From a bacterium (lineage in GTDB: Bacteria > Zhuqueibacterota > Zhuqueibacteria > Residuimicrobiales > Residuimicrobiaceae), in assembly GCA_035419245.1 (NCBI GenBank), contig DAOLSP010000018.1, forward strand, positions 130 through 64,129: a stretch of 64,000 bases of DNA, written 5' to 3'. Shown here one piece after another: positions 1 through 64,000 of this stretch. The notes under the pieces were generated by a model, which searched no databases, was not told the origin of the DNA, and was given only the letters and a program-made list of their open reading frames with translations. Within the stretch, counting starts at the first letter, position 1. Every line of letters starts with the position of its first letter. The position numbers and the translations under genes were made by a program.

Positions 1-786
1 CGCTCTTCAATCATAAATTTACGTTCAAAGGGCTGACCGGCTTGAGCGATATTTTGCTGATGCTGGTATGCACCGCCCTGCCGATGCTTTTCGCTACCTC
101 GCTGACCCTGGTCATCTGGGACCTGCGCGATTTCGCCCGCCTCCACATTCATCGGCACTTTCTCCCTGCTGCTGCTGGCCGAGATCCTCATCGCCGGGCT
201 GATCTACCCGAATCTGCACCGGCACATCGCGGCATCGGCCATAATCTCCCGGCGGAGGTCGGCACGGCAGTCCATTCCCTTTGCGCTGACCGATCTGCTG
301 CTCTTCATCCTTTTCTTTGCCGCTGTGCATCAGCTCAAGTACGGCACGACCGCGATGGATTCACGCAGCTGGATGATGCTGGGCATCATGGCGGGGATGT
401 GGCTGCTCAGCGCCGAGTGGACCGGCAAATTTATCAAACACCAGCATCCCAATTTTTACTATCTCTTTGAGCCCTTTGTCAAGGCGGCCTTTATCATGAC
501 CGCTTCGACGGCGGTGCTGATCTGGGACTTTCAGCTCTTCGCCTACTCGCGCACCCTGCTCCTGGCGCCGGTCCTGCTGCTGCTGGCGGCCGAGGCGCCC
601 CTGGCGCTGATCTGGATGCGCATCCGTTCGGTCAAGGCGGAGGAGCGGGACGTGGAAGACGCGGCGGCCGTCAGCCTGCTGCTGGAGGAAAAGGAGCTAG
701 CGCTGGCGCCGGCGGGCGAATTGAAAGAGGCGGCGCGGCACCGGCTGGAAAACCACTTTCTAATGAAAAATCTGCTTGTTGGTTAA
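1..786 (+). CDS. 5'-truncated (window edge) polytopic membrane protein. Paralog of the N-terminal membrane domain of the downstream sugar transferase. The reading frame switches near nt ~143 (frame of ORF 42..470 to frame of ORF 325..786).
   Basis: Across two frames the translation reads LLMLVCTALPMLFATSLTLVIWDLRDFARL / TFIGTFSLLLLAEILIAGLIYPNL...SIPFALTDLLLFILFFAAVHQLKYGTT...MLGIMAGMWLLSAEWTGKFIKHQHPNFYYLFEPFVKAAF. This aligns colinearly with aa ~95-290 of the 888..2891 product (TLLMLLAVSLLLTIQDARDFNRL / YILGTFAGLLLGELFIVGLNYPRV ... SIPLIFLDLLLFILLFLFVYFFKYST ... FGIMTGMWVLSAKWTGKFEKRNHPSFYHACEPFVKAAF). Stop codon at 784-786. Confidence 0.5.
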
Positions 787-887
787 TTCAGAGAATTGAC
801 CAGGTTTTTTCGACTCAATGATGAATTCTCCGTAACGGCATCTATTCATCTCTTACGGAAGGTCAGGTATCACTCGGGGAGGGGGAA

Positions 888-2891
888 ATGCTGTTTTTCG
901 TACAGGTTTTACAGCCGGCAGTTGCGGCTGCCAGGCAAAACTGGAGGGTGATGAGTCCGCGCAAACTGGCATTTTTTGATGGGCTGCTGCTGAATGTGCT
1001 CTTTCTGGCCATCCACTTTTTCGTCACCGGCACTCTGCGCCTGCCAACTGTTTATTTTAAACTGCTACTGCTACTTAACAGCGCCTGGCTCTTTTTTTCC
1101 TTGCTGGAACACAAGTTTTCGCTGCGCCATATCCATTCATTTGCTGAACTGGCGTTCAAACTCGTTCAAATTACCCTGCTCATGCTGCTCGCCGTCTCGC
1201 TGCTGCTGACTATTCAGGACGCCCGCGATTTCAACCGGCTCTATATCCTCGGCACCTTCGCCGGCTTATTGCTTGGCGAGTTGTTCATCGTCGGCCTCAA
1301 TTATCCCCGGGTTTATGCGGGCATGCTGCAGGCGGCGGAGCAGGCGCCGGCGCGCATGCGCTACCCCTATTCCATCCCCCTGATCTTTCTCGACCTGCTG
1401 CTCTTTATCCTGCTCTTCCTGTTTGTCTATTTTTTCAAGTATTCTACCTTCGAGCTGGAGCTGCGGCACTGGCAGCTCTTTGGCATCATGACCGGCATGT
1501 GGGTGCTCAGTGCCAAATGGACCGGGAAATTCGAGAAACGCAATCACCCCAGCTTTTATCACGCCTGCGAGCCCTTTGTCAAGGCCGCCTTCATCCTGGC
1601 CGCCGCGGCGGCGCTGCTGCTATATTCCTTCCATATCTTTAATTACTCACGCACCATCCTTTTCGCTCCGGTGGCCTTGCTGCCGCTTTTGGAGGCCCCG
1701 GTGGTGCTGATCTGGCACCGCGTCCGCTCGGTGGAACAGCCGGCGGACGAGGAGGATATCGAGAGCGCCCAGGGCATCCAGCGCTTCCTCGAGGAGACGG
1801 CCCTGGAGGTCAGTGCAGCGGATTCCTTCAGCGAATCGGCGCGCAGCAAGCTGGGCGAGTATATCCTCGTCAGCCATCCGGCCCTGCATGCCCTGATCGA
1901 ACGGCGCTGCAAACTGGACACTATCGCGGTCGAAGGCCTGGAGGTGATGGATACCCGCACCTCCTTCAACGTCCATACCCTCGAAAACCAGTCGCTGCAG
2001 ATGTTCGTCAACCTCCACCGCGTCAACGATTTCCGACGGCTCAATTACTATTTCCTCGAGGTGCATCAAAAACTGGTCAAGGGCGGCTATTTTATCGGCC
2101 TCATGGACACGGTCGATGCCGCCATGCTGCGGCTGCAGAAGAAATATCCCAAATATATGGCCTATGCCCTCTACGGTCTCGATTTTTTCTGGCGGCGGAT
2201 GATGCCCAAGATCCCCGGCCTCAACAAGATCTATTTCTCCATCTCGCGCGGCCGGCGCCGCCTCTTCTCCAAGGCGGAACTGCTCGGCCGCCTCTATTTC
2301 TGCGGTTTCCGGGTGCTGGCCGCCGAGAATCATGAGGGCCAGCTCTATTATGTGGCGCAAAAGGACAAGAAACTGAAACATGCCCAGGATCCCTCCTACG
2401 GCATGCTGATCCGGCTGCCGCGTGTCGGCTTTCAGGGGCGGCCTATCCTGCTTTACAAACTGCGCACCATGCACCCCTATTCCGAATTCATCCAGGCCTA
2501 TGTTTACAACCATCACAAGCTCGACAACGGGGGCAAGCTCAAGGACGATTTCCGCGTCGCTGCCTGGGGCAGGCTGCTGCGCAAGCTCTGGCTCGACGAG
2601 CTGCCGCAATTGATCAACTGGATGCACGGGGACCTCAAGATCGTGGGTGCGCGCGCCCTCTCGCCGCACTATTTCAGCCTCTATCCCGAGGATCTGCAGG
2701 CGCTGCGCATCCAGTTCAAGCCGGGGCTCATCCCGCCTTACTATGCCGACCTGCCACAGAGCCTGGAGGAGATCCAGGAGTCCGAACGGCGCTATTTCGC
2801 GGCCAAGCTGGCCCATCCCTTCAAAACGGACTGGATCTATTTCTTCAAGGCGATGTATAATATTCTCGTCAAACGGGCGAGAAGCAAGTAA
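888..2891 (+). CDS. Polyprenyl-phosphate glycosyl-phosphotransferase-like (bacterial sugar transferase, WbaP/EpsL-type C-terminal domain). It has an unusual, internally duplicated N-terminal membrane domain and a middle domain of unknown function.
   Basis: C-terminal motifs are typical of the Bac_transf family: LYKLRTMHPYSE (KFRTM-like), DELPQLINWMHGDLKIVG, KPGLIPPYYAD, but the canonical VGPRPE is replaced by IVGARALSPHY. A Shine-Dalgarno GGGAGGGGGAAATG lies upstream. 667 aa with several predicted TM helices. Confidence 0.7.
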   Translation: MLFFVQVLQPAVAAARQNWRVMSPRKLAFFDGLLLNVLFLAIHFFVTGTLRLPTVYFKLLLLLNSAWLFFSLLEHKFSLRHIHSFAELAFKLVQITLLMLLAVSLLLTIQDARDFNRLYILGTFAGLLLGELFIVGLNYPRVYAGMLQAAEQAPARMRYPYSIPLIFLDLLLFILLFLFVYFFKYSTFELELRHWQLFGIMTGMWVLSAKWTGKFEKRNHPSFYHACEPFVKAAFILAAAAALLLYSFHIFNYSRTILFAPVALLPLLEAPVVLIWHRVRSVEQPADEEDIESAQGIQRFLEETALEVSAADSFSESARSKLGEYILVSHPALHALIERRCKLDTIAVEGLEVMDTRTSFNVHTLENQSLQMFVNLHRVNDFRRLNYYFLEVHQKLVKGGYFIGLMDTVDAAMLRLQKKYPKYMAYALYGLDFFWRRMMPKIPGLNKIYFSISRGRRRLFSKAELLGRLYFCGFRVLAAENHEGQLYYVAQKDKKLKHAQDPSYGMLIRLPRVGFQGRPILLYKLRTMHPYSEFIQAYVYNHHKLDNGGKLKDDFRVAAWGRLLRKLWLDELPQLINWMHGDLKIVGARALSPHYFSLYPEDLQALRIQFKPGLIPPYYADLPQSLEEIQESERRYFAAKLAHPFKTDWIYFFKAMYNILVKRARSK

Positions 2892-2999
2892 GGCCGTTCC
2901 TACCCTGGAGAAGCAGGGTGGGAACGAGAGAATGGGCGGGTGGGAACCAGCGTAACCAGAGTAATCTGCGGGTACGAACCGGAGTATAACCAGGCATCC

Positions 3000-4502
3000 A
3001 TGAACAGGCATCTGCTGCTCGCACTTTTGACACTCCTTCCCCTTTACGCCCGGGCCCAGGATCAGGCTTCTACTTATTTCGATACGCCGGCTTTGACGCC
3101 TTTCCTCGGCTATGCCGTGCAGTCGGGCCGGATGCAGCTCCCCTTCGTCCTCAACCAGCCCTGGACCACCCTCGAGGTCCTCCAGGCGGCGCTCGGCAGC
3201 GCCCGCAAGGGCATGCCCCCCTGGCAGCAGCATTGGCTGCGGCTGCTGATCAAAGAGATCGCTTTGTACCATCGCGTGGAGAAGAACGAAACCGACGGCT
3301 TGGGCTATCTCGGCGCTCAGGGCTGGTACCGAGGCTTCAGCGATGATGCGGATCAATGGACCGAGGCGCGCGGCGAACTAGAGGGCAAATTCACCACCCC
3401 GTGGTTCGTCCTGGCGCAAAAGACCGTCCTCGACCAGCATTTCAAATTCGATCCCGCCTTCAGCGGCGACACCGGCGAGTGGATCTACGGCCGGGCCGAA
3501 ACCGGCTATCTCCTGGCGCAGTACAAGGGCGCGGCTTTTTTTCTCGGCCGCCTCAGCCGCAACTGGGGGCCGCCCGGCGAGAAGGGGCTGATCCTCTCCG
3601 ATAACCCCTACAGCTATGATACGGCCGGTTTCCAGCTCGGCAGCCGGCGCTTCCGCTTCTCCTTTTATACCAGCCGGCTCAACGATATGCACGGCATCGA
3701 TACCCAGTCGGCTGACTCCACCTGGAAGGAGTATACCCGCTTTTGGTCGATCAAGCGCTTCGACCTGGCGCTGCGTCCCAATCTGCAGATCGGCCTCGCC
3801 GAGGCGGCGGTCTATGGCGCGGTTAACGGCACCTGGCAGATGATCTATCTCAACCCCTTCAACCTCTACTACGTCGAGCAGCGCAACAACCGGGTACAAA
3901 TGAACGGCCTCTGGTGCGCCGACCTCTTCTGGAAGCCCGCTCCCCGGTTCACCCTGTACGGGCAGTATCTCATCGACGATATCATCGTCAATAACGAGCC
4001 GGGCCAGAACGACCGCGCCCGCCACCCCGACCGCATGGGGGTGACCGCGCGTGTGGTGGTCAGCGATCTGCCGGCCGCGGGGGCGCAACTCGGATTCACC
4101 TATACCCGCATAGGCAACTGGACCTACATGTCCTACCGCAATTATGAAAATTATCTTTCCAACGGCCTGAGCATGGGCTATCCGGCCAACCGCATCGAGC
4201 AGGCGGGGATCGATCTCTCCTGGTTCGGCTGGAAGGCCTGGGCAGTGCAGTTGCGGGCCGGTTATGCCCGCCAAGGGAGCCAGGATCTGACGGCCCCCTT
4301 CGGCGACACGCGCGAGTCCTTTCCGCTCGGTGTGGTTTCTTACTGGACCCGCGGCGAACTCTCGGTCAGCTATGTGCCCGCAATCTGGTGGGATGCGCGG
4401 CTCTTCGCCGCAATCGATCACCGCGATGCGCCGGCGGCCGTGGATCATTTCCGCATCGGCGCGGTATTGCATGTAAAGTATAGTGTGGCGGGGCGATTTT
4501 AG
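3000..4502 (+). CDS. Secreted outer-membrane beta-barrel-like protein in the polysaccharide locus (possibly a Wzi-like capsule assembly protein).
   Basis: Signal peptide MNRHLLLALLTLLPLYARAQ. The protein is aromatic/Gly-rich with an alternating pattern and ends in ...HVKYSVAGRF, the terminal-Phe OMP signature. The ORF track starts it at 2940; the internal Met at 3000 precedes the signal peptide. Confidence 0.5.
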   Translation: MNRHLLLALLTLLPLYARAQDQASTYFDTPALTPFLGYAVQSGRMQLPFVLNQPWTTLEVLQAALGSARKGMPPWQQHWLRLLIKEIALYHRVEKNETDGLGYLGAQGWYRGFSDDADQWTEARGELEGKFTTPWFVLAQKTVLDQHFKFDPAFSGDTGEWIYGRAETGYLLAQYKGAAFFLGRLSRNWGPPGEKGLILSDNPYSYDTAGFQLGSRRFRFSFYTSRLNDMHGIDTQSADSTWKEYTRFWSIKRFDLALRPNLQIGLAEAAVYGAVNGTWQMIYLNPFNLYYVEQRNNRVQMNGLWCADLFWKPAPRFTLYGQYLIDDIIVNNEPGQNDRARHPDRMGVTARVVVSDLPAAGAQLGFTYTRIGNWTYMSYRNYENYLSNGLSMGYPANRIEQAGIDLSWFGWKAWAVQLRAGYARQGSQDLTAPFGDTRESFPLGVVSYWTRGELSVSYVPAIWWDARLFAAIDHRDAPAAVDHFRIGAVLHVKYSVAGRF

Positions 4503-4850
4503 GCGGTTACAGGGATTCGCTGCGGGCATTATGACGTCAGTTCGTTACATATGTAAAAAATGTGTTGCATTTATGACTTTTATAGATTATTTTAGTTTAC
4601 CACAAATCCATTCGGGTGGGGCTACATGGGTGTTTTTTTCATCGGGGCACTGGGGCTCTGTGGCGGACATTCTACCCTCAACCAAGCATCCTCTGTCTAT
4701 GCATCTTTTGCCTGCATAATCCATTGCTCAACTTCAGCTGATACCGGTTTCCATCCCTTACTCTCGAGCAATCTCCCACCCATACGGAGCATTACATTAT
4801 TGTGCCACCACACCCGTCATCCATAACCTCGGTTCCAGCAAGGGGAAATC
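4503..4850 (+). promoter_or_regulatory. AT-rich intergenic/promoter region of the wzc-HprK-rSAM operon. It contains perfect palindromes TGACGTCA (4532-4539) and TTACATATGTAA (4545-4556), plus a candidate TTGCAT-N17-TATTTT promoter.
   Basis: A 350-bp non-coding gap with locally low GC in a ~62% GC genome. Palindromes were read directly from the sequence. Confidence 0.4.
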
Positions 4851-7115
4851 ATGCCTCCTGAAGATGCTGCCACGGCAAAAGAATGGGAACTGCGCGACTA
4901 TCTCGATCTTGCCCTCCGGCGCAAAACGGTGATTCTTATAGCCTTCATCCTGACCTTTCTGATCACGGCGGCCTATCAGCTTACGCGGACGCCGGTCTAC
5001 AGCGCCTTCACCTCATTTATCATCGACGAGTCCGCCAGCAGCTCCGGCGTCGGCTCGGAGCGCTATAATCCCTATGCCTACTGGATGGAACGGGGCAAAC
5101 CGATCGAATACTACCAGGCGATCATGGGGAGCCAGGTCTATCAGGTCAAAATCAGGGAGCGGGCCGGCCGCGATGCCGATCTCCTTGGCACGCCCGGCGT
5201 CACCCGTGAGCAGATCGACCGCGCTATCGCCAGCATCAGCCTGGGGATGGATGAAGAATCCAAGTTGATGACCATCTCCGTGCAGGCGTTCCATCCGCTC
5301 GTGGCCTTTAAAGTGGCGCAGATCGCCACCGATGTCTTCCGCGAGCGCAACCAGGAGATCGATGTCGAAAGCGCCCAGGACGTAGTGCGCTTCATCGACA
5401 AACAGCGCCAGGAGGCCCAGGACCGCCTCGAGGAAGCGGAGCGCGCCCTGCAGCAGTACAGCGGCGCCGGCCAGGTGGTCTTTATCGGCGACGACGGCGG
5501 CATGATGAGCAAGGTCGCCCAGGTGGAGTCCATCCTGGAACAGGCCGAAACCGAGCGCCGCCTGGCGGAGAGCAATTACGCTTCCTACACCATGCAGCTG
5601 GAGGCTGCGGGAAAACAAGGCAGCCTGCAGTCGGCCGAATCGTTCCCCGAGGTGGCCGACCTGCGGAAACGCCTCGATCAGCTCGAGGACCAGCGCAATG
5701 CCCTGGCGGTCGCGCCTCAGGCGGACAGCCTTGCCGCGGCGGAACTGGACCGCAAGATCGATAGCGTCAAGGCCGAGCTGCGCCGCGCTATCCTCGCCCA
5801 TTCGACCGAGGCGATGCCGACCGAAGACCGGAAGACCGATGAGATGCGCTCGATGCTGACGCAGAAAGTGGTTGCCGAGCAGATCAACCTCAGCTCGACC
5901 CGCAACCGCGAGCGCTTTTATAACAACCTGCTCGAGGAGTACCGCCGCCAGAGTCCGGAGCGGCTCGAAAAGACGATGGAGCTGGCGCGGCTGCGCCGCA
6001 CCCAGGCGGTCCACCAGAATCTTCTGAATTATCTCGTCGAGCGTCATGAAGAGGCCAAGATCAAGGCGGCGACCGGCGCCGGCGGCCTCCGTATTGTCAA
6101 TCCGGCGGCCCTGCCCGAGCGGCCGAACTCTCGCAATCTGCCGCGCACCCTGCTGATCGGAGCGATGCTGGGCCTGGGGCTGGGATTCGGTCTCGCCATG
6201 CTGCAGGAGTATCTCGACCAGACCGTGCGCACGCGGCAGGATCTCGAGCGGCTCACGGGGGTGCAGGTTGTCGGCCAGATCCCGCTGGCCATCAAACTGA
6301 ACGGCAACAACGGCCACACGCCCCGCACCGGCAGGGTCCGAGCCATGCTCGAAAAGCAGAGCAAAAAGCGGATGGATGGCCAGGGGGAAACGCCCTATTA
6401 TCCCCTGATCAACAAATATGATCCGCATGCACCCTTTGCCGAGGCTTTCCGCAGCCTGCGCACGGATCTGCAATTCTTCAGCATCGACAAGCCGCTCAAC
6501 AAGCTGCTGGTCACCAGCTCGATCCCCGGCGAGGGCAAGACCCTGGTGACCGCCAATCTGGCCATCTCCCATGCGGAGCTGGGCCACAAGGTGGTGATCC
6601 TGGATGCTGATATCCGCAAGCCCAAGCAGCCCACGGTCTTCGGCGTCGATCGCAAGCCGGGTTTCACCGATTATTTTATGGATCTGGTGCCTTACGAGAG
6701 CATTGTCCGCCATCTGCCGGTGCGCGGCCTCGATCTGATCCCCTCGGGCACCGTCCCGCCCAATGTCGGTGAGGTGCTCAACAGCCAAAAGATGGCCGAT
6801 CTGGTCGAACGGCTGGAGGCGGAATACGATTTTGTCCTGGTCGATGCGCCGCCGGTGCTCAGCATCAGTGATGCCAAGGCGCTCTCGCGTATCGTCGAGA
6901 ACCTGCTCCTTGTTTTCCGTTTCGCCAAAACCGAAAAGCATTATGTGCGCGAGGTGGTGGCCAATCTGCGAAACATCAAAGCCACGATTATCGGCTTTGT
7001 CTTCAACGGCATCGAGCTGGGCAGTGGCAAGGGGTATTACAAATACTACTATTACTCCGAGTACCGGGAAAAACTCGACACGCCGCGGGTTGTAGAATCG
7101 GCGCAGGTGAACTGA
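4851..7115 (+). CDS. Polysaccharide co-polymerase / BY-type tyrosine autokinase (Wzc/GumC/EpsG-like chain-length determinant with C-terminal kinase domain).
   Basis: The architecture is an N-terminal TM, a long coiled-coil periplasmic region, a second TM (LLIGAMLGLGLGFGLAML), then a cytoplasmic P-loop domain. Motifs are Walker A SSIPGEGKTLVTANLA, A' VVILDADIRKP, B FVLVDAPP and a C-terminal tyrosine cluster YYKYYYYSEY. Confidence 0.85.
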   Translation: MPPEDAATAKEWELRDYLDLALRRKTVILIAFILTFLITAAYQLTRTPVYSAFTSFIIDESASSSGVGSERYNPYAYWMERGKPIEYYQAIMGSQVYQVKIRERAGRDADLLGTPGVTREQIDRAIASISLGMDEESKLMTISVQAFHPLVAFKVAQIATDVFRERNQEIDVESAQDVVRFIDKQRQEAQDRLEEAERALQQYSGAGQVVFIGDDGGMMSKVAQVESILEQAETERRLAESNYASYTMQLEAAGKQGSLQSAESFPEVADLRKRLDQLEDQRNALAVAPQADSLAAAELDRKIDSVKAELRRAILAHSTEAMPTEDRKTDEMRSMLTQKVVAEQINLSSTRNRERFYNNLLEEYRRQSPERLEKTMELARLRRTQAVHQNLLNYLVERHEEAKIKAATGAGGLRIVNPAALPERPNSRNLPRTLLIGAMLGLGLGFGLAMLQEYLDQTVRTRQDLERLTGVQVVGQIPLAIKLNGNNGHTPRTGRVRAMLEKQSKKRMDGQGETPYYPLINKYDPHAPFAEAFRSLRTDLQFFSIDKPLNKLLVTSSIPGEGKTLVTANLAISHAELGHKVVILDADIRKPKQPTVFGVDRKPGFTDYFMDLVPYESIVRHLPVRGLDLIPSGTVPPNVGEVLNSQKMADLVERLEAEYDFVLVDAPPVLSISDAKALSRIVENLLLVFRFAKTEKHYVREVVANLRNIKATIIGFVFNGIELGSGKGYYKYYYYSEYREKLDTPRVVESAQVN

Positions 7116-8041
7116 TGGTGGAGCACTGCCGCTGGTATTCTATCGGAGATATTACGCTGCAGGTCGAGAGCGATCTGCCTTTTTCTTCCAATACTTTCAG
7201 TGATAAACTCGAGCTCTTTCGCATAGCTTCACCCGGTCCGGACGTGGTGACCGTGCGCCACCATTTCGGTCTGCCGGATATGGCCGGTTGGGATCTCAGC
7301 CGGGAGAAATACCGCCGCGAGCCCTGGGCGATCTACCAGACGGATAAGGGATGGATTTACCTGGGGATTCTGCCGCAGGGATTCGGAGAAAAGCTGTGGA
7401 AGGTGGTGGTATTTAGTCCGGAGCACTCGCAGGCCGATATCTATCATCCGGATGAGTTGGCGTTTGTCCAGGGCGGCGCAACTTCGTTGACCCTGTTTCC
7501 TTCGGATCAGATTTTGGTGGCGCGGCTGCTGGCTGACCGTTCCGGATGTTACCTGCATTCAGCCGGGGCAATTCTGGACGGCCATGGAATGCTCTTTGTC
7601 GGCCACTCCGAGGCGGGCAAATCGACGACCACGCAAATGCTGATCGATGCCGGGGCGCGCGGAGATCTGGCGGCGGAGATCCTCTGCGATGACCGCAACA
7701 TCGTACGGCGGTTTGATGACGGCTGGCGGGCTTATGGTTCCTGGAGTCATGGTGATATTCCTGTGGTCTCCGCCGCCTTGGCGCCGCTGCGGGCAATCTG
7801 TTTTATTGAAAAGTCGGCCAAGAACAGTTTGACGCCGTTGACCGACCGGCAGGAGATCATCCGGCGATTACTCGCCTGCGTGATCAAGCCGTTCGTCACC
7901 GCGGAGTGGTGGGAGAAAACCATCGATGTGGTGGCGCAGCTGGCAGCGGAAGCCAGGTTTTTTCTCATGCGTTTTGACAAGAGCGGTAAAATCGTCAGTG
8001 ATCTGGTCAGGATAGCTCGTTCATCAGAGCAGAACGGCTGA
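7115..8041 (+). CDS. HPr-kinase/phosphorylase-related P-loop protein (HprK-like kinase, copy 1), of the kind found in peptide-maturation neighbourhoods.
   Basis: P-loop FVGHSEAGKSTTTQMLIDAGA followed by ILCDDRNIVRR, matching HprK C-domain GxSGxGKS and the DD motif. Its ATG overlaps the Wzc stop (TGATG at 7113-7117). Paralog of 24493..25389. Confidence 0.7.
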   Translation: MVEHCRWYSIGDITLQVESDLPFSSNTFSDKLELFRIASPGPDVVTVRHHFGLPDMAGWDLSREKYRREPWAIYQTDKGWIYLGILPQGFGEKLWKVVVFSPEHSQADIYHPDELAFVQGGATSLTLFPSDQILVARLLADRSGCYLHSAGAILDGHGMLFVGHSEAGKSTTTQMLIDAGARGDLAAEILCDDRNIVRRFDDGWRAYGSWSHGDIPVVSAALAPLRAICFIEKSAKNSLTPLTDRQEIIRRLLACVIKPFVTAEWWEKTIDVVAQLAAEARFFLMRFDKSGKIVSDLVRIARSSEQNG

Positions 8042-8097
8042 ATTTTCCAGAAACGAAAGTTGGATCAGACCAGATTCGGGAGGGAATTTCTTAAATC

Positions 8098-9453
8098 ATG
8101 TCGTATGTTCGACGATTGTACCCTCATGAATTCCATGCCTGTCACAAGGAGCCGCTGCTCGAGCATCTTGATCTCGAGTTGACTGAACGCTGCAACAACG
8201 CCTGCATCCACTGCTGTATCAATCAGCCCGAGCACGACGCAGAATTGGCGGCCCGGGAGATGGATACGGCGTTTGTCAAGTATCTGTTGAGGCAGGCAGC
8301 TGATTTAGGTGCGATTTCTGTTCGCTTTACCGGCGGAGAGCCTTTATTGCGCAGTGATTTCACCGAGCTCTATCTCTTCGCCAGACGTTTGGGGATGCAG
8401 GTGACGCTCTTTACCAACGGCCGGCTTATCACTCCGGAACTGGCGCAGCTGCTGGCGATCATTCCGCCCGGCAAGCCGGTGGAGGTGACGGTCTATGGCA
8501 TGCACCCGGAATCCTACGACGCCGTGGCTGCCTGTCGAGGCGCTTTCGCGGAATTTTGGCGCGGCATCGGCCTGTTGCAAGAGTATGGCATTCGTTTCAC
8601 GGTCAAACAGAGTCTGCTGCCGCCCAACCGGGGCGAGAGAGCGGAATTCGAAACCTGGGCCGCGACGCTGCCGGAAATGAAACAGCTGTCCGGATACAGC
8701 ATGAATTTCGAGCTGCGCGGCCGCCGCGATCATCCGGCCAAAAACCGGCTCATCGAATCGTTCCGTCTCACGCCGGAGGAGACGGTGGCCCTGCTGGCGG
8801 AGCGTCCGGGATATATCGATGAGATGCGCCAGTTCTGCAGCAAATTCATGGCTCCCCCAGGAGAACTGGTTTTTCAGTGCGGTGCAGGCAAGGGCGTCAT
8901 GGTGGATGCTTATGGCAAAGCCCAGATGTGTATGGGGCTGCGCCACCCGGATTATGTCTACGATTTGTACCAAACCGCTCAAGCGGAGGCTGCTGGCATA
9001 TCACCACTGAAATTTGCATTGACACATGTTTTTCCTGAATGGCGCGAAATGAAGGCAGCCCACCCGGAGTATCTGAGCCGTTGCGCCCGTTGTTTTCTCA
9101 AGGGGCTGTGCGAACAGTGTCCCGCGCGTTCATGGCAGGAGCATGGTACGCTGGATACGCCGGTTGAGTATCTTTGCAATGTCGCTCATGCACAGGCTCG
9201 GCACCTGGGCCTCCTTGCAGCTGGCGAAAAAGCCTGGGAAGTAAAAAACTGGCGCGAGCGCATCGCCCGGTTCAGCAGCAGAGAAGCAGGTAAAGTTTTC
9301 AAAATGGAACTTAATGAAAAAAGGATAAATGATGGAAACCGCTCTCAATTTGAACAGCATCTGTACGCCGTCGGAAGATATCGTGGCGCGGGAGATCGAA
9401 GGCGAGTTGATCATCATCCCTCTTGCCGCCGGAATCGGCGATATGGAGGATGA
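8098..9453 (+). CDS. Radical SAM / SPASM-domain peptide-modifying enzyme (copy 1).
   Basis: rSAM motif LTERCNNACIHCC (CxxxCxxC), GGEPLL, and C-terminal SPASM cysteines (FQCGAGKGVMVDAYGKAQMC ... CARCFLKGLCEQCPARSW ... YLCNVAHAQA). An RBS GGGAGGGAA lies upstream. The last ~42 aa are an Arg-rich tail that overlaps the PqqD gene; see the A6-run finding. Confidence 0.9.
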   Translation: MSYVRRLYPHEFHACHKEPLLEHLDLELTERCNNACIHCCINQPEHDAELAAREMDTAFVKYLLRQAADLGAISVRFTGGEPLLRSDFTELYLFARRLGMQVTLFTNGRLITPELAQLLAIIPPGKPVEVTVYGMHPESYDAVAACRGAFAEFWRGIGLLQEYGIRFTVKQSLLPPNRGERAEFETWAATLPEMKQLSGYSMNFELRGRRDHPAKNRLIESFRLTPEETVALLAERPGYIDEMRQFCSKFMAPPGELVFQCGAGKGVMVDAYGKAQMCMGLRHPDYVYDLYQTAQAEAAGISPLKFALTHVFPEWREMKAAHPEYLSRCARCFLKGLCEQCPARSWQEHGTLDTPVEYLCNVAHAQARHLGLLAAGEKAWEVKNWRERIARFSSREAGKVFKMELNEKRINDGNRSQFEQHLYAVGRYRGAGDRRRVDHHPSCRRNRRYGG

Positions 9454-9637
9454 GCTATATACCCTGAACGAAACCGGCAAGGTGATCTGGGGCCGCATGG
9501 ATGGGAGTGCAACGCTCGGGCAGATCGCAGCAGCATTGGCCGATGAGTACAATGCGCCCTTGAATGAGATCGAGCAGGACGTGTTGGGATTGGTCAACGA
9601 AATGGTTCGACGGAAAATTATCCATGCAAAATCATAA
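9329..9637 (+). CDS. PqqD-family peptide chaperone (RiPP recognition element, RRE).
   Basis: 102 aa: EIEGELIIIP...LNETGKVIWGRMDGSATLGQIAAALADEYNAPLNEIEQDVLGLVNEMVRRKII, which matches the PqqD consensus LN.TA..IW.L.DG.RT..EI...L...Y......IE.DV..FL..L. Confidence 0.85.
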   Translation: MMETALNLNSICTPSEDIVAREIEGELIIIPLAAGIGDMEDELYTLNETGKVIWGRMDGSATLGQIAAALADEYNAPLNEIEQDVLGLVNEMVRRKIIHAKS

Positions 9638-9723
9638 ATCATGAGTTTTAGTTTTAATGTCTAATTCATGCTGGAAATGATCCGGCGTAATCACTCTTTC
9701 AATCTTAGCGGAGGAAAGCCAAG

Positions 9724-9897
9724 ATGAAAACCAATGCAAATCAGTGGAAAAAGCCGGAATTGCTCGTTCTGACTCGCAGTAACCCGGAAGAGGCTGTGTT
9801 GACCGGATGTAAAAATGTGACTATTAATGGCCCTAAGTCCGGACAGAAATACTGTCAGGGGCCAGTAGCCCAGTGTACGAACGTAGCTGGCAGTTGA
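9724..9897 (+). CDS. Precursor peptide (57 aa) with PqqA-like leader and three-Cys core: MKTNANQWKKPELLVLTRSNPEEAVLTGCKNVTINGPKSGQKYCQGPVAQCTNVAGS. Not in the ORF track because it is under 60 aa.
   Basis: Strong RBS GCGGAGGAAAGCCAAGATG. It lies immediately downstream of PqqD and the rSAM gene. The leader WKKPEL resembles the PqqA WKKPAF. A second copy with the same leader sits beside the paralogous rSAM at 23063..23245. Cys at positions 29, 44 and 51. Confidence 0.75.
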   Translation: MKTNANQWKKPELLVLTRSNPEEAVLTGCKNVTINGPKSGQKYCQGPVAQCTNVAGS

Positions 9898-10125
9898 AAA
9901 CGGCTGAGAAGGATCACTCAAGCACCTGGTTACTGATAAAGTAACAGGACTTCCAAAATCCTGAGAAGATATCATGGATTATTCAGGGTTCAGGAGCATG
10001 CGGAAGCAGTGTGCACATTTGTAAAGCAACCCCCGCTTCCAATGGAGAAAATAAAAGCGACGATGTCATCGTGATCCATAAACACCCCCAGCGTAATCTG
10101 ATCGTCTGAATGGAGGACGAATTGA

Positions 10126-10662
10126 ATGCGCCTGGGCAAGATTGCAAAGGGGATGCTGCGCCGGTTGCAGGACAGGGCGATCTATCGTTCTCTTTGGCGA
10201 AAGCTTGCCCCTCAACTCACGCTCCGAGAGGCATCAGACAGAGATTTGCTCCTCGTTCATCAATGGCTTAACGGCACCAGGGATTTCGAGCTGCAGCGCT
10301 CCCCGAACTTGACCGAATGGGTGGCTCTTTATCGTGGTCACATTGTTGGCTTTGTCCAACTGATTCGTTATCCGCAGGATAATGAACTTTATCAGGGGTA
10401 TTGGCTTTTCAGCATGAATGTCAAACCGCTCCGGCGCGGAATGGGAATTGGCAGTGCATTAACACGAACCGTAATAAATCGTGCTTGCGATGAAAGTGCG
10501 CCTTTTCTGGATTTGCTGGTTTTCGAGGATAATCTGCGCGCAATCAGGCTCTACGCCAAAATGGGATTTGAGCCCTGCATAATCCCGGCGCTAGAGCCCT
10601 CACTTGAAAAGGAACGGGAAGTATATGGCCGACGCCGGCTGGTGATGCGGAAAGTATTCTGA
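10126..10662 (+). CDS. GNAT-family N-acetyltransferase.
   Basis: QGYWLFSMNVKPLRRGMGIGSALTRTVINRA...RAIRLYAKMGFEP, i.e. GNAT motifs A and B. RBS GGAGGA upstream. Confidence 0.75.
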   Translation: MRLGKIAKGMLRRLQDRAIYRSLWRKLAPQLTLREASDRDLLLVHQWLNGTRDFELQRSPNLTEWVALYRGHIVGFVQLIRYPQDNELYQGYWLFSMNVKPLRRGMGIGSALTRTVINRACDESAPFLDLLVFEDNLRAIRLYAKMGFEPCIIPALEPSLEKEREVYGRRRLVMRKVF

Positions 10663-10875
10663 TTTTCAGAACCAGACAAACCACGTTAAAATATTACTTT
10701 GGAAAGAGCATTTTTGAATTTGAAGCAGGTGGAACTGGATTTTCGTTCGGCTAAGGTGACATTTCAGGGCACATGCTCCGAGGTGCGCGAAGTGTGTTAA
10801 GCGTGATGCTGCCGCAATGATTGGGTTGTCGGCATAACAGCGGAAGAATACGCGAACGGATTATTCCAGGCTCAA

Positions 10876-11493
10876 GTGATCTGTTCCTTGACCAACAAAG
10901 AATGTAAAAGGTCGGATGAAACCTGCCGTTACCGCATCTATCGTCTCAGCAAACGCACCGATAATAGCTGTGTCTATCTTGAGGACAATCGCTGCTCCAA
11001 TTATGAAATACGGCCGCAGGTATGCCGCGATTTCCACTGCCAGACAGGTTGGAAGCTCGCTTCGGTCTTTCCCGATTCCAGCGTATTGGGAGATGGAGGC
11101 TCGACGCTCACCCTGGACCGTTTTCTCGACCAGATCACGGATGACGCAGTATTTGTGCCGCATCCGCTTATCAAGGTACATGCTGTTTTTTACCTGCGGC
11201 CCAAACAGTCTATTATTTTTGTTAAAGAGATGGTTGGCGGTTGCGGCAAATTCAACAGCAGAGATGATCTATATTCTCCGCTGCTCGATGATGACAAGTT
11301 GATGCTGTTGATCGGCCTTTTTACATACAAGGAAACTTTGGGGCAGCTTTTCACGAGATTTACAGACCAGGCGGCTGTTGCCTTGAGTCGCAGAGAGTTT
11401 CTCACACTGGTTTGGCTGCTCAATAAACATAATATCGTCATTGATTCGCGCAATTTCAGGGGCATGCTGGCCGGCATGGGCGGAATTGAGTAA
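10876..11493 (+). CDS. YkgJ/UPF0153-type cysteine-cluster (putative Fe-S or zinc) protein.
   Basis: CxxC...C pattern NKECKRSDETC ... SCVYLEDNRCSNYEIRPQVCRDFHC, typical of YkgJ-family CxxCxxCC domains. Apparent GTG start, so start uncertain. Confidence 0.5.
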   Translation: MICSLTNKECKRSDETCRYRIYRLSKRTDNSCVYLEDNRCSNYEIRPQVCRDFHCQTGWKLASVFPDSSVLGDGGSTLTLDRFLDQITDDAVFVPHPLIKVHAVFYLRPKQSIIFVKEMVGGCGKFNSRDDLYSPLLDDDKLMLLIGLFTYKETLGQLFTRFTDQAAVALSRREFLTLVWLLNKHNIVIDSRNFRGMLAGMGGIE

Positions 11494-11566
11494 CGAAGGC
11501 TGTCATATCACGTTCATCAGTGATCCTTCACGGCAAACCCTGCCCAACCCGGAATTCGCTGAACTG

Positions 11567-11992
11567 ATGGCGGCGGTTCTGGCCAAGGGCACTCTTTTCA
11601 GGTTTCAGGCCAGCGGCAGCAGTATGGCCCCCTTCATCAGAGGGGGGGATGTACTTACCTTTGCGCCAATCACCAAACCTCCTGGTCTGGGGGAAATAGC
11701 AGCTTTTCGTCAGCCTGTAACCGGGCGGCTGATGGTGCACCGGATCATCCGCCGGCGTCAAGGTCTTTTTCTTATCAAAGGTGATAACAGCTGCCATCAT
11801 GATGGTTGGGTGCCCTCAGAGAATATTCTTGGCCGCGTTAGCCGCATTGAACATCGGGAGCGAACGGTTCGGTTGGGCCTGGGCTGGGAGCGCATTCCGA
11901 TCGCAGCACTCTCACGGCTCGGCCTACTGTGGCCCCTCTCACAGGCAATGCGCCGGCTGTTGCGGCCGGTTTATAAAAGGTTTTTTGCATGA
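11567..11992 (+). CDS. Small soluble S24/S26-family serine peptidase (LexA/signal-peptidase fold). Candidate leader peptidase.
   Basis: FRFQASGSSMAPFIRGGDVLTF matches the S26/S24 nucleophile box (GxSMxP...GD). No TM segment. The ORF track starts it at a TTG at 11441, the internal Met at 11567 is more plausible, and the gene ends in ATGA overlap with the downstream rSAM gene. Confidence 0.6.
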   Translation: MAAVLAKGTLFRFQASGSSMAPFIRGGDVLTFAPITKPPGLGEIAAFRQPVTGRLMVHRIIRRRQGLFLIKGDNSCHHDGWVPSENILGRVSRIEHRERTVRLGLGWERIPIAALSRLGLLWPLSQAMRRLLRPVYKRFFA

Positions 11993-13113
11993 CCCATACG
12001 TCATCGATAGAGATTCAGGATTTCGCTCTTTGGCAAAAACTCGAGGCCAAACGCGCCCTCTTCAGCTTTGACCTGGACCTGACCGCCCGCTGCAACCTCA
12101 ACTGCCGCCACTGCTATATCAACCTGCCGGCGGGAGATGAAGCGGCCCGGGCGAAGGAACTCTCCCTGGAGGAGATCGGCCGCATCGCCGATCAGGCGAT
12201 CGAACTCGGCGCGCTTTGGTGCCTGCTCACCGGCGGCGAGCCGCTGCTGCGGCCTGATTTCCCCGACATCTACCTCATGCTCAAGCGCAAGGGGCTGCTG
12301 ATCTCGCTCTTTACCAATGCGACCCTGGTGCGGCCGGAGCACATCGCGCTGTTCACAAAGTACCCGCCACGCGATATCGAGGTGACCATCTATGGGGCCT
12401 CAGCCGCAACCTATGAGCGCGTCACCCGCCGGCCAGGCGCCTTTGCACAGTTCATCACCGGCCTCGACGCCCTTTTCGCGGCCGGCATCAGGGTGCGCCT
12501 TAAGGCGATGGCCCTGCGCTCCAATCTTGAGGATATGGAGGCGATCGCCGCCTTCGGCCGCAGCCGCACCAAGGATTACTATCGCTTCGATCCCCAGCTG
12601 CACCTGCGCTATGACCGCGATCCGGTGCGCAACGAGGAGATCAGGGCGGAGCGGCTCACCCCCGCAGATGTGACGGACATGGAGAGGGCCGACGCTGAGC
12701 GCTTCGGTTCGTTGCTGAAGGGCTGCGATGAGCTGATAAACGAAGCTTTCACCCATGCCGGCTGCGACCATCTTTTTCACTGCGGCGCCGGCAACGGCAG
12801 CTGCAGCATCGGCTATGACGGAACCTTCCGCCTCTGCCAGTCGCTCTGGGCGCCGGGCACCACGGCCAACTTGCGCGAGGTGCCGCTGCGTCAGGCCTGG
12901 GAGGAACTGGTGCCGCGCGTGCGCGACCTGCGTTCCCGGGATCCGCAGTTCCTGCAAAGCTGCCGTGCATGTGCGATCGTGAATCTCTGTCTGTGGTGCC
13001 CGGCCCACGCCCATCTCGAGACCGGGCGGATGGACGGAGAAACCCCCTTCTTTTGCGCCGTCGCTCATGCCAGAGCGCAAGCGCTACAAAGCGCAATATT
13101 TGACGAAAAGTGA
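11989..13113 (+). CDS. Radical SAM / SPASM-domain enzyme (copy 3, paralog of 8098..9453 and 23288..24496).
   Basis: LTARCNLNCRHCYINLP (CxxxCxxC), GGEPLL, SPASM Cys cluster FHCGAGNGSCSIGYDGTFRLC...CRACAIVNLCLWCPAHAH...FFCAVAHARA. Colinear similarity to the other two rSAMs (FDLDLTARCN vs LDLELTERCN, ERLTPAD vs FRLTPEE). Confidence 0.9.
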   Translation: MTHTSSIEIQDFALWQKLEAKRALFSFDLDLTARCNLNCRHCYINLPAGDEAARAKELSLEEIGRIADQAIELGALWCLLTGGEPLLRPDFPDIYLMLKRKGLLISLFTNATLVRPEHIALFTKYPPRDIEVTIYGASAATYERVTRRPGAFAQFITGLDALFAAGIRVRLKAMALRSNLEDMEAIAAFGRSRTKDYYRFDPQLHLRYDRDPVRNEEIRAERLTPADVTDMERADAERFGSLLKGCDELINEAFTHAGCDHLFHCGAGNGSCSIGYDGTFRLCQSLWAPGTTANLREVPLRQAWEELVPRVRDLRSRDPQFLQSCRACAIVNLCLWCPAHAHLETGRMDGETPFFCAVAHARAQALQSAIFDEK

Positions 13114-13291
13114 ATTATTTACTTGCTTTTCGCTGGTTTTTTTTCTAATTTCAGTTAATAGGGGAAGTGTGGGGAAGTACCTCTTTACGGTTATGCTGCT
13201 GTTGTACCGCATCCTTTGCCCGCCATCCTGACCGTCCAACCCCCCTTTTAACGCCGCACTGCATCGTGTCCGCAACCTTGTCAGGACCTTC

Positions 13292-14545
13292 ATGACGATC
13301 CGACGCATCCTTGGCTTGTTCTTTGTCATCATGGCCGGAGCCGCACCGGCGCAGAGCGGCGAGTTCGGTGATCTCTATGCCCGCCTCGCGCGTCACGGTT
13401 TCGAGAATCTGCGCATCGCCGCCACGGCCGACAGCGGTCTGGCCATCGCCTTTGAGAACCGTGTTTACCGCCACGATCTCAAGGCCGTCGGCGAGATGCT
13501 AAAGCTGGCCGGCCAGGCCGATTCAACCTGGCAGCGCCTGTACATCATCCCCTGCAGCCGCGGCGTCGCACGCGGTCAGATTATGGTGCTGCGCGCCGCC
13601 TACCGCGCCTTCATGGACGGCTCGATGGATGCCCCGGCTTTCAGCCGGACGCTGGTCATCGGCGAAGCGACGCAACAGCCGGAAGCGGCGGTGCAGGCCT
13701 GGCAGAACCGCTCCTTTTTCAAGCTGGATCTCAATGTGACCTTCGGCCACCAGATCCAGCTTGGGCAGTATGACGACCGCGTCAAGCTCTACGGCCAGGT
13801 CCAGCCCGGACTGCGCAGCCAGCTATGGCACGGCACCCTGGTCCAGGCGGAGGCCTTTATCCCGGTCTTTGACGAGATCGGCGTCTATGATACCGGCGCC
13901 CGGCTCGGCCGGCTCAGCGTCAGTCAGCTCTTACGCCTGCCGCGCGACAGTTATCTGGCCCTTCAGGGCGGGATCTTTATGCCGGAGCGCTGGGGCTTCT
14001 CGGGTGAGACCGCAAAATTCTGGCTGGGCCGCAGGGTCCTGACCGGCATCAAATTGGACTATACCGGCTTTTTCTACCATAGCGAGGGCACGTGGTATTA
14101 CTCGAACATGGACAGCCTGACCTATAAAGTCTATGCGCAGTATTTTCTCCCCAGCCTGGATATGATGGTGGGGATCGATTACAGCAAATATCTGATCGGC
14201 GACAAGGGACCCTGCTTCACCCTGCGCCGGACGTTCTCTGAAACCGATATCGAACTGTATTATGCAGTCACCAATCTCGACCGCTTCGGCGGCGTGCGCT
14301 TCCGTTTTCCCCTGCCGACGCAGCAGCGGATGCGTCCCGCCCGGGTGCGCCTGACCTGGCCCAGCCAGTACGGCATGAGCTACCAGGCCACCAGCGAAGC
14401 GACGCGCTACGAGGGGGTGCTGCAAACCGGGCTCAGCGTGGATCCGGGTTTTGCTATCAGCGAGTTCGTCAAACCGCTCACTCCGGCGCATGTCCTGGCC
14501 AATATCAAGGGGTGGCGCGAGGGGGATGACACGGCCAATGAATGA
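13292..14545 (+). CDS. Secreted protein with signal peptide. Putative outer-membrane/exopolysaccharide-associated protein of unknown function.
   Basis: Signal peptide MTIRRILGLFFVIMAGAAPAQS. Aromatic/Gly-rich, 417 aa. No catalytic motifs recognised. Confidence 0.4.
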   Translation: MTIRRILGLFFVIMAGAAPAQSGEFGDLYARLARHGFENLRIAATADSGLAIAFENRVYRHDLKAVGEMLKLAGQADSTWQRLYIIPCSRGVARGQIMVLRAAYRAFMDGSMDAPAFSRTLVIGEATQQPEAAVQAWQNRSFFKLDLNVTFGHQIQLGQYDDRVKLYGQVQPGLRSQLWHGTLVQAEAFIPVFDEIGVYDTGARLGRLSVSQLLRLPRDSYLALQGGIFMPERWGFSGETAKFWLGRRVLTGIKLDYTGFFYHSEGTWYYSNMDSLTYKVYAQYFLPSLDMMVGIDYSKYLIGDKGPCFTLRRTFSETDIELYYAVTNLDRFGGVRFRFPLPTQQRMRPARVRLTWPSQYGMSYQATSEATRYEGVLQTGLSVDPGFAISEFVKPLTPAHVLANIKGWREGDDTANE

Positions 14546-14579
14546 TACCGATATCAACCTAACAGGGAGGAAACAAACC

Positions 14580-16211
14580 ATGAAACAATGGCCAAAAATC
14601 GGGTGGGTACTGGCACTGTTGCTCATGGTGCTGGCCATCGGCTGCGAACAGGTCTCCGATCCCGGAACCGTCGCACAATTCCAGACGGCGAGCAACGCGA
14701 CTTTGTTCAGCACGGCGACCGGCGTGAGCAAGACGACCTTTTATTCCTATGAAAACGTCCTGCTCACTTTCGAGGATCTCTATCCCAATGAACAGACCGA
14801 CGTGCAGATCATTCGCAAAAGCGACGGCCATATGATCAAGCGTATGCTGGTCATAACCGACGGCACCGGCGCCATCCGCGATCTGCCGATCTGGTTTTTC
14901 AACAACTACCGCAAACCGGGCGAACTCGGCGGCGAACATAACTTTTTCGTTCACCTCGAGCAGCCGGGCGTGGACCGGCCCTGGAAAATCTTCACCATTC
15001 TCTTCCACAGCCAGGAAACGTTGCCCTCCGATCCGCAGTTGCGGGTGACGGATGCGGCCGGCAATTTTGCGGGCGGTGCATTATTTGTCGGCAACCCGGT
15101 CTATGTCGCCGGCAGCAAGATCGGCGTCAAAGCCACCGTACAGCTGCTGATGGTGGCCGACAAGAGCATCTATACCACGGGCGATGTGCTCACCGACCTG
15201 AGCGACAATGGCATCGAGACGACCAAGACCGAGAAGAACGGTCTGCTCGGGCCGGTCAAAATTTGCAACGCCGCGGCGGTCGGAGCGTATGATATCGTCG
15301 CCGATACTGCGCCCTTTGGCGTCTACAATGCGGGCGACGTCGTCAGCGATGCCGCTTTCCCCGGCCTCCTGGTTCAGAACCATTCGGGTGCAAGCGATAT
15401 CATCCAGGACATCGCCTGCGATGCGACCGGTTTTTACAAGAACCAGTTCGATTCGCTCGAAATCGTCTATGCCAAGGTGAACGCGCTCACCCGGCCCGGT
15501 TATGTGCCGAGCGAGTTCGTCAATCTTTTCATCACGCCGCACAAACCGGTCTGGAACAAGGGGGACGCCCTCTTCAGCATGCGCACCGTCGGCACCTTTG
15601 AGATGCCGGTGCAGTGCATCTGGAACGGATATGCCGGCTATCTGCCCCTGATCCGCATGCACGGTGGCAGCCTGGCCAGTGACGACGCCCCCATCAGAAT
15701 GTGGCCCGGCGAATATGATGTCATCCTGGACGTCGACCGCAACTATACTTATGATCCCGGCATCGATATCCTCGATGGCGGCGCGGCGCCCGGTTTCACT
15801 GTGCCTGGCAAAGTCCCGCCCGTGCGCTTCGCCGTCACCGCCGATAATGATTTCCTTGGCCGTGAGGCCGGAAATCCGAACATCTGGGGTTATTTCCGCG
15901 ACCAGATCAGCACCAAGGTCTGGGGCGTGCTGGTGGATAAAGACGGCATTCCCATCAGCTCCATTCCGGTCAACTATGCCATCACCTCCGGTCCTGGCAG
16001 CCTGAGTGCCGCCTCGGCAGTCACCGGGCTCAACGGCGGCGCCTGGGTGGTCTTTTCGGGCGGCACGTATGGCGCCGGCACAGTGGTGCAGCTCACCTGC
16101 CGGGTGAACGATGTGGATTATACCAAGAGCATCCGCATTTTCCGCAAGATTCCGTTCAGCCACAATCAGGGCGTCATCGTGCACAATCAGGGCACGGTGA
16201 GTGGCAATTAG
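14580..16211 (+). CDS. Lipoprotein of unknown function.
   Basis: Lipobox MKQWPKIGWVLALLLMVLAIGC with RBS AGGGAGGAAAC upstream. The ORF track starts at 14451, but the Met at 14580 precedes the signal peptide. Confidence 0.5.
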   Translation: MKQWPKIGWVLALLLMVLAIGCEQVSDPGTVAQFQTASNATLFSTATGVSKTTFYSYENVLLTFEDLYPNEQTDVQIIRKSDGHMIKRMLVITDGTGAIRDLPIWFFNNYRKPGELGGEHNFFVHLEQPGVDRPWKIFTILFHSQETLPSDPQLRVTDAAGNFAGGALFVGNPVYVAGSKIGVKATVQLLMVADKSIYTTGDVLTDLSDNGIETTKTEKNGLLGPVKICNAAAVGAYDIVADTAPFGVYNAGDVVSDAAFPGLLVQNHSGASDIIQDIACDATGFYKNQFDSLEIVYAKVNALTRPGYVPSEFVNLFITPHKPVWNKGDALFSMRTVGTFEMPVQCIWNGYAGYLPLIRMHGGSLASDDAPIRMWPGEYDVILDVDRNYTYDPGIDILDGGAAPGFTVPGKVPPVRFAVTADNDFLGREAGNPNIWGYFRDQISTKVWGVLVDKDGIPISSIPVNYAITSGPGSLSAASAVTGLNGGAWVVFSGGTYGAGTVVQLTCRVNDVDYTKSIRIFRKIPFSHNQGVIVHNQGTVSGN

Positions 16212-17025
16212 GCCGGTCTTTTCGCCTGCCCCCGCCGGCGACAGGGCGAGGGCAGGCGATCAAGGCTGCAGCATGGTTGGCGCCGCCCGGCGTCCGGGCG
16301 GTGGCCGATGGCGTGTGATTTTATGGGTTGGTTTCCTCCTGCTCATAGCGCCCGGACTCTGTCCGGGCGTTCTTTTTGCCCAGAATGCCTCGGTCTTTGG
16401 TTACAGCGGATTGATGCTGGTCCCGGTGGCGGATCTTGCCCCGGATGGCGAGATCACCGCAGGGATCAGCCGCATCCCGATCCTCTATGCGAACTGGTTT
16501 CCCAACCGGCGAACGGTGATGTGGGGGCGGATCGGCTTTCTGCCCTTTCTCGAGGCGGGGGGGATGTTCGTTCGGCCGGATCATTACACCTGGGGCTTTG
16601 GTGACCGTTCGGTCTATCTCAAGCTGCAGATTCTGCGCGAGCACGGGCGCTGGCCGTCGCTGACGCTGGGCGCACAGGATTTTTTTGCCCTGAAGGCCTT
16701 GCATTGGGAGACCGCGACGGCGCAGCATTTCGGCGCGCTTTATCTGGTGGCTTCCAGGCATACGACCCTGCGCGGCGTGCCGCTGCATCTCCATCTCGGC
16801 TACGGGCCGGACTGGCTGGTGGCGCGCACCAAAATGCTCACCGGGCTTTTCGGCGGGGTGACCTGGTCGCCGCAGCGGATGGTGACGCTGCTGGCCGAGT
16901 ATGATGCGAAGTCGCTCAACGCCGGCGTGCGGTTGCACCCGGCGCGGTTCCTGCAGCTGCAGTGGGCCTGGTGGCAGCTGCGGGTGGTGACGGCGACCCT
17001 GGCGCTCTCGGTTCAGCTTCAGTAA
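16201..17025 (+). CDS. Putative secreted/outer-membrane protein of unknown function (start uncertain; possible signal peptide beginning near 16273).
   Basis: Hydrophobic segment ILWVGFLLLIAPGLCPGVLFAQ followed by GYSGLMLVPVADLAPDGEIT. High coding potential in this frame. No family recognised. Confidence 0.4.
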   Translation: MAIRPVFSPAPAGDRARAGDQGCSMVGAARRPGGGRWRVILWVGFLLLIAPGLCPGVLFAQNASVFGYSGLMLVPVADLAPDGEITAGISRIPILYANWFPNRRTVMWGRIGFLPFLEAGGMFVRPDHYTWGFGDRSVYLKLQILREHGRWPSLTLGAQDFFALKALHWETATAQHFGALYLVASRHTTLRGVPLHLHLGYGPDWLVARTKMLTGLFGGVTWSPQRMVTLLAEYDAKSLNAGVRLHPARFLQLQWAWWQLRVVTATLALSVQLQ

Positions 17026-17144
17026 TCCCCCCGTACTCCTCTCCCTCCTGTTCCCGCCCGCCCCCGCTCGCGCGCACCCGGCGGAATTTTCTCCCCGTAC
17101 CGGTTGTTGCCCGATAAAAGCACATCTCTTGAAGGCCGATCCCG

Positions 17145-18983
17145 ATGACTCCACGATTGCGCTCCCTTCGCAAGCTCACGCCCCGTCAGCTGCGCGAGGA
17201 ATTACTCCCCAACATCCTGAGATCGATCCGGCTGGTCTGGCAGGCCTCGCCCTCCCTCTTTATGATCAGCACCCTGCTGCTGGTGCTACAGAGCGTACTG
17301 CCGCTGGGCATACTCTACACCAGTAAGCTGATCCTCGACGGAGTCGCCGCGGCCCTGAAACCGGGCACAGCCGCATCGACGCCGCCCTCGCTGCTTTTTC
17401 TTGCCACGCTGGTGGCGGGACTGGTCTTTCTCCAGGTGATGGCCAGCAGCTTGCACGACTGGCTGCAGCAACACCAGTCCGCCCTGGTGCAGGAGAGCAT
17501 CATGGAGCGGCTGCATGCAAAATCGGTGGAGATCGATTTCGCCTACTACGAAAATCCCGAGTTTTTCGATACCCTGCATCAGGCGCAGCATCAGGCGATC
17601 TACCGGCCGTCGCAGCTGGTTGGCCGCCTCCAGAACATCATCCAGCAGAGTCTGACCCTGGCCGGACTGGTCGGCCTGCTCTTCCTCTTTCATTGGTCGA
17701 TTCCGCTGCTGTTGCTGCTGACCCTCCTGCCCGCCCTGCTGTTCCGCCTCCATTTTGCAGATGTGCTCTTCGAGTGGCGCCGCAAGAGCAGCAATCTGGA
17801 ACGCAAAAGCTACCATTATCACTGGCTGCTCACCGACAAGACGTGGGCCAAGGAGGTGCGTGTTCTCGCGGTGGGGCGTCTGTTCCGCCGCCGTTACCGC
17901 GCCATCCAGCGGCGGCTGCGCGTTGAGCAGTTCCGTATCAACGGCCGGCAGACCCGCGGCACGCTGATCGCCCAGCTGCTGGCGACAGCCGTGGCATACG
18001 GATTTTACATTGTGCTGATCGGCCGAACCCTGGCGGGGGCCATCACCCTCGGCAGCCTGGTGATGTACTTTCAAGCCTTCCAGCAGGCTTTGAATGCCTT
18101 GCGGACGCTTTTCACCGGGATCGGGGATATTTACGAGGACACCCGGTTTGTCTCCCAGCTCTTTGCCTTTTTCGCTCTGACTCCGGGTGTGGCGCGGAGT
18201 GTGCCGGTGCGTCCGATGCCGGCGGTCATCCGGCACGGGTTGACGATCGATGGCGTCTCCTTTCGCTACCCGGCCAGCGGGCGCTGGGCGCTGCAGTCGG
18301 TCTCGTTCACGGCCGCCCCGGGCGAACGCATCGCCCTGGCCGGGGCCAACGGCTCAGGGAAGAGCACCTTGATGAAGCTCATCTGCCGGCTCTACGACCC
18401 CACCGAGGGGCGGATTCTGATCGACGGTATCGACATCCGCGAGTTCGAGCAGGTTGAGTGGTGGCGCCGCCTGGCGGTGATGTTTCAGGATTTTGAGGAA
18501 TACAACCTCAGCGCTCGTGAGAATATCTGGCTGGGGGACATCCGTTTGCCGCTACGGGACGGGCGGATCGAGACGGCAGCCGACCTCTCGGGCGCCAGCA
18601 GAGTGATCGCCGGGCTGCCGCAGGGCTATGAGACCATGTTGGGTAAATGGTTCGATGAGGGGGAGGAGCTGAGCAAGGGGGAGTGGCAGCGGATTGCGGT
18701 GGCGCGGGCCTTTCTGCGCGACGCTCCGATCATGATCTTTGACGAGCCCACCAGCGCCCTCGACGCCCGCAACGAGTACGAGATGCTCAGTGCCTGGATG
18801 GAGCGGGTGCGCGGCCGGGTGGCGATTCTGATCAGCCACCGCATCTCAACCCTGCAGAGTGCGGACCGGATCATCATGATGCACCAGGGGCGTATTGCGG
18901 AGGTCGGGAACCACGCGCAGCTCTGGTCCGCCGGCGGTCCCTATGCGGAGTTGTTCAACCAGCCGGTGCCGGGGCGGCCCTGA
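17145..18983 (+). CDS. ABC exporter, fused transmembrane and ATP-binding domains (MsbA/multidrug/lipid-exporter type).
   Basis: Six predicted TM helices, then Walker A GANGSGKSTL, signature LSKGEWQRIAVARA, Walker B IMIFDEPTSALD. Confidence 0.85.
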   Translation: MTPRLRSLRKLTPRQLREELLPNILRSIRLVWQASPSLFMISTLLLVLQSVLPLGILYTSKLILDGVAAALKPGTAASTPPSLLFLATLVAGLVFLQVMASSLHDWLQQHQSALVQESIMERLHAKSVEIDFAYYENPEFFDTLHQAQHQAIYRPSQLVGRLQNIIQQSLTLAGLVGLLFLFHWSIPLLLLLTLLPALLFRLHFADVLFEWRRKSSNLERKSYHYHWLLTDKTWAKEVRVLAVGRLFRRRYRAIQRRLRVEQFRINGRQTRGTLIAQLLATAVAYGFYIVLIGRTLAGAITLGSLVMYFQAFQQALNALRTLFTGIGDIYEDTRFVSQLFAFFALTPGVARSVPVRPMPAVIRHGLTIDGVSFRYPASGRWALQSVSFTAAPGERIALAGANGSGKSTLMKLICRLYDPTEGRILIDGIDIREFEQVEWWRRLAVMFQDFEEYNLSARENIWLGDIRLPLRDGRIETAADLSGASRVIAGLPQGYETMLGKWFDEGEELSKGEWQRIAVARAFLRDAPIMIFDEPTSALDARNEYEMLSAWMERVRGRVAILISHRISTLQSADRIIMMHQGRIAEVGNHAQLWSAGGPYAELFNQPVPGRP

Positions 18984-19099
18984 CGCCATCCCCTCTTGCT
19001 CCCACCGGCCATTGCCGCGGCAGGCCGCGCCGCGCGTTAACCTGCTTCTGTCCATTCGCTTCCGGTATTTAACCGAAGAGCCATCAGGAGGAAATCCGC

Positions 19100-20738
19100 A
19101 TGGCAACATTCCGAAAAATATTGAATGATCGGGAAAAAGAGGGTGAAACCGGTTATTTTTCCGTTTTGCAGAACATGTCGGAAGAGGCCCATAAATCCTG
19201 GCTGGGTCAGACCGGGCAGGTTTGGGGATCCTATAATGGCGTTCCTCATCTCACCAATGTCGAACGCAATCTCGACCATCTCGCCGATGATGGACTCAAA
19301 TCCTCTTTCAGCAGCACAGAAATTTTTGTCCTCCTGGCGGCGGCACTGCTGCATGATATCGGCAAGCTCACGGTCAAGGATCCGGAAAAGGAAGCGCACT
19401 ACATCCAGTCCTGCACCAAGATATTAAAAGACTGGTATTATCTCAGGATTCCCGATCTCGAATGCGCGCACTGGATCGCCGTTCTTACCTGTGCGCATGG
19501 CTGGCCCTCCCCGGTCCCTCCTCCGGATTGCCCGGCCCTGGCCGGGGATCTTTGTGCTTTATGCTGCAGCGGCGGCGGCGTCCCCGGGTTCAGCGAGCTG
19601 GATTCCGACCCGGTGGCCCTGGACGGTCCGGTGCGTCTACGCTGGCTCGCTGCGCTGCTGCGCATGGCCGATGAAGTTGACAATCAGGTCGAACGCGCTG
19701 TGCCGGATTGGCTGCGGGACAGCCTGCCCGGGGAGGACCCTGAGCTCTCCTGGCGCAGGCACATTCACGCGGTGCTTTTTGACCATGCCGGGCAGTGCAT
19801 CAAATTGTGCACGCTCTCCCTTGATCCGAAGCGGTGGAATAACAAGCAGCTGTCGTTTCTCGGCCAGGCGGTCGGCAAAATCGATCTGGTGCTGCCTCTT
19901 TTATTCCCTCGAGCAGGAGCCGGAGTGGATCATCGAGCATCTCAAGAGTCATCATTACTTCAATGAAAATAACGCGCTTACCATTGCGCAAAATGTGCTC
20001 GACCTGGAAGACTCCGCACACGCCTATTTCGCTTTGAAATCCATCGCCAACAAGCTGCTCCTGCCCAAACTGACCCCAAGAGCGGAAGGCTATCGCAATC
20101 TGCCGCCGGAATCGCTCTTTCAGCGCCGTTATTCTGAACTGGAAAAATCGATCAACTGGCTGACGAATAAGGGGATCGTGCCCTTCTTTTTTATCGACAG
20201 CCTCTCCGCCTTCGCCCCGACGCCTCTGACCCGCAACCAGATCCACCGGCTGTTCACGCTCTTCCGCTCCGCTAACATTCCTTTGCTGGTCACGCTCGAA
20301 CGATTGCGGCATTGGGCGATCAAGGAGGAAGAGATCCCGTTCAATGTGGCGCGCTATCTGGCGGATATCGTCATCAAGCTCGATGAAGCGCACCGCAATG
20401 ATTATTATTACCAGACCATCGAAGTGACCAAGACGCGCTACAACCGCAGGATTCTCGGCCAGCATCTCCTCAAGCTCAAATCGGCGGAACAGAGCGCGAC
20501 CAAGTCGTTTGATCCCAGGCTGGGGATCGTGATCTACCCCTCGATTCACAACCATCTGGTACACAGCAGAAGCACTCCTAACGAGAAGCGCCTGCTCAGG
20601 TTGGATATCCGGGATCGCCTGTTGCCTCTGGGGATCGGGCCCACGGATGCTGACAAGGGTAGGGGGGAGGACGCAGCGGCTCAGGAGCGTGAAACCAGTC
20701 CGGCGCCGCCGGAAGGGGTGCCGGGGCCGGCCGCTTAG
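19100..20738 (+). pseudogene. HD-motif N-terminal domain plus degenerate KaiC/RecA-like C-terminal domain protein, interrupted by a frameshift at the T-run 19899-19902 (ORFs 19100..19966 and 19491..20738).
   Basis: N-terminus LLAAALLHDIGK (HD motif). After the shift, ...GIVPFFFIDSLSAF... resembles the KaiC/RecA fold but no Walker A is seen. Deleting one T from CCTCTTTTATTCC gives a continuous ...KIDLVLPLYSLEQEPEWIIEHLK. Confidence 0.45.
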
Positions 20739-21103
20739 CCAACAAGCACTCTGCGGTAATACCGCGGCCCTGCCATTCAGCCAGCAAGCAGGAAGCTATA
20801 CCGCCGGGGCCGGCACTTTAATCCTGAAATCACTCATTCCCCTTGGCTGCCCGGCACCCATGGACCCGTAATTGCTGGTCCATCCCTATTCATTCCGTCC
20901 TGTCGCGGCAGCTGGTGCGTGCCCGTCCAGCCTGACGGCTTGGACGCGGTGGCCTCTTTCGCGCCCATCCATCTGACCCCTTCTGGCATCTTCTTCCATC
21001 CCCCCATAATCCGCTCACTTTGGGCGGCCTGCAGTGTCCTTGCCTTTCCCCGATCGCCCCGGTTTACCTCTCTCTGTAATTCTGATATCCCATTCCCGAT
21101 TCT

Positions 21104-21943
21104 TTATACCCGCTTTTGTACTACCGCGCCAGCAACCTCATAGGTATCGTTTGCTTGAATTTCAATGAGTTCAAGTTCAGCCTGGGCGACTTCTTTCCGC
21201 AATTCTTCCATGTTGGTGAAAGAATGGGAAAATTCCCGGTTAAATTTAAGCATGTCGCCTTTTTCATACTGCACATTGCCAGCGCAAAGCCATGCCAGCA
21301 TCTTTTTGATTCTGTCTGTACTTGCGGAACCGGTTGCCTGGGGATGCCATGAAAACTCAAAAACAAAATAGCCCCCGGCCCTCAGTGCACTGCCCACTCG
21401 CTGTAGCAGCTCGATTCGCTTTTTTCGTGTTGGTATGGAGGAATACATCGCTGAGGAGAGCCAGGCTAAATCGAATCTGCTTGCCGGCACATTCAGATCG
21501 GTGATATCCTGGACCATACCGGAAATCTGCACACCACGCCTTCGGGCATAGGCTATTGCCGATTCGACCATTTGGGGAACATAATCAATGCCTGTGATCT
21601 CAAAACCTCTTTTCGCCAAAGAGATTGCTTCCCGTCCTCCTCCCAAGCCGAGCAGGAGCACGTGCCCTTTTCTCAATCCGGTACTAGTCAGCAGCGATTC
21701 TTCCAGATCTCTCAAACCGGAGTCGTTTCTCTGCTCATCACACCAATAGTTAATTTCATCCGGATTTGAGTAAAACCGCCTGCTGAATTCAACGAGGTCA
21801 TCCGGACGCATAACGATCACTGCGCATGATTGGATAAATTTTCCAAACTTGATAAGAAAATTTGCGGCCTTGATTCTCAGTTTCATAGAGTCCGTCCATC
21901 TGTTGATCTGCAGCAGAATGGAATTGATGCAAGCAAGAGGCAA
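21104..21943 (-). CDS. Class I SAM-dependent methyltransferase.
   Basis: Motif I VLLLGLGGGREAISLAKRG, post-I GIDYVPQMV, and GGYFVFEF. Confidence 0.75.
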   Translation of the reverse strand: MPLACINSILLQINRWTDSMKLRIKAANFLIKFGKFIQSCAVIVMRPDDLVEFSRRFYSNPDEINYWCDEQRNDSGLRDLEESLLTSTGLRKGHVLLLGLGGGREAISLAKRGFEITGIDYVPQMVESAIAYARRRGVQISGMVQDITDLNVPASRFDLAWLSSAMYSSIPTRKKRIELLQRVGSALRAGGYFVFEFSWHPQATGSASTDRIKKMLAWLCAGNVQYEKGDMLKFNREFSHSFTNMEELRKEVAQAELELIEIQANDTYEVAGAVVQKRV

Positions 21944-21956
21944 TCTCGTGCAGATT

Positions 21957-22850
21957 TCAGGAGTGAAATCGTTTCAACTGGGCCATGAGCAGGGGTTCAA
22001 TCTGTTCAGCCATACTGCGCGGGCAATAGCCGCTATCACAGGAACGGCTTATGGTCACGATGACCGGCTTGATTTTCTTGGCGATTAGAATGGTTATCAA
22101 CCTTTGCAGTTCACACTCAATATCGGCCATTGCTGGCAGATGGGAAATATCACGTGTTTTTTTGTGCGCGATTCGTGCGAAATAGCGCTCTTCTCGCTCA
22201 AAGAATTCAAAATTCAGTCCACTGAAGGGAAGTGTCTTTTCTGCTAGAAAAAGGGCTTTGTTGTCGAATTGAAATCGGGTGACCTCCAACTCATAGCTAA
22301 AATGATTCGTGATGGAGTCCCGGCAGCAAAAATAGTCCAGGTCAATATCCAGTATGACCTGTCGGTTCCGGGGCAAGTGCCGGGCTTCGCCAGACCTATA
22401 ATAATAGGGGGTCAGATCAGGGATAGCTTTATGGAGGAGGGGATGCGCAGCGCGGCTTATCTTTACTCCATGTTTGATTACCGTACCTTCGCCGAAAGCC
22501 GAACCGATTGTGGTAAATTTACGAGCGGGTTTAAACTTGCGCCATCCCGGATAAACGAAATAGACATTTCTGATAACGCCGCTAAGGATAGCAGGGAGAA
22601 TAAAAGTGGATATCGTCAGTTGACTGAAGGTAAACCGGCGATAGAATTCCAGTATTGCAGAATCACTCTGTTCTTTTGGATAAATGGACTCGGAAAACTG
22701 GAGAGGCGGGGCCATGTCATCGTGAGCATCGATGTGAACCAGATCCGTTGCACCGGCAAGATACCCTTCAAGTCTGGCTTTATGCCAGAAATAAAAGGCT
22801 TCATGATGCTCGTTGAAGCAAAAAATTGGGAGATCCTTTTTCCCGGACAT
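21957..22850 (-). CDS. Arginase/deacetylase-fold protein (UPF0489-like), putative metal-dependent hydrolase.
   Basis: Motifs HIDAHDD and ILDIDLDYF resemble the arginase-family DAHxD and SxDxDxxDP metal-binding motifs. 13-nt gap to the downstream methyltransferase gene. Confidence 0.45.
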   Translation of the reverse strand: MSGKKDLPIFCFNEHHEAFYFWHKARLEGYLAGATDLVHIDAHDDMAPPLQFSESIYPKEQSDSAILEFYRRFTFSQLTISTFILPAILSGVIRNVYFVYPGWRKFKPARKFTTIGSAFGEGTVIKHGVKISRAAHPLLHKAIPDLTPYYYRSGEARHLPRNRQVILDIDLDYFCCRDSITNHFSYELEVTRFQFDNKALFLAEKTLPFSGLNFEFFEREERYFARIAHKKTRDISHLPAMADIECELQRLITILIAKKIKPVIVTISRSCDSGYCPRSMAEQIEPLLMAQLKRFHS

Positions 22851-22880
22851 CCACTACCTTTAATAAAGCAGTCAAGGGTA

Positions 22881-22920
22881 ATCAAATATCCTCTCACCGG
22901 CGCATGCACCGGTGAGAGGA
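22881..22920 (-). terminator. Candidate intrinsic terminator (minus orientation) downstream of precursor-2: 11-bp GC-rich stem CCTCTCACCGG/CCGGTGAGAGG with loop CGCATGCA, followed by AUAUUUGAUU on the minus-strand RNA.
   Basis: Perfect inverted repeat at 22891-22920. A U-rich tract follows in the minus-strand sense. It lies between precursor-2 and the UPF0489-like gene. Confidence 0.45.
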
Positions 22921-23062
22921 TGCAGTCCCATCTCATCAGCCGTCGGGAATTCGGCAGCCGGATGCAATGAACAGCCCCTGGTCTACATCGTACAATACCG
23001 GCTAACGCCCCGGCGTTTACTGCGCCGGAAGATGCTCCGGTTTTTCCAGCTTTGCTTCGGAC

Positions 23063-23245
23063 TTAAGATGCGGCGTAGGTGTCACATTGAACTGTGTTAT
23101 TTCTGTTTACACAGATCGCGCCGGCCGCCTGGTCCGGCATGTTCCTTGGATTGGGATTTTTACAGTAAATTTTTTGCAGCAGGTTTTCATCCGGGCGGGC
23201 GTGGTACAGGATGACCAGTTCGGGTTTCTGCCATTGTTTTTTCAT
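23063..23245 (-). CDS. Precursor peptide copy 2 (60 aa): MKKQWQKPELVILYHARPDENLLQKIYCKNPNPRNMPDQAAGAICVNRNNTVQCDTYAAS.
   Basis: RBS AAGGAGAAA. The ORF track lists 23063..23251 from an upstream ATG; the second ATG has the better spacing. Shared with precursor-1: leader QW(K/Q)KPEL, CKN at the start of the core, three Cys, xQC near the C-terminus. It lies immediately downstream of rSAM copy 2. Confidence 0.75.
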   Translation of the reverse strand: MKKQWQKPELVILYHARPDENLLQKIYCKNPNPRNMPDQAAGAICVNRNNTVQCDTYAAS

Positions 23246-23287
23246 GATCATTTTCTCCTTTATTTAGGGACTTTGGATTTTCCACTT

Positions 23288-24496
23288 TCAGACTTGTGCG
23301 GATGCAGGCTGTCTGGTAGTCAGCGATGGCCGCTGCAGGTCTTTTACCCGGTGTTGCCAGTCAGCAACCATCCAGGATTTTTCACCTTCGGCCAAAAGGC
23401 CGATGAGTCTGGCCTGGGCATGTGTTAGACGGCAAAAATGTTCCAGCCACCCATCCAGTTTCCGCTCTTCCATCCAGGAAACCGCCGGGCATTGCTCGCA
23501 TAGATCGACGAGAAAACAATGCGCGCAGCGTTCATGATACAGCTTATCCTGAGCCTCAAGCTGCCTCACCTTTGGGAAAAATTGGCGAAAAGCATCATGC
23601 AATGATCCCTTTCCCAGATCATATACAGTGTCAGGGTGGCGCAACAGCAAACACATCTGTAATTTTCCATAGGCATCCGCGCAGCCTTTGTTGATCCCGG
23701 CATTACATCGGAATAAAGCAGTGCCATGGACCTGGCAGAACCGGGAACAGAAAGCCTTGAGGCCATCGATCTGAGCTCTCTGATCTCTCGACTCCAGCTC
23801 CAGTTGAAGTGATGGAGCGATGCGGAAGGTTTTAATCTCTTCATTGCGTTGTACATCCCTTCCCCTGCATCTCAGATGAAGGGTGGTCACCTGTGGCTTG
23901 AGAATATTCAAGTCTTTACGACTCTCGGCCCAGGCCTCAAATGCGAGGAATGTACCTTTGCTCAACGGGAGCAGAACAGGATTGATCACAAAGGGTATCT
24001 TGTAGGTGGTCAGCAGATCAATCCCTTTAAGCACGGCTTTGTATGAATCCGGCGTGCGGGATATGGACTCGTAAGTTTTTTGATCTTTCCCGTACAGCGA
24101 AATTTGCAGAGGATGACCGGCCGGGAATCGGGAAAGAATCCGGGCCAGTTGTGGTGTAATTCTGGTTCCGTTGGTGAAAATTTCCACCCTCAGTCCGAGC
24201 TTTTTTGCATACACATAGATCTGCTCAAAATCTTCTCTGAGCAGAGGCTCCCCTCCGGTGAACCGGATGTTCTGGCATCCCAGGCAGAGAGCTTCCTCCA
24301 GAATCGTTTGAATTTTGTCGAAAGCCAGTTCCTGGTTGATGGATGGATCATCCGCTGGTCGATTGATATAGCAGTGAACACAGTCGTTGTTGCAGCGTTC
24401 CGTGAGTTCCATATCCAGCCGTGTGATGAGGCGGCCTTTGGTACCCGAGATGGATGGAGGGAGGGGCATTCTTCGTATGTAGGAGCTGCCTGTCAT
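23288..24496 (-). CDS. Radical SAM / SPASM-domain peptide-modifying enzyme (copy 2; closest paralog of 8098..9453).
   Basis: LTERCNNDCVHCYINRP (CxxxCxxC), RFTGGEPLLREDF, SPASM cysteines (FRCNAGINKGCADAYGKLQMC ... CAHCFLVDLCEQCPAVSW ... HFCRLTHAQARLIGLLAEGEKSW). Start codon ATGA-overlaps the upstream HprK-like stop. Confidence 0.9.
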   Translation of the reverse strand: MTGSSYIRRMPLPPSISGTKGRLITRLDMELTERCNNDCVHCYINRPADDPSINQELAFDKIQTILEEALCLGCQNIRFTGGEPLLREDFEQIYVYAKKLGLRVEIFTNGTRITPQLARILSRFPAGHPLQISLYGKDQKTYESISRTPDSYKAVLKGIDLLTTYKIPFVINPVLLPLSKGTFLAFEAWAESRKDLNILKPQVTTLHLRCRGRDVQRNEEIKTFRIAPSLQLELESRDQRAQIDGLKAFCSRFCQVHGTALFRCNAGINKGCADAYGKLQMCLLLRHPDTVYDLGKGSLHDAFRQFFPKVRQLEAQDKLYHERCAHCFLVDLCEQCPAVSWMEERKLDGWLEHFCRLTHAQARLIGLLAEGEKSWMVADWQHRVKDLQRPSLTTRQPASAQV

Positions 24497-25389
24497 ACCT
24501 TAAATTCCCTCAGGAGATCCACTACCGCCCCGCTTTTGTCAAATTCAAGGCTTCGGCATGGCACTTCTTTTATCAAGTCGTTGATAACTGCAAGGGTCTG
24601 ATGCCACCAATCGGAAGTGCCAAGTGGTCTGATGGCTTTGATCGTGCACGCACTCAACCTGCTGATCAACTGGGTTTTGTCATGAATCGGCAACAGGCGG
24701 TTTGTTGCGGCCTTGTCCAGCAAGAGAATGGCTTTTAAGGGAGCGGAATCAGGCGAAACGATGGATACTTCTCCATGATGCCAGGTGCCGTGAATACGGA
24801 AACCGGCCGAATCTTTTCGCACGATAATTCTGTCATCACAAAGGATTTTCGCCTGGCCGGCGAGCATCTTCACCATCGTGGATTTTCCGGCCGTGGAATG
24901 GCCTGGAAAGAGAAGACCTTCGCCTTCCAGATCGACGCCAGAAGCATGAAACATGCAGCCATGGCAGGTTGCCAGCACTCGAGTGATAAAAAGTTGATCC
25001 GTTTGAGAAAATGATAATACGGCAACATGGCCGTCTCTGAAGATATCATCCCGTTCATTAAAGATAACCAGATGAGTAAACGATGGATGTACGAATGCAA
25101 CCTGCTGCAAGGGGTTCGATTGATTGTCAAGCAGCGTGCAGAAGAAAATCCATTTATCAGGATGCCGGTAGATGGTCAGGTTCTCGCGCTCGAATACCTT
25201 CCGGCCCAAATCTTGTCCTTCAATAATCGGCAGGCCAAAGTGATGTTCAATCCGGACCATGACTTCTTTCGGCTCTGCAATTTCGAAAGAAGAGATATTC
25301 GGGCTGAATGTTTCATCTGAAAGCGGATAGTCTGAATCAACCTGAATTGTCATTCCAGCAGTACAATAATACCGGCTAGTTGATTTCAT
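24493..25389 (-). CDS. HPr-kinase-related P-loop protein (HprK-like kinase, copy 2).
   Basis: FPGHSTAGKSTMVKMLAGQAKILCDDRIIVRK aligns with copy 1. The ORF track starts at a TTG at 25560; similarity to copy 1 begins near the Met at 25389 (MKSTSRYYCTAGMTIQVDSD vs MVEHCRWYSIGDITLQVESD). Confidence 0.7.
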   Translation of the reverse strand: MKSTSRYYCTAGMTIQVDSDYPLSDETFSPNISSFEIAEPKEVMVRIEHHFGLPIIEGQDLGRKVFERENLTIYRHPDKWIFFCTLLDNQSNPLQQVAFVHPSFTHLVIFNERDDIFRDGHVAVLSFSQTDQLFITRVLATCHGCMFHASGVDLEGEGLLFPGHSTAGKSTMVKMLAGQAKILCDDRIIVRKDSAGFRIHGTWHHGEVSIVSPDSAPLKAILLLDKAATNRLLPIHDKTQLISRLSACTIKAIRPLGTSDWWHQTLAVINDLIKEVPCRSLEFDKSGAVVDLLREFKV

Positions 25390-26190
25390 ACATCCGCACC
25401 TTGTGCCAACTGATTTCTGTGGATTCCAGTTTCGCCCATTGTGGGAAAGCTTGCCTGGATCCGAGAATAGTAATCCGTAAGGTTCAGCCGAGTGACATCG
25501 ATCCTTGAATTGAATCAGTTCGCTGGCCTGCTGTTCCACAGCGTCTAAAGTGAATTCCAAGATCGTTGCACGAAAGTAGACAACTTGCTTAATAAAATGG
25601 AAAGGAATGAAAGTCTCTGCCCAGGGAACAGCTACCTGTGAACTCTTGGCGCTGGCACAGTTCTACCAGGAAAATGAGTTAACAAAAATAAAACCGTTTA
25701 TTAGCTCTGGGATTGGACGGCCAATTACTTCATTCCGTCCTTTCATGGATAATAGATACTTGGTTGCAGGACTTGGTGCGGGGTATTCTCCGGCGATGCA
25801 AGGCTTTATTATGTAGTATAAGGCATAAATTAACACCAAGCAAGTACTTTTTCTGAATCTTCAATTATTCTCTCGATAATGCATTGCCATTGTTTGTGCC
25901 AAGGATGATCTCTTGTATTCCTGTGCAGCAAGCAGACTTCGTCTCTGGTAAAGGGGTGATCCATCATCGTGCGGTGGGGACGCTCCAATTCTGCATAACG
26001 TATGGTGCCGTCTGGAAAATAAACGATTGCAAAACCATTGCGCTTTCGCCAGATCTAATCACCATACAGGCTTTTTGATCGTTCAATTTCCCAGATTCCT
26101 GTACCGGCTGCTATGGTCTGTACAGACTTGCGGGCTGATGATTCCTCGCTCCCGACTGCCTTCTTCGGCTTTCACTCCCGGTCCACCCGC

Positions 26191-29100
26191 CTATTTTGGT
26201 AATCGAATCACAAACTCGGTAAACTCGCCCTGCACGGATTCGAACCAGATCTGGCCATTATGCCCCTGCACGACAATGTCATGGCTGATTGACAAACCCA
26301 GCCCCGTGCCCAGCCCCGCCGGCTTGGTGGTGAAAAAAGGCGTGAATATCTTGTCGCGGACTTCTGGCGGTATGCCATTGCCATTGTCGCGGATGCGGAT
26401 TTCGACCGTACTGCCGAGATTCACGGTGCGCACCCGCAATGTAGGTGTAAATTCACCGCCCGCTGTCCGCTTCTTTTTATGTGCTTCATAGCAGCCATTG
26501 TGCAGAATGTTGAGAAAAACCCGGCTGATATCCTGCGGCACTATTTTCAGCTCACCGACAGTCGGATCCAACTCTGTCTCGAATTTGATATTAAAGGTGC
26601 TATCCTGTGCGCGCATGCCGTGATAGGCGAGGTTGATGTCCTCCTCCAGCATGGCATTGATAAGGGTAGGCTGGCGCTCGCCCGCCTTGCCGCGTGAATG
26701 CTGGAGCATGCTGCGCACGATGTTGTCCGCGCGCTTGCCATGTTCCTTGACCCTTTCGGCGTTTTGTTGCAGCGTCGCGAGCAGCTCGTCAATCTCGGCG
26801 TCCGTTTCCTGATTCGGGGACTTTTTGGCCTTGGTCAGCAGCTGGCGCAGTTCATCGACCATCTCCACAGCGAGCTCGGAGAAATTGTTGACAAAGTTGA
26901 GCGGATTTTTAATCTCATGCGCGATCCCGGCGGTCAGGGCTCCCAGGGCCGCCAGCTTGGATTGGGTCACCAGCTTTTCCTGTGTGGTCTTCAAGTCATC
27001 CAGAGTTGCAATGAGCCGGCGGTAGGATTCAGCGTTCTCCAGAGCAATGGCGCTGTAGGTGGCCAGGTTGCGCAGGATATTGAGATCATATTCGCTGTAG
27101 GCGTTTTTGCTGAAGCTCTGCGCGGTAATGACGCCGATCACTTTTTCCTTGTGCATCAGCGGCAGATAGAGAATCGATTCGGGCATCTTGCCGCCCATGG
27201 GGGACTTGAGGATTTGAATATATTTTTTATAATCCCGGTCACTGTCGTTGATGATAACGTCATGCTGGTTCTTGAAGCACCATACGGCCAGCCGGTTCTC
27301 GTCGGCCAGGTCATAATTAAACGGCGGCAGGGTCTCGCCGTTTTCGATGGTGGCGGGAAATTCGAGACTGTTTTTCTCTTCGTGGTAGAGGCCGATGCCG
27401 AAGATCGGGGCATCGATGAGTTTGTTGACATTCTCATAGACGGTCTGGATGATGGATGCAATGGAAAGGTTATCGATGATGTCCTGGCCGATGCTGCTGA
27501 GCTGTTCGACGTTCCTGATTTGCTCCTGGATTTTGGCCGTACGCTTCATGACGGTTTTCTCCAGGGATTTTCTGAGCCGGTGCAGCCGCCGGGTGCGCAG
27601 GAGCACAATACCGGTGATCGTGCCGCCGGCGAACAGCAGATATCCGATCCAGATCCACCAGCTCCGGTACCAGGGGGCTGAAATCGAAAAGGCGAAGGAG
27701 GTTTCGGTGCTCTCTTCTCCGTAAATATTTCTGGCCCTGACACGGAAAACATACGGACCGTGGGGGAGATTCGTATAATTGCGCTTGCTATCCTTGCTCC
27801 ATGCCGACCAGCGCGGGTCAAATCCCTCCAGCATGGTCTGATATTCATTCGCCATGGGCTTGATATAGGAGGTCGCGGTATACTCGAAAGTCATGGCGTT
27901 GAATTGGTAGGGGAGGGTATAGTGTTCTGAAGCATTCTGCAGCGGCCCGAAGCCGCCATTGTAGAGGATCGAGTCGTTGGCGATTTTTACGCGGCGGATG
28001 AGTGCCGGAAAGGGACGATGTGAGGTCGTGCCCCGGGCTGCGGTGAAACGGATCGCGCCGTGGGTCGTGCCAAACCACACTGTTGCGCCGCTTTCAGGAT
28101 AGATGGCGTAGAGGAGCTCATCGGCAAATCGTGATGTGCTGTTTTTTTCAAGCTGATAGCTGCCGTCAGCCTTTTTGCGATAAAACGCTGTCTCTTTGCC
28201 GGCATTCGCCCATATATTGCTGTCGGCGTCTTCGGTGATCACGCATTCACCCGGGTTGATGCCGAGTCCCACTGCCTTGAAAAAGGGATCCGGATAGAAT
28301 TTCTGTTCCTGTTCATCAAACTGGTAGATTCCTTTACCTGTACCGAAGACCAGACGGCCTGCCACCTGAAAAACCGAGGTAATGCCGATCGGCAGGCCCT
28401 GATCCGGGCCGAACCTTTCAATAACGGGATGGTCGATGCCGCTGCCGGCAAAGTGCAGGCGGATGAGCCCGGAATTATAGGTACTGAGCCAGAAGGTTCC
28501 GGGGACAGGTTCAACAATCTGGCGGATATATTCATGCACCACCTGAATAATGCTTTCCAGCCTCAAACGGCCCGGGGCATGGGCATCGTACTTCAGGGTG
28601 GCGAGGCCATTGATTGCACCGGCGATGATACGGCTGCTGTCGAGACGGGATTTATGCAGGCAGATGAACGCGGGAGTCGTGGCGCTATACGGCAAGGCGA
28701 GCGTCCCTTTTGTGCCCTGGATCAGGTAGATGCCGGTCACATTGCCGGCATAGAGGTGGCGGTCAACAGCCAGGGAATTGGATGCCCCCGAATTCCTCAT
28801 GCCCTCGACATATTTGAACTGCGAATCATGCCTGTCCAGATAATAAATCCCATCCGTGGCTGAGGCATAGAGGGTGCCCTGGTATCTGCGCAAATCGAAA
28901 GGCACGCCCCCGGAGGCAAAGGGAAAATGGGTCAGCCCGGATTCGTATTCGAGAATGCCGACGCCGCCGGCCATGCCCAGCCAGATGTTTTTCTGGCGAT
29001 CGACAAATACAGCCGCAACGGTATTGGACAGCAGCCCGGTTTCCCTGGTAAGGTGCAACTTGATCTTCCCCGTGCTGTCGATAATCAGGAATCCTGCGGA

Positions 29101-29943
29101 GAGAGTGCCCAGGGCAAGCGAGCCATTTGGCAGCACCCTGGCGTCGTAGAGCGTACCTTGCTGTAATAGTTCGTCCGCTTCCGTGTGCAGGGGTTGAAAG
29201 GAATGGCCGTCATAGAGATATAGTCCGCGGTTCAGGGTTCCCAGCCATGCCGTGCCGGGACGGCCAGGGAAGGGTAGCATGACATGGGAACGGTCGTTGA
29301 CGAACTGCTGGCTGCCGGGAATCAGAATCAGGGAATCGCCAACCAGCTTTTTCATGCCGTGTCCGCGCTGCAGGACGTACAGAGTCTGATCCAGATAGAA
29401 CGAATGGATAAAATAATTTTTGGGATTCTCTGGACGCCAGATTTTGACAAGCCGGCTGGTTTCATTGGTGCCAGCCGGGGCGACGTGCTCGAAGAGGAAC
29501 AGCCGCTCCCTCGCCTGGAAATAGATCCCTTCGGGCGCTGCATGAATGGACCAGATATAATTGAATCCCCGGTCTTCGGGTGGGATTTGCTCGAGCAGGG
29601 AAATATAGCGGGTGGCGCCGCTGGTGTCTGCATCGAGATAGCCGAGTTCGGTGGCGGAACCGACATAAATGCGGCCGCTGGAGTCTTTGGCAAATGAGCG
29701 TACGAAGGAACCGTTGGGGATTTTGATCATGCGCCAGGTTGAGCCGTCAAACTCCTGGATGCCGTAGCCATTACCGACATAGATGATGCCGCGATTGTCC
29801 TGGGCGAAGGCATAATTCTGGGTATGGCCTCCGGTTTGGACGGCGGAGTAGAGGCTCATAAAGGGCGTGCCGGTTTCGGCAGGCAGGGCCGGTGTGCAGA
29901 GGAGGGCCAGAAGAAAGACCAGGATTTTCCGGACATTGTCCAT
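26191..29943 (-). CDS. Sensor histidine kinase with periplasmic two-component-regulator propeller/Y_Y_Y domains, a TM helix, a GAF-like region, and HisKA plus HATPase domains. No receiver domain is fused.
   Basis: Signal peptide MDNVRKILVFLLALLCTPALPA, ~700 aa of beta-propeller-like repeats, TM WWIWIGYLLFAGGTITGIVLL, H-box AHEIKNPLNFV, G-boxes GLGTGLGLSISHDIV. Confidence 0.8.
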   Translation of the reverse strand: MDNVRKILVFLLALLCTPALPAETGTPFMSLYSAVQTGGHTQNYAFAQDNRGIIYVGNGYGIQEFDGSTWRMIKIPNGSFVRSFAKDSSGRIYVGSATELGYLDADTSGATRYISLLEQIPPEDRGFNYIWSIHAAPEGIYFQARERLFLFEHVAPAGTNETSRLVKIWRPENPKNYFIHSFYLDQTLYVLQRGHGMKKLVGDSLILIPGSQQFVNDRSHVMLPFPGRPGTAWLGTLNRGLYLYDGHSFQPLHTEADELLQQGTLYDARVLPNGSLALGTLSAGFLIIDSTGKIKLHLTRETGLLSNTVAAVFVDRQKNIWLGMAGGVGILEYESGLTHFPFASGGVPFDLRRYQGTLYASATDGIYYLDRHDSQFKYVEGMRNSGASNSLAVDRHLYAGNVTGIYLIQGTKGTLALPYSATTPAFICLHKSRLDSSRIIAGAINGLATLKYDAHAPGRLRLESIIQVVHEYIRQIVEPVPGTFWLSTYNSGLIRLHFAGSGIDHPVIERFGPDQGLPIGITSVFQVAGRLVFGTGKGIYQFDEQEQKFYPDPFFKAVGLGINPGECVITEDADSNIWANAGKETAFYRKKADGSYQLEKNSTSRFADELLYAIYPESGATVWFGTTHGAIRFTAARGTTSHRPFPALIRRVKIANDSILYNGGFGPLQNASEHYTLPYQFNAMTFEYTATSYIKPMANEYQTMLEGFDPRWSAWSKDSKRNYTNLPHGPYVFRVRARNIYGEESTETSFAFSISAPWYRSWWIWIGYLLFAGGTITGIVLLRTRRLHRLRKSLEKTVMKRTAKIQEQIRNVEQLSSIGQDIIDNLSIASIIQTVYENVNKLIDAPIFGIGLYHEEKNSLEFPATIENGETLPPFNYDLADENRLAVWCFKNQHDVIINDSDRDYKKYIQILKSPMGGKMPESILYLPLMHKEKVIGVITAQSFSKNAYSEYDLNILRNLATYSAIALENAESYRRLIATLDDLKTTQEKLVTQSKLAALGALTAGIAHEIKNPLNFVNNFSELAVEMVDELRQLLTKAKKSPNQETDAEIDELLATLQQNAERVKEHGKRADNIVRSMLQHSRGKAGERQPTLINAMLEEDINLAYHGMRAQDSTFNIKFETELDPTVGELKIVPQDISRVFLNILHNGCYEAHKKKRTAGGEFTPTLRVRTVNLGSTVEIRIRDNGNGIPPEVRDKIFTPFFTTKPAGLGTGLGLSISHDIVVQGHNGQIWFESVQGEFTEFVIRLPK

Positions 29944-30095
29944 GCGGTTCCCCTTTCAGGATACGCTCATTTCCGCCGGGGACGCCATCCACCATCTCAC
30001 TCCTGCGCCCTTGTAAATGAATAATAACCAACCCGCGCTCAAAAGGCAAGGGATTTTTCATTAAATGATTCAATAATGCTGCCCATCTCCTCATC

Positions 30096-30728
30096 ATGCT
30101 CTTTCCCGCTCTGATCTCTGTCCTATATGAAAGAGCTTTCCGGCCCAGATGGATTGCAAAGACGCTGCAGGCGATGGTTGAGGAATCCCCGATAACGGTG
30201 CTGATTGGCGCGATGGCTATATACAAGTTCTGTCTGGAGCGGGATCTCCATCAGATAAGCCAGGTCGATAACCTGATCGAATAGAATGGGCTGATGAGCC
30301 TGGCCGCCTTGCGAACCGGGCAGGTTATCCATCAGATCGATTTTGCCAGAGAGGCTGCGTATCTGGCGGGATATTTGCATCCCGGGCAGCTCGAAACGAG
30401 CCGGAAGTGGCGGGTACTGGTTGAGGCCTTTGTTTGCCGGCAGCTTCAGGCGGTATGCGAGACGGTCTCACCGAAACCACAGTTTTTCTTCTGGAGGACC
30501 CGAACAGCCGAAGAGGGGGATATTATTTGTCAGCATGGATGTATAGTGAAGGCATTTGAAATCAAGTCCGGTGCAGAGCTCCAGCATGGAGACACGGTTG
30601 GTCTGCAGTCCTTCATGAAACAGCACGAGGATTGCCGCTGCGGGATGATGTTATCTTCAGGTGATCACTGCTGGAAGCTCACCGGTTCAAACTGGAAAGT
30701 GCCCATCAAGGCGCTCTGGGCGCCATAG
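30096..30728 (+). pseudogene. Remnants of an AAA-family ATPase with a DUF4143-type C-terminus (ORFs 30096..30284 and 30294..30728). Likely a disrupted gene.
   Basis: The C-terminal fragment EIKSGAELQHGDTVGLQSFMKQHED...WKVPIKAL resembles the C-terminus of archaeal-type AAA14/DUF4143 ATPases. The upstream fragment has a degenerate P-loop region (PITVLIGAMAIYK). Confidence 0.3.
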
Positions 30729-31017
30729 TGCGTTTACGCCAGGCGTCAGATTCATCCTGCCTGCCCTTTGTGATGCCGGCTCGTTATGCCGTTGCGCGGG
30801 CCGGCTCGATCTTCGCCAGCAGGGCTTGGTCTTGACCCGGTGCAGATCTTTTTCAATATCTCTTGGGCAAGGCTATATGTTAAGCTTCGCCAGGTCTCTC
30901 CGCTTGGACGCAGCCCCGTCCGATGCCCTGGCAAGCGATTGCTTGTCGTTCCCGAATTGTGCGACTGTGCTCCTTTACATCTCTCACTGTAAGCCTATTT
31001 TCCGCTGGTGCGTAGAG

Positions 31018-32706
31018 TTACCTGATCAGGGTAAATTTTTTGGTTTCCACGTTGCTGCCATCGACCTGTAATCGATAGAAATAAACGCCGCTCGGGAAGA
31101 GTGTCCCATCCCATTTTCTGGTATGGGATCCAGCGGGCAGCACCTCCGAACAGAGAATGGCCACCTCTTCGCCGGCACTGTTGAAAATGCACAGCGAAAC
31201 CCGGGCCTGTGCCGGGATAGTAAAGTGTATCGAGGTTGTGGGATTGAATGGATTAGGGTAATTCTGGTCCAGCGTAAAGGTCTGCGGCTCGATTGGATGG
31301 CTGTTGTGCAGGCCGGTAATTGCCTGATTGCCAAAATAAAATGGTGAAACGAGGAAAAATTCGAGCAGCAGCTGGCTTTGATCCGCGTTGAGCATTTGAA
31401 ACCTGGTCTCATCGACAAGAATGCTCAGATTGGAAATCTCATAAAATCCGTCTCCACTCCCGCTGCCATCGGCATAGAGAGGCGAACCATGGGCCGCATA
31501 ATTGGGAGTGAGTCCTCCTTGACTGAACGGGCGGGCGAATATGCGCACGCCTCCCGGCTGATTGGCAAGATAGTTGAATTTTATCGCTACTTTTTGCCCG
31601 GATGTTAGGTAAGCCGGTGGTGCGGGTTCAAATTGTACTTCGGAAATTTTGTGCGGGAAATAGGGATAGTAAGCAGGAATAAAAAGTTCGAGCAGGAGTT
31701 GGCTCTGATCGCTGTTAAACATCTGGAAACGGATTTTATCGACAATGGCATTACCGGAAGTGATTGTAAAATATCCTGTTCCACTGCCGCTTCCCGCCGG
31801 GTATAGTGGAGAACCATGAGCGGCATAGTGGGGGGGCAGGCCGCTTCCGGAAAATGGACGTGCGAAAATCCGCACGCCGCCCGGCTCGGGCGTGCTGTAA
31901 TCGAAGGTGAGGTTGACGTGCTCGTTGAACAGCATGCAATGGGGAGCGGCAGGCGAAACGACGATATTTTTGATAGCATGGGCGGCATAGTGGAATTCGA
32001 CCGGGATAAAATACTCGATCAGGAGTTGGCTCTGGTCGTTGTTATACATTTGCAGGCGGAGATGATCGACAAGGGCATTTCCGGAGTTGATGGTAAAATA
32101 TCCGGAGCCAGTGCCGCTTCCGACGGGATAGAGTGGCGAGCCGTGCGCGCCATATCCAGGGGTTGTTGCACCATTGGTCATCGGGCGCGCGAATATACGT
32201 ACCCCCCCGGGTTGACTGGTGGTATAATCAAAGGTGATGTTGACGTCCTGCCCGAATAATAATGACGAGGGCGTATCGGGAGTAATGTGGACATTTTCGA
32301 TGGCATGGGCGGAAAAGTGGTATTCCACCGGAATAAAGAATTCAAGCAGTACCTTGCTTTGATCCGCGTTCTTGAGTTGAAATCGCAACTGATCGACGGT
32401 GATATCCCCCGTCATGATCGTAAAAAAGGCAGTTCCCGTTCCCTTGCCAGCTGGATAAGACTGGGATGCGTGCGCGGCGTAATGGGGTGTAAGCGCCCCT
32501 CCCGAGAAGGGCCGTACAAAAATCAGAGTGCCAGCCGCCTCGCTCACTGAAAAGTCGAAGGTCAGCGTAACTTTCTGGTTGAAAAGGAGGCAAGCCGGTG
32601 AAGAAGGGGTCATGCGGATGTTGGAAATATAATCGCAGACTCCATGGCTAGCAAACGCCAGCGACAGCATGGCGATCCATGCTAGAATCCGCTTTTGCGC
32701 ATTCAT
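31018..32706 (-). CDS. Secreted protein with four ~110-aa tandem repeats and a T9SS C-terminal sorting domain.
   Basis: Signal peptide MNAQKRILAWIAMLSLAFA with RBS AGGAGG. Repeat unit ...IFARPFS.G.LTP.YAAHGSPLYP.GSG.G.GYFTI.SGN..VD.LRFQM.N.DQSQLL.E.FIP. C-terminus NYPNPFNPTTSIHF...VYFYRL (T9SS CTD). Confidence 0.75.
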   Translation of the reverse strand: MNAQKRILAWIAMLSLAFASHGVCDYISNIRMTPSSPACLLFNQKVTLTFDFSVSEAAGTLIFVRPFSGGALTPHYAAHASQSYPAGKGTGTAFFTIMTGDITVDQLRFQLKNADQSKVLLEFFIPVEYHFSAHAIENVHITPDTPSSLLFGQDVNITFDYTTSQPGGVRIFARPMTNGATTPGYGAHGSPLYPVGSGTGSGYFTINSGNALVDHLRLQMYNNDQSQLLIEYFIPVEFHYAAHAIKNIVVSPAAPHCMLFNEHVNLTFDYSTPEPGGVRIFARPFSGSGLPPHYAAHGSPLYPAGSGSGTGYFTITSGNAIVDKIRFQMFNSDQSQLLLELFIPAYYPYFPHKISEVQFEPAPPAYLTSGQKVAIKFNYLANQPGGVRIFARPFSQGGLTPNYAAHGSPLYADGSGSGDGFYEISNLSILVDETRFQMLNADQSQLLLEFFLVSPFYFGNQAITGLHNSHPIEPQTFTLDQNYPNPFNPTTSIHFTIPAQARVSLCIFNSAGEEVAILCSEVLPAGSHTRKWDGTLFPSGVYFYRLQVDGSNVETKKFTLIR

Positions 32707-33005
32707 GGTGTGGTCCTCCTTGTTTGAGGGTCTGGCTGTTTGTCCCGGATCTTTTCCCGGAGCACCAAAAGATTTGTACTTGTAAAGCTGGAACTGATTT
32801 TTAGCTGGTTCGGGCTGGGCTGACCGGCATATCCAGGTGAATGATGCGTTTAGTATTCCATTCTGCACAGCTGCGATTTTGGATCAATTCGGCAGAGGGG
32901 GAAGTCTGGATTGCTATGCGTTCGTGTACAGGGGAGGACAGGAGGGCGGCTGGTTTTGGAGTGGAGGATGCCCCTGATGCAGTATAAGCAACGCAATGTA
33001 AAAAG

Positions 33006-33563
33006 TCAACGGATAAATTGCATTTCTCGCACTGCCTCGGACGGCTTGATCCTCGCCAGCAGGGCTTCCAGCTTGATCTCGCCGCGGATTTTATCTCTCA
33101 ACACTCCCTCATGATCAAAGATGAAGAAGGAAGGCGCGATCGCTGCGCCGAAATGGCGTGAGAACTGCTTTTCGTCCAGGCGGGCCCAGATGAAATTCTC
33201 CATGCGGGAGAGCGCGGGCCAGCGCAGATTGTCAATTCCCGGAATGAAATCCCGGTCGGTCGTGGCCAGATAGATGCCGGTGCCGGCGAACTCACCGATG
33301 TGCTTTTCGAAAAGATCCAACTCATAGAGGCAATGGGGGCAGTGCCTGGTGAAGAGCATGATCAGCGTGGTTTTGCCTGGGAAAGGTTTCAGGCTATCGG
33401 GTCCGGCCGGGGAAGCGAAGGCGAGGGCGGGCATAGGCGTTCCCAGCGGCAGTGTCGGCGGCTTGAGGGCGTTGTAGAAGAGCCAGAAAAAAAATGCAGA
33501 AATCGCCAGAGTAATGACCAGCGCCGCATTGCGTCTGGATTTATTTAGGGCTTTTTCCGGCAA
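33006..33563 (-). CDS. Membrane-anchored thioredoxin-fold thiol-disulfide oxidoreductase (TlpA/ResA-like).
   Basis: N-terminal TM VITLAISAFFFWLF. CxxC active site in MLFTRHCPHCLYELDLF. Confidence 0.65.
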   Translation of the reverse strand: MPEKALNKSRRNAALVITLAISAFFFWLFYNALKPPTLPLGTPMPALAFASPAGPDSLKPFPGKTTLIMLFTRHCPHCLYELDLFEKHIGEFAGTGIYLATTDRDFIPGIDNLRWPALSRMENFIWARLDEKQFSRHFGAAIAPSFFIFDHEGVLRDKIRGEIKLEALLARIKPSEAVREMQFIR

Positions 33564-33600
33564 ATGGTACTCCCATCCTGTTCGGCATCCAAAACTACGG

Positions 33601-33648
33601 GTCTCGTTCCCGCTGTTCGTCTCGTTCCCGCTGTTCGTCTCGTTCCCA
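33601..33648. repeat. 18-bp tandem repeat GTCTCGTTCCCGCTGTTC, 2.7 copies.
   Basis: Read directly: gtctcgttcccgctgttc gtctcgttcccgctgttc gtctcgttccca. Confidence 0.8.
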
Positions 33649-33826
33649 CCCGTAATTTTGAATCAGATAGAATCCAGGGAATTCGTTTCAAGACACTCCT
33701 CCCATGGTGGCATAATAGGAAGGATCGATTTCATCTTGGCATAGTTTCTCGCACTGGAGTAAGGTCACTCCTCCGGTTTGTAAACAAAGCCGGCCTTGAT
33801 GGGATGGTAATGGATAACATCCAGTT

Positions 33827-34228
33827 TTACAGAAATACGGCTTCGTGGGTAATCTCCTCCAACCGGCTGTCCGCTTGCCAGATCTGGTGCGACTTGTCCC
33901 GTAGGCGCGCTTTGTTGCCTTCTGCGAACCGTTCCAGAATAGCCATCTTGTTATGCCAGTAGTAATAGCGGAGGTAGCAGGAGGCTGTGGAGGACTTGAA
34001 CTGATGGATGAGTTTGGAAAGATTTTCGTGCCGGGCAATAAGGTGAAGATGACCCTTCATGATGACATACCCATGGGGGCACAGCCCATGCTCGATTTGG
34101 CACGCAGCAAGCACATCGATGGTGATTTTGACAATAACCGGATTGGTGAATATGGGAATCCAGCCTACCACGGTGCAGGTCAGAAAGTAGGGAATTGCGG
34201 TGGAGAGTGTTTTTCGGGTGCGGGGCAT
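33827..34228 (-). CDS. IS200/IS605-like or RAYT-like HuH (Y1) transposase-family protein. Possibly truncated or inactive, as no clear catalytic Tyr context is seen.
   Basis: HuH motif HGYVIMKGHLHLIARHEN matches Y1 transposase ..Y.IMPNHVHLL... N-terminal MPRTRKTL. The expected RGY(Y/F) catalytic region reads IWQADSRLEEI. No IS boundaries identified. Confidence 0.55.
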   Translation of the reverse strand: MPRTRKTLSTAIPYFLTCTVVGWIPIFTNPVIVKITIDVLAACQIEHGLCPHGYVIMKGHLHLIARHENLSKLIHQFKSSTASCYLRYYYWHNKMAILERFAEGNKARLRDKSHQIWQADSRLEEITHEAVFL

Positions 34229-34615
34229 AGATACCATTCTGATTTGCTTTACATTAAGTAGCAACTTGAATCTTAAAACGATTATGGTTGATAAATGAGA
34301 TGCCTGCTATGAAGTGAATTCTTTCTTTACAAAGTCACCGAGCAATATAAAGAAAGCTACCATCGCCACAAAAGAAAGAAATAATGGGATTGTACCTTTC
34401 TCCAGGCAGTGGATGAATACCTTTACAGAAAGACCCATAAGGAAAATCAGGGAAAGCAGCTTTCCCAGTTTTGAGCGGTCGCTATTCATAACGTGTCGTT
34501 ACCTCGCTTTGTACATCTCCAATGAAAAGGGACGATATAACGGCATTATGCACTCTTGATTTTCAGAGCAATGGACAGTTTGATACGATCCAAAGAAGCG
34601 AACATGCCCTCACTA

Positions 34616-34780
34616 TGAATTAGCCCTTCTTTTTAGCAGGGTCATGATTATCGAAGCGAGAAAAAGCATAACAAGTACCCCTGAGATAAAATCGCGTTGA
34701 AATTTATCGCCCATTAGGAACTGCAGGGCAAAGATTAACAAAGCCATGATTCCTAATGTTATGCGCTGCCACTTGTTCAT
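34616..34780 (-). CDS. Small 2-TM membrane protein (55 aa), candidate bacteriocin immunity protein.
   Basis: MNKWQRITLGIMALLIFALQFLMGDKFQRDFISGVLVMLFLASIIMTLLKRRANS. RBS GGAGG. It lies directly downstream of the two GG-leader peptides. Confidence 0.45.
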
Positions 34781-34848
34781 ATATGCCTCCATAAATGTAG
34801 TAATAATATTGCCTGCCTGCCGGATTTCGCAAGCAGGCATTTGTGTTA

Positions 34849-35058
34849 TCAGCTGAATTCGAGATAAATGCCTCTTCCCAGGCAAAATAGGCCGCCCGTC
34901 ACAAGCAACCCCCAGCCAACGCCGGTCGCTGAGATAACTCCGATAAGAGCAGCCGCATCTGCGATGGCAACGCCAGTGCAAAGGCCATTGACAAATGAGC
35001 GCAGATCGCCAGCGGAAATTTGCATCATCTCCTCGTCTGTTAATAAAATGGGCTGCAT
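34849..35058 (-). CDS. Double-glycine-type leader peptide B (69 aa), class-II-bacteriocin-like: leader MQPILLTDEEMMQISAG, Gly/Ala-rich hydrophobic core with 2 Cys.
   Basis: Leader fits the L..EEL..I.GG pattern (LTDEEMMQISAG). Core DLRSFVNGLCTGVAIADAAALIGVISATGVGWGLLVTGGLFCLGRGIYLEFS carries GxxxG motifs. RBS AAGGAG overlaps the peptide A stop (TAAGGAGAAAAAACAATG). Confidence 0.65.
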   Translation of the reverse strand: MQPILLTDEEMMQISAGDLRSFVNGLCTGVAIADAAALIGVISATGVGWGLLVTGGLFCLGRGIYLEFS

Positions 35059-35070
35059 TGTTTTTTCTCC

Positions 35071-35271
35071 TTAGAGGTAGATATTCCTCATTATTCCAAA
35101 CGCACATGAATGAACACCGACGGAAACCAGAAATCCGGCCAGTAAACCGCCAGAAACCAGTGCACCAAAGATGATTCCGGCTGCACAGGCAGCCCCTGCG
35201 ATGTAGTCAATCTGGTCATCCGTCAAGCCACCGGCGATTTTTTCCATATCTTCAATTGAAAGCGTGTTCAT
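35071..35271 (-). CDS. Double-glycine leader peptide A (66 aa): leader MNTLSIEDMEKIAGG, core LTDDQIDYIAGAACAAGIIFGALVSGGLLAGFLVSVGVHSCAFGIMRNIYL.
   Basis: Canonical GG leader (LS.E....I.GG). RBS GGAGGT. It lies immediately downstream of the C39-ABC exporter and membrane protein on the same strand. Confidence 0.75.
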   Translation of the reverse strand: MNTLSIEDMEKIAGGLTDDQIDYIAGAACAAGIIFGALVSGGLLAGFLVSVGVHSCAFGIMRNIYL

Positions 35272-35417
35272 ATTACCTCCGTGATAGTTCTACTCACTCT
35301 GACAACCTCCCCTCCAGAGTTCCGGACCTCTGGAGTCATTTATAGGCTGGCACCATGCCAGCTTGCTTCGTTGTTCTATGCCTATCCATTTCGGGGCGGC
35401 GCGAGAAAAATGGGGCG

Positions 35418-36077
35418 CTACATCCGCTCCAGATAGGCAGTCACGCCCCATTGAAACAGAATCACCACGGTCCACATCAGCAGGACGACCAAGGCAGCGT
35501 CCAGCCGCTTCAACCGGTTGGTCCTCATCAATCCAATGAGCAAAAGCGCAAGAAATCCGAGCTCAAACAAATTCAAATGGCTGAAGAAGCCCTGCGTTGC
35601 AGCCGAAGCGGTGGCAAGATCCAGCAGCGAACCCAGCGACAGCGGGATCCAGTTCAGATCCGCCCGGGTTACCTGCGCTGCCGGGATCCCGGCGAGGAAA
35701 AGCAGCCGGATCCCCTCAAGCAGAATCAGCGGCAGCGAAGCCACCGCGACGATTCGGAATAGCCGCCGGAAGGGGATGTCGATGAAGCGCAGCACCAGCG
35801 GCAGCTGCAGCAGAAAGCCGACAAAGAGGATCCGGATGCCGATGACCAGCGGAATGGCCACGTAGCCCCACAGGTTCATCCGCTCGAGCAGATCGAACAG
35901 GGCATCGATGCGCTGCACCTCGAGTTGCTCTTTGAGCAAGGCATGATAGACCTCGCGCGTCAGGATCTGCTCCTGGTACACCCAGGTCAGTAGCGCCTCG
36001 CAGGCGATGAGCAGCAGGAAAAGGTGCCAGCCCTTGATCGCCTCCAGCCGCGGCCGGTGCAGGAGGCAGCCGTTCAT
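35418..36077 (-). CDS. Polytopic membrane protein (possibly a Yip1-like accessory or immunity protein) in the bacteriocin-like operon.
   Basis: About five predicted TM helices. The Met at 36077 forms an ATGA overlap with the stop of the C39-ABC transporter gene. The ORF track starts it at 36122. Confidence 0.5.
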   Translation of the reverse strand: MNGCLLHRPRLEAIKGWHLFLLLIACEALLTWVYQEQILTREVYHALLKEQLEVQRIDALFDLLERMNLWGYVAIPLVIGIRILFVGFLLQLPLVLRFIDIPFRRLFRIVAVASLPLILLEGIRLLFLAGIPAAQVTRADLNWIPLSLGSLLDLATASAATQGFFSHLNLFELGFLALLLIGLMRTNRLKRLDAALVVLLMWTVVILFQWGVTAYLERM

Positions 36078-38503
36078 GACCAGCCTTCCGCTGCTGCAGC
36101 AAGCATCCTGTTCTTCCTCCACAGCAGTTCCCGGAAAAGGCCGCCCCGCTCCAGCAGCTCTCCTGGCGCGCCCTCTTCCGCGATCTGGCCCTCGCGCATG
36201 AGGTAGACGTACCCCGTCCGCCGCAGCGACTCCAGGTTATGGGTGATCAGCAGGACCGCCTGATGCCGCGCCCACTCCGCAATGATGCCCGCCAGAGCGT
36301 TCTCCAGATCGGCGTCGATAGCGCTGAATCCCTCATCGATCACCAGCAGGCGCGGCTTTCCATAGAGCGCCCGCGTGAGGGCGAGTAGCTGGGCCTCTCC
36401 TCCTGAAAGCTTGCGCCCCTCTTCGCCGAGCAGCGTCAGGAGGCCGTGCGCGAAGCGGCCGGGCAGGAACGATAAGCCCAGTTCCGCCAGCCGCGTGCTG
36501 ATCTCCTGTAGGCTGGCAGCTGGCCGTCCCAACAGGAGATTCTCCGCCAGGGTGGCATTGAAGATCTTGATCTGCTGCGGCACGACGCCGATGCGGCGGC
36601 GCAGCTCTGTGAGCCCGATGCGGGTGATCGGGGTCTCCTCCCACCGGATCGTCCCGGCGAGCGGCGTGTATTTGCGCTGCAGCAGCTGGACCAGAGTGCT
36701 TTTGCCGGCGCCGCTCGGACCCCAGAGTCCGGTGATGCGGCCGGCCGGGATGGTCAGCGAGAGGCCGCGCAGCAGTTCGGGCGATTTGGGCCAGGCGAAG
36801 GCGAGCGCCTCCACCCGAACCACGGGGAAAGGAGCGGCTGACGGACCGGGCGCAGCAGTGCATTCTGCGGCGGGCGGGATGCCAGCAGAATCCGTGGATG
36901 CAAGCCTGCGGCCGGTGGCAGGCCCATCCAGCGGCTGCACTCGATCCACTCCGCCAGCCGGGTCCTTTCCCGACAGAACGGATTCTTGGTTTGGGTTAAT
37001 GGACGGCGGCCGAACAACAGCCGGGTCGCCGCCGGCCGCCTCCGCCGTCTCGGATTCCCTCTCGATCAGCAGCAGATCCAGTAAACGCTGGGCAGCGGCC
37101 TCCGCGCTCTGGAACTCGACGAAAGCGGCCACGAGGCTGGTGATCGCGGGCAGGATATAGCCGAGCAGGGAGTAGGCGGCCATGAACTGGCCGAGGCGCA
37201 GTTCCTCCGACATCACCTGCCAGGCGCCGAGGGCTAGCAGGCTCACCGACATGGCGGCCGCCAGCAGGCCCACCGCCAGGGTCAATCCCGCCTGCTGCAA
37301 TCCGAGGCGCTCGATCTGTTCCTGAAAGGCCGTGAAAACCCCCTGATTGAGGCGGGTGAAGGCGGGCGCGGCGTTGTAGCTCATGATTTCCGGCATGCCC
37401 TGAATGGAGTCGATGTAGGTGGACTCCACCGCCGCATGGCTTTTCATCACTTCGCGCTGCTGTTGCTTGAGGCGGCGGGCCTGGCGCCAGAGCACGCCGA
37501 TATAGAGGGGCAGCATCGCCAGGGTGAGGAGCCCGAGCCGGCGCGAAAAATAAAAGATGAACAGCAGGGCGCCGAGGGCGAGCAGGAGGTCAAGCAGGGC
37601 GCTCTGCAGCAGCATCAGACAGGTGCGGTGGATGCGCAGGCTGTCCCCGATGCGGGTGGTGATATCACCGGTTTTACGGCTATCAAAAAAGGCCTTGGGC
37701 AGATGAAAAAGGTGGGCGAAAAAGTCGTTGGTCACCGCCAGGCTGAGGCGCTTGTTGGCGGCGACGAGGAGGCGGTCGCGGAGGTAACCGACGGCGGCGC
37801 GCAGGGCCAGCACACCGAGCAGGGCGGTGCCGAGGAGGAGGAGCTTGTCCATCTGCCGGGCTGGAAGGAGACGGTCGATGAGGGTTTGCACAAAAAGGGC
37901 GGTCAGCAGGCCCGCAGCGGTATACAGCAGTCCGGTGAAGAGGATCTGTTGAAGCCAGGCTGCTTGACGACGGAGGTAGCCGCCGATCCAGCGCAGCCAG
38001 CCGGGGGCGGGCTCGCGCAGAAGGCCCTTGACGGGCGCAAGTTTGGCGGAATGCAGCAGCCCGCCGCGGTGGAATCCGTTGCCGGCGGGCTCGAGGAGGA
38101 GGACGGCATGCTGCAGCCAGAGCTTCTCAAAGGCGGCGCGGCTGAGCGTATAACGGCCCTTACCGGGGTCGCCGATCAGGAGGCGCCTGGGCGATATTTT
38201 GTAAAGGACCAGGAAGTGATTCAATCCATCGGGGAGTACGACATGGGCGATGCAAGGGAGCTGCTCGCGGGCGAGTTCTTCCACTGTGCCGCGTGCGCCG
38301 CGGGCAAGAAAGCCCATCCTCTGTGCGGCCCGAGCCAGGTCGAGCATGGTGGTACCCTGAAGGTCGGTGCGGCAGAGCTGGCGGGCGCGGACCAGGGTCG
38401 TGTCGCCCCCGTACCAGCGCAACACCGAGAGTAAGGCAGCCGGGCCGCAGTCGAGCTGGTCATACTGTCGGACCAGGGGATATCGGAAACGGAGGTGGAT
38501 CAT
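36074..38503 (-). CDS. Peptidase-C39-domain ABC transporter (bacteriocin/GG-leader peptide processing and export; LagD/ComA-type).
   Basis: N-terminal C39 motif QYDQLDCGPAALLSVLRWYG plus a His-containing region, a six-TM ABC exporter domain, then an NBD with GPSGAGKSTL, LSGGEAQLLALTRAL and LLVIDEGFSAID. A Pro/Ala-rich low-complexity linker (~aa 480-560) precedes the NBD. Confidence 0.85.
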   Translation of the reverse strand: MIHLRFRYPLVRQYDQLDCGPAALLSVLRWYGGDTTLVRARQLCRTDLQGTTMLDLARAAQRMGFLARGARGTVEELAREQLPCIAHVVLPDGLNHFLVLYKISPRRLLIGDPGKGRYTLSRAAFEKLWLQHAVLLLEPAGNGFHRGGLLHSAKLAPVKGLLREPAPGWLRWIGGYLRRQAAWLQQILFTGLLYTAAGLLTALFVQTLIDRLLPARQMDKLLLLGTALLGVLALRAAVGYLRDRLLVAANKRLSLAVTNDFFAHLFHLPKAFFDSRKTGDITTRIGDSLRIHRTCLMLLQSALLDLLLALGALLFIFYFSRRLGLLTLAMLPLYIGVLWRQARRLKQQQREVMKSHAAVESTYIDSIQGMPEIMSYNAAPAFTRLNQGVFTAFQEQIERLGLQQAGLTLAVGLLAAAMSVSLLALGAWQVMSEELRLGQFMAAYSLLGYILPAITSLVAAFVEFQSAEAAAQRLLDLLLIERESETAEAAGGDPAVVRPPSINPNQESVLSGKDPAGGVDRVQPLDGPATGRRLASTDSAGIPPAAECTAAPGPSAAPFPVVRVEALAFAWPKSPELLRGLSLTIPAGRITGLWGPSGAGKSTLVQLLQRKYTPLAGTIRWEETPITRIGLTELRRRIGVVPQQIKIFNATLAENLLLGRPAASLQEISTRLAELGLSFLPGRFAHGLLTLLGEEGRKLSGGEAQLLALTRALYGKPRLLVIDEGFSAIDADLENALAGIIAEWARHQAVLLITHNLESLRRTGYVYLMREGQIAEEGAPGELLERGGLFRELLWRKNRMLAAAAEGWS

Positions 38504-38577
38504 GCCTTCCCCATCGATCGTAGAGAAGCGCTGCAGCCGGCACTCATCCGCAGCCGTGGTGGCGGACTGGCGCGGGG

Positions 38578-38898
38578 TCAGGCGGCGTGCATCACTTTTC
38601 TGAAATCCTTCGGCGCCATCCCCTTGTCGCGGCGGAATGCGGCGCGGAAGGAGCGGTCGGAGCCGTAGCCGGCGTGGCGGCTGACATTCTGGATCTTTTC
38701 GCCCTCAAGCAGCAGGCGGGTGGCCAGCGCCAGCCGCATCTCCTGGATGAGCTTTTGCGGCGAGGTTTGAAAGTGCTGATGGACGGCCTTGCGCAAATAC
38801 GACCGGGAGACGTTTAATATCAGAGCGAGGCGCTTGACACAAAACTGCGGATTACCGAGATTTTCAAGGATCACTCCCTCCACAACACGCCGTGTCAT
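38578..38898 (-). CDS. AraC-family helix-turn-helix DNA-binding protein (HTH domain only, 106 aa).
   Basis: ILENLGNPQFCVKRLALILNVSRSYLRKAVHQHFQTSPQKLIQEMRLALATRLLLEGEKIQNVSRHAGYGSDRSFRAAFRRDKGMAP, the AraC-type HTH signature. Confidence 0.65.
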   Translation of the reverse strand: MTRRVVEGVILENLGNPQFCVKRLALILNVSRSYLRKAVHQHFQTSPQKLIQEMRLALATRLLLEGEKIQNVSRHAGYGSDRSFRAAFRRDKGMAPKDFRKVMHAA

Positions 38899-39420
38899 AT
38901 CACCCTCCTTGCTGATGGTGAACGGCCCGTGTGAAGCACGCGAAGGCCATCGAGGTCGTTATCGCGCCCATGCGCTGCAGGCGCTCGATCAGGGCTGCTG
39001 CGGCATGCTGCCGCAAAATATATTGGCGCAGGAATTTCCAGTGAGAGTCGGTTTGGATTCCGATCCATCCAGGTGTGCAGGTACGCTATGGAGATGAGAC
39101 GTCAGCCCTATGGGTCTGGAGGCTGGCGAGGCGGGGATTAGTGCCGGCGCCGTCCCCCTCCGCGCCGGCTGTTTAATGCGATGTACCCCCGGTGCTCATT
39201 GAATGATAATAAAAAAAGTATATCAGGTCAAGAAAAATCGGCGGTGTAGCGATTTTTTCCGATATTTTCGCCAATACGAAGAGAATCCTGACGCATTGGT
39301 GCGGAACGGTGACGAAAAGGATGCGCCAGTCCTGGCGGTGTAGCCATGGGGGCGCTCCGTCACTCCCTCTCGCTCCCGCCTGTTCTCAGCCTGCGCCAAC
39401 CGTCCAGGGCGGGAGCGGGC

Positions 39421-39921
39421 TCACGTCCGATAGGCCTTGAGGATCCGTTCGATGATCGCCGAGGTCGAGAGCCCGGGGACGCCCGGCAGCAGTTCGATCC
39501 GCCCGCCCAGCCGCTCCATCAGCCGCCGTTCCGGCTGGTTGATGGTATCGAGGTTATAATCCCCTCCCTTGGCGTAAATGTCGGGCTTGAGCCGGCCGAT
39601 CAGCTCGACCGGGGACTGGTCGCCGTAGAGGATCACATAGTCGACACAGGCGAGGGCAGCCAACAGGCGAGCGCGCTCACGTTCCGGCACGATCGGCCGC
39701 AGCGGCCCCTTATTGAGCTGCACCGAGGCGTCGGTATTCAGGCCGACCACCAGCACATCGCCGAGGGCGGCGGCGCGCTCGAGGTAGGTGATGTGGCCGG
39801 CGTGAAGGATGTCGAAAACCCCGTTGGTCCAGACGATGGTGCGGCCCTGGGCCCGCGCCTGCTGCAGCCGCTGCTTGAGCGGCTCCTCAGTGACGATCTT
39901 GTCCTCAGCGCTGATTCTCAT
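39421..39921 (-). CDS. hldE: Cytidylyl/adenylyltransferase-fold protein, ADP-heptose synthase domain II (RfaE/HldE C-terminal domain)-like.
   Basis: TIVWTNGVFDILHAGHITYLE ... VGLNTD...PIVPERERARLLAALACVDYVILY. The nucleotidyltransferase (H/T)xGH motif is present. Start taken at the internal Met to avoid a long overlap with miaA. Confidence 0.65.
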   Translation of the reverse strand: MRISAEDKIVTEEPLKQRLQQARAQGRTIVWTNGVFDILHAGHITYLERAAALGDVLVVGLNTDASVQLNKGPLRPIVPERERARLLAALACVDYVILYGDQSPVELIGRLKPDIYAKGGDYNLDTINQPERRLMERLGGRIELLPGVPGLSTSAIIERILKAYRT

Positions 39922-40927
39922 CTTCTTCCTTTTCCCATCTTGCCAACAGCTCCTCACAGCTCTCCTGTTCACTGCGCCCCTCGAGATCGATCCAGTCGAT
40001 ACGCGCATCGCGGCGGAACCAGGTCATCTGCCGCTTGGCGTATTGGCGCGAGTGCTGCTGGATCAACAGCACAGCCGCCGCGAGGTCGGCACCCGGCTCG
40101 AGCAGCTCCGGGCATTCGAGGATCTCCTGGTAGCCCACCGTGAGCAGGGCGTTGTTGTGGAGACCGTAGCCCATCGCGGTCAGCCGGCGGATTTCCTCCA
40201 GCAGGCCGTCCCGGAACATCTGCTCGACGCGGCGGTCGATGCGCTCGTAGAGCGCCTCCCGCGGGCGGGTCAGCCCGAAAAAGAGGGGGCGGAAGCCGGC
40301 CGGTTCTGCGATGCCGCTCTGAAAGGTGGAGATGGGCTGGCCGGTTATCTCCCAGACCTCGAGGGCGCGGATAACCCGCTGGGTGTCGTTGGGATGGAGC
40401 CGTGCCGCACTCTCCGGATCGATCCCGGCCAGTTGGGCATGGACTGCTGCCGCCCCCTCGGAGGCAATCTTCAAGCGCCACTTTTGCTTGATGGCCGGGT
40501 CCGAAGCCTGGGGGGCGAAGAGGCCGTCGACCAGGGCGCGGATGTAGAATCCCGAGCCGCCCACCACGACCGGCTGGACGCCGCGTGCGAAAAGCTCCTC
40601 GATACAGCTCCGAGCATCGCGGCCGTAGGTGCCGGCGCTGTACTCCGTATCGGGATCGCAGATGTCGATGAAGTGATGGCGGACGCGCCGCAGCTCCGAC
40701 GCTGCGGGCTTGGCCGTGCCGATGTCCATGTGGCGGTAGATCTGGCGCGAGTCGGCCGAAACGATCTCGCCGCCGAGGGCCTCCGCCAGCGCCAGGGCGA
40801 GGCTGCTCTTGCCGACGGCGGTCGGACCGACCAGAATCGGGACACGCCCTGATTCCGGGTGGAAGCGAGACGGGTGGGGCGGCGCGTCCGCGGCGGTTGC
40901 GCGCTCGGTCTCACCCGGCGCGCTCAT
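39905..40927 (-). CDS. miaA: tRNA dimethylallyltransferase MiaA.
   Basis: PILVGPTAVGKSSLALALAEALGGEIVSADSRQIYRHMDIGTAKP, i.e. the P-loop and the DSMQ(V/I)Y-like motif. Start uncertain: the ORF track extends to 41005, overlapping mutL. Confidence 0.8.
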   Translation of the reverse strand: MSAPGETERATAADAPPHPSRFHPESGRVPILVGPTAVGKSSLALALAEALGGEIVSADSRQIYRHMDIGTAKPAASELRRVRHHFIDICDPDTEYSAGTYGRDARSCIEELFARGVQPVVVGGSGFYIRALVDGLFAPQASDPAIKQKWRLKIASEGAAAVHAQLAGIDPESAARLHPNDTQRVIRALEVWEITGQPISTFQSGIAEPAGFRPLFFGLTRPREALYERIDRRVEQMFRDGLLEEIRRLTAMGYGLHNNALLTVGYQEILECPELLEPGADLAAAVLLIQQHSRQYAKRQMTWFRRDARIDWIDLEGRSEQESCEELLARWEKEEDENQR

Positions 40928-40970
40928 GCCTTGCGGGCGGGAGCCGGAAGGAGGGCGCCCGGCTTGTCGG

Positions 40971-42941
40971 TCATTTCCGGTCAAAACGGCGGTCCAGTTC
41001 ATCAACAGTAATCGTGATCATCACCGGCCGGCCATGGGGACAGAAATAGGGATTCTCGGTCGCGAAGAGCTGGTCAATTAGGGCGTTCATCGCCTCGACC
41101 GAGAGCTTTTCTCCGGCCATGATGGCCGAACGGCAGGCGAAACTCTTGGCTACCCGCTCGCGCATGTCGCTTTCGGTGGCCGCATATTCCTTGTATTGAT
41201 CGATGATGTTGAGCAGCAGGCGGTTCTCCGCGCCGACCCGCATCCCCGTGGGCACCCCTTCGACGACAATGGTGCGGCCGCCGAAGAGTTTGATCTGGAA
41301 GCCGAGCTTTTCGAGCCAGGGGCTGATCTCCACCATTACCTGATAATCCTGGGGCGAGAGTTCCAGGGTCTGCGGAAAGAGGAGCTGTTGCGAGGCCCCG
41401 TCGGCCTGACTGATGTTCTTTTTTGCTCGTTCGTAAAGGATACGCTCATGGGCGACATGCTGGTCGATCACGACCAGGCCGCTCTTGATCTGCGAAAGGA
41501 TGTATTTGTTTTGCACCTGCCAGACGTTGGCGATTTCGCGCGGCCGCGGCGCGGGGGTGCCGCTCGGCGCGAAGGTCCCGGGTCTGGCTGTCAGAGTGGT
41601 GCCGGGCTGGCCGGGAGCGCCGCCGGCCGAATCTCCTCCGCCCGGCTGAACAGGCCCAGCGCCGGGGATTCCTCGCGAGATGTCCGGATCCCCCTCATGG
41701 GGCGTGTTGTCCGAGCTTCGGGCCGCAGCCGTCTCATCCTGCCAGGATGAGACGAACGTGCGGCGCGGTGGAAAGAGGCCCGGCGGCGGGAAAACCGTCT
41801 CGCCGGCTTCCCAATCGAGGCGGATTTGCTCGTCACTGCTGACGATCTCGCCACGGTTGACGGATGGTGTCCCCGCCGCGCTCCCCGGCATGCCTCCGGC
41901 GCCCCAACGCGGCGGATAGAACTGCTGAATCTCGGGGATGATGTGGTCGGTGCGCAGGGCGCGCTTGACGGCGCTGCGCAGCAGATCGAACACGATCCGG
42001 GCGTCGGCGAATTTCACCTCATTCTTGGTCGGATGGACATTGACATCGACCCGTTCGGGATCGATTTCGATGAAGAGGATGAAGAGCGGATAATGCCCCT
42101 TGGGGATGCTTTCTCCGAACGCCTGGGTGACCGCATAGCTCAGGGTGCGGTCGTTGATGAAGCGGCGGTTGAGGAAGAGATATTGGTCGTTGCGCGTTTT
42201 GCGCATGACGTCATAGTTTCCGATAAAGCCGCTGACGGTCATCAGCGAATTCTTGTCCTCGACCTGGACCAGGTTATGGCGGACGCGCGCGCCAAGCACC
42301 TCGACGATGCGGTCGGAGAGCTCGGCCGGCGCGTAGCGGAAGACCTCCGCATCATCATGGACGAGCGTAAAGCCGATTTCGGGAAACGCGAGGGTAAAAT
42401 GATTGAGCATGGCCAGTATCGACCGGTACTCGGTCGACTCGGCGCGGAGAAATTTGCGTCGCGCCGGGGTGTTGAAAAAAAGGGTCTTGACGGCGATCGA
42501 TGTGCCGGGATTGCCGCCGGCCTCTTCCACTCTGGAGACAATGCCGCCCTCGACGTGGATGGCGGTGCCAACGATTGCTCCCCGTGGCACTGTCCGCAAC
42601 TCGAGGCGCGAAACCGCCGCGATGCTCGCCAGGGCCTCGCCGCGGAACCCGAGGGTGAGGATCTTTTCAATATCGGCATAGGTGCGGATCTTGGAGGTGG
42701 CATGGCGCTGAAGCGAGAGGATGGCATCCTCCTCACTCATACCGCTGCCGTTATCGATGATCTGGATCAGCTGACTGCCCCCGCCCTTGAGGATCACCTC
42801 AATCCGGCTCGCTCCGGCGTCGATGCTGTTCTCGATCAGTTCCTTGACCACCGAGGCGGGACGGTCGATGACCTCGCCGGCTGCGATCTTGTTGATCAGG
42901 TTCTCGGGGAGGACGTTGATGGTGTGGTTTTTTTTCTGCAT
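40971..42941 (-). CDS. mutL: DNA mismatch repair protein MutL.
   Basis: N-terminal GHKL ATPase motifs INVLPENLINKIAAGEVIDRPASVVKELIENSIDAGAS...DNGSGM. The Pro/Gly-rich linker and C-terminal dimerisation domain are present. Confidence 0.9.
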   Translation of the reverse strand: MQKKNHTINVLPENLINKIAAGEVIDRPASVVKELIENSIDAGASRIEVILKGGGSQLIQIIDNGSGMSEEDAILSLQRHATSKIRTYADIEKILTLGFRGEALASIAAVSRLELRTVPRGAIVGTAIHVEGGIVSRVEEAGGNPGTSIAVKTLFFNTPARRKFLRAESTEYRSILAMLNHFTLAFPEIGFTLVHDDAEVFRYAPAELSDRIVEVLGARVRHNLVQVEDKNSLMTVSGFIGNYDVMRKTRNDQYLFLNRRFINDRTLSYAVTQAFGESIPKGHYPLFILFIEIDPERVDVNVHPTKNEVKFADARIVFDLLRSAVKRALRTDHIIPEIQQFYPPRWGAGGMPGSAAGTPSVNRGEIVSSDEQIRLDWEAGETVFPPPGLFPPRRTFVSSWQDETAAARSSDNTPHEGDPDISRGIPGAGPVQPGGGDSAGGAPGQPGTTLTARPGTFAPSGTPAPRPREIANVWQVQNKYILSQIKSGLVVIDQHVAHERILYERAKKNISQADGASQQLLFPQTLELSPQDYQVMVEISPWLEKLGFQIKLFGGRTIVVEGVPTGMRVGAENRLLLNIIDQYKEYAATESDMRERVAKSFACRSAIMAGEKLSVEAMNALIDQLFATENPYFCPHGRPVMITITVDELDRRFDRK

Positions 42942-43003
42942 GCTCGCCCAAATCCTCAATGAACTACAGTGTAGCGATTTCCTGCCACTTATTCAAGGGG
43001 AAT

Positions 43004-44614
43004 TTAGCGCAGCAGCAGCAAGCGGATGACGGCATGCCCCGCCGTTCCAGGGATGGCGGGCCAGGATTCGGCATCGCTGGCGAGTTCGTCATTTCCGGCG
43101 GCCGCGCCTGTGGTGCCCGCAACCGCCCCGGCCTCCATCCGGCAGAAATAAAAGCCCGACGGCAGGTCTGACGCCTCGATCCGGATCCGGTGTTCGCCGG
43201 CAGTCTGACGATCTGCCATGAGAAGGCGGACCAGGCGGCCGCGGGTGTCGAACAGGGCGAGATGCACCCGGGCCTCCCGGGCCAGGGTATAGGACAGGGT
43301 CGTAGTCGCATTGAAGGGATTAGGCCAGTTCTGCGCTAGGCTGAATCCCGCGGGCAGTCCGGTCGAAGGCGCTCCGGTCAGCGGCGGGATCCGGGGCGCC
43401 ACGGTGGTCCGAACGCTGTCGGGGAGGATCCGCCAGGGATCGAGCCGCAGCCGGTCGGCGATGTAGCAGATATAGAGGCTGGCGGGACGGTTCTCGGCGA
43501 TGAGCTGGACCATCTCACTCTCGGGCGGATGGAATTCTGTGCCCACCTCGATGGTCAGACTGAAGGTGGGCTGCGGATTCCCGAGACTGCTGCCGTAAAA
43601 ATAGTCATCTGCGTCGCCGTTGGTGCTGTAAAGGACGCCCATCGCCAGGTCGCCATACTCGTAGCCGCTGACGCGGGTCAGGTTGCGGCCGAGCTCCATG
43701 AAAATGGCGTGATGGCTGGTATGGAGCGCCGTAAAGCTCCAGGGAAAGAGGGCGAGACGGCTGTAGCTGTGATAGTTGATGACCGCGGCGAAATGGTGGG
43801 CCGCAGTGAAATCGCGCAGGGCGGCCGTCTCGGGCTCGGAGAAGGGGCCGGTGCCGCGATAGGTTTCCGAGGTGGGCGTCGGGCTGGAACCGTAATTGTC
43901 CCAGCCCCAGTTATAACCGAAATTGCGGTTGAGATCGACGCCGACGCTGCCATCCGCGTTGATGCGGCAGTTTTTGCGCCACCAGATATCGCCCTCCTCG
44001 ACGCGGACATGGCCATCGGGATTGATCATGGGCACGAGCCAGATCTGGCGTTCATCGACCAGGCGCGTCAGCAGGGTGTCCTGGCCGTATTGGGTGGTGA
44101 TATAATGGATCAGGTCAAGGAGTATCTCTGGGGTGATGATTTCGCGGGCATGGATGGCCGCCGTGAGGAGCACCTCCGCCTCGTCCGCCTCTTCGAGCCC
44201 GGGGTGGTCGGAGATCTTGACCGCCCAGAGTTCGCGGCCCTCGACCGACCGGCCGATCGAGGTGAGGCGCAAGATGGCGGGATAGCTCTCGGCGAGCGCA
44301 GCCAGTTCCTCGCCGAGTTCCTGGTAAGTATGGTATGCGCCCATATCCCCGCTGAGGGCCGCGGTGGTCTTGGCGAGGCTGGCGGCTGAGGTCAGGGGGG
44401 TGATCGAAAAGCCCTGCCGCTGCAGAGCCCGCTCCTCGTCCGACGAGAGGACCGCATCGGCGTGATCGCTGATGCACCGCGAGGCGAGGTCGAGATTCAT
44501 ACTGAGAAGGGCCTGGGCCTGCTCCGGGCGGTCGATGCGGATGCGCACCAGGCGGCGCTCGCTGCCTGCAACGGCGGGGCTGCAAAGCAGCAGCAGAAGG
44601 ATGATTTTTTTCAT
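43004..44614 (-). CDS. Secreted M14-family zinc carboxypeptidase with a T9SS-type C-terminal domain.
   Basis: Signal peptide MKKIILLLLLCSPAVAG, M14 zinc-binding region LTAAIHAREIITPE, C-terminal WPNPFNATTTLSYTL...GFYFCRM. Confidence 0.75.
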   Translation of the reverse strand: MKKIILLLLLCSPAVAGSERRLVRIRIDRPEQAQALLSMNLDLASRCISDHADAVLSSDEERALQRQGFSITPLTSAASLAKTTAALSGDMGAYHTYQELGEELAALAESYPAILRLTSIGRSVEGRELWAVKISDHPGLEEADEAEVLLTAAIHAREIITPEILLDLIHYITTQYGQDTLLTRLVDERQIWLVPMINPDGHVRVEEGDIWWRKNCRINADGSVGVDLNRNFGYNWGWDNYGSSPTPTSETYRGTGPFSEPETAALRDFTAAHHFAAVINYHSYSRLALFPWSFTALHTSHHAIFMELGRNLTRVSGYEYGDLAMGVLYSTNGDADDYFYGSSLGNPQPTFSLTIEVGTEFHPPESEMVQLIAENRPASLYICYIADRLRLDPWRILPDSVRTTVAPRIPPLTGAPSTGLPAGFSLAQNWPNPFNATTTLSYTLAREARVHLALFDTRGRLVRLLMADRQTAGEHRIRIEASDLPSGFYFCRMEAGAVAGTTGAAAGNDELASDAESWPAIPGTAGHAVIRLLLLR

Positions 44615-44773
44615 GGCATAAAGTAAGGCGCCGCAGGCTGCGATGCAATGAAAAAAACAGATGCGGATGCCTCCTGGCCTGAACAAATCCGCAGCCGGGT
44701 GGGCACCAGAGGAGCAACCGGGTGGGCACCAGAGCGCCGGGCTGCACTCTCGCGCCCACTTCGTCCTGCCGCG

Positions 44774-45490
44774 CTACCCTGCAATCAATCCCTGATCCGC
44801 GAAGCTGAAGTAGGAATCCCGGCCGATGATCAGATGATCGAGTACGGTCAGATCAAAGGGCCGACAGGCCAGAATGATTTTCTCCGTCACTTTTTTATCC
44901 TCTGAAGAGGGATGGGGATCGCCGCTGGGATGGTTGTGGACGAGGATAACCGCCGCCGCGGCATCCTGCAGAGCCGCGGCGATGATCTCGCGCGGCGAGA
45001 CTACACTCTCGGTGAGCGAACCCTCAAACAGAATCCGGTCGGTGATGATGTCATGCCGGGTGGTGAGGAAGAGGACCTGGAAGACCTCACGGGAGAGGTC
45101 GCGGAGACGCAGATGGAGATAGCGGTAGACCTCTTCGGAATTCTGAACCCGCACCTCCTGCCGGTTCCAGCGCTGCTGGCTGAAGCGTTTGGCCAGTTCA
45201 AGAGCGGCCTTGATCTGGCAGGCTTTGGCGTCGCCCATCCCCTTGACCTCTCGCAGGGCAGCGACTGGAGCGGCGTCGAGTCCTCGGAGGCCGTTGAATC
45301 GGCTGATCAACTGGCGCGCCAGATCGACGGCAGTAGTCCGGCCGGCGCCGACCCGGAGGATGATCGCCAGCAGCTCCGCCTCGGAGAGGGCATCCGGGCC
45401 GCAATGCAGCAACCGCTCGCGCGGACGCTCCTCTTCCGGCCAGTCGGTGATACGGTTGGGATAATCGGACATGGGCTTTTCCCCAAGCAA
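44774..45490 (-). CDS. radC: RadC-like JAB/MPN-domain protein.
   Basis: HNHPSGDPHPSSEDKKVTEKI (JAMM motif HxHxxxxxxxxxxD), plus an N-terminal HhH region. Confidence 0.85.
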   Translation of the reverse strand: MLGEKPMSDYPNRITDWPEEERPRERLLHCGPDALSEAELLAIILRVGAGRTTAVDLARQLISRFNGLRGLDAAPVAALREVKGMGDAKACQIKAALELAKRFSQQRWNRQEVRVQNSEEVYRYLHLRLRDLSREVFQVLFLTTRHDIITDRILFEGSLTESVVSPREIIAAALQDAAAAVILVHNHPSGDPHPSSEDKKVTEKIILACRPFDLTVLDHLIIGRDSYFSFADQGLIAG

Positions 45491-45667
45491 CGAGGCCTCT
45501 ATTCGATGATACGGAATTTGCGAGGGCCGTGCAAGTGAAAAGCGCCGAGTGGCGATATTGGCCGGTTTGCCGGATGGATGCGCGAGCGGAATCGGGTTGG
45601 TGCACGAGTGGGACTAGGGCTGCCGGGTGGGAGCGAGAGTGGCGGGCGCGAGAGCGGCCGCACCGGC

Positions 45668-47287
45668 TCAGGCCTCCGCCGTCCGGCTGAACCGCATCCG
45701 CTCGAAATACTCGAGGCTCTGCGGGGCATAGTAGCGGTCGGTCCAGTGATCGTTCGGTGCGAGCACCAGCCGGCCGGCGGGACCGCGGCCGCCCGTGGCT
45801 TTGGTGTTGTAGCGGAAACGGTAATGGTCATAGAGCCGCATCATCTCGGTCACATAGATGTCGGCCACAGCCGTCTCGCGGCTGACAATCAGCAGGTTCT
45901 CATCGTTGCTCGCCGAGGCGCTGCGCGAGAAATTGTTCGATCCGGTGATGATCGTCGGCTCCTCCGAGCTGAAATCGGTGATGATGGTCTTGAGATGGAT
46001 GAGGATGTTTCCCTCCTGACCGGCGATCGATTCCCGGAGAAATCCCTCCAGTCCCTTGTTCAGGAAAGCCGGCGTGACGAAACGGGCGTGACGGTGCGTG
46101 CCGGTGATCCGCGATTTGCTGTTCTGCAGCCCGTAGCGGATGACGTGGCTCTCCTCCTCGCCCAGCAAGGCCTCCTCGATGCCATCCAGCAGGTTGAAGG
46201 CGGTGCAAAAGACCAGATCGCGCTGCGCTCGCTGGATGATTTCGATCACCTCGGCGAGATCGGTCAGGTGGGAACGCGGGCTGAAGAGCACCTGCGGGCT
46301 GAGGCCACCGACGGCGGGATTGACGCGGTTGATATACGTGCGGGTATCGCCGGGGGGTGTGCCGGCGAAGAGCTTGTCGAAGAGTTCGAGATAGCGGCCG
46401 GCGATGGTGGCATCCTCCATGATGTGGAGGACGTTGGCCTGGCGGTAGACGGCATTAGCGGTGAAGTTGGTTGAGCCGGTGAGGACCGCTTGGGGGGCGC
46501 AGCTGCCGTCGCCCTGGATGCGGCTGAGGACGCAGAACTTGTGATGGAAGATGGCGGAGGTGAGTCGGCTGGCCTTGACATAGCCGGGCAGGGGCTCGAG
46601 TGTCTGCTCGTTGAGCGTGGTCTGGGGATCCGCTGTGCGGGCGTGGTAGACGATGCGGACCCGGGCGCCGCGTGCCAGCGCCTGCGCCAGGGCGGCGGTG
46701 ACCTCCGGCAGCTCGACCTCGTAGACGGCGACATCGAGCGCCCACGAGGCATCGAGGGCCTGATCAAAAAAGGCGAGGAGACGCTCGTGCAGGCCGCGGG
46801 AGAGCCACTTGCGCGCGGCCTCCTGGCCGGGATCATCCGGATTGACATTGCCGAAGCGGCGGGCGTAGGCCTGGCTGGCGGCTGCAGCGCGGTTGAAGAT
46901 GATCTGGTGCGTCCCCTGTTGCAGCGATTCGGTCGTCAGGCTCACTTCGGGCCCTTCGATGTAGCGGAGCTTGCCCGGCCGGCCGTAGACGCCGTAAACC
47001 TGATAGCGGTAAGGCGTGGCCGGATAGACCGCATAATCGGACCAGCGGTATTTCTGGATGGGACCGAGGTTGCTGTCGACCGGCGTGTTGAGGTCGGCGG
47101 TTTCACCGGGGAAGCGCAGCAGCCCCTGGAGCCAGCGCACGCGGCCGCTTGCCGGCCCCTCGCGTTCGATGGCGAAGCCGAGGAGGCCCTTGCGGCGGGC
47201 GCTCGAGGTGTTCATGGCCAGCAGGACGCCGGTGGTGCCGGCATAGGCCTGCAGCGTCAAACCGTTCTTCTTGGCGCGGGCGCGCAT
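45668..47287 (-). CDS. Phospholipase D superfamily protein with two HKD motifs.
   Basis: HHKFCVLSRIQGDGSCAPQAVLTGSTNFT and IHLKTIITDFSSEEPTIITGSNNFS, both HxK...D...GSxN. Confidence 0.75.
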   Translation of the reverse strand: MRARAKKNGLTLQAYAGTTGVLLAMNTSSARRKGLLGFAIEREGPASGRVRWLQGLLRFPGETADLNTPVDSNLGPIQKYRWSDYAVYPATPYRYQVYGVYGRPGKLRYIEGPEVSLTTESLQQGTHQIIFNRAAAASQAYARRFGNVNPDDPGQEAARKWLSRGLHERLLAFFDQALDASWALDVAVYEVELPEVTAALAQALARGARVRIVYHARTADPQTTLNEQTLEPLPGYVKASRLTSAIFHHKFCVLSRIQGDGSCAPQAVLTGSTNFTANAVYRQANVLHIMEDATIAGRYLELFDKLFAGTPPGDTRTYINRVNPAVGGLSPQVLFSPRSHLTDLAEVIEIIQRAQRDLVFCTAFNLLDGIEEALLGEEESHVIRYGLQNSKSRITGTHRHARFVTPAFLNKGLEGFLRESIAGQEGNILIHLKTIITDFSSEEPTIITGSNNFSRSASASNDENLLIVSRETAVADIYVTEMMRLYDHYRFRYNTKATGGRGPAGRLVLAPNDHWTDRYYAPQSLEYFERMRFSRTAEA

Positions 47288-47362
47288 TGCAGCCTCCCTT
47301 CCTCATCTCCCATGGTGCCGTGTTCCAGCCGGCTGTCCGGACTGGCCTCGGGCCCGGTGCGC

Positions 47363-48310
47363 TCAGCTCTTCGGCGCTTCGGGCATCGCCTTGCTGGTTT
47401 CGCTAAAGATCCGCGCCACGGTTGCGACGGTGCCGGCGACGTCGGTGAGGTTGGCCGGCAGGATCATGGTGTTGCTCTTGACCGCCAGTTTGCCGAATTC
47501 GTTGAGGTATTGTTCGGCGATGCGCAGGTTGACAGCGTCACTGCCGCCGGGCGCGGTGATGGCTGCCGCGATCTCGCGGATCCCGCGGGCGGTGGCCAGG
47601 GCGACGCGCTCGATCTCGGCGGCGCGGCCCTCGGCTTCATTGATCCGCTTCATTTTCTCGCCCTCGGAGCGGGCGATCGCTTCCTGCTTGTCACCCTCGG
47701 CGCGGTTGATCTTGGCCTGCTTATCGCCCTCCGACTCGGCGATCAGGGCGCGCTTCTCGCGCTCGGCACGCATCTGCTTCTCCATCGCATCTTTGATGCT
47801 CGGCGGCGGGACGATGTTCTTGATCTCATAGCGCGTCACCTTGAGGCCCCAGGGCAGCGAGGCCTTGTCAACGGCCGAGACGATCTCCGCGTTGATCTTT
47901 TCTCGCTCCTCGAAGGTCTTGTCGAGGTCGATCTTGCCGATCTCCGAGCGCATCGTCGTCTGCGCCAGCTGGATCGAGGCGAAGATGTAATCATTGACGC
48001 CGTAGGAGGCCTTGACCGGATCGATGATCAGATAATAGAGGATGCCGTCAACGTCGACCTGGATGTTGTCCTTGGTGATGCAGGACTGCTCAGGCACGTC
48101 GATGGCGTTCTCCTTGAGGGAGTGGATGTAGCGGATGCGGTCGATGAAGGGGATGAGGATATGGAATCCGGCCTCGAGGGTGCCACTGTATTTCCCAAGC
48201 CGCTCGACGATATAGACGGTTTTTTGCGGAACGACCTTGGCGGACCGGGTCAGGATGATGATCGCGAGGATGATGATGCCGATGAGGATCAGGGTTTCGG
48301 GTTGCAGCAT
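47363..48310 (-). CDS. SPFH/band-7 (stomatin/prohibitin-like) membrane protein.
   Basis: N-terminal TM LILIGIIILAIIIL, then SPFH core VVPQKTVYIVERLGKY...DVPEQSCITKDNIQVDVDGILYY and a coiled-coil C-terminus. Confidence 0.85.
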   Translation of the reverse strand: MLQPETLILIGIIILAIIILTRSAKVVPQKTVYIVERLGKYSGTLEAGFHILIPFIDRIRYIHSLKENAIDVPEQSCITKDNIQVDVDGILYYLIIDPVKASYGVNDYIFASIQLAQTTMRSEIGKIDLDKTFEEREKINAEIVSAVDKASLPWGLKVTRYEIKNIVPPPSIKDAMEKQMRAEREKRALIAESEGDKQAKINRAEGDKQEAIARSEGEKMKRINEAEGRAAEIERVALATARGIREIAAAITAPGGSDAVNLRIAEQYLNEFGKLAVKSNTMILPANLTDVAGTVATVARIFSETSKAMPEAPKS

Positions 48311-48371
48311 GGACTGCTCCTTTCAGCGAGGATACGATGGACCTGCATGGCGTCCGGAGATCCGGACGCCC

Positions 48372-48833
48372 TTACTTTTTTTGAGCCTGGACCACCAGGG
48401 TCAGATTGTCGCGCTTGAGGATGATGACTTTTTCGCCCGGGGCGAGGTGCTGGTCGGACTCGGCGTTCCAGAGGGTGCCGTGGAATTCCACCTTGCCCCC
48501 CGGCTGACCCGGTTCGATCGTCTGCGCCACTTCGGCGCCTTGGCCGATGAAATCGTCCAGCGATTCATACGGGCCGAGTTTGCCCGATTTTTTGCCCTCA
48601 AAAATCGCCTTGCCCTTTTTACGGAAGAGAACGAGCGAGGCCACCGAGGCGAGGAGAAAGACGATCAGCTGGGCATTGAAGGAGCGGATCAATCCGATCT
48701 CCAGCAGGAGGCAAGTCACCCAGGCCCCGACGCCGAAAAAGATGACGATGAAGCCGGGCAGGGCCAGCTCGGTGAGGATGAGAAAAAAGCCGATTAGAAA
48801 CCACGCCACAACGGCGCTGTCGATCCCGTACAT
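48372..48833 (-). CDS. NfeD-family membrane protein (stomatin operon partner).
   Basis: Two to three TM helices, then a C-terminal OB-fold region EVAQTIEPGQPGGKVEFHGTLWNAESDQHLAPGEKVIILKRDNLTLVV. It lies upstream of the SPFH gene on the same strand. The ORF track starts at 48971; the Met at 48833 precedes the TM region. Confidence 0.75.
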   Translation of the reverse strand: MYGIDSAVVAWFLIGFFLILTELALPGFIVIFFGVGAWVTCLLLEIGLIRSFNAQLIVFLLASVASLVLFRKKGKAIFEGKKSGKLGPYESLDDFIGQGAEVAQTIEPGQPGGKVEFHGTLWNAESDQHLAPGEKVIILKRDNLTLVVQAQKK

Positions 48834-49063
48834 GGTGCTCTCCTTATCGATCCATACCTGGTCAATTCCGACTTCTGGTTCCCACCTGACGCCCCGGCCG
48901 CTATCCTCTGGCTCCCACCTGACACCGCATCCGCAGGCTCCAATTCCACCATCTTCACGCCGAGGCTGCAATCCTATTTCATGGGGCTTTCAAGATATTT
49001 TCTTGCATCTGTTCAAAAAAGTATGTAAAATAAAAGCTGATAAAAATGCAAAAGGGAGTCTCT

Positions 49064-49630
49064 ATGGCTGCAATTTCCGAGTTCCGCAATGGCATGGCTA
49101 TCCGGTTCAACAACGATATCTGGATTATCACCGAGTTTCAGCATGTCACCCCGGGTAACTGGCGGGCGATGGTCCGCACCAAGCTCAAGAACGCCAAGAC
49201 CGGGCGGGTGATCGACAACACCTTCCGTATGACTGACAACATTGAGGCGGTGCGCCTCGACGAGAAGGAGATGCAGTATCTCTACGAATCCGACGGCAAT
49301 CTCTATTTCATGGATACCGAGACCTACGATCAGACCTTCATTCCCACCGAGATGCTCGGCGACCAGACCCGTTTTCTCAAGGAGGGCGGGATGTGCTTCA
49401 TCCGCTTCCTCGAGGGTGTGGCGCTGACGGCGGAGCTTCCAAATTTCATCGATTTCAATGTCATCGAAGCCGAACCCGGTGTGCGCGGTGATTCGGCCTC
49501 GAATGTCACCAAGTATTGTACGATCGAAACGGGCGCCAAGATCCTCGTCCCGCTCTTCATCAAGGAGGGCGATGTGATCAAGATCGATACCCGCACCGGC
49601 AAGTACCTCGAGAGGGTTGCGCGCGGCTGA
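49064..49630 (+). CDS. efp: Elongation factor P.
   Basis: Colinear with EF-P: ...VTPGNWRAMVRTKLKNAKTGRVIDNTFR...YLYESDGNLYFMDTETYDQ...KILVPLFIKEGDVIKIDTRTGKYLERV. Confidence 0.9.
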   Translation: MAAISEFRNGMAIRFNNDIWIITEFQHVTPGNWRAMVRTKLKNAKTGRVIDNTFRMTDNIEAVRLDEKEMQYLYESDGNLYFMDTETYDQTFIPTEMLGDQTRFLKEGGMCFIRFLEGVALTAELPNFIDFNVIEAEPGVRGDSASNVTKYCTIETGAKILVPLFIKEGDVIKIDTRTGKYLERVARG

Positions 49631-49827
49631 TCCCTGCCTTGTACCCCGATCGTATACCCTCGCTCCCACCCGGCCGGCTGCCGACGCACCGGCCCCTGAA
49701 TCTCGCTCCCACCCGGCCGGCTGCATCTGCGGCACGGTCACCCGCCTGTGGCACCGGCGCTCAGCTGCAGTTCTCTGCCCAACTCCCGATTCACACCTAA
49801 CCGCCAAATTCTCGCTATCATCGGCCT

Positions 49828-50268
49828 CTATCTGTCCTCCCGGACCATCAGATAATGGTCGATCTTCGCCTCCTGGAACATCTCACCCTTCGGCTCAAAG
49901 CCGTGCATCCGGTAAAATTCGACAAGATGGGCCTGGGCATGCATCTTGAACTTGTGAAATCCCTTTTCCCGGGCGATTTTTAGCATATATTCGACCAATT
50001 CATGCCCCAATCCGCGGCCGCGCCAACCCTTGCGCACCGCGATTCGTTCCAGTTTGGCGTATTCGCCAAGAAAGCGCATCCGCGCAGCGGCCATCGGTTC
50101 ACCCTCCATTTCGCCGAGGATGTGCAGGGCGCTATACTCCAAGTCATCCACTTCGTCAGCATAGGCGACCTGCTGCTCCTCGAGGAAAACGATGGCGCGC
50201 ACCATCAGGGCTTTCGAAAAATCGTCAAGAGTGGTGCAAAGGTGGAAAACCGGATGTTCGACAGTCAT
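49828..50268 (-). CDS. GNAT-family acetyltransferase.
   Basis: RMRFLGEYAKLERIAVRKGWRGRGLGHELVEYMLKIAREKGF (motif A). Its ATG overlaps the stop of the upstream methyltransferase (ATGA). The ORF track extends it N-terminally through the repeat region to 50682. Confidence 0.7.
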   Translation of the reverse strand: MTVEHPVFHLCTTLDDFSKALMVRAIVFLEEQQVAYADEVDDLEYSALHILGEMEGEPMAAARMRFLGEYAKLERIAVRKGWRGRGLGHELVEYMLKIAREKGFHKFKMHAQAHLVEFYRMHGFEPKGEMFQEAKIDHYLMVREDR

Positions 50269-51770
50269 TTTTCGGCTTCCTTTCTTCCTGGTCCACGTTG
50301 GGCATCCGGCCGCCTGATCGGGTGCTTGCCCGGGCGCCTCGCCGGGTGGGAGCCAGAGCGCGGGGCGGGTCTGCGCGGGCGCGCCGGCTTGCCGCTGCCA
50401 TCTTGGGGGTGGGCGCCAGAGCGCGGGGCGGGTCTGCGCGGGCGTACTGGTTTGCCGCTGCCATTTTGGGGGTGGGAGCGAGACCGGTGGGCCGGCCGGC
50501 CGGCGTTTTCCGGACGCGGCAGTGCAGCCTGCTGCGGCGGCGCGGCAGGGCGCGGCGTAAAAAGCACGCAGGTCTCGAGATTGGCCGTGCCGGGAAAGAG
50601 ATCCAGTGGCACCACCCGATCGATCCGGTAGCCTGCGCTCAGCCAAGAGGGCACCTCGCGCGGCAGTTGCTCGATGCCGCAAAAAATGTGGACCACCGCG
50701 GCGGGACGGCGCGCAGCGAGCGTTTCGATCACCCCCTTCTCCGTCCCCTGGCGCGGCGGATCGAGGACAACATACTCCTTCCGCTCGGGGGCTTCCGGCA
50801 AGAGCCGCCGCAAAGTCCGTCCGTCTATAGCCGTTGTGGTGAAAACAACATTCGCCCCGGGGAGTAAATGCCGCAGATTCTCCTCCGCTGCCCGAATGCC
50901 CCCCGGTGCGGCATCGAAACCAGCCACGCCGTGGTATCCCGCCACGAGGCTCAATCCGAAGAGACCATACCCGCAGTAGAGGTCGAGCAGTATCCCCTCG
51001 GGATCCTGCGGCAGCAGGCCGCGCACCGTCCGGACCAAATCCGGCACGATGGCGAGGTTGACCTGTGAGAAACCGGTAGGGGCATAATGAAATCGCCGGC
51101 TCTCGACCTCGACGCTGAGCGTCTCCGGACCGAAGAGTTTTTTAAAATGGAGCGGGGCGTCAGGCCGGCGGCTCTCGAAATAATAGTCGGAACGCGAGGG
51201 ATCGAGAAACATAAAAGCCGAAAGGATGGGGATGGGACTGGCCTGGAGGTGTTCGGCGAGGAGTTTCCCCTTGCGGATCACCTCGGCGTCGAACTGATCC
51301 ACGTTGAAAATGACGCTGTGCTGCTCATAGGTGCCGCGGATGATGATAAAGTTGACGTGCCGGGCGAACTCGCGGTAGGCCGGCTTTTCGAGATAGCCGA
51401 GGAGCAGGGTATAGATTTGCCGGTGCGCCTCGGGTTCAAGCAGCACCAGGTGCGCCTGCTCGGGAAGGGCCTCGAGTTCGATGTGGTCCAGTTCGGCGGT
51501 CACCCGGCCTTCGCGAATCTCGATGCGCCGCTTGCTGGTGGTGCGGTAATGGCGTGGCAGCGGCGAGGGGACGATCCGCTCCGGTTTGCCGGGGAGGCGA
51601 TGCTGCTCCCAGAACTGCTCGAAAGCGCCCTGCTTGACCTCCAGCTCGGTCGCATAGTCGAGCGGCAGGAGGGAGGTGGCCTTGTGGCGGCGGAGGTGCT
51701 GCGCCAAGCTGCGGTTGAAATCGAAGCGGCCGGAAACCGGCAGTGCAGGTATCTCGGTGCGAAGGGGCAC
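50265..51770 (-). CDS. Class I SAM-dependent RNA (uracil-5)-methyltransferase-like protein (RumA/TrmA family) with a C-terminal Pro/Arg-rich repeat tail.
   Basis: SAM-binding LDLYCGYGLFGLSLA...VAGFD, and the VLDPPRQG motif. The tail ...SHPQNGSGKPVRPRRPAPRSGAHPQDGSGKPARPRRPAPRSG is encoded by a 63-bp tandem repeat. Confidence 0.7.
   Translation of the reverse strand: MPLRTEIPALPVSGRFDFNRSLAQHLRRHKATSLLPLDYATELEVKQGAFEQFWEQHRLPGKPERIVPSPLPRHYRTTSKRRIEIREGRVTAELDHIELEALPEQAHLVLLEPEAHRQIYTLLLGYLEKPAYREFARHVNFIIIRGTYEQHSVIFNVDQFDAEVIRKGKLLAEHLQASPIPILSAFMFLDPSRSDYYFESRRPDAPLHFKKLFGPETLSVEVESRRFHYAPTGFSQVNLAIVPDLVRTVRGLLPQDPEGILLDLYCGYGLFGLSLVAGYHGVAGFDAAPGGIRAAEENLRHLLPGANVVFTTTAIDGRTLRRLLPEAPERKEYVVLDPPRQGTEKGVIETLAARRPAAVVHIFCGIEQLPREVPSWLSAGYRIDRVVPLDLFPGTANLETCVLFTPRPAAPPQQAALPRPENAGRPAHRSRSHPQNGSGKPVRPRRPAPRSGAHPQDGSGKPARPRRPAPRSGSHPARRPGKHPIRRPDAQRGPGRKEAEK
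50344..50487. repeat. 63-bp tandem direct repeat (2 copies plus a partial), in-frame within the methyltransferase 3' end.
   Basis: gggtgggagccagagcgcggggcgggtctgcgcgggcgcgccggcttgccgctgccatcttgg / gggtgggcgccagagcgcggggcgggtctgcgcgggcgtactggtttgccgctgccattttgg / gggtgggagcgaga... Confidence 0.8.
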
Positions 51771-51794
51771 GGTTTTTCCTTTGGTTAACGGACC

Positions 51795-54113
51795 CTATTT
51801 CAACAGGGTGACCTTGAGCATCTGCGCCCTGGCGCCGCTGCGCAGCCGGACCAGATAGAGGCCGCTGGCTGCGCTGCGGCTGTCCCAGACCTGCTCGAAA
51901 TGGCCGGCCGGGCGCATTCCGCGGTACAGCGTCTCAACCACCTCGCCGCGCAGGTTGAGGAGATCGAGGTGGACCTCCGCGGCCTGGCTCAAATCATAGC
52001 TGATGACCGTCCGGCTGTTGAAGGGGTTCGGGTAAGCAGCGGTGAGGCGGAAGCTCCCGGGGCGGGCAGCCTCCTCCTGCGGCTGTTTGACGGCGCTGAC
52101 CGTGCCGCCCGTGATGCTGTAGGACAAATAGCGCAGGATCAGCTCGCCGGCGACCTTCTTTTTGGTGACGCGGTCCATATGATAGAGCCCCATCGTCTGC
52201 CAGCTGTCGTTGCCTTGGGTGTGGGAGTACCAGTCGAAGGCGCACCACCAGGTGGCGGCCATGAGCATGCCGCTGTCGCGGACGGTGCCGGTGCGGGTCA
52301 CAGCGCTGCGCGCCTCGAGTTCGGTGAAGGTGTCCTTGAAAACCTTGACCTGCGTCGCTTCCGAACTGCCGTCGGGGGTGGACCAGTAGCCGTATTCGGT
52401 GCAGAGGGCGGGTTTGTCCGGCCAGGCAGTGGCGACCTTGGTGAGGAAACTGGCGGTGCCGGAGCCGTAGGCACCGCCATGGAAGATGCCGAAGTACATG
52501 GTCCAGCCCATCACATCACAGGCGCCTTGGGAAGCGTCGTTAGCCCCGGGCCGGTCGGCGGCGGCGGACTGGGTGACGAAGCGGCCATCGGGGTAGAGAC
52601 TGTCAAGCTCGGCATTGACGCGCTCGATGAAGATCTTGCGGTGGTCGACGTCAAGGCATTCGTTGCAGGTGCTCCAGAGATAGATGCTCGGCCGGTTGTA
52701 ATCGCGGAAGACCATCTCGCGCCACATCTGCTCATGGATGTGGCGCACGTTGTTCTGGATATCCCAGGCCTCCTGATCGTCAAACCACCAGACCGGGATC
52801 TCCTCCTCAATGGCCAGACCGAGGCGGTCGGCGAAGAGATAGGTCGCGGGATGATTGGGATAATGCGCCGTGCGCACGAACTGGACGGCCAGGCTCTTTT
52901 TGAGGAGCTGCATGTCGGAGAAGATCTTGGCTACCGGAATGCTGCGGCCGTAATCGGGGCTGTCCTCGTGCCGCGCCACGCCGGTATAAAAGATCGGCTT
53001 GCCGTTGACCAGCACCTTGTTGCCGCTGGTGGCCAGGGTGCGGAGCCCGAACTGGGAGTGGAAGCGGTCGATAATTTTGCCGTCCCGGCGCAGAGTGACG
53101 CGGAGGATGTAGATATTCGGGTTTTTGGGCGTCCAAAGGGCGGGATCGGCAATCTGCAGGCTCGTCTGCCAGACCCGGCAGTTATAAACCGGAATTTCGA
53201 GCGTCGTCTCGGCCGTGCCGGAGAAGGCGGCGGGCTCGCCGATAAGGTCCGCGGCCTGCTCGCTTGCCTGGTTGGCGGCCGTGACGTTGGCCTTGAAGAT
53301 CTCGAGGGTGGCGGTAGCGCTCTGGGCGTTCTCGCTCTGGTTGCCGATCACCGTGCGGATCAGCAACTCGCCGGTTGTCGATTGCGGTACGGCCTGGCAG
53401 CGGACAATGCTGACCGGGTCGGTGGCCTCGAGGTAGAGGTCATGAATGACCCCGGTGTAATTGAACCAGTCGACCTTGACGAAGGGGACGATATCCTTGC
53501 GGGAGCCCCAAGCCGGGTTGTCGATGCGCAAGGCGATGGTGTTGTCGGTGCCATAATTGAGGACGGCCGAGACATCGAAGGCGAAGGGCGTATAACCGCC
53601 CTCGTGGTAGCCGATGTATTCACCGTTGATCCAGACGTCGGCGACGTAATTGACAGCGTAGAAGATCAGCTTGATGTAGCGGCCGCGGAGGCTGTCGGGA
53701 ACTGAGAAAGTGCGGCGGTACCATACCCCGTCCTCGTAGAATTCGGGCTGCACCTCATAGGCATTCATCCGGTTCTCGACAGCCGGGAGGGTGATGACCG
53801 GCCAGGCGCTGTCGTTATAATCGCGGCCTTCGCGCCCCATGGACTCGCTGAGGATGCCGGGCATTGCGGCAGCGCGGTTGCTCAGGGTCAGGGCGTCGTT
53901 GGCGGCAAAGCGTTTCTTGCGCCAGGTGCCGGCAAGGGAGATTGTGGGGCGCTGCTGTTTTTCAAAGGCCGGCATGGGCATGTTGTTTTGATAGGGGACC
54001 GTGACCCCGTCCACCGTGCGCAGTTCGAGTGTGGGCTCGAGGGTGGCGGTTTGGCTCTGGCACGCGACGGCGGCGAGCAGGAAGAGGCTGGTCAGGAGCG
54101 TCATGGGTTTCAT
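51795..54113 (-). CDS. Glycoside hydrolase family 2-like enzyme (beta-galactosidase/glucuronidase/mannosidase type) with a T9SS C-terminal domain.
   Basis: Signal peptide MKPMTLLTSLFLLAAVAC. GH2 sugar-binding motif WINGEYIGYHEGGYTPFAFDVS. TIM-barrel acid/base region YLWSTCNEC. C-terminal AAYPNPFNSRTVISYDL...GLYLVRL. Confidence 0.75.
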   Translation of the reverse strand: MKPMTLLTSLFLLAAVACQSQTATLEPTLELRTVDGVTVPYQNNMPMPAFEKQQRPTISLAGTWRKKRFAANDALTLSNRAAAMPGILSESMGREGRDYNDSAWPVITLPAVENRMNAYEVQPEFYEDGVWYRRTFSVPDSLRGRYIKLIFYAVNYVADVWINGEYIGYHEGGYTPFAFDVSAVLNYGTDNTIALRIDNPAWGSRKDIVPFVKVDWFNYTGVIHDLYLEATDPVSIVRCQAVPQSTTGELLIRTVIGNQSENAQSATATLEIFKANVTAANQASEQAADLIGEPAAFSGTAETTLEIPVYNCRVWQTSLQIADPALWTPKNPNIYILRVTLRRDGKIIDRFHSQFGLRTLATSGNKVLVNGKPIFYTGVARHEDSPDYGRSIPVAKIFSDMQLLKKSLAVQFVRTAHYPNHPATYLFADRLGLAIEEEIPVWWFDDQEAWDIQNNVRHIHEQMWREMVFRDYNRPSIYLWSTCNECLDVDHRKIFIERVNAELDSLYPDGRFVTQSAAADRPGANDASQGACDVMGWTMYFGIFHGGAYGSGTASFLTKVATAWPDKPALCTEYGYWSTPDGSSEATQVKVFKDTFTELEARSAVTRTGTVRDSGMLMAATWWCAFDWYSHTQGNDSWQTMGLYHMDRVTKKKVAGELILRYLSYSITGGTVSAVKQPQEEAARPGSFRLTAAYPNPFNSRTVISYDLSQAAEVHLDLLNLRGEVVETLYRGMRPAGHFEQVWDSRSAASGLYLVRLRSGARAQMLKVTLLK

Positions 54114-54507
54114 GGATGGGCCCTTTGCAGAGGGTTAATGGCGCTGCGGAGGATAACAGTGATAATATACGAGATTTGCAGGAGAATAAAAAATAAAAAT
54201 AGCAGGGAAGGGGGTTGCGGTCGATGAGGTGGGCCCGAGCGGTGGCGCCAGCCGGGTCGGTAGGAGAGGAGGGCGGGCTCCCGCGCCCACCCGGAAACGG
54301 CATGGGCCTCGGCTGCTGCGGTGACGGGCGCGGTCGAGAGGAATGTGGCACACGGTTTGCCAGCTTTGCAGCGTACCAGGGCCGCCTTAATTCCTGGTGC
54401 TGTAAATAAAGAGATTAAGCACATAATTAACGCGCCGGGGGTTTCAGAAGCCGGCGCCGTTGTCATCCTGAAGTGACAGGTGTCAGCTTTTTATGGGAGG
54501 AGCGTTG

Positions 54508-56619
54508 ATGAAACCGCAGAGTGTGATCGCTACAGGCCGAAGGGGCCTTTGCCTGCTTCTTACCCTGACCGGTCTGTCCTTCGCGGCCGGAACCCCGGTC
54601 TGGTGGGATAATCCCAAGGGACTGCCCAACTGGACCAAAACCGAGGCCACGGGCACCGCCTCCAACACCGGCCCCCAGGCCCAGTACATCATCGCCAAGA
54701 TCGATGTGCCCAATACCTACCGCGAGAATTACTCCAAGTATGTTTGGGCCCAAGTGGAGTGGAGCCTGGTCAACGGCACCGGCAAATTCATGACCGGCTT
54801 CACCGATCACCTGATCAAATGGCTCAACAGTGTCGAGCAGTGCCCGCCCACGCCCGAGACGGAGTATCCCGAACCGGACGGCTATGGCTTTATGAAATGT
54901 GAAGGCGATTTTGTCCCTGAATTTGGCTTCGCCAACGGCTACGAACTCTCCTACACCAAGATCACCCCGCAGCCGGCCTGCGAGCGTCTTGAGGTCCGGT
55001 TCGAGGTCGGACCCAACAGCCGCATCGATTACCGGGTCGAGATCCAGACGGTCTGCATCAACTGGGATTTCGGCGACGCCCCGGATCCCACCTATCCGAC
55101 TCTGTTAAAGAACAATGGCGCGCGCCACATCATCACAGCCGATTGCTTTCTCGGCACAGCCATCGACAAGGAGGAAAATGGCCAGCCCAATGCCGATGCC
55201 AGCGGCGATGACCTCAACGGCGATGATGAGGACGGCGTCATCTTTGCGGAGCCCGATCATCTCACTCAGGGCAGTCCGTCCGCTCTCACCGTCACCGCCT
55301 CGAAGGCCGGCTGGCTCAATGCCTGGGTTGACTTTAATGGTAACGGCAGCTGGGCGGAAGCCGGCGAGCAAGTCTTTGCCGGGGTTGCGCTACAGGCTGG
55401 CGCCAATACCTTGAATTTCACCATTCCTGCAGAAGCCAAGGTCGGAGTTACCTTCGCCCGCTTCCGGTTCGGCACGGATCGGACGCTCTCGTTCACCGGC
55501 CCGGCGGGTGACGGCGAGGTTGAAGATTATCCGATCACCATCCTCCCGGCTGAGTACGACTTCGGCGATGCTCCCGATCCTTTATTCCCGACCCTGCTCG
55601 CCAGTGACGGCGCCCGCCACCGCCTCGGCAATCTGCGCCTCGGTAAGCTCATCGATGCGGAACCCGATGGCCTCCAGTCTGCCGATGCCAAAGGGGATGA
55701 TGCCGACAGCCTGGCCGATGAGGATGGCGTGGTCTTTGACGAGAAGAGCCTGATCACCGGCCACAAGGGATCGGTGGTGGTGACGGCTTCCTCTCCGGGT
55801 TTTCTTAACGCCTGGATCGATTTCAACGACAACGGCCACTGGAGCGAGGCCGGGGAACAAATATTCAAGGATAAGATCCTCAACGCCGGCGAGAATGCCC
55901 TGAGCTTCTACATTCCGGATACCGCCAAGACCCGGGCTGTGTGCGCCCGGTTCCGTTTCAATTCAACCGGCAAACTTGAACCTGCCGGGGCCGCCGAAGA
56001 CGGCGAGGTCGAGGATTACAAGATCCGCCTCGACGTCCCTGTCGAATTGTCCTCTTTCACAGCAAGAATCCAGGCCGGGGCGGTGGTGCTCGAATGGGTG
56101 ACCCGTTCCGAGACCGAGAATCTCGGTTTCCATCTCTTCCGCGCCGAGGGTTCAGGCGAGTTCGCCCAGATCACCGCAAGACTGATCGACGGGGCCGGCA
56201 CCAGCTCCGGCACCCACACCTACAGCTATGCGGATGAAGCGGTCGAGCCCGGGAAGACCTACCGCTACAAGCTGGCAGACCTTGACCGCAGCGGCCATCT
56301 GCAGTTCGGCGCGCCGGTCGAGATCACCGTGGCGGCGCCGAGTGACTTTGATCTGGGGCAGAATTATCCCAATCCCTTCAATCCCACGACCATCATTCCC
56401 TTCAAGCTGAAAAATGCCGGCTTTGTCTCGCTGGATATTTTCAACATGAAGGGCCAGCTGGTGCGCTCGCTCGTCCGGCGGGCTCTGCCCGCGGGATCGC
56501 ATGCGGTGGTATGGGACGGCTGTGACGCAAAGGGCAGCGCGCTCCCGAGCGGTTCCTACATCTATAAACTGAAGACCGCCGGTTTCGAGCACGCCCGGCG
56601 GATGGAATATATTAAATAA
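54508..56619 (+). CDS. Secreted GEVED-motif repeat protein with a T9SS C-terminal sorting domain.
   Basis: Signal peptide, repeated FGDAPDP...GDGEVEDYPITI / EDGEVEDYKIRL modules, C-terminal GQNYPNPFNPTTIIPFKL...GSYIYKL. RBS GGGAGGAG precedes the Met at 54508. Confidence 0.7.
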   Translation: MKPQSVIATGRRGLCLLLTLTGLSFAAGTPVWWDNPKGLPNWTKTEATGTASNTGPQAQYIIAKIDVPNTYRENYSKYVWAQVEWSLVNGTGKFMTGFTDHLIKWLNSVEQCPPTPETEYPEPDGYGFMKCEGDFVPEFGFANGYELSYTKITPQPACERLEVRFEVGPNSRIDYRVEIQTVCINWDFGDAPDPTYPTLLKNNGARHIITADCFLGTAIDKEENGQPNADASGDDLNGDDEDGVIFAEPDHLTQGSPSALTVTASKAGWLNAWVDFNGNGSWAEAGEQVFAGVALQAGANTLNFTIPAEAKVGVTFARFRFGTDRTLSFTGPAGDGEVEDYPITILPAEYDFGDAPDPLFPTLLASDGARHRLGNLRLGKLIDAEPDGLQSADAKGDDADSLADEDGVVFDEKSLITGHKGSVVVTASSPGFLNAWIDFNDNGHWSEAGEQIFKDKILNAGENALSFYIPDTAKTRAVCARFRFNSTGKLEPAGAAEDGEVEDYKIRLDVPVELSSFTARIQAGAVVLEWVTRSETENLGFHLFRAEGSGEFAQITARLIDGAGTSSGTHTYSYADEAVEPGKTYRYKLADLDRSGHLQFGAPVEITVAAPSDFDLGQNYPNPFNPTTIIPFKLKNAGFVSLDIFNMKGQLVRSLVRRALPAGSHAVVWDGCDAKGSALPSGSYIYKLKTAGFEHARRMEYIK

Positions 56620-56632
56620 GGTTTCCCCTAAG

Positions 56633-56672
56633 GCGCTGCTGCCAGTGCCCCCACCACTGTGCAGCAGCGCCT
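56633..56672 (+). terminator. Strong stem-loop immediately after the GEVED gene stop: 11-bp stem GGCGCTGCTGC/GCAGCAGCGCC with an 18-nt loop. No U-tract follows.
   Basis: Perfect inverted repeat read from the sequence, 14 nt downstream of the TAA. Confidence 0.35.
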
Positions 56673-57133
56673 CCCCCCTTCGTCCCTGTCGATCCCTTCT
56701 TCTAAGGTACGCCGTCTTCGGGCTGCAAGGGCAAGATACGCCTCGCGATGCGGTATTTGCTTGCTTTTCACCGCCTCCCTGGTTAAATTGGACGCAAACC
56801 GGAGCTGCGCCTGCTCTCCATCCCCTGGCAGGCATGACCGCCAACCGGTTGAAGAAAGGCGTCCAGAGCGAAATGCGTACTCATACGCTGCTCGTTTCAA
56901 GTCTTATCTTATCGGTGCCTGGACACGCCCCAGATCATTCCGGAAGATGCTGATGAAATCTTGCGGCGCCATGGAAACGTGGCTCGCCGCGGGCTGTGAG
57001 CGTTCATCGACAGCGTCTGTCTCGAACTGCATACCTCGATCTTCAAGAACAAATCCAACGCCATTCCGCCGGAGTGGTGGCCGGCGATGAAGCGATTTTT
57101 GAAACGGATGGGATACCGCAACAGGGAGAGAAT

Positions 57134-58408
57134 ATGAAGAAGATCCCGCGACGTGAGTTTATCCGGCAGACCGCCCAATGGACGGCGGGACTGGCTTTCA
57201 GCGGACTGGCGGGCTGCAAAGGAAGGACGAAGATCGATTCCCGCGGCATATCGGCAAAGGTCCCGATGCCGATCCAGATCGTGATCGATGACGTGGGCTG
57301 GTGGTCGGGCGAGGATGGCAGCGCCCGTCAGGAGCCCTATCGAACCGGCATAAGGCGCCATCATGTCCCGGCGGATTACCAGGCCATAGCCGATCTGGGC
57401 AAAACGCTGGGTGTGCGGCCGCAAGCCGCGACGATTCTCTGCGAATGGGACCGGCATAATATTCTGCGCGAGGTTCCGACCAGCACCTGGATGCGCGAGA
57501 AATGGGATAACCGTAAATGGGTGGGACCCTGGCTGGAAGAGGCCGCCGATATCATCCGCAGCAACACGCGCCATATTGAACTGACCCTGCACGGCCTCGG
57601 ACATGAGTACTGGGCCGACCGCCACTTCACCCGGGCCGAATGGGCCGACCGGAGCGGCCGCATGCGGCCGCTGGACCAAGTCGAACGCCACCTCGACTAT
57701 TACGCCCGTCTGCTCGAGCAAAACCAACTCGGCCCCTTTCCCAAATCCTTCGTCCCCACTGCCTTCCTGCATGGCTTCGGCCCGGCTCCGGGTGAAACGG
57801 TGAGCATGGCCCAAGTGCTCAAGCAGCGCGGCATCACCTATATCAACACCCCTTTCAGCACGATGGCCAACGCCGGGGCAGTGCAGTTCGCGGTTTTGGG
57901 TGTCGATAACGGAGTGATGACGGTCGATCGCGGGGAGGATCTCTTTGACTGGGATGTCATCGGCGGCACCCCGGCGAACCGGATAAGCGGCCCGACCTGC
58001 GGCATGCATTGGCCGAACCTGCTGCACGAGGACCCGGCGCGCAATGGGGAGGTGGTGGAGGGCTGGGTGCGCTATCTCGCGGATTTCAATACCGGCGTGG
58101 AGACTCTGCTGGCCCCCGACTCCACCTTCTTCCAGCAGCAGCTGGCGCATCATGTGGGCACGGCGGTTGCGCTCAAAGGGCCCTTAATTGATCTGGATTT
58201 CGGCGCCATCCGGCCGGTGCCGGAGGCCCTTGCCGGCCGGCGTTTCATCCTAAAAATCAGCAGCCCGGTCCGGTTGCGTTTCAGCCCCAATCAAATCCGA
58301 GTGCTGGAGGAATCCAGTAAAACGGAAAAGGATCAATTCGTTTACACGCTCAGCCTCGAACGGCTCCCCGGATCAGCGACGGCAAGAGTCGGCCTCGAAG
58401 CGGCCTGA
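57134..58408 (+). CDS. Tat-signal secreted protein of unknown function.
   Basis: Twin-arginine signal MKKIPRREFIRQTAQWTAGLAFSGLAGC, RBS GGGAGAG. The remainder has no recognised catalytic motif. The ORF track starts at 56996. Confidence 0.45.
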   Translation: MKKIPRREFIRQTAQWTAGLAFSGLAGCKGRTKIDSRGISAKVPMPIQIVIDDVGWWSGEDGSARQEPYRTGIRRHHVPADYQAIADLGKTLGVRPQAATILCEWDRHNILREVPTSTWMREKWDNRKWVGPWLEEAADIIRSNTRHIELTLHGLGHEYWADRHFTRAEWADRSGRMRPLDQVERHLDYYARLLEQNQLGPFPKSFVPTAFLHGFGPAPGETVSMAQVLKQRGITYINTPFSTMANAGAVQFAVLGVDNGVMTVDRGEDLFDWDVIGGTPANRISGPTCGMHWPNLLHEDPARNGEVVEGWVRYLADFNTGVETLLAPDSTFFQQQLAHHVGTAVALKGPLIDLDFGAIRPVPEALAGRRFILKISSPVRLRFSPNQIRVLEESSKTEKDQFVYTLSLERLPGSATARVGLEAA

Positions 58409-58462
58409 CCCCCCCGCAAGATCGCTCAGGGCCTTTCACGGATCGTAACAAGGAGAACCACC

Positions 58463-59683
58463 ATGAAACGATGCCTTCCCATCCTCCTCGTCTTTTCCCT
58501 CCTGATCCCCCTGCGCGCCCAGGAGCGCCGCGATCGCGCGGTGTTCGAGGTGCGCCGGGATGCGAAGCTCGACTCGATTTCGGCTGCCCTGCAAAAGGCC
58601 AAACCGCCCCGCGAACCGAAAAAGGTAATGCAGCTCGATTTCTCGACGATTGCCGCGCCCGCCTCCGTCGCGGAGTTCAAGAGCGTCTGGCATTTGCCGC
58701 CGATCCTGCAAGGCCTCTCGGGTATGTGCTGGTGTTTCTCGACGACCTCGATGCTCGAATCGGAGGTCTACCGCCAGAGCGGGCGCAAGATCGACCTTTC
58801 CGAGCTCTACACGGTCTACTGGGAGCATGTCGAAAAGGCGCGCGAGTTTGTGCGCAGCCGCGGCCAGAGCTTTCACGGCGAGGGCTCGGAGGCCAATGCG
58901 GTCTTCCGCATCTGGAAAAAGTACGGCTGCGTCCCGGCGGCCGCTTACACCGGGCTCAGGTCGGGTGCGATCTATCACAACCACGAAAACACCCTTTTCC
59001 CCGAGATCCATGCCTACCTCGAGAGCGTCAAATCCACCAACAGCTGGAATGAAGAGGCCGTCGTCGCCACGGTGCGCGCCATTCTCGACCATTACCTCGG
59101 CGCGCCGCCGGCAACCGTCACGGCCGACGGGGCTGTCTACACCCCTCAGGAGTATCTCGCCAAAGTGGTGCGGATCAATCCCGATGACTATGTCGATCTG
59201 CTTTCGCTGATGGAAAAGCCCTGGTATGCGAGGGTGGAGTACGAGGTGCCGGACAACTGGTGGCATAACGCCGACTACTACAATGTCCCGCTTGACGATT
59301 TCATGGCCGTCATTAAAAGCGCCATCCGCAAGGGCTATTCGATCGAGATCGGCGGGGATATGAGCGAGCCCGGCTACTCGCGCGGCGTCGCTGGTATGGC
59401 GGTGGTCCCCTCCTGGGACATCCCCTCGGCCTACATCGATAACGCGGCGCGCCAGTTCCGCTTCAGCAACGGCACCACCGCCGATGACCATGGCCTGCAC
59501 CTGGTCGGCTTTGTGGAGAAGGAGGGAAAAGACTGGTATCTGGTCAAGGACTCGTGGAGTTCGGCTTACAACAGCAGTCATCCCGGCTACTATTTCTTTC
59601 ACGAAGATTATGTACGGCTGAAGATGCTTGGCTGCACCCTGCACAAGGATGCCGCCAAAGAGGTGCTGGCTAAATTCAAATAG
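58463..59683 (+). CDS. Secreted C1-family (papain-like) cysteine peptidase, aminopeptidase-C/bleomycin-hydrolase-like.
   Basis: Signal peptide MKRCLPILLVFSLLIPLRAQ. Active-site Cys region QGLSGMCWCFSTTSMLES. His region HGLHLVGFVEKEGKDWYLVKDSWSS. Confidence 0.7.
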   Translation: MKRCLPILLVFSLLIPLRAQERRDRAVFEVRRDAKLDSISAALQKAKPPREPKKVMQLDFSTIAAPASVAEFKSVWHLPPILQGLSGMCWCFSTTSMLESEVYRQSGRKIDLSELYTVYWEHVEKAREFVRSRGQSFHGEGSEANAVFRIWKKYGCVPAAAYTGLRSGAIYHNHENTLFPEIHAYLESVKSTNSWNEEAVVATVRAILDHYLGAPPATVTADGAVYTPQEYLAKVVRINPDDYVDLLSLMEKPWYARVEYEVPDNWWHNADYYNVPLDDFMAVIKSAIRKGYSIEIGGDMSEPGYSRGVAGMAVVPSWDIPSAYIDNAARQFRFSNGTTADDHGLHLVGFVEKEGKDWYLVKDSWSSAYNSSHPGYYFFHEDYVRLKMLGCTLHKDAAKEVLAKFK

Positions 59684-59860
59684 TACAAGGATGCAGACGA
59701 TAAAAGCCCGGGTCCCTCCGGACCCGGGCTTGCCTCGATCTCACCCGCGCGGCTCTGTCGCACGCGCGCACTTCGGTCCCACTTGAGCGCTTCGGTCCTA
59801 CCCGGTCCGGTTCAGCTCGTTCCGTTTCGGGTGTCCGCCAGAAAGCGGGGCTGGTACGCA

Positions 59861-60952
59861 TCAGAGCGAGAAGGCCACGCCTCGCTGCGCGCCGATGCTC
59901 TTGAGGATCTCGTAAACCTTCTCCTCCAGCGGCACGCCCTCCTGCTTGTGCTTTTCGAAGAGCTCATACTCCTTTTCGCCGTGGATGAAGATCCGGTTGG
60001 CGCCATCGGCCTTGGCCGAAGCCTTGAGCCGGTCGATGAAATCGTCCATCTTGTCCTGAAAAATCTCCAACTCGACAAAATTTTCAATCCGGAGGGCCAT
60101 GAAAAAGTGAGCCACCTCGGCCGGCTGGTTTTCTCCATGCGGACCCTTGCTGTCGACCCTATCGCCATAGGCCCCGCCCGAGAGGACGCCGCAGAGGATG
60201 TCGACTAGCACGGCCATGCCGTAGCCCTTGTAGCCGCTGAAGAGTTCGCCTGCGCCGCCGAGGGGGAGGATGCCGCCGCCTGCACGGCTGGTCATGTTTT
60301 TCAGCACCTCGGCGGCGCTGGTGGTCACCCGGCCCTCGGCATCCACCGCCCAGCCCTGCGGCAGCGCCTTGCCGAGGCGATCATAGACCTCGAGCTTGCC
60401 GCGCGGCACCACCGCGGTGGCCATGTCGAGGAAGAAGGGGCGGTTGCGCCTGGTTGGCGCGGTCAGGGAGATCGGGTTGGTGCCGATGATCATTTCCTTG
60501 CCGAAAGTGGGCACAACCAGGGGGGCGGAGTTGGTCATCGAGATCCCGAGGAGTCCCGCCTCGAGCATCATCTGGCTGTAGTAGCCGGCGATGCCGTAGT
60601 GGTTGGAGTTGCGCACCGTGACCACCCCGACGCCGCTCTGCCTGGCCTTGGCGATGGCCAACTCCGTGGCGAAGTGGGCAACCACCTGGCCGAGACCGGC
60701 GTGGCCGTCGATTGTGGCCGTGGAGGGCGCCTCGCGGACGATCTCGGGCGCTGCCAGCGGCAGGATCGTGCCGTTGATCATCCCGTCGACATAGCGTTTC
60801 AGACGGGCCACACCGTGTGAGGGTATGCCGCGCAGGTCGGCTAGAACCAGGTTTTCAGCGCAGATATGGGCTTGGTCCGGCGCGACCCCGAAGGTCTGAA
60901 AAACCGCCTGCACGAACTGGAGGAGCTTTTGATCGTTGACGATGATGGACAT
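59861..60952 (-). CDS. Ldh_2 family (malate/L-lactate/sulfolactate-type) NAD(P)-dependent dehydrogenase.
   Basis: LADLRGIPSHGVARLKRYVDGM and the overall Ldh_2 (YlbC-like) pattern, 363 aa. Confidence 0.7.
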   Translation of the reverse strand: MSIIVNDQKLLQFVQAVFQTFGVAPDQAHICAENLVLADLRGIPSHGVARLKRYVDGMINGTILPLAAPEIVREAPSTATIDGHAGLGQVVAHFATELAIAKARQSGVGVVTVRNSNHYGIAGYYSQMMLEAGLLGISMTNSAPLVVPTFGKEMIIGTNPISLTAPTRRNRPFFLDMATAVVPRGKLEVYDRLGKALPQGWAVDAEGRVTTSAAEVLKNMTSRAGGGILPLGGAGELFSGYKGYGMAVLVDILCGVLSGGAYGDRVDSKGPHGENQPAEVAHFFMALRIENFVELEIFQDKMDDFIDRLKASAKADGANRIFIHGEKEYELFEKHKQEGVPLEEKVYEILKSIGAQRGVAFSL

Positions 60953-60966
60953 GGGGACCTCCCGAT

Positions 60967-63669
<2,703 letters not shown>

Positions 63670-63701
63670 GGGCTTTCCTTTCACTTGGCAAAACCAGGCT
63701 C

Positions 63702-64000
63702 TTATGAGTTACTCTGGTGAAAGTGTGTTTGGTTCAGGATGATCAGTACGACCAGGCGTTTGGGGCCGTGGGCGCCGAGGATCAGGATCTTTTCGATGTC
63801 CGCGGTGCGGCTGGGGCCGGTGATCATCACCATATCGCGGATTGCAGCCGCATCCGGCCTCGCCGTCAGCGCCTGCAGATGCGGCACCAGCCGCTCAGCC
63901 GGCAGCAGCACATAGAGGGTCTCCGGAAGCACCGCGGCCCAGCGCGAACGCGCCGCGTCATGGCGGAGCACGCAGGTGGCCGTGTCCGCAATGCCGAAAT
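63702..64000 (-). CDS. LUD-domain (LutC/YkgG-like) protein, C-terminal fragment; the gene continues beyond the window end.
   Basis: ...[28 protein letters not shown] resembles the C-terminus of lactate-utilisation LutC/YkgG proteins. The ORF is open to the window edge. Confidence 0.5.

Follow-up and report, generated by a model that had tools for sequence, protein, structure and literature searches.

The closest described kind of gene cluster to that analysed here is the SynChlorMet (SCM) cassette, which unites genes for ScmC (an HprK-like protein), for a homolog of PqqD, and for two radical SAM (rSAM)/SPASM enzymes resembling PqqE; its family cut-offs were missed by the present genes. To our knowledge, no precursor has been identified for SynChlorMet. 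The combination of PqqD, an rSAM/SPASM enzyme, and a peptidase parallels the layout of the PQQ and mycofactocin systems, and removal of an N-terminal propeptide by a small, soluble S26-like protease is exemplified by SodX, the NiSOD maturation protease. In lasso peptide biosynthesis, HPr-kinase homologs phosphorylate the C-terminal Ser of the precursors (PMC8498205).

Gene organization and conserved synteny

Within the 64-kb window, that is, the whole stretch of 64,000 nt analysed, the region 10126-13113 carried plus-strand genes for a GNAT acetyltransferase (10126..10662), a YkgJ-like protein (10705..11493), a small peptidase (11486..11992, with an alternative start at 11441), and an rSAM/SPASM enzyme designated rSAM-3 (11989..13113), the start of which overlapped the peptidase stop as ATGA. 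The positions assigned to these genes in a preliminary description, and the ATGA coupling, were borne out. The GNAT, peptidase, and rSAM/SPASM genes were confirmed, but the YkgJ gene turned out to be disrupted or truncated and the stretch 10663-10875 not to be intergenic. The block had also been described as a cassette; that it is a separate one is contradicted by synteny, which places it as the 3' half of a single conserved operon. We put at about three in four the probability that a single conserved RiPP operon starts at 7115 and has 10126-13113 as its downstream half.

The upstream half, also on the plus strand, began with a stand-alone ScmC-like protein gene (7115..8041), the product of which possessed an HprK-type P-loop, GHSEAGKST, and no fused rSAM domain. 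This was followed by rSAM-1 (8098..9453), the ORF tail of which overlapped by 125 nt the gene of a PqqD-family RRE, a predicted leader-binding chaperone (9329..9637; PF05402, 58 bits), and by precursor-1 (9724..9897), a peptide of 57 aa. An ABC exporter with permease and ATPase parts and without a C39 peptidase domain, identified by profile searches and synteny, was encoded at 17145..18983. YjbH-like/Ig-like genes (13292-17025) were inserted between rSAM-3 and the exporter here; in L009 and several other loci the exporter gene directly follows that of the clade-B rSAM. Counts from a promoter and terminator scan of 7000-13400 were at chance level, and nothing was detected when all 64 kb were scanned for Rfam families and tRNAs.

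Synteny was compared over about 80 loci, which came from numerous phyla of Bacteria and Archaea (methanogens among them) and contained 83 peptidase places. The conserved order was ScmC-like protein, clade-A rSAM, PqqD, peptidase, clade-B rSAM, and often an ABC exporter, accompanied by one precursor family. In 63 of the 83 places the peptidase gene was directly preceded by PqqD, and in 51 it was directly followed by an rSAM gene (50 of the 75 in which the sequence continued downstream for 1.5 kb or more), a 4-nt overlap of the peptidase and rSAM genes being possible in 28 of 52 loci. A clade-B rSAM was present in 66 of the 83 places, and a clade-A rSAM and an ScmC-like gene in 65 each, the latter standing first in the operon. 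Three sister loci (L012, L013, and L016) consisted of exactly ScmC, precursor, rSAM-A, PqqD, peptidase, and rSAM-B, with neither GNAT nor YkgJ. About nine peptidase homologs occurred in other contexts (e.g. L040, L056, and L064); that of L064 lay near PorU-like genes, with an unrelated trio of HprK_rel_A, rSAM, and PqqD genes approximately 5 kb away.

These data bear on the reading that GNAT, YkgJ, peptidase, and rSAM-3 form an autonomous RiPP cassette, the precursor of which was missed or lies elsewhere in the genome. Such a cassette would agree with the low identity of rSAM-3 to rSAM-1 and rSAM-2 (34% each), and some mosaic history is suggested by a G+C content of 0.45-0.52 from precursor-1 through the YkgJ remnant, lower than that of the flanks. 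However, the low-G+C stretch spans only the precursor and the accessory genes, the peptidase and rSAM-3 lying outside it, and about 65 loci from different phyla combine the peptidase and the clade-B rSAM with a clade-A rSAM, PqqD, ScmC, and precursors of the same family. Moreover, neither a second conserved small-ORF family in the related loci, where the HMM search recovered one family, nor a further precursor in the 64-kb window was observed. The autonomous reading, already largely refuted by synteny, is thus very improbable.

Radical SAM/SPASM enzymes

In rSAM-3, the CX3CX2C motif was formed by C35, C39, and C42 (PF04055, 83.2 bits against a gathering score of 29.5), and the SPASM domain (PF13186, 22.3 bits against 21.5) had the complete 7-Cys pattern of C265, C283, C325, C328, C334, C337, and C356, each kept in 92% or more of the clade-B enzymes. 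The CX3CX2C motif and seven SPASM cysteines were conserved in rSAM-1 as well. The best profile matches of the rSAM enzymes (AhbD, NirJ, ScmE/F, and StsB) were all far below the cut-offs, as were the AlbA, StsB, and PapB models among the matches.

A neighbour-joining (NJ) tree of 175 rSAM domains separated three clean clades. Clade A contained both rSAM-1 and rSAM-2, which share 41% identity, clade B contained rSAM-3 together with all 50 rSAMs encoded directly downstream of a peptidase gene, and clade C contained all 43 ScmC-fused rSAM domains. The phylogeny of the three enzymes, proposed earlier as a check, therefore assigns rSAM-3 to a group of its own. Its description as a third paralogous rSAM holds as far as paralogy is concerned (34% identity), but it is not simply a third paralog, being the ortholog of a distinct, ancient clade.

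Precursor family and correlation with rSAM types

The leader of precursor-1 was QWKKPELLVLTRSNPEEAVLTG, followed by a core of the form CK...C......C.....S with three Cys and a C-terminal Ser. An iterated HMM search in the related loci yielded a family of 78 distinct sequences, of which precursor-1 is a member, with the leader motif W..PEL.VL.R..PEE.VL..CK; 'CK' was found in 75 of the 78, and 76 ended in Ser or Thr (69 and 7, respectively). The residues preceding the conserved CK were not uniformly small, unlike those preferred by signal peptidases, and the leader cleavage site was not predictable from them. A six-frame motif search of the 64 kb detected only the two known precursors, in agreement with the earlier statement that the block has no precursor of its own. 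A distinct precursor family accompanying rSAM-3 orthologs was also looked for in the compared loci, and the same family was found everywhere. Comparative genomics thus supports the proposal that the peptidase and rSAM-3 act on precursor-1, which they would share with rSAM-1.

The number of Cys in the core was related to the rSAM types present. A clade-C rSAM was found in 45 of 45 loci having cores with at least 4 Cys and was absent from 12 of 13 loci having only 3-Cys cores, the exception, L017, carrying two cassettes; contrasts within the contigs of L010 and L017 agreed. These are raw locus counts uncorrected for shared ancestry, with the 3-Cys group coming from perhaps four lineages. Family-wide, the rule holds that two rSAM types accompany cores with 3 Cys and that three types, the third fused to ScmC, accompany cores with at least 4. 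Neither a clade-C rSAM nor a core with at least 4 Cys was found in the 64-kb window. The suggestion that three rSAMs correspond to the three Cys of each precursor fails for this window, since rSAM-1 and rSAM-2 belong to one type and serve separate precursors; with the family rule being one of rSAM types, the numerical match is coincidental.

The core spacing was unusually conserved across phyla (C-x6-C-x6-Ser, with a GP motif), as might be expected if the peptide were converted into a redox cofactor or a metallophore, in the manner of PQQ and mycofactocin, with rSAM-3 catalysing a cofactor-type transformation. The PQQ- and mycofactocin-like layout of PqqD, rSAM/SPASM enzyme, and peptidase, the mostly anaerobic hosts, and the presence of mycofact_rSAM and PqqE among the HMM matches point in the same direction. 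This is nevertheless rather unlikely, as the scores against the mycofactocin/PQQ enzyme models were far below the cut-offs, the locus often includes an ABC exporter, and the inter-Cys core sequences are highly variable, with 2-4 different precursors in many loci, as is typical of secreted RiPPs.

Satellite cassette

A partial cassette was located on the minus strand at 21104..25560, comprising ScmC-2 (25560-24493), rSAM-2 (24496-23288; clade A), precursor-2 (23251-23063), a peptide-arginase homolog (22850-21957), and a methyltransferase (21943-21104). Since it lacked PqqD, peptidase, and clade-B rSAM genes, it would depend on those of the main operon, probably borrowing PqqD, the peptidase, and rSAM-3 in trans.

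GNAT and YkgJ-like accessory proteins

The GNAT protein matched PF00583 with 59.2 bits (gathering score 20.7). Its orthologs occurred only in L017 (75% identity), L021 (47%), L089 (48%, partial), and, weakly, L054, and none was present in sister loci L012, L013, and L016.

The YkgJ-like gene encodes a protein with a Cys-cluster and an RRE fold. The stretch 10663-10875, regarded as intergenic before, was found to be coding: it was in frame with the 205-aa ORF (10876-11493) and encoded the N-terminus of the protein, including a C-x6-C-x3-CC motif. Two in-frame stops, TAA at 10798-10800 and TGA at 10804-10806, interrupted it inside the invariant C-x-A-x-C-C motif, indicating that the gene is disrupted or truncated here. 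The remaining ORF keeps the RRE-like C-terminal domain and scored below the PF03692 threshold (21.4 bits; gathering score 23), a domain carried by some full-length relatives, one of which is named YkgJ family by NCBI. Recoding of the stops as Sec/Pyl was considered and rejected: TAA cannot encode Sec, these codons serve as ordinary stops in other genes, the motif reads CQAWCC in a relative, so that single transitions (CAA>TAA and TGG>TGA) would account for both stops, and the YkgJ gene of sister locus L017 has been deleted. By these sequence comparisons, GNAT and YkgJ are dispensable lineage-specific accessories, not members of a cassette as described before, both being missing from the sister loci.

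Peptidase

The Ser box of the peptidase was GSSMAPFIRGGD, and the predicted catalytic residues were Ser46, His85, and Asp100/106 (numbered from the TTG at 11486). S46, H85-R86, and G99-D100 were invariant in the alignment, D106 was conserved in at least 90%, and the S, H-R, and GD boxes aligned with their counterparts in SEC11A/C. In a sequence search of the PDB, SEC11C/SEC11A came out best (E 3e-8), and the archaeal signal peptidase model sigpep_I_arch (TIGR02228) was matched with E 9.6e-9 and 35.3 bits (cut-off 51.85; 48.1 for the L026 homolog). The predicted structure (pLDDT 82) had the clan SF fold with one short N-terminal helix. No hydrophobic or transmembrane segment was found in the N-terminal region, the maximum KD19 of 1.1 lying on a C-terminal amphipathic helix; hydropathy and the Ser box therefore bear out the earlier identification of a serine peptidase lacking a TM segment. 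As judged from sequence and model, the protein is of SEC11/archaeal type (Ser-His-Asp) and apparently cytoplasmic.

Against this assignment, the protein might be a regulator that cleaves itself in the manner of LexA/UmuD, or a scaffold without catalytic activity such as SipA in pilus assembly: the top structural matches from Foldseek included the LexA C-domain, lambda repressor, UmuD', and SipA, and PF00717 (Peptidase_S24) passed at domain level (25.9 against a gathering score of 23.3), a match attributable to the shared clan SF fold. The general-base position is occupied by an invariant His instead of Lys, the model contains no HTH domain, and LexA was matched in sequence with an E value of only 0.4; identity with the S24 LexA/UmuD proteins, raised earlier as a possible objection, was rejected on these grounds. 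The invariant Ser, His-Arg, and Gly-Asp, the translational coupling to an rSAM maturase, and the cognate ABC exporter, for which a separate protease is needed because it lacks a C39 peptidase domain, likewise render a regulator or scaffold quite improbable. The peptidase, then, probably trims the precursor leader and is a putative leader peptidase.

Proposed pathway

Taken together, we tentatively propose an undescribed, very widespread RiPP class in which two or three rSAM/SPASM enzymes of ancient divergence would each handle a core Cys of their own, an HprK-like protein would modify the C-terminal Ser/Thr, and a cytoplasmic SEC11-type Ser/His peptidase would remove the leader. In this scheme, PqqD would bind the conserved leader and present the core to rSAM-1 and rSAM-3, each of which may install a different Cys-dependent modification, thioether-type cross-links being the best guess. 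By analogy with the lasso HPr-kinase homologs, the ScmC-like protein would modify the near-invariant C-terminal Ser/Thr. It may be of kinase type, judging from the P-loop and sub-threshold HMM matches: 27.9 bits (E 1.4e-6) against ScmC (TIGR04249, cut-off 125), a 'weak' match to PF27840, and, for ScmC-like proteins, weak Hpr_kinase_C matches at the P-loop (11.7-16.5 bits, cut-off 33.3). A PDB sequence search with it gave no meaningful match. After leader removal by the peptidase, the product would be exported by the ABC transporter. The GNAT protein would be an optional tailoring enzyme, probably an acetyltransferase, and the YkgJ-RRE protein an optional accessory knocked out in this genome. 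We know of no report of a SEC11-type protease as a RiPP leader peptidase.

Distribution and significance

At 50% identity, the peptidases formed at least 760 clusters, from bacteria and from methanogenic archaea; the operon family is common in anaerobic digesters, sediments, and methanogens. Literature searches for the operon family, its leader motif, or HPr kinase with SPASM/RiPP/PqqD gave nothing relevant, and NCBIfam holds no curated model for the family. The operon is thus apparently widespread and uncharacterised, and one characterised member would allow hundreds of loci to be annotated. An enzyme block that looked like an orphan now has a definite place in a large family, with a clear set of components and recognisable precursors, for which the Cys/rSAM-type rule offers a direct way to assign one modification per enzyme, and the soluble SEC11-like protease is a candidate leader peptidase.

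Comparison with known systems

The peptidase resembles the ER and archaeal signal peptidases (SEC11A/C, archaeal SPase I, S26B) in its SM-P Ser box, H-R box, GD(N) box, and clan SF fold, but has no N-terminal membrane anchor, is only about 160 aa long and apparently cytoplasmic, falls below the TIGR02228 cut-off (35 vs 52 bits), and is encoded by a gene coupled to that of an rSAM maturase. It shares with SodX (TIGR02754) its small size, solubility, and S26-like character; the resemblance to the NiSOD maturation protease noted in the preliminary description was, however, weaker than the archaeal signal peptidase match (23.7 bits against a cut-off of 63.25), and the protein lies outside that family.

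In sactipeptide/ranthipeptide systems (AlbA, StsB, PapB), SPASM rSAM enzymes likewise act with an RRE on Cys-containing cores. The present family differs in having two or three anciently diverged dedicated rSAMs per precursor instead of one, a stand-alone RRE, a putative S26B-like leader protease, an ScmC partner, and precursors that keep a Ser/Thr at the C-terminus. As in the systems of phosphorylated and phosphoglycosylated lasso peptides (paeninodin, pseudomycoidin), precursors with a terminal Ser occur here together with a PqqD-type RRE and a putative HPr-kinase-like protein, and genes for a nucleotidyltransferase (NTP_transf_5) were present in some loci (L007, L010, and L095). However, no lasso cyclase or B2 protease occurs in the present system, the modifications would come from rSAM enzymes, and the Hpr_kinase_C match is weak.

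The SynChlorMet combination of an HprK-like protein with a PqqD homolog and a pair of PqqE-like rSAM/SPASM enzymes also occurs at 7115-13113 and in about 65 related loci. Both are distributed over similar taxa (Syntrophobacter-like deltaproteobacteria, Chlorobi, and methanogens), and ScmC, ScmD, ScmE, and ScmF (TIGR04249, TIGR04248, TIGR04250, and TIGR04251; PF27840) are among the best NCBIfam matches of all four components. Nevertheless, every component scored far below the cut-offs, both here and in the Chlorobiaceae, Methanospirillum, and deltaproteobacterial relatives: with a ScmF/ScmE cut-off of 400 bits, rSAM-3 reached 93.8/77.3, rSAM-1 84.8/64.4, and the relatives at most 96, while PqqD reached 20.9 bits against the ScmD model (TIGR04248, cut-off 100). 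The present family is further distinguished from SynChlorMet by its SEC11-type peptidase, by a third rSAM that is often present and fused to ScmC, and by a recognisable precursor family.

Organization of the rSAM-3 region

The preliminary description had read nt 10126–13113 as a cassette of its own, lacking a precursor and plausibly acting on precursor-1 (9724–9897, plus strand). The ORF map and the sequence confirmed its four plus-strand genes, namely a GNAT gene (10126–10662; PF00583, 59 bits), a YkgJ-like ORF of 205 aa (10876–11493; PF03692, 21.4 bits, slightly below the cut-off), a small peptidase with an GSSMAPFIRGGD box (11441 or 11486 to 11992; PF00717, 25.9 bits), and the rSAM/SPASM enzyme rSAM-3 (11989–13113), whose ATG start and the peptidase's TGA stop share the tetranucleotide ATGA. 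rSAM-3 shared 34% identity with each of the other two rSAM/SPASM enzymes of the window, rSAM-1 (8098–9453, plus strand) and rSAM-2 (23288–24496, minus strand), versus 41% between these two. A six-frame motif search of the 64 kb returned just two precursors, both already known, bearing out the absence of a further one.

Close homologs of the peptidase were few by word-indexed search (16). A profile search gave 760 clusters at E ≤ 1e-30, and a scan of species-representative genomes gave 154 relatives, distributed over Thermodesulfobacteriota, Acidobacteriota, Aminicenantes, Anaerolineae, Chlorobiaceae, Omnitrophota, NC10, Planctomycetia, Bacillota, Methanothrix, Methanospirillum and Methanoregula. 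All fetched loci were annotated using the window proteins, giving 83 peptidase places. PqqD was directly upstream of the peptidase in 63 of the 83 and an rSAM directly downstream in 51 (50/75 among places extending at least 1.5 kb further downstream); clade-B rSAMs (see below), clade-A rSAMs and ScmC-like genes were present in 66, 65 and 65 places, respectively. Gene calls with Pfam marks gave the order ScmC, rSAM, (precursor), PqqD, Peptidase_S24, rSAM, (NTP_transf_5), ABC exporter. Three sister loci (L012, L013 and L016), which have an exopolysaccharide-gene neighbourhood in common with the window, carry ScmC, precursor, rSAM, PqqD, peptidase and rSAM in this order with neither GNAT nor YkgJ. 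Thus, the region is not a separate cassette; it is the 3′ half of a single operon plus two lineage-specific inserts, and the apparent lack of a precursor for rSAM-3 has an ordinary explanation.

The operon is embedded in an exopolysaccharide-type locus (888–7115 and 13292–17025) encoding a sugar transferase, a GNVR/tyrosine-kinase protein, two YjbH-like proteins and an Ig-like protein; the YjbH-like and Ig-like genes separate rSAM-3 from its ABC exporter, and the three sister loci are arranged likewise. At 19100–20738 (plus strand), an HD-CE domain gene and a following KaiC/RecA-like ATPase-domain ORF were called as separate genes; in L012 and L013 both Pfam marks fall on a single 1023-aa gene. 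The rSAM-1 ORF extends about 55 codons beyond the C-terminus of its homologs and overlaps the full-length PqqD ORF (9329–9637) by 125 nt in a different frame; the PqqD start differs among gene callers (64 to about 101 aa). About nine peptidase homologs, including those of L040, L056, L094 and L064 (9911–10435), had no rSAM, PqqD or ScmC neighbours, and therefore the peptidase family is not exclusive to the operon. That of L064 adjoins PorU-like sortase genes, and a different HprK_rel_A/rSAM/PqqD trio occurs about 5 kb away.

The inserted genes

GNAT orthologs were limited to L017 (75% identity), L021 (47%), L089, a contig of Methanoregula, where a partial ortholog (48%) immediately precedes the peptidase, and, weakly, L054. 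The G+C content was 0.45–0.52 from precursor-1 through the YkgJ remnant versus 0.56–0.63 in the core genes, consistent with later insertion of this segment.

Nt 10663–10875, previously taken as intergenic, share the reading frame of the YkgJ-like ORF and encode the N-terminus of its protein, ...TFQGTCSEVREVC*A*CCRNDW..., interrupted by two stops (TAA, 10798–10800; TGA, 10804–10806). The 263-aa ortholog from a KSB1 MAG (L009) aligned with nt 10705–11490 without gaps and through both stops at 55.5% identity, and all 34 homologous clusters were about 260 aa long with C25, C32, C36 and C37 invariant. Both stops occupy variable positions of C-x-A-x-C-C; since one relative has CQAWCC, two single transitions (CAA>TAA and TGG>TGA) would suffice to produce them. 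The segment 10663–11493 was identical in all MAG and metagenome contigs matching the window (from six assemblies, including at least two JGI metagenomes). L017, the closest relative with GNAT, keeps just the last ~14 codons of the gene, fused 5′ of the peptidase ORF. From the two stops in a conserved motif and the L017 remnant, we conclude that in this lineage the YkgJ-like gene is decaying; the 205-aa ORF that is left may be expressed or silent. The family recurs in similar cassettes of L009, L095 and one JGI contig (YkgJ, PqqD, S24 peptidase).

The peptidase

An alignment of 16 homologs showed G44, S46, M47, P49, F50, H85, R86, G99 and D100 to be invariant and D106 nearly so. In a profile search of PDB sequences, human SEC11C (E 3e-8) and SEC11A (9e-8) ranked first, with the SM-P, H-R and GDN boxes aligned, followed by bacterial SPase I (~1e-3), LexA reaching just 0.4. 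The AlphaFold model (pLDDT 82) had the clan SF beta-fold with one short N-terminal helix, two C-terminal helices and no HTH. The protein is not a LexA/UmuD fragment, a possibility that the preliminary description had named as refuting its reading. For the NiSOD protease to which it had been likened, the NCBIfam model (E 4.9e-5, 24 bits, cut-off 63) ranked below that of archaeal-type signal peptidase I (E 9.6e-9, 35 bits, cut-off 52). No segment reached transmembrane-like hydropathy. The description that fits best is a soluble Ser-His(-Asp) peptidase of SEC11/archaeal type. The associated ABC exporter lacks a C39 peptidase domain, leaving room for a separate leader protease.

Precursors and rSAM types

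An iterative HMM search of all small ORFs of the loci, started from five precursor peptides, yielded one family of 78 distinct sequences, with the leader W-x-x-P-E/Q-L-x-V-L-x-R-x-x-P-E-E-x-V-L-x-x-C-K ("CK" in 75/78), cores with 3 to 6 Cys, and a C-terminal Ser (69/78) or Thr (7/78). One precursor was present in 48 loci, two in 14 and four in 1. The search gave no second small-ORF family; therefore, a distinct precursor family accompanying the rSAM-3 orthologs, which would have spoken against the preliminary reading, was not found.

A neighbour-joining tree of 175 rSAM domains split cleanly into clade A (63 members, among them rSAM-1 and rSAM-2), clade B (63 members, including rSAM-3 and all 50 rSAMs directly downstream of a peptidase gene) and clade C (43 members, all N-terminal domains of ScmC fusions); CX3CX2C and seven SPASM cysteines are kept in all three. 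rSAM-3 was 49–91% identical to clade B and 30–39% to clade A, and in 28/52 loci the peptidase stop and the clade-B start could overlap by 4 nt. In 44 of the 83 places, the ScmC-like protein was about 650 aa long and bore a complete clade-C rSAM/SPASM domain at its N-terminus (e.g., L026, 4442–6433; L093, 5149–7086; L009, 1390–3354); the window has no such fusion.

Clade C was present in 45/45 loci having cores of at least 4 Cys and absent from 12 of the 13 with only 3-Cys cores (Fisher's p 1.5e-11, phylogeny ignored, the 3-Cys group representing perhaps four lineages). The sole exception, L017, combines two cassettes: one pairs a 3-Cys precursor with a stand-alone ScmC and clades A and B, the other a 4-Cys precursor with a clade-C/ScmC fusion; L010 shows the same contrast within one contig. 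In the window, both precursors have 3 Cys, the ScmC proteins stand alone and clade C is absent. Since rSAM-1 and rSAM-2 are of the same type and serve two precursors, the suggested match of three rSAMs to three Cys is coincidental. Support increases for the broader notion that every rSAM type is responsible for a Cys-dependent modification of its own.

Satellite cassette and bacteriocin-like locus

A partial cassette at 21104–25560 (minus strand; G+C 0.47–0.51, well under the surrounding genes) encodes ScmC-2, the clade-A enzyme rSAM-2, the 62-aa precursor-2, whose sequence ends in ..AAS, a methyltransferase and an arginase homolog. PqqD, peptidase and clade-B rSAM are missing from it and are probably supplied by the main operon. 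The arginase homolog (297 aa, 21957–22850, minus strand) matched the NCBIfam model NF052474, "peptide arginase, FlmR/OhkR family", with E 3e-41 and 142 bits (cut-off 350, not reached), and has the three signature motifs given in PMC12703449, DAHDD, NEHHEAF and LDIDLDYFCC; with two Arg in the precursor-2 core, conversion of Arg to ornithine is plausible.

On the minus strand (34849–35271 and 36074–38503), two small ORFs of 66 and 69 aa have glycine-rich hydrophobic cores, one with a double-glycine-type leader (..EDMEKIAGG) and the other with ..MMQISAGD. Close by is an ABC exporter of the bacteriocin type with a peptidase domain (TIGR01193, E 8e-97). The region resembles a bacteriocin-like locus of class II and seems unrelated to the operon.

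Proposed pathway and relation to known systems

Alongside the observed gene order, clade structure, single precursor family and catalytic motifs, a pathway can be proposed in which PqqD would bind the leader, and rSAM-1 and rSAM-3 would put different Cys-dependent modifications on the same core, most likely thioether links, since the enzymes are of the SPASM type and the cores contain Cys. In lasso precursors, the C-terminal Ser is phosphorylated by HPr-kinase homologs and a nucleotidyltransferase can then glycosylate the phosphate (PMC8498205); by analogy, the ScmC-like P-loop protein (7115–8041) may modify the near-invariant C-terminal Ser/Thr. NTP_transf_5 genes occur in L007, L010 and L095. 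GNAT would acetylate an amine, the peptidase would remove the leader, and the ABC transporter at 17145–18983 would export the product.

No paper on this operon family was found in the literature, and no NCBIfam model scored above its cut-off for the scanned proteins (those of the window and a sample from L026, L093 and L027). The family is large and uncharacterised, supplying a clean rule relating Cys number to rSAM type and an unusual candidate leader peptidase. The nearest described kind is the SynChlorMet (SCM) cassette, the ScmC, ScmD, ScmE and ScmF models being among the best NCBIfam matches for four operon components. However, all four scored far under the SCM cut-offs, both in the window and in Chlorobiaceae, Methanospirillum and deltaproteobacterial relatives; the family is therefore a sister system to SCM, distinct from SCM proper, and is rated here as an rSAM/SPASM RiPP cassette of the SCM type.

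Follow-up and report, generated by a model that had tools for sequence, protein, structure and literature searches.

Two related sets of genes, about 10 kb apart and on opposite strands, are present in the 64,000-nucleotide stretch of bacterial DNA analyzed here (referred to below as the window), and the second of them encodes its own precursor peptide and modification enzymes, with no PqqD protein among them. The question raised by this locus is how copy 2 could process its peptide: alone, with the help of copy 1, or not at all. The reading that we favor, with a probability of roughly 60%, is that copy 2 is an intact, reduced satellite RiPP cluster, with its missing helper proteins supplied by copy 1.

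Organization of the two copies

Copy 1 (7115..9897, plus strand) comprises the kinase-like protein ScmC-1 (7115..8041), the radical SAM/SPASM enzyme rSAM-1 (8098..9453), the PqqD-family RRE chaperone PqqD-1 (9329..9637; Pfam PqqD, E 1.2e-15), and the 57-residue precursor peptide-1 (9724..9897). An S24/S26 signal-peptidase-like protease (11441..11992; Pfam Peptidase_S24, 8e-6, and NCBIfam archaeal-type signal peptidase I, 1e-8) and rSAM-3 (11989..13113), which represents the system's second class of radical SAM/SPASM enzyme, follow on the same strand. According to tblastn searches, these are the only PqqD, the only S24/S26 peptidase, and the only rSAM-3 in the window.

An earlier note, made from the DNA letters, had placed three genes of a second copy on the minus strand between 23063 and 25389, and all three were found there. 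ScmC-2 (24493..25389; 298 aa), an HprK/PEPCK-fold P-loop protein and putative precursor kinase, contains the quoted P-loop FPGHSTAGKSTMVKML and overlaps by 4 nt, through ATGA, with rSAM-2 (23288..24496; 402 aa), a radical SAM/SPASM peptide maturase of the rSAM-1 class. Peptide-2 (23063..23245) has exactly the 60 residues quoted, with the leader MKKQWQKPELVILYHARPDENLLQKIY and the core CKNPNPRNMPDQAAGAICVNRNNTVQCDTYAAS, and its ATG is preceded at a distance of 9 nt by the ribosome-binding site AAGGAG. The absence of a PqqD gene from copy 2, also part of that note, was borne out by the tblastn searches. Two genes downstream of peptide-2 had been overlooked, encoding a peptide arginase-like enzyme (21957..22850, minus; 297 aa) and a SAM-dependent methyltransferase (MTase; 21104..21886, minus; 260 aa), as had two further absences from copy 2, those of an S24/S26 peptidase and of a second rSAM. 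The five genes are co-oriented, overlapping or closely spaced, and all five open reading frames are intact in the window, as well as in strain L084.

A longer ScmC-2 reading frame starting from TTG (355 aa, extending to 25560) was rejected in favor of the ATG that yields 298 residues, since the alignment with copy 1 begins only at residue 63 of the longer frame and the homologs are 298 residues long. For peptide-2, an alternative in-frame ATG at 23251 lies only 3 nt from GGAG, and the gene caller used for strain L084 reports the same 60-residue gene. In the interval separating the precursor and arginase genes, a terminator-like scan located a hairpin with a perfect 15-bp stem (22888..22921, minus) and, after it, ATTTGATT; the hairpin is 100% identical in strain L081 and may represent a partial terminator or attenuator. 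An Rfam search gave no match anywhere in 20800..26400, a region that takes in the gap of 800 nt in front of ScmC-2, and a scan for sigma-70 promoters returned 7 sites compared with 6.3 expected from shuffled sequences, that is, no excess.

Precursor peptides

Peptide-2 and peptide-1 are identical at 13 of 27 aligned positions (BLASTP, E 4e-8), the identity being confined to the leader and to the Cys-Lys-Asn that follows it. That this likeness is positional and not compositional, as the earlier note had maintained, is evident from a profile HMM built exclusively from 80 precursors of other genomes: among the 1356 stop-to-stop segments of the window it selects peptide-1 (E 1e-17) and peptide-2 (E 5e-14), the next-best segment scoring 0.56. 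Neither Pfam nor NCBIfam contains a model matching the precursor. A homology search with the 60 residues of peptide-2 in a collection of 5.8 billion proteins returned only a strain variant with 97% identity, because short peptides cannot reach significance in a collection of that size.

The proposal of a leader-guided system with diversifying cores holds for the whole family. Across 85 precursors (57 loci), the leader is kept as W-x-x-P-x-L-x-V-L-x-R-x-x-x-E-E-x-V-L-x-x-C-K, whereas the core of 25–40 residues is variable except for the positions of its three to four cysteines and a terminal Ser/Thr, the latter being present in 81 of the 85 compared with a background of 17%. The Cys-Lys that had been pointed out as common to both peptides is indeed found in each, but it is invariant family-wide and not limited to this pair. 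The terminal Ser and its distance from the last Cys are likewise family features rather than pair-specific ones: the last Cys is located six residues before the C-terminal Ser/Thr in 59/85 precursors. In peptide-2 the cysteines are Cys28, Cys45, and Cys54, the last of them six residues before Ser60. Its core also contains two arginines (Arg34 and Arg48), and that of peptide-1 has none.

The family and the ancestry of copy 2

At least 348 loci of this family were found in species-representative genomes, both bacterial (KSB1, Aminicenantes, Omnitrophota, Desulfobacterota, Chloroflexota, and Acidobacteriota) and from several methanogen lineages, and 80 of them were examined. Relatives of ScmC-2 fall into 3989 clusters (at 50% identity) at E values up to 1e-3 and into 125 at E values up to 1e-30. 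A literature search found no publication on the family to which copies 1 and 2 belong; it is a widespread, experimentally uncharacterized RiPP family. The usual gene order is ScmC, rSAM, PqqD, S24/S26 peptidase, second rSAM, and precursor(s), with the rSAM-3 orthologs coming after the peptidase in most loci. PqqD is present in 33 of 34 well-flanked loci, the S24/S26 peptidase in 30, and the complete set of PqqD, peptidase, and rSAM likewise in 30; the only other locus devoid of PqqD (L080) is also a satellite adjoining a cluster similar to copy 1.

In the closest relatives of copy 2, the PqqD and peptidase genes, with or without rSAM-3, directly follow the rSAM-2 ortholog, the order being ScmC-rSAM-PqqD-S26-rSAM3-peptide-arginase in the KSB1 locus L001 and ScmC-rSAM-PqqD-S24 at the start of L082. 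Judged by this comparison, copy 2 is a reduced derivative that lost three helper genes and gained two tailoring enzymes. Copy 2 is orthologous to a cluster of candidate division KSB1 (60–63% identity) and copy 1 resembles those of other lineages (62–82%); the two are old paralogs of different ancestry, not the outcome of a recent duplication. The same reduced layout is found in two sister strains, L081 and L084.

ScmC-2 as a putative kinase

ScmC-2 aligns with ScmC-1 over 297 residues (40% identity, E 3e-76). Its best NCBIfam match is ScmC (1.6e-9, below the cut-off). The assignment to Pfam PF27840 (‘ScmC’) rests on matches precomputed for its homologs, namely P0001, which is 97% identical, and altogether 97 of 98 homologs, on which ScmC-2 was counted as a member of the ScmC family. 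The AlphaFold2 model (pLDDT 91.5) indicates that ScmC-2 has the HPrK/P-PEPCK fold. The N-terminal half of ScmC was considered as a possible winged-helix domain for leader binding, and this idea was abandoned, as the model has a β-rich PEPCK-like N-domain and no winged-helix domain is seen in it.

The motif of the lasso kinase BsfK (H148-G163-G166-G168-K169-S170-D186-D187; PMC10368454) is matched in ScmC-2 by His148, Gly163, Gly168, Lys169, Ser170, Asp185, and Asp186, the exception being Thr at position 166, where 17 of 42 ScmC family members have Gly. The residues His148, Gly163, Gly168, Lys169, Ser170, and Asp185 are invariant in these 42 proteins, and position 186 is always Asp or Glu. By analogy with the lasso precursor kinases, ScmC-2 may transfer phosphate to the Ser at the C terminus of the precursor, a role indirectly supported by the Ser/Thr ending of 81/85 precursors. 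In 49 of 78 loci ScmC carries a fused rSAM/SPASM domain, and an observation that speaks against the kinase reading is that a protein so often fused in this way might serve the rSAM and not be a tailoring kinase in its own right. A search by tblastn for a remnant of such a fused domain in the 800-nt gap upstream of ScmC-2 retrieved only the three known rSAM genes, and this candidate was dismissed.

The fusion state correlates with the number of cysteines in the precursor. Loci in which a third rSAM is fused to ScmC mostly show at least four Cys (54/60), and those with a standalone ScmC mostly show three (13/20; Fisher p = 3.5e-6, with phylogeny not corrected for), the exceptions amounting to 5/60 and 7/20, respectively. 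From this correlation, each rSAM enzyme may introduce one cross-link.

rSAM-2 and recognition of the leader

Residues 29–178 of rSAM-2 match Pfam Radical_SAM (1e-20), with the CX3CX2C motif of the SAM cluster formed by Cys35, Cys39, and Cys42. Eight cysteines in the C-terminal part (264, 272, 282, 324, 327, 333, 336, and 355) include a C-x2-C-x5-C-x2-C arrangement, on which the protein was counted as a SPASM enzyme; NCBIfam alignments span this region (for example, mycofactocin maturase, 27–349), and the Pfam SPASM model itself matches rSAM-3 only. The closest paralog of rSAM-2 is rSAM-1, as had been claimed, since pairwise BLASTP gives 41% identity over 391 residues (E 2e-104) compared with 34% (E 5e-61) for rSAM-3. 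The identity to the KSB1 ortholog in L001 is 60%.

The earlier note had left two routes for recognition of the peptide-2 leader, the use of the PqqD of copy 1 in trans or direct binding by rSAM-2. The first of them is now better supported by sequence comparison and the second lost ground. In rSAM-2 the SAM motif comes after just 34 residues, and the alignment of this enzyme to StsB begins at position 101 of the NCBIfam profile, as that of rSAM-1 to AlbA begins at position 110; thus, neither enzyme has the N-terminal domain of ~100 residues, and, judging from these boundaries, an RRE-like domain of the AlbA/StsB type is absent from rSAM-2. The use of PqqD in trans is favored because rSAM-2 has no RRE of its own and PqqD is present in nearly all well-flanked loci, the closest relatives of copy 2 included.

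Two observations count against it: PqqD-1 shares only 48% identity with its counterpart in L001, a cluster of the copy 2 type, and the leader of peptide-2 has a two-residue insertion before Cys-Lys relative to peptide-1.

The downstream arginase and methyltransferase

The product of 21957..22850 matches the NCBIfam model of peptide arginases FlmR/OhkR (NF052474; 3e-41, 141.7 bits, below the cut-off of 350), as well as Pfam PF12640 (7e-14, 53 bits, above the cut-off of 27); by these scores it is a relative that falls outside the narrow FlmR/OhkR subfamily. It is homologous over its full length (residues 4–294, E 7.5e-27) to OspR (8BRP), with His15, Asp41-x-His43-x-Asp45, and Asp168-Ile-Asp170-Leu-Asp172 aligned with the metal ligands of the latter. 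The enzyme is predicted to convert Arg34 and Arg48 of peptide-2 to ornithine.

The MTase (Pfam Methyltransf_25, 6e-14, and Methyltransf_11, 1e-11) shows a weak match to a daptide RiPP methyltransferase (1.5e-10). Its start was placed at Met20 of a 279-residue reading frame, and a protein of 260 residues is also called in L081 and L084. Another 13 family loci include a homologous MTase, and the enzyme is a putative tailoring component of copy 2.

Proposed pathway and alternative readings

In the satellite reading, PqqD-1 would bind the common W-x-K-P-E-L leader and present peptide-2 to the enzymes. ScmC-2 would phosphorylate Ser60 on its side chain at the expense of ATP, like the HPr-kinase homologs of lasso clusters, while rSAM-2 and rSAM-3 of copy 1 would each introduce one Cys-derived cross-link on the core residues Cys28, Cys45, and Cys54. 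The arginase would convert Arg34 and/or Arg48 to ornithine, the MTase would add a methyl group, and the leader would be removed by the S24/S26 peptidase of copy 1, a candidate for both peptides. The reliance on PqqD, peptidase, and rSAM-3 of copy 1 is inferred from their absence in copy 2 and from comparison with other loci.

Copy 2 might instead be autonomous, with ScmC-2 and/or rSAM-2 recognizing the leader on their own, no PqqD being needed, and a housekeeping protease cleaving it, in which case the product would have fewer cross-links than peptide-1 but would carry ornithine and a methyl group. Such independence would suit a co-oriented string of genes, stable in three strains, that encodes a kinase-like protein, an rSAM, a precursor, and two tailoring enzymes of its own; the C-terminal Ser is the main thing that lasso kinases recognize (PMC8498205), and peptide arginases do not need an RRE (PMC12703449, PMC10028609). 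We nevertheless consider it unlikely, given the retention of PqqD, and of the full set of helpers, in most well-flanked loci of the family, the absence of an RRE from rSAM-2 and of a winged-helix domain from the ScmC-2 model, and the fact that peptide-2, in common with the L001 peptide, for which two rSAMs are available, retains the complete conserved leader and three Cys. Quite improbable is the view of copy 2 as a decaying remnant that lost the PqqD-peptidase-rSAM3 block, yields no product, and is turning into pseudogenes. Three otherwise near-universal genes are indeed missing, the ScmC-2/rSAM-2 segment (97.8% identity between strains) and its upstream spacer (92.6%) diverge more than the flanks (99.5–100%), and in L081 the invariant Trp5 of peptide-2 is replaced by a stop codon (TGG to TAG), which may point to a dispensable satellite or may stem from faulty assembly. 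Against decay stand the five intact reading frames, dN/dS values relative to L081 of 0.19 for ScmC-2 and 0.20 for rSAM-2, the preservation of the catalytic motifs, Fe-S cysteines, and arginase metal ligands, and a precursor gene that is intact, with a good ribosome-binding site, in two of three strains.

A separate issue is the role of ScmC, which might not be a C-terminal Ser kinase but might assist the rSAM enzymes as an NTP-dependent partner, for example by activating another residue or by providing a scaffold; in that case conservation of the terminal Ser/Thr would have a different cause, such as a role in accepting a cross-link from the Cys six positions upstream. The frequent rSAM/SPASM fusions agree with this, as does the fixed Cys-x5-Ser spacing, which suggests a structural link between the two residues. 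The lasso-kinase motif is, however, kept almost residue for residue (PMC10368454), the only characterized RiPP-associated HprK homologs are Ser kinases (PMC8498205, PMC10368454), and phosphorylation could precede a Cys-Ser linkage, making the two roles not mutually exclusive; we regard a non-kinase role as rather unlikely.

More tentatively, and with the odds against it, the family may be a large undescribed RiPP class, spread over numerous uncultivated phyla of bacteria and over methanogens, in which a PEPCK/HprK-fold kinase marks the C-terminal Ser/Thr of a peptide with a W-x-x-P-x-L leader, each of two to three distinct rSAMs cross-links one Cys, the number of Cys equals that of rSAMs plus one, and satellites provide diversification. 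The spare Cys, six residues from the end, would possibly react with the activated terminal residue to form a C-terminal ring, and satellites would pair a private precursor and arginase/MTase with the chaperone, protease, and rSAM of the main cluster. As the precursor family is known, the enzymes are directly testable, and the Cys-Lys, the relation between Cys and rSAM numbers, and the Cys-x5-Ser C terminus provide concrete hypotheses. The coexistence in one genome of a full cluster and a reduced one with extra tailoring enzymes is a natural experiment, making the window suitable for probing how a leader is recognized in trans and whether peptide arginases have a new class of substrate.

Comparison with known systems

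The SynChlorMet (SCM) cassette consists of ScmC, the PqqD-like ScmD, and two radical SAM/SPASM enzymes, ScmE and ScmF. The family described here has the same class of architecture (an HprK-like protein, a PqqD homolog, and two PqqE-like rSAM/SPASM enzymes) and similar hosts, deltaproteobacteria and methanogens, and ScmC is the best NCBIfam match of both ScmC copies. None of the SCM cut-offs (TIGR04248–04251) is reached, however: ScmC-2 scores 37.6 bits and ScmC-1 27.9 compared with 125, PqqD-1 20.9 compared with 100 for ScmD, and rSAM-2 71 (ScmF) and 61 (ScmE) compared with 400, with ScmE/F scores of 61–85 overall. Identification with the true SCM cassette was rejected, and the family is regarded as its sister, because even the members from Methanocella and Geobacter fail the equivalog cut-offs. 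The present family additionally has an S24/S26 peptidase and precursors that can be recognized as a family; in the description of the SCM cassette, the precursor is reported as not identified.

The HprK-like kinases of lasso clusters (PadeK, ThcoK, and SyanK of paeninodin-type clusters, and BsfK), also of ~300 residues, resemble ScmC-2 in fold and in the motif H...G..G.GKS...DD, found at nearly equal numbering. Their substrates are linear precursors, on which they phosphorylate the Ser at the C terminus and recognize little else (PMC8498205), and the PqqD-type protein BsfB1 accelerates this reaction (PMC10368454). Lasso clusters likewise have a PqqD-type RRE with an aromatic-x-x-P-x-L leader (YxxPxL; PMC10368454) and Ser as the last precursor residue (PMC8498205). 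They differ in their partners, which in the present family are rSAM/SPASM enzymes, often fused to ScmC, and an S24/S26 peptidase; general profile searches matched no Asn-synthetase-like lasso cyclase or transglutaminase-like B2 protease among the annotated genes of both copies or of the 80 loci. In turn, sactipeptide and ranthipeptide maturases share with this family the rSAM/SPASM enzyme, the Cys-rich core, and RRE-guided recognition, although the NCBIfam matches to StsB (6.6e-17), PapB (1.3e-12), and AlbA are weak and below cut-off. In AlbA and StsB the RRE is an N-terminal domain, whereas here it is a separate PqqD protein, and two to three different rSAM enzymes are present per cluster.

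The arginase-like enzyme of copy 2 was counted among the peptide arginases on its full-length homology to OspR of the landornamide system, the retained metal-binding motifs, and the presence of Arg in the adjacent core. Known substrates of these enzymes are NHLP, Nif11, SCIFF, ‘SCCRRSCN’, and ‘DD(I/V)LF’ precursors (PMC12703449), to which a W-x-x-P-x-L/Cys-Lys precursor would add a further type.

Copy 2 and Its Counterpart in Copy 1

The core of copy 2 lies on the minus strand and consists of a gene for an HprK-like P-loop protein (ScmC-2, 24493..25389), a 402-aa ORF encoding a radical SAM/SPASM enzyme (rSAM-2, 23288..24496) that is joined to it through an ATGA overlap, and the gene of a 60-aa peptide (peptide-2, 23063..23245), whose sequence is as quoted in the earlier note. 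ScmC-2 is contained in a longer ORF of 355 residues (24493..25560), which was rejected as the full protein; since homology to copy 1 starts only at residue 63 and the homologues have 298 residues, the gene is taken to span 24493..25389, as bounded in the earlier note.

These ORFs and the BLASTP comparisons with copy 1, located on the plus strand, bear out in all particulars the proposal of a second copy. The sequence of rSAM-2 is 41% identical to that of rSAM-1 (E 2e-104), against 34% (E 5e-61) for rSAM-3, as had been expected from the supposed paralogy of the first pair, while ScmC-2 and ScmC-1 share 40% identity (E 3e-76). The claim of a common leader also holds, with 13 of 27 residues of the two peptides identical over the leader and the adjoining Cys-Lys-Asn (E 4e-8), and the reported ribosome-binding site is found as AAGGAG, 9 nt upstream of the ATG of peptide-2. 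The ORF of rSAM-1 extends in another frame 125 nt into the PqqD gene (9329..9453), and the homology of rSAM-2 stops at residue 389 of the 451 in rSAM-1; the tail beyond that residue could stem from an artefactual frameshift or represent a genuine overlap.

Family Size and Cluster Layout

A search with ScmC-2 yielded 98 homologues, 97 of them with a precomputed match to PF27840, which carries the name ScmC according to a context look-up. When 1.84 billion representatives were scanned exhaustively with HMMER, 3989, 1171, and 125 clusters were obtained at E <= 1e-3, 1e-10, and 1e-30, respectively. At least 348 loci were recognized in a pattern-based scan of one genome per species, and 80 of them were fetched; the hosts of the family include KSB1, Aminicenantes, Omnitrophota, Desulfobacterota, Chloroflexota, Acidobacteriota, Planctomycetota, Methanocella, Methanotrichaceae, and Methanoregula.

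When all proteins of the window were compared by BLAST with six-frame ORFs of these 80 loci, a recurrent order became apparent, in which ScmC is followed by an enzyme of the rSAM-1 class, PqqD, an S24/S26 peptidase, an enzyme of the rSAM-3 class, and then by one to more than 11 small genes. PqqD is present in 33 of the 34 loci with sufficient flanking DNA, and the combination of PqqD, peptidase, and rSAM occurs in 30 of these 34. ScmC forms, in 49 of 78 loci, the C-terminal half of a protein of ~650 residues, the N-terminal half of which is a third rSAM/SPASM enzyme (L012:6927-8939, L068:6930-8912, L078:2866-4836, and 46 other loci). Among the 80 loci, additional genes encode a methyltransferase (13 loci), an arginase (2), or a GNAT protein (5). 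Copy 1 has a GNAT acetyltransferase at 10126..10662, with recurrences in four other loci, as well as a Cys-rich CxxCxxCC-like protein of 205 residues (10876..11493), for which none of the 80 loci yielded a counterpart.

Copy 2 as a Reduced Satellite Cluster

According to tblastn, the window contains a single PqqD gene (9329..9637), a single S24/S26 peptidase gene (11441..11992), and a single gene of the rSAM-3 class (11989..13113). Copy 2 has full clusters as its closest relatives. One of them, from KSB1 (L001), has the order ScmC-rSAM-PqqD-S26-rSAM3-peptide-arginase, with identities to copy 2 of 63% for ScmC and 60% each for rSAM, peptide, and arginase; the other (L082) begins with ScmC-rSAM-PqqD-S24, its ScmC being 67% identical to ScmC-2. 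Loss of the PqqD-peptidase-rSAM3 block of ~2 kb from an ancestor resembling these two would give the arrangement found in the window, which is common to the sister strains L081 and L084. The sole other locus lacking PqqD (L080:6888-16583), from another organism, is a satellite too; it comprises a peptide, a methyltransferase, and a fusion of rSAM with ScmC, and it adjoins, on the other strand, a cluster resembling copy 1 of the window (identities of 82% for rSAM-3, 75% for GNAT, and 58% for the peptidase). Copy 2 is an RRE-guided rSAM RiPP variant in a large uncharacterised family, and the earlier interpretation was largely right, although a more apt description of copy 2 is that of a reduced satellite cluster equipped with an arginase and a methyltransferase for tailoring and probably dependent on copy 1.

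That copy 2 is instead a decaying remnant would agree with the precursor gene of L081, a 98%-identical strain (Logan ERR13624442), in which TGG of the invariant Trp5 appears to be replaced by TAG (L081:12145-12327, the orthologue of 23063..23245). In L084, however, the precursor is an intact variant (Q6R and A43S), all catalytic residues of copy 2 are preserved, and the differences from L081 are 12 synonymous and 8 non-synonymous in ScmC-2 (dN/dS 0.19) and 15 and 10 in rSAM-2 (dN/dS 0.20), which leaves decay as a minority reading beside that of a reduced satellite cluster.

Divergence from L081 is mosaic over 23288..26190, where identity is 97.8-97.9% in ScmC-2 and rSAM-2 and 92.6% in the 800-nt spacer upstream of them, whereas the precursor, arginase, methyltransferase, sensor kinase, and peptide-arginase spacer reach 99.5-100%, a pattern suggestive of recombination or of accelerated evolution in the former segment. 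The spacer (25390..26190) is free of genes, with no Rfam match and short unconserved ORFs only, and separates ScmC-2 from a 1250-aa Y_Y_Y/GAF sensor histidine kinase (26191..29943), which adjoins the cluster in each of the three strains and is a possible regulator of it. Between the two copies (17145..20738) lie a 612-aa ABC transporter that may be an exporter, a protein with an HD-CE domain (19100..19966), and a KaiC-like ATPase, a trio that follows copy 2 in L081 too. The G+C content of both clusters, 0.49 (21104..25389) and 0.53 (7115..11992), is lower than the 0.59 of the whole window, which hints at horizontal acquisition.

Precursor Peptides and Radical SAM Enzymes

The precursors of this large uncharacterised family are defined in the present analysis. 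Motif extraction provided 85 of them from 57 loci, with a leader K-K-x-W-x-(K/R)-P-x-L-x-V-L-x-R-x-x-P-E-E-x-V-L-x-x, an invariant Cys-Lys, and a core of 26-43 residues in which Ser, Cys, Gly, Thr, and Asn abound. Four Cys are present in 53 precursors and three in 20; 72 precursors end in Ser and 9 in Thr, against a Ser+Thr background of 17% in small ORFs, and exactly six residues lead from the last Cys to the C terminus in 59. Both window peptides conform to this pattern, each with three Cys and with the ends C-T-N-V-A-G-S and C-D-T-Y-A-A-S. An HMM trained on foreign precursors detected among 1356 window segments only peptide-1 (1e-17) and peptide-2 (5e-14), the next value being 0.56, so that the shared leader is a signature of the family and the number of precursors in the window is exactly two. 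No Pfam or NCBIfam model matches either peptide, and a search of a large protein collection with the peptide returned a strain variant as the only match. In many cores, Gly-Pro or x-Pro is semi-conserved 8-9 residues past the Cys of Cys-Lys, such as NGP in peptide-1 (9724..9897) and NMP in peptide-2 (23063..23245), and the cores are therefore not wholly free to vary. A Dehalococcoidia MAG (L012:8983-16618) has at least 11 precursor genes around a single enzyme set, with near-identical leaders and hypervariable cores.

The rSAM enzymes match named maturases only with scores far short of the cut-offs. Cys content varies with the number of rSAM enzymes, there being at least four Cys in 54 of 60 peptides of fusion loci and three in 13 of 20 peptides of loci with standalone ScmC (Fisher p = 3.5e-6, uncorrected for phylogeny), a distribution consistent with one putative Cys-based cross-link for each enzyme. 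In having three Cys, peptide-2 resembles the L001 peptide served by two rSAM enzymes, which points to a possible use of rSAM-3 in trans.

The suggestion that rSAM-2 might bind the leader through an RRE-like N-terminal domain of its own did not hold, since its SAM-cluster motif already begins at C35 and alignments to RRE-bearing sactisynthases start at profile position 101 (StsB) or, for rSAM-1, 110 (AlbA). No winged helix was found in the predicted model of ScmC-2 (pLDDT 91.5), a two-domain, PEPCK-like structure.

Predicted Tailoring Genes Downstream of Peptide-2

Downstream of peptide-2, a 15-bp hairpin is followed by two further genes, one for a homologue of peptide arginases and one for a SAM methyltransferase. 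The arginase homologue matches NF052474 (3e-41), PF12640, and the structure of OspR (8BRP, 7.5e-27), whose metal ligands His12, Asp39, His41, Asp43, Asp165, and Asp167 (PMC10028609) all have counterparts (H15, D41, H43, D45, and D168/D170). The core of peptide-2 contains two Arg (R34 and R48) and that of peptide-1 none. Substrates of peptide arginases have so far comprised NHLP, Nif11, SCIFF, 'SCCRRSCN', and 'DD(I/V)LF' precursors (PMC12703449), to which peptide-2 would add a further type.

ScmC and Comparison with Known Systems

Across 42 family members, residues H148, G163, G168, K169, S170, and D185 do not vary, and position 186 is occupied by Asp or Glu. These conserved residues coincide with the motif H148-G163-G166-G168-K169-S170-D186-D187 of lasso precursor kinases (PMC10368454), which act on linear precursors by phosphorylating their C-terminal Ser and otherwise show little specificity (PMC8498205), in a reaction sped up by the PqqD-type B1 protein (PMC10368454). 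Lasso leaders carry YxxPxL (PMC10368454), compared with W-x-x-P-x-L in the ScmC family. From the motif match, the likeness of the leaders, and the near-invariant terminal Ser/Thr, we infer by analogy that ScmC-2 would phosphorylate Ser60 of peptide-2. Given its frequent fusion to rSAM enzymes and the fixed spacing in Cys-x5-Ser, ScmC might have a more integrated role than that of a C-terminal Ser kinase.

A literature search found no paper on the family. Among catalogued systems, the SynChlorMet cassette comes nearest and has the same class of architecture; however, the members of the family, including those from Methanocella and Geobacter, fall well short of every NCBIfam equivalog cut-off, so that assignment as a true SCM cassette was rejected and the family is treated as a sister family within Pfam ScmC. 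By analogy, it would work like a hybrid that combines features of rSAM/SPASM thioether RiPPs with those of kinase-tailored lasso pathways.

Follow-up and report, generated by a model that had tools for sequence, protein, structure and literature searches.

On the minus strand of the window (the whole stretch of 64,000 nucleotides that was analysed), genes follow one another in the order AraC-type HTH regulator, C39-ABC exporter (PCAT), 219-aa five-helix (5-TM) membrane protein, peptides A and B, a 55-aa and a 60-aa membrane protein, a RAYT remnant and a thioredoxin-like protein. Features of the locus are given on this strand unless stated otherwise, and related loci are cited by number (L017, L018 and so on). 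All the genes listed in an earlier note on this DNA were confirmed at the same coordinates and strand. The operon of double-glycine (GG) leader peptides with a PCAT that it described was borne out by the Pfam identities of the genes, an ATGA coupling and an alignment to PCAT1.

Promoter, regulator and exporter

A promoter/operator block, located by promoter scan and sequence, lies upstream of the AraC gene (39200..39330) and is conserved in L018. It contains a sigma-70-like TTGACC-17-TATCAT (39231-39203, from the scan) and an 8-bp inverted repeat, AAAAATCG / CGATTTTT (39257-39250 and 39240-39233). Transcription of the operon probably begins at this conserved promoter. In L017, from which the AraC, PCAT and 5-TM genes are absent, the block is directly upstream of peptide A. 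The first gene of the operon encodes the regulator (106 aa, 38898-38578; Pfam HTH_18, 1.2e-19), a single domain of the size of MarA or SoxS with no sensor domain. Its matches to NCBIfam RamA (1e-6) and SoxS (8e-5) are both sub-threshold, and a homologue is also found upstream of PCAT in relatives of the window's clade. Such a small MarA/SoxS-like activator would drive the operon, possibly with positive feedback.

Two other elements are found around the peptide genes. The conserved 5' region of peptide A (35312..35362) comprises a palindrome, GCTGGCA-N3-TGCCAGC (35346-35362), which L018 shares unchanged and L017 carries in imperfect form, and a hairpin with an 8-bp stem (35312-35335) just before the ribosome-binding site, which is identical in the window and both of these loci. 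The genes that flank this region in L017 differ from those in the window. It may represent an internal promoter/operator or, alternatively, a structure for mRNA stabilisation or processing. Between peptide B and the 55-aa gene, the hairpin listing shows an 11-bp stem (34810..34839), a candidate partial terminator that would set the ratio of peptide to downstream transcript.

The exporter (809 aa, 38503-36074) matches Pfam Peptidase_C39 (2e-28), ABC_membrane (3e-34) and ABC_tran (1e-27), and is composed of a C39 domain, a six-helix TMD, an extra Pro/Ala/Gly-rich linker of ~60 aa and an NBD. Because this linker splits the match, TIGR01193 (8e-97) stays under its cut-off. The best solved relative is PCAT1 (4ry2; 9e-91), whose oxyanion Gln and catalytic Cys, His and Asp align with RQYD, DCGPA, NHF and GDPGKG of the exporter; judged by this alignment, the catalytic triad is intact. 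The C39 domain would cleave after Gly15 in peptide A and after Gly17 (with Ala at -2) in peptide B, and the ABC moiety would carry the 51- and 52-aa cores over the inner membrane. A route for the peptides across the producer's outer membrane was looked for and none was found, and there is no MFP or TolC gene in the 64-kb window. This absence counts against the reading preferred below, that of a bacteroidetocin-type system.

The two peptides and their cores

Peptide A (35271-35071) is encoded as a 66-aa precursor with a 15-aa GG leader, MNTLSIEDMEKIAGG, and a 51-aa core, and peptide B (35058-34849) as a 69-aa precursor with a 17-aa leader ending in AG, MQPILLTDEEMMQISAG, and a 52-aa core. The AAGGAG ribosome-binding site of the second gene overlaps the TAA stop codon of the first. 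Both leaders match the canonical GG pattern (hydrophobic at -4, -7 and -12; acidic at -8), and a regular expression for the leader, run over the six frames of the window, matches these two genes only. Each core has two Cys (Cys14 and Cys41 in A, flanking a central SGG turn; Cys10 and Cys42 in B), a Gly+Ala content of 31% and 9-10 [GAS]xxx[GAS] motifs.

Peptide A is present in only 3 clusters among 5.8e9 proteins. Its orthologues in L017, L018, L041 and L053 are of equal length and their Cys are invariant. Core B shows identities of 100%, 94%, 69% and 62% in four further lineages, with the AG site kept in all five. In effect, the adjacent GxxxG-rich, two-Cys peptides reported by the earlier note stay paired, without indels, in five lineages. 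Between orthologues, pS is 0.2-0.5, with a pN/pS of 0.2-0.3 in core A and of 0-0.075 in core B. Purifying selection acts on both genes and, given the substantial synonymous divergence, they are real genes rather than chance ORFs.

The AF2 model of peptide A, which is of low confidence (pLDDT 67), shows a leader helix and a helical hairpin. About 20 loci encode cargo peptides with GG leaders, mostly with two Cys, and, as checked by eye, the Cys-Cys midpoint coincides with a turn motif in both window peptides and in five others. This symmetry around a central turn suggests that the cargo consists of disulfide-stapled helical hairpins.

GG leaders and PCATs are also frequent in RiPP clusters (PMC10352776), and the window holds three radical-SAM genes, outside the operon, whose products might modify A and B. 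A and B would then be lanthipeptide, sactipeptide or ranthipeptide-like precursors, an idea to which a weak match to the lichenicidin-A2 leader (E 0.072) adds something. Nevertheless, this is very unlikely, as a modification enzyme occurs neither in the operon nor in any of the ~30 related loci examined, where only the thioredoxin-like protein, plus MauE in some loci, is conserved. Furthermore, the closest radical-SAM gene, at a distance of >9 kb, lacks synteny in relatives, and the symmetric two-Cys pattern fits a simple disulfide.

The combination of GG leader and PCAT is likewise common to pheromone systems, and ~3 kb past the thioredoxin gene there is a gene for a large hybrid sensor kinase (29943-26191). 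Quorum-sensing pheromones processed by the PCAT are hardly credible here, however. ComC/BlpC-like pheromones are short and soluble, whereas the cores are 51-52 aa long, two-helix and extremely hydrophobic. In addition, the regulator is an AraC-type HTH and not a response regulator, and conservation of the disulfide machinery speaks for a product with a defined structure. The kinase is not kept beside the locus in other species and no histidine kinase is kept with it across related loci, so the ComC-like alternative that the earlier note had named is not favoured.

A role other than that of a toxin deserves more weight. The peptides are anionic (net -2 and -1), with GRAVY values of 1.15-1.22, and the hydrophobicity of the cores equals that of integral membrane hairpins; the cores could be retained in the membrane of the producer itself. 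Between species, core B hardly varies, unlike many fast-evolving toxins, which counts against a toxin. These properties, the very strong purifying selection with zero indels over five lineages and the lack of an outer-membrane export component would agree with exported, disulfide-stapled hairpins that are kept in the producer's envelope as structural, stress or transport-modulating elements, with the PCAT, the Yip1-like protein and the thioredoxin as an insertion and oxidation machine. Such a role is conceivable although unlikely, since a gene set of the same layout yields a diffusible toxin in Bacteroides. Moreover, the Gram-negative class II microcins MccV, MccH47 and MccE492 are likewise anionic, hydrophobic and Gly-rich.

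The membrane partner, the oxidoreductase and the small proteins

The ATG of the 219-aa protein (36077-35418) overlaps the TGA of the exporter as ATGA, which indicates translational coupling. A Pfam scan gave no family for it, and its AF2 model (pLDDT 78.5) has five TM helices. By profile search it belongs to a large, unannotated family of 682 clusters (E<=1e-3), for which hhalign against a PF04893 protein gave 94.5% probability. Weak Yip1 matches were found for 12 of 37 members and YknW matches for 16 of 37 (best 3.6e-9); on these comparisons, the family is a distant relative of Yip1/YknW. YknW serves as accessory to an ABC pump for SDP, a toxin that contains a disulfide (PMC4887032). In 24 of 25 related loci, PCAT is directly upstream of the 5-TM gene. 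There is also a natural fusion, P0146, found on two independent contigs, in which a thioredoxin domain follows TM5 of the 5-TM protein, a topology consistent with a periplasmic location. The 219-aa protein is proposed as an accessory subunit of the exporter, which would take or hold the hydrophobic cores at the periplasmic face and would recruit the oxidoreductase.

The latter (33563-33006) is a membrane-anchored 185-aa protein of thioredoxin fold that has a cis-Pro and a CPHC motif of the DsbA type. Its matches to Pfam Redoxin (1.4e-5) and AhpC-TSA (5e-5) are both sub-threshold, and CxxC and Pro are invariant across an alignment that includes homologues from seven further loci. Its gene is set apart from the peptide genes by two small genes and a pseudogene, which counts against the preferred reading. 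In 13 of 18 loci the 5-TM gene is followed within 6.5 kb by a homologue, often as its direct neighbour, and in 12 distant loci a MauE-like redox membrane protein is encoded between the two; that no MauE-like re-oxidant was found in the window's clade also counts against the preferred reading. Judged by its recurrence, the thioredoxin-like gene is a conserved part of the system rather than a chance neighbour, in line with the possible role in disulfide formation that the earlier note suggested. The CPHC protein is proposed as the periplasmic oxidase that forms the peptide disulfide: it would close one per peptide (Cys14-Cys41 in A, Cys10-Cys42 in B), so that each core is stapled as a helical hairpin about the Gly-rich turn at its centre. 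Taken together, the PCAT, its five-helix partner and the DsbA-like oxidoreductase probably process two very hydrophobic two-Cys peptides.

The 55-aa protein (34780-34613), with two helices and basic termini, is a candidate immunity or accessory protein. It is kept with A and B in L017, L018 and L041 (pN/pS 0.12-0.21), and so accompanies the pair even in L017, which lacks the exporter. Homologues occur alongside other cargo peptides in L026, L028 and L040, and the protein hardly differs between strains that carry different cargo; this makes specific immunity less convincing and favours a non-toxin role. A second candidate of this kind, a two-helix membrane protein of 60 aa (34489-34307), had been overlooked in the earlier gene list; it has orthologues in L018 (10781-10963) and L040 (10753-10920) and is absent from L017. 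If the locus encodes a bacteriocin system, A and B, always paired and GxxxG-rich, would jointly attack a membrane target in competing bacteria, and the 55-aa protein, perhaps together with the 60-aa protein, would protect the producer.

Cargo exchange and known systems

The pseudogene is a decayed RAYT gene (33666..34306), of which two fragments match an intact L018 protein: an N-terminal part (34306-33830), and a C-terminal remnant in a different frame (33764-33666). The HUH motif GHLHLI is present, and the match to NCBIfam REP_Tyr_transpos (3.5e-11) is under the cut-off. Intact copies of 177-193 aa are found in L018, L026 and L028. REP-like arrays flank intact RAYT genes in relatives, and an 18-nt repeat of 2.6 copies (33601..33647, no strand) is a remnant of such arrays. 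Because the gene is decayed, it is weak evidence for current mobility, at which the earlier note had hinted. Better evidence of exchange is the swapping of cargo between near-identical exporters: strains that are close relatives differ in the cargo that occupies the slot (L040 versus L041, and L028). L017, for its part, retains the promoter, A, B and the 55-aa gene and has lost the exporter. The deviation in composition for which the earlier note proposed a check was also found, with a GC3 of 0.48-0.54 in the cargo segment against 0.75-0.81 in the exporter genes. Low cargo GC3, cargo swapping and the L017 cassette are typical of bacteriocin/immunity mosaics. Such exchange and composition, orphan cassettes of peptide and small-TM genes, and associated ABC-2 transporters are characteristic of bacteriocin/immunity regions and argue against a non-toxin role.

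The low GC3 of the cargo would also fit a horizontally acquired, classic Firmicutes-style class IIb locus, whose genetic hallmarks (PMC2850506) are present here as two neighbouring GG-leader genes with GxxxG motifs that share an operon with a small TM gene. In that case, the 219-aa protein would be an immunity or accessory protein of Abi/CPBP or LcnD type, and the thioredoxin gene an unrelated neighbour. This origin is improbable. Neither Pfam nor NCBIfam gave a bacteriocin family for the peptides. Similarity in sequence to a characterised bacteriocin or immunity family was not found either, which counts against the preferred reading as well, nor was there any match to a class II bacteriocin, immunity, CPBP or HlyD/LcnD family. 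Moreover, the 219-aa protein resembles Yip1/YknW, and the thioredoxin gene is a partner that is conserved and in some cases fused. The GC3 of the exporter genes is host-like, and in several species these genes are syntenic beside mutL-miaA. The peptide orthologues recovered come from digester-type metagenomes and MAGs, alongside the Yip1-like exporter clade. Of the class IIb likeness, the adjacent GxxxG two-Cys pair thus stands, whereas the missing family match, the anionic character, the length of 51-52 aa and the bacteroidetocin-type accessories speak against it. To regard loci of this kind as less expected in this lineage is no longer warranted, as reports of GG-leader class II bacteriocins cover 34 of 56 phyla and include thousands from Bacteroidota (PMC12648112; PMC12219008).

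On balance, the locus is reasonably likely to serve bacteriocin production, as a bacteroidetocin-type, class II microcin-like system whose cargo slot is exchangeable. By layout, the closest known system is the four-gene bacteroidetocin cluster, with a 5-TM protein, a GG peptide, a thiol oxidoreductase and a PCAT, a set shown genetically to be necessary and sufficient for production (PMC6671954). The accessory set of the window, a 5-TM protein and a thiol oxidoreductase, corresponds in layout to that of this Bacteroidetes system, where both are required for activity and confer no immunity (PMC6671954). That bacteroidetocin producers have no immunity gene counts against this reading.

Gene content and putative expression signals of the locus

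Read along the minus strand from 38898 to 33006, the locus encodes an AraC-type HTH protein, a C39-peptidase ABC exporter (PCAT), a 219-aa membrane protein, peptides A and B, two small membrane proteins of 55 and 60 aa, the remnant of a REP-associated tyrosine transposase (RAYT) and a thioredoxin-fold protein. This is the gene set that the earlier note had described, and it is confirmed here with two amendments: the 60-aa gene had been overlooked, and the decay of the RAYT-like gene, which is split and truncated in the window, had gone unnoticed. The first gene product (106 aa; Pfam HTH_18, 1.2e-19) is a MarA/SoxS-sized AraC protein without a sensor domain. It is followed by the 809-aa exporter (38503-36074), whose N-terminal C39 domain (2e-28) precedes ABC_membrane (3e-34) and ABC_tran (1e-27), and whose TGA is overlapped by the ATG of the gene for the 219-aa protein (36077-35418) in an ATGA at 36077-36074. 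The genes of peptide A (66 aa, 35271-35071) and peptide B (69 aa, 35058-34849) are separated by 12 nt, and the AAGGAG of B overlaps the TAA of A. The 55-aa (34780-34613) and 60-aa (34489-34307) two-helix proteins are encoded 3′ of peptide B, and the 185-aa thioredoxin-fold protein (33563-33006), which has a TM anchor and a CPHC motif, comes last.

In the three species compared, synonymous divergence of the small ORFs is 0.2-0.5, with a low pN/pS of 0.2-0.3 in core A (the core being the precursor minus its leader), 0-0.075 in core B and 0.12-0.21 in the 55-aa protein. Thus, the small ORFs are real genes. The locus as a whole is a genuine, well-conserved peptide production locus.

The closest solved structure to the exporter is PCAT1 of Clostridium thermocellum (PDB 4ry2, 9e-91), with which it has both the domain order and the catalytic residues in common. 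Because the oxyanion Gln and the catalytic Cys, His and Asp of PCAT1 align with RQYD, DCGPA, NHF and GDPGKG of the exporter, its peptidase should be active, and there is a high likelihood that it cleaves and exports peptides A and B. The exporter differs from PCAT1 in its other partners and in a Pro/Ala/Gly-rich, low-complexity linker between the transmembrane and ATPase domains (aa ~489-574) that is about 60 aa longer. Its relatives span 711-829 aa, and the length of the linker is therefore specific to the clade. Sequences identical to the exporter and to peptide A are found solely in anaerobic-digester-type metagenome contigs and MAGs such as GCA_035373785.1, and the species-level relatives carry submitter labels such as "uncultured Cytophagia bacterium" or "bacterium".

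The host is, to judge from its predicted sorting domains, a T9SS-bearing diderm of the FCB group, because Por_Secre_tail, the Pfam domain for C-terminal sorting in type IX secretion, occurs in three window proteins; in a fourth, the C-terminal domain is FlgD_ig alone. Immediately after the thioredoxin gene, at 31018-32868, lies a gene for a 616-aa T9SS-sorted protein with four internal repeats of ~110 aa (…FDY…GGVRIFARP…YAAHGSPLYP…), which on other contigs of the same species is called as a 562-aa product. About 3 kb beyond the thioredoxin gene and on the same strand, 26191-29943 encodes a 1250-aa sensor kinase (Reg_prop/Y_Y_Y, GAF, HisKA, HATPase). This histidine kinase was considered as a partner of the locus and rejected, as it is kept only in contigs of the same species and not in the loci of other species. 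The window also contains three radical-SAM genes (8098-9453, 11989-13113 and 23288-24496) and, at 21100-25560, an island with a GC3 of 0.50-0.55 that encodes a radical-SAM protein, a methyltransferase, a UPF0489 protein and an unannotated 355-aa ORF; neither the genes nor the island have an evident tie to the peptide locus.

Several putative expression signals accompany these genes. A sigma-70-like promoter, kept across species, is inferred at 39231-39203, with an 8-bp inverted repeat upstream of it. Just upstream of the RBS of peptide A, the stretch 35312-35362 contains a palindrome and a hairpin. The hairpin does not vary between the window and two related loci on other contigs, L018 and L017, whereas the palindrome is unchanged in L018 only and imperfect in L017. 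Beyond the peptide B gene there is a strong hairpin with a stem of 11 bp (34810-34839). An Rfam scan of the window gave no match, and thus no known riboswitch or leader RNA accounts for the conserved 5′ hairpins.

The RAYT gene (33666-34306, minus strand) is split and decayed, scoring 43 bits against a cut-off of 80. Instead of an intact HUH-Y1 ORF with flanking REP arrays, the window has this remnant and, as the sole leftover of a REP-type array, an 18-nt repeat in 2.6 copies at 33601-33647. In related species, intact RAYT genes of 177-193 aa are flanked by arrays of a REP-like unit of ~40 nt; such regions occur at 9317-9567, 11814-12035 and 13643-13756 of L018 and at 3870-4560 of L028, another related locus. 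The insertion point of the RAYT varies within the cargo region, that is, the region of the GG-leader peptides, and lies ahead of the thioredoxin gene in some cases and between the 219-aa protein gene and the peptides in others.

The five-TM protein and its putative redox partners

A Pfam scan assigned the 219-aa protein to no family, and structure comparison found no similar solved structure. Its AlphaFold2 model, made with an alignment of 13 homologues, is a five-helix membrane protein (pLDDT 78.5, pTM 0.72). Because a profile search of 1.84 billion representatives retrieved 682 clusters, defined at 50% identity, at E<=1e-3 (266 at E<=1e-10), the protein is, on profile similarity, a member of a large unannotated family.

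At the profile level only, this family appears to be distantly related to Yip1 and YknW. Among 37 diverse members, 12 gave sub-threshold matches to Yip1 (best 5.8e-5) and 16 to YknW (best 3.6e-9). When the family profile was compared with a PF04893 protein by hhalign, a probability of 94.5% over 188 columns was obtained, and the matches listed for a broad-profile search were mostly known members together with two PF04893 proteins. The window protein matches YknW at 0.009-0.012, its 15 bits falling far short of the cut-off of 110; no Yip1 match is reported, and the protein does not reach the curated cut-off of PF04893 or NF052650. A tblastn search of plasmids with two family members found nothing.

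The neighbourhood of the family was examined in 31 non-redundant loci encoding a five-TM family member, scored with local HMMs. The PCAT gene lies directly upstream of the five-TM gene in 24 of the 25 loci with upstream sequence; only L033 departs from this order, with the PCAT gene two genes downstream. In addition, a homologue of the window thioredoxin-like protein is encoded no more than 6.5 kb downstream, and often adjacent, in 13 of the 18 loci whose downstream sequence is long enough. A DsbB-like redox role was considered for the five-TM protein, a single Cys of which is semi-conserved in the window clade, and it was rejected because many family members have no Cys at all. Confidence is moderate that the Yip1-like protein acts as a PCAT accessory.

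The thioredoxin-like proteins of these loci have an N-terminal anchor and an invariant CxxC, and a cis-Pro is common to all those aligned. In the window, the motif is CPHC, and an oxidising role is favoured for the protein because the oxidase DsbA has CPHC in its active site. With fairly high confidence, the peptide disulfides would be formed by this enzyme. A natural fusion of the two kinds of protein, P0146, was found on two independent metagenome contigs (L031, 146-1276; L032, 204-1334). In P0146, a thioredoxin domain (AhpC-TSA/Thioredoxin_2, CGQC) comes directly after TM5 of a Yip1-like five-TM protein, and a periplasmic location of this domain would be consistent with the positive-inside prediction.

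In 12 more distant loci, marine or from sediment, a MauE-like membrane protein with an NCGC motif is encoded between the five-TM and thioredoxin genes, for instance at 8752-9153 of L022 and also in L049, L051, L052, L054, L057, L060, L063-L065 and L067. This protein is a candidate for the re-oxidation of the thioredoxin-like protein. As a partner for the window locus it was discarded, being absent from both the window and its clade.

Peptides A and B and the exchange of cargo

The leaders of both peptides follow the canonical double-glycine pattern, with Ile-4, Met-7, an acidic residue at -8 (Asp in A, Glu in B) and Leu-12. The leader of A has 15 aa and ends in GG, and that of B has 17 aa and ends in Ala-Gly, an AG that is kept in five orthologues. 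When the six frames of the window were searched with a regular expression for the leader, only the genes of peptides A and B matched. The cores, of 51 aa (A) and 52 aa (B), have two Cys each, GRAVY values of 1.22 and 1.15 and net charges of -2 and -1, respectively. There are 10 [GAS]xxx[GAS] motifs in A and nine in B, which is expected from composition in Gly/Ala-rich peptides and is thus weakly discriminating. The pair is present in five lineages (the window, L018, L017, L041 and L053), with constant order, lengths of 66 and 69 aa, no indels and both Cys invariant.

In related loci, the cargo consists of one or two small GG-leader genes downstream of the module, with the leader consensus M-x-x-[LM]-[ST]-x-E-[EQ]-M-x-x-I-x-G-G and hydrophobic, Gly/Ala-rich cores, most of which have two Cys, placed towards the two ends. 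Judged by eye, the point midway between these Cys falls on a helix-breaking motif (SGG, SATG, PLG, GGP, TGP, PDP or G) in the window pair and in five other peptides. Such a placement of the Cys, symmetrical about the turn motif, would fit helical hairpins closed by one disulfide. The AF2 model of peptide A, of low confidence (pLDDT 67), has a leader helix, a helix at 18-38, a turn at 39-41 and a second helix at 42-65.

Known bacteriocins offer little by way of sequence kinship. A word-indexed search with peptide A returned only three clusters, all orthologues, and no known bacteriocin. Neither Pfam-A nor NCBIfam gave a bacteriocin family for A or B at E<=0.1, and the only near match is to a lichenicidin-A2 leader, at 0.072. 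Antibacterial action and synergy of A and B are proposed with moderate confidence.

The locus is modular in composition. GC3 is 0.75-0.81 in the AraC, PCAT and five-TM genes and 0.78-0.83 in the flanking mutL and miaA, and it is 0.48-0.54 in the genes of A, B and both small TM proteins. In L028, from the species with the closest five-TM protein (82% identity), the same slot holds other cargo, namely a gene resembling that of the 55-aa protein, a GG peptide of 87 aa that has four Cys, and an ABC-2 transporter. The five-TM proteins of L040 and L041 are identical over their last 120 residues; L041 (780-2106) carries the A and B pair, and L040 (7794-11496) a single 68-aa GG peptide with an ABC-2 transporter. 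Finally, in L017, from a more distant species, the promoter block is almost directly fused to A, B and the 55-aa gene: positions 9400-10700 correspond to window 39330-39200 plus 35430-34613. This cassette, without the AraC, PCAT and five-TM genes and in an unrelated genomic context, is an exporter-less "orphan".

Immunity is one function that could be attributed to the small TM proteins. The 55-aa gene accompanies A and B in L017, L018 and L041. L040 and L041 both keep a near-identical 59-aa homologue of the window 55-aa protein, and because these copies accompany different cargo, strictly cargo-specific immunity is argued against by the sequences. Confidence that either the 55-aa or the 60-aa protein confers immunity is low to moderate. 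In general, mosaics and exporter-less cassettes are typical of bacteriocin and immunity regions such as the pneumococcal blp locus. By this analogy, the mosaic cargo and the orphan cassette are suggestive of bacteriocin/immunity dynamics, without being proof of them.

Comparison with known systems and wider reading

The earlier note had regarded a GG-leader locus as less expected in this lineage. That view is outdated, since reports of GG-leader bacteriocins now cover 34 of 56 phyla, with Bacteroidota accounting for thousands of them (PMC12648112), and their occurrence here is not in itself surprising.

The same note had likened the pair to class IIb two-peptide bacteriocins. [quoted passage not shown] At the genetic level the likeness stands, with an adjacent GG-leader pair, a small TM gene in the operon, plentiful GxxxG, predicted helical cores and a dedicated PCAT. 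It fails at the level of sequence family and physicochemistry: there is no family-level sequence match, and the window peptides are anionic and longer, predicted to be hairpins with an intramolecular disulfide. Moreover, the accessories are Yip1-like and thioredoxin-like rather than LcnD-type, and the producer is a diderm.

Class II microcins of the MccV/CvaAB-TolC type are exported through an MFP (CvaA) and TolC (PMC12219008). They have in common with the window peptides a GG leader for cleavage by a PCAT, a diderm host and a small size with a hydrophobic, Gly-rich composition; many are anionic, as A and B are, and they have a disulfide and a small TM immunity protein. They differ in their use of an MFP, TolC and the general DsbAB, whereas the window encodes a dedicated oxidoreductase and a Yip1-like protein. 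Neither the Pfam scans of window ORFs of at least 180 aa nor the annotated flanks of related loci showed a HlyD/MFP or OEP/TolC domain.

A precedent for the Yip1-like protein is YknW, the Yip1-type accessory of the Bacillus ABC pump YknWXYZ, which handles SDP, a hydrophobic one-disulfide toxin (PMC4887032). In both cases, a Yip1-type five-TM protein is genetically tied to an ABC transporter for a hydrophobic disulfide peptide, the disulfide being predicted in the window. YknW, however, works with a MacB-type pump and an MFP in resistance, whereas the partner in the window is a PCAT and the context is production.

The closest parallel is the bacteroidetocin cluster of Bacteroides, the four genes of which encode a five-TM protein, a Cys peptide whose GG leader has 15 aa, a thiol oxidoreductase and a C39-ABC transporter (Coyne et al. 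2019, PMC6671954). All four are required for toxin activity and together are sufficient in E. coli; the TM protein and oxidoreductase confer no immunity, and producers are self-sensitive (PMC6671954). The mature peptide, of a proposed class IIf, has ~42 aa, four Cys and conserved motifs (PMC6671954), and Bd-A targets BamA (Matano et al. 2021, PMC8546649). The window locus has the same four-part layout, with an ABC transporter with an N-terminal C39 peptidase, a five-TM protein (five predicted helices) translationally coupled to it, a CPHC thiol oxidoreductase presumed to make the peptide disulfides, and Cys peptides with leaders of about 15 aa (15 aa ending in GG in A, 17 aa ending in AG in B). 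Both clusters are also without an MFP or TolC gene and belong to T9SS-bearing diderms of the FCB group. The likeness of the oxidoreductases, and that of the window five-TM protein to the Bacteroides TM protein (EH213_01845), is one of layout and description.

The differences are several. The window has two paired peptides rather than one. Their cores, very hydrophobic and anionic, have 51-52 aa and two Cys each, against 42 aa and four Cys in the bacteroidetocin peptide. An AraC regulator and small TM genes of immunity-like type are encoded in the window, whereas bacteroidetocin producers are without immunity; the genes also stand in a different order, and a RAYT remnant is inserted in the window. 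Membership of the bacteroidetocin type is thus partly established, through the PCAT, the oxidoreductase, the five-TM architecture and the leader length. Because the same four parts are present, the window locus most likely works, by analogy, like the bacteroidetocin system.

A broader reading can be offered only tentatively, and we regard it as rather less than an even prospect. A PCAT, a Yip1-like five-TM protein and a CxxC thioredoxin, with MauE in some loci, would form a widespread and so far undefined "export-and-oxidise" module of diderms, which would make disulfide-stapled hydrophobic helical-hairpin peptides without MFP or TolC. The Yip1-like proteins would be a new class of PCAT accessory that passes cargo to the oxidase. 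Bacteroidetocin would be one branch, and A and B the first member with two peptides of hairpin type, equipped with small-TM immunity genes of its own and a strain-swapped cargo slot. If this is true, the bacteroidetocin gene set is not a curiosity of Bacteroidales but one branch of a large family (682 clusters for the five-TM protein alone), which ranges over digester, sludge, sediment and marine bacteria.

The unexplained five-TM protein of the bacteroidetocin system would gain a profile-level assignment to a Yip1/YknW-like fold family, a link to the oxidoreductase through a natural fusion and a testable role as PCAT accessory. The cargo would gain a sequence rule, a GG leader and two Cys symmetric about a turn; such peptides escape current bacteriocin miners because none matches Pfam or NCBIfam families. 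The cargo swapping and the orphan cassette suggest dynamics like those of pneumococcal blp bacteriocins and immunity, here in uncultured anaerobic-digester bacteria. Current understanding is not overturned by the locus, and its main value is the family-level picture of a Yip1-like PCAT partner, an oxidoreductase fusion and a two-Cys hairpin cargo rule. Set against the known systems, the best reading of the locus is a variant of the bacteroidetocin and class II microcin theme that has two peptides of hairpin type and an exchangeable cargo slot.
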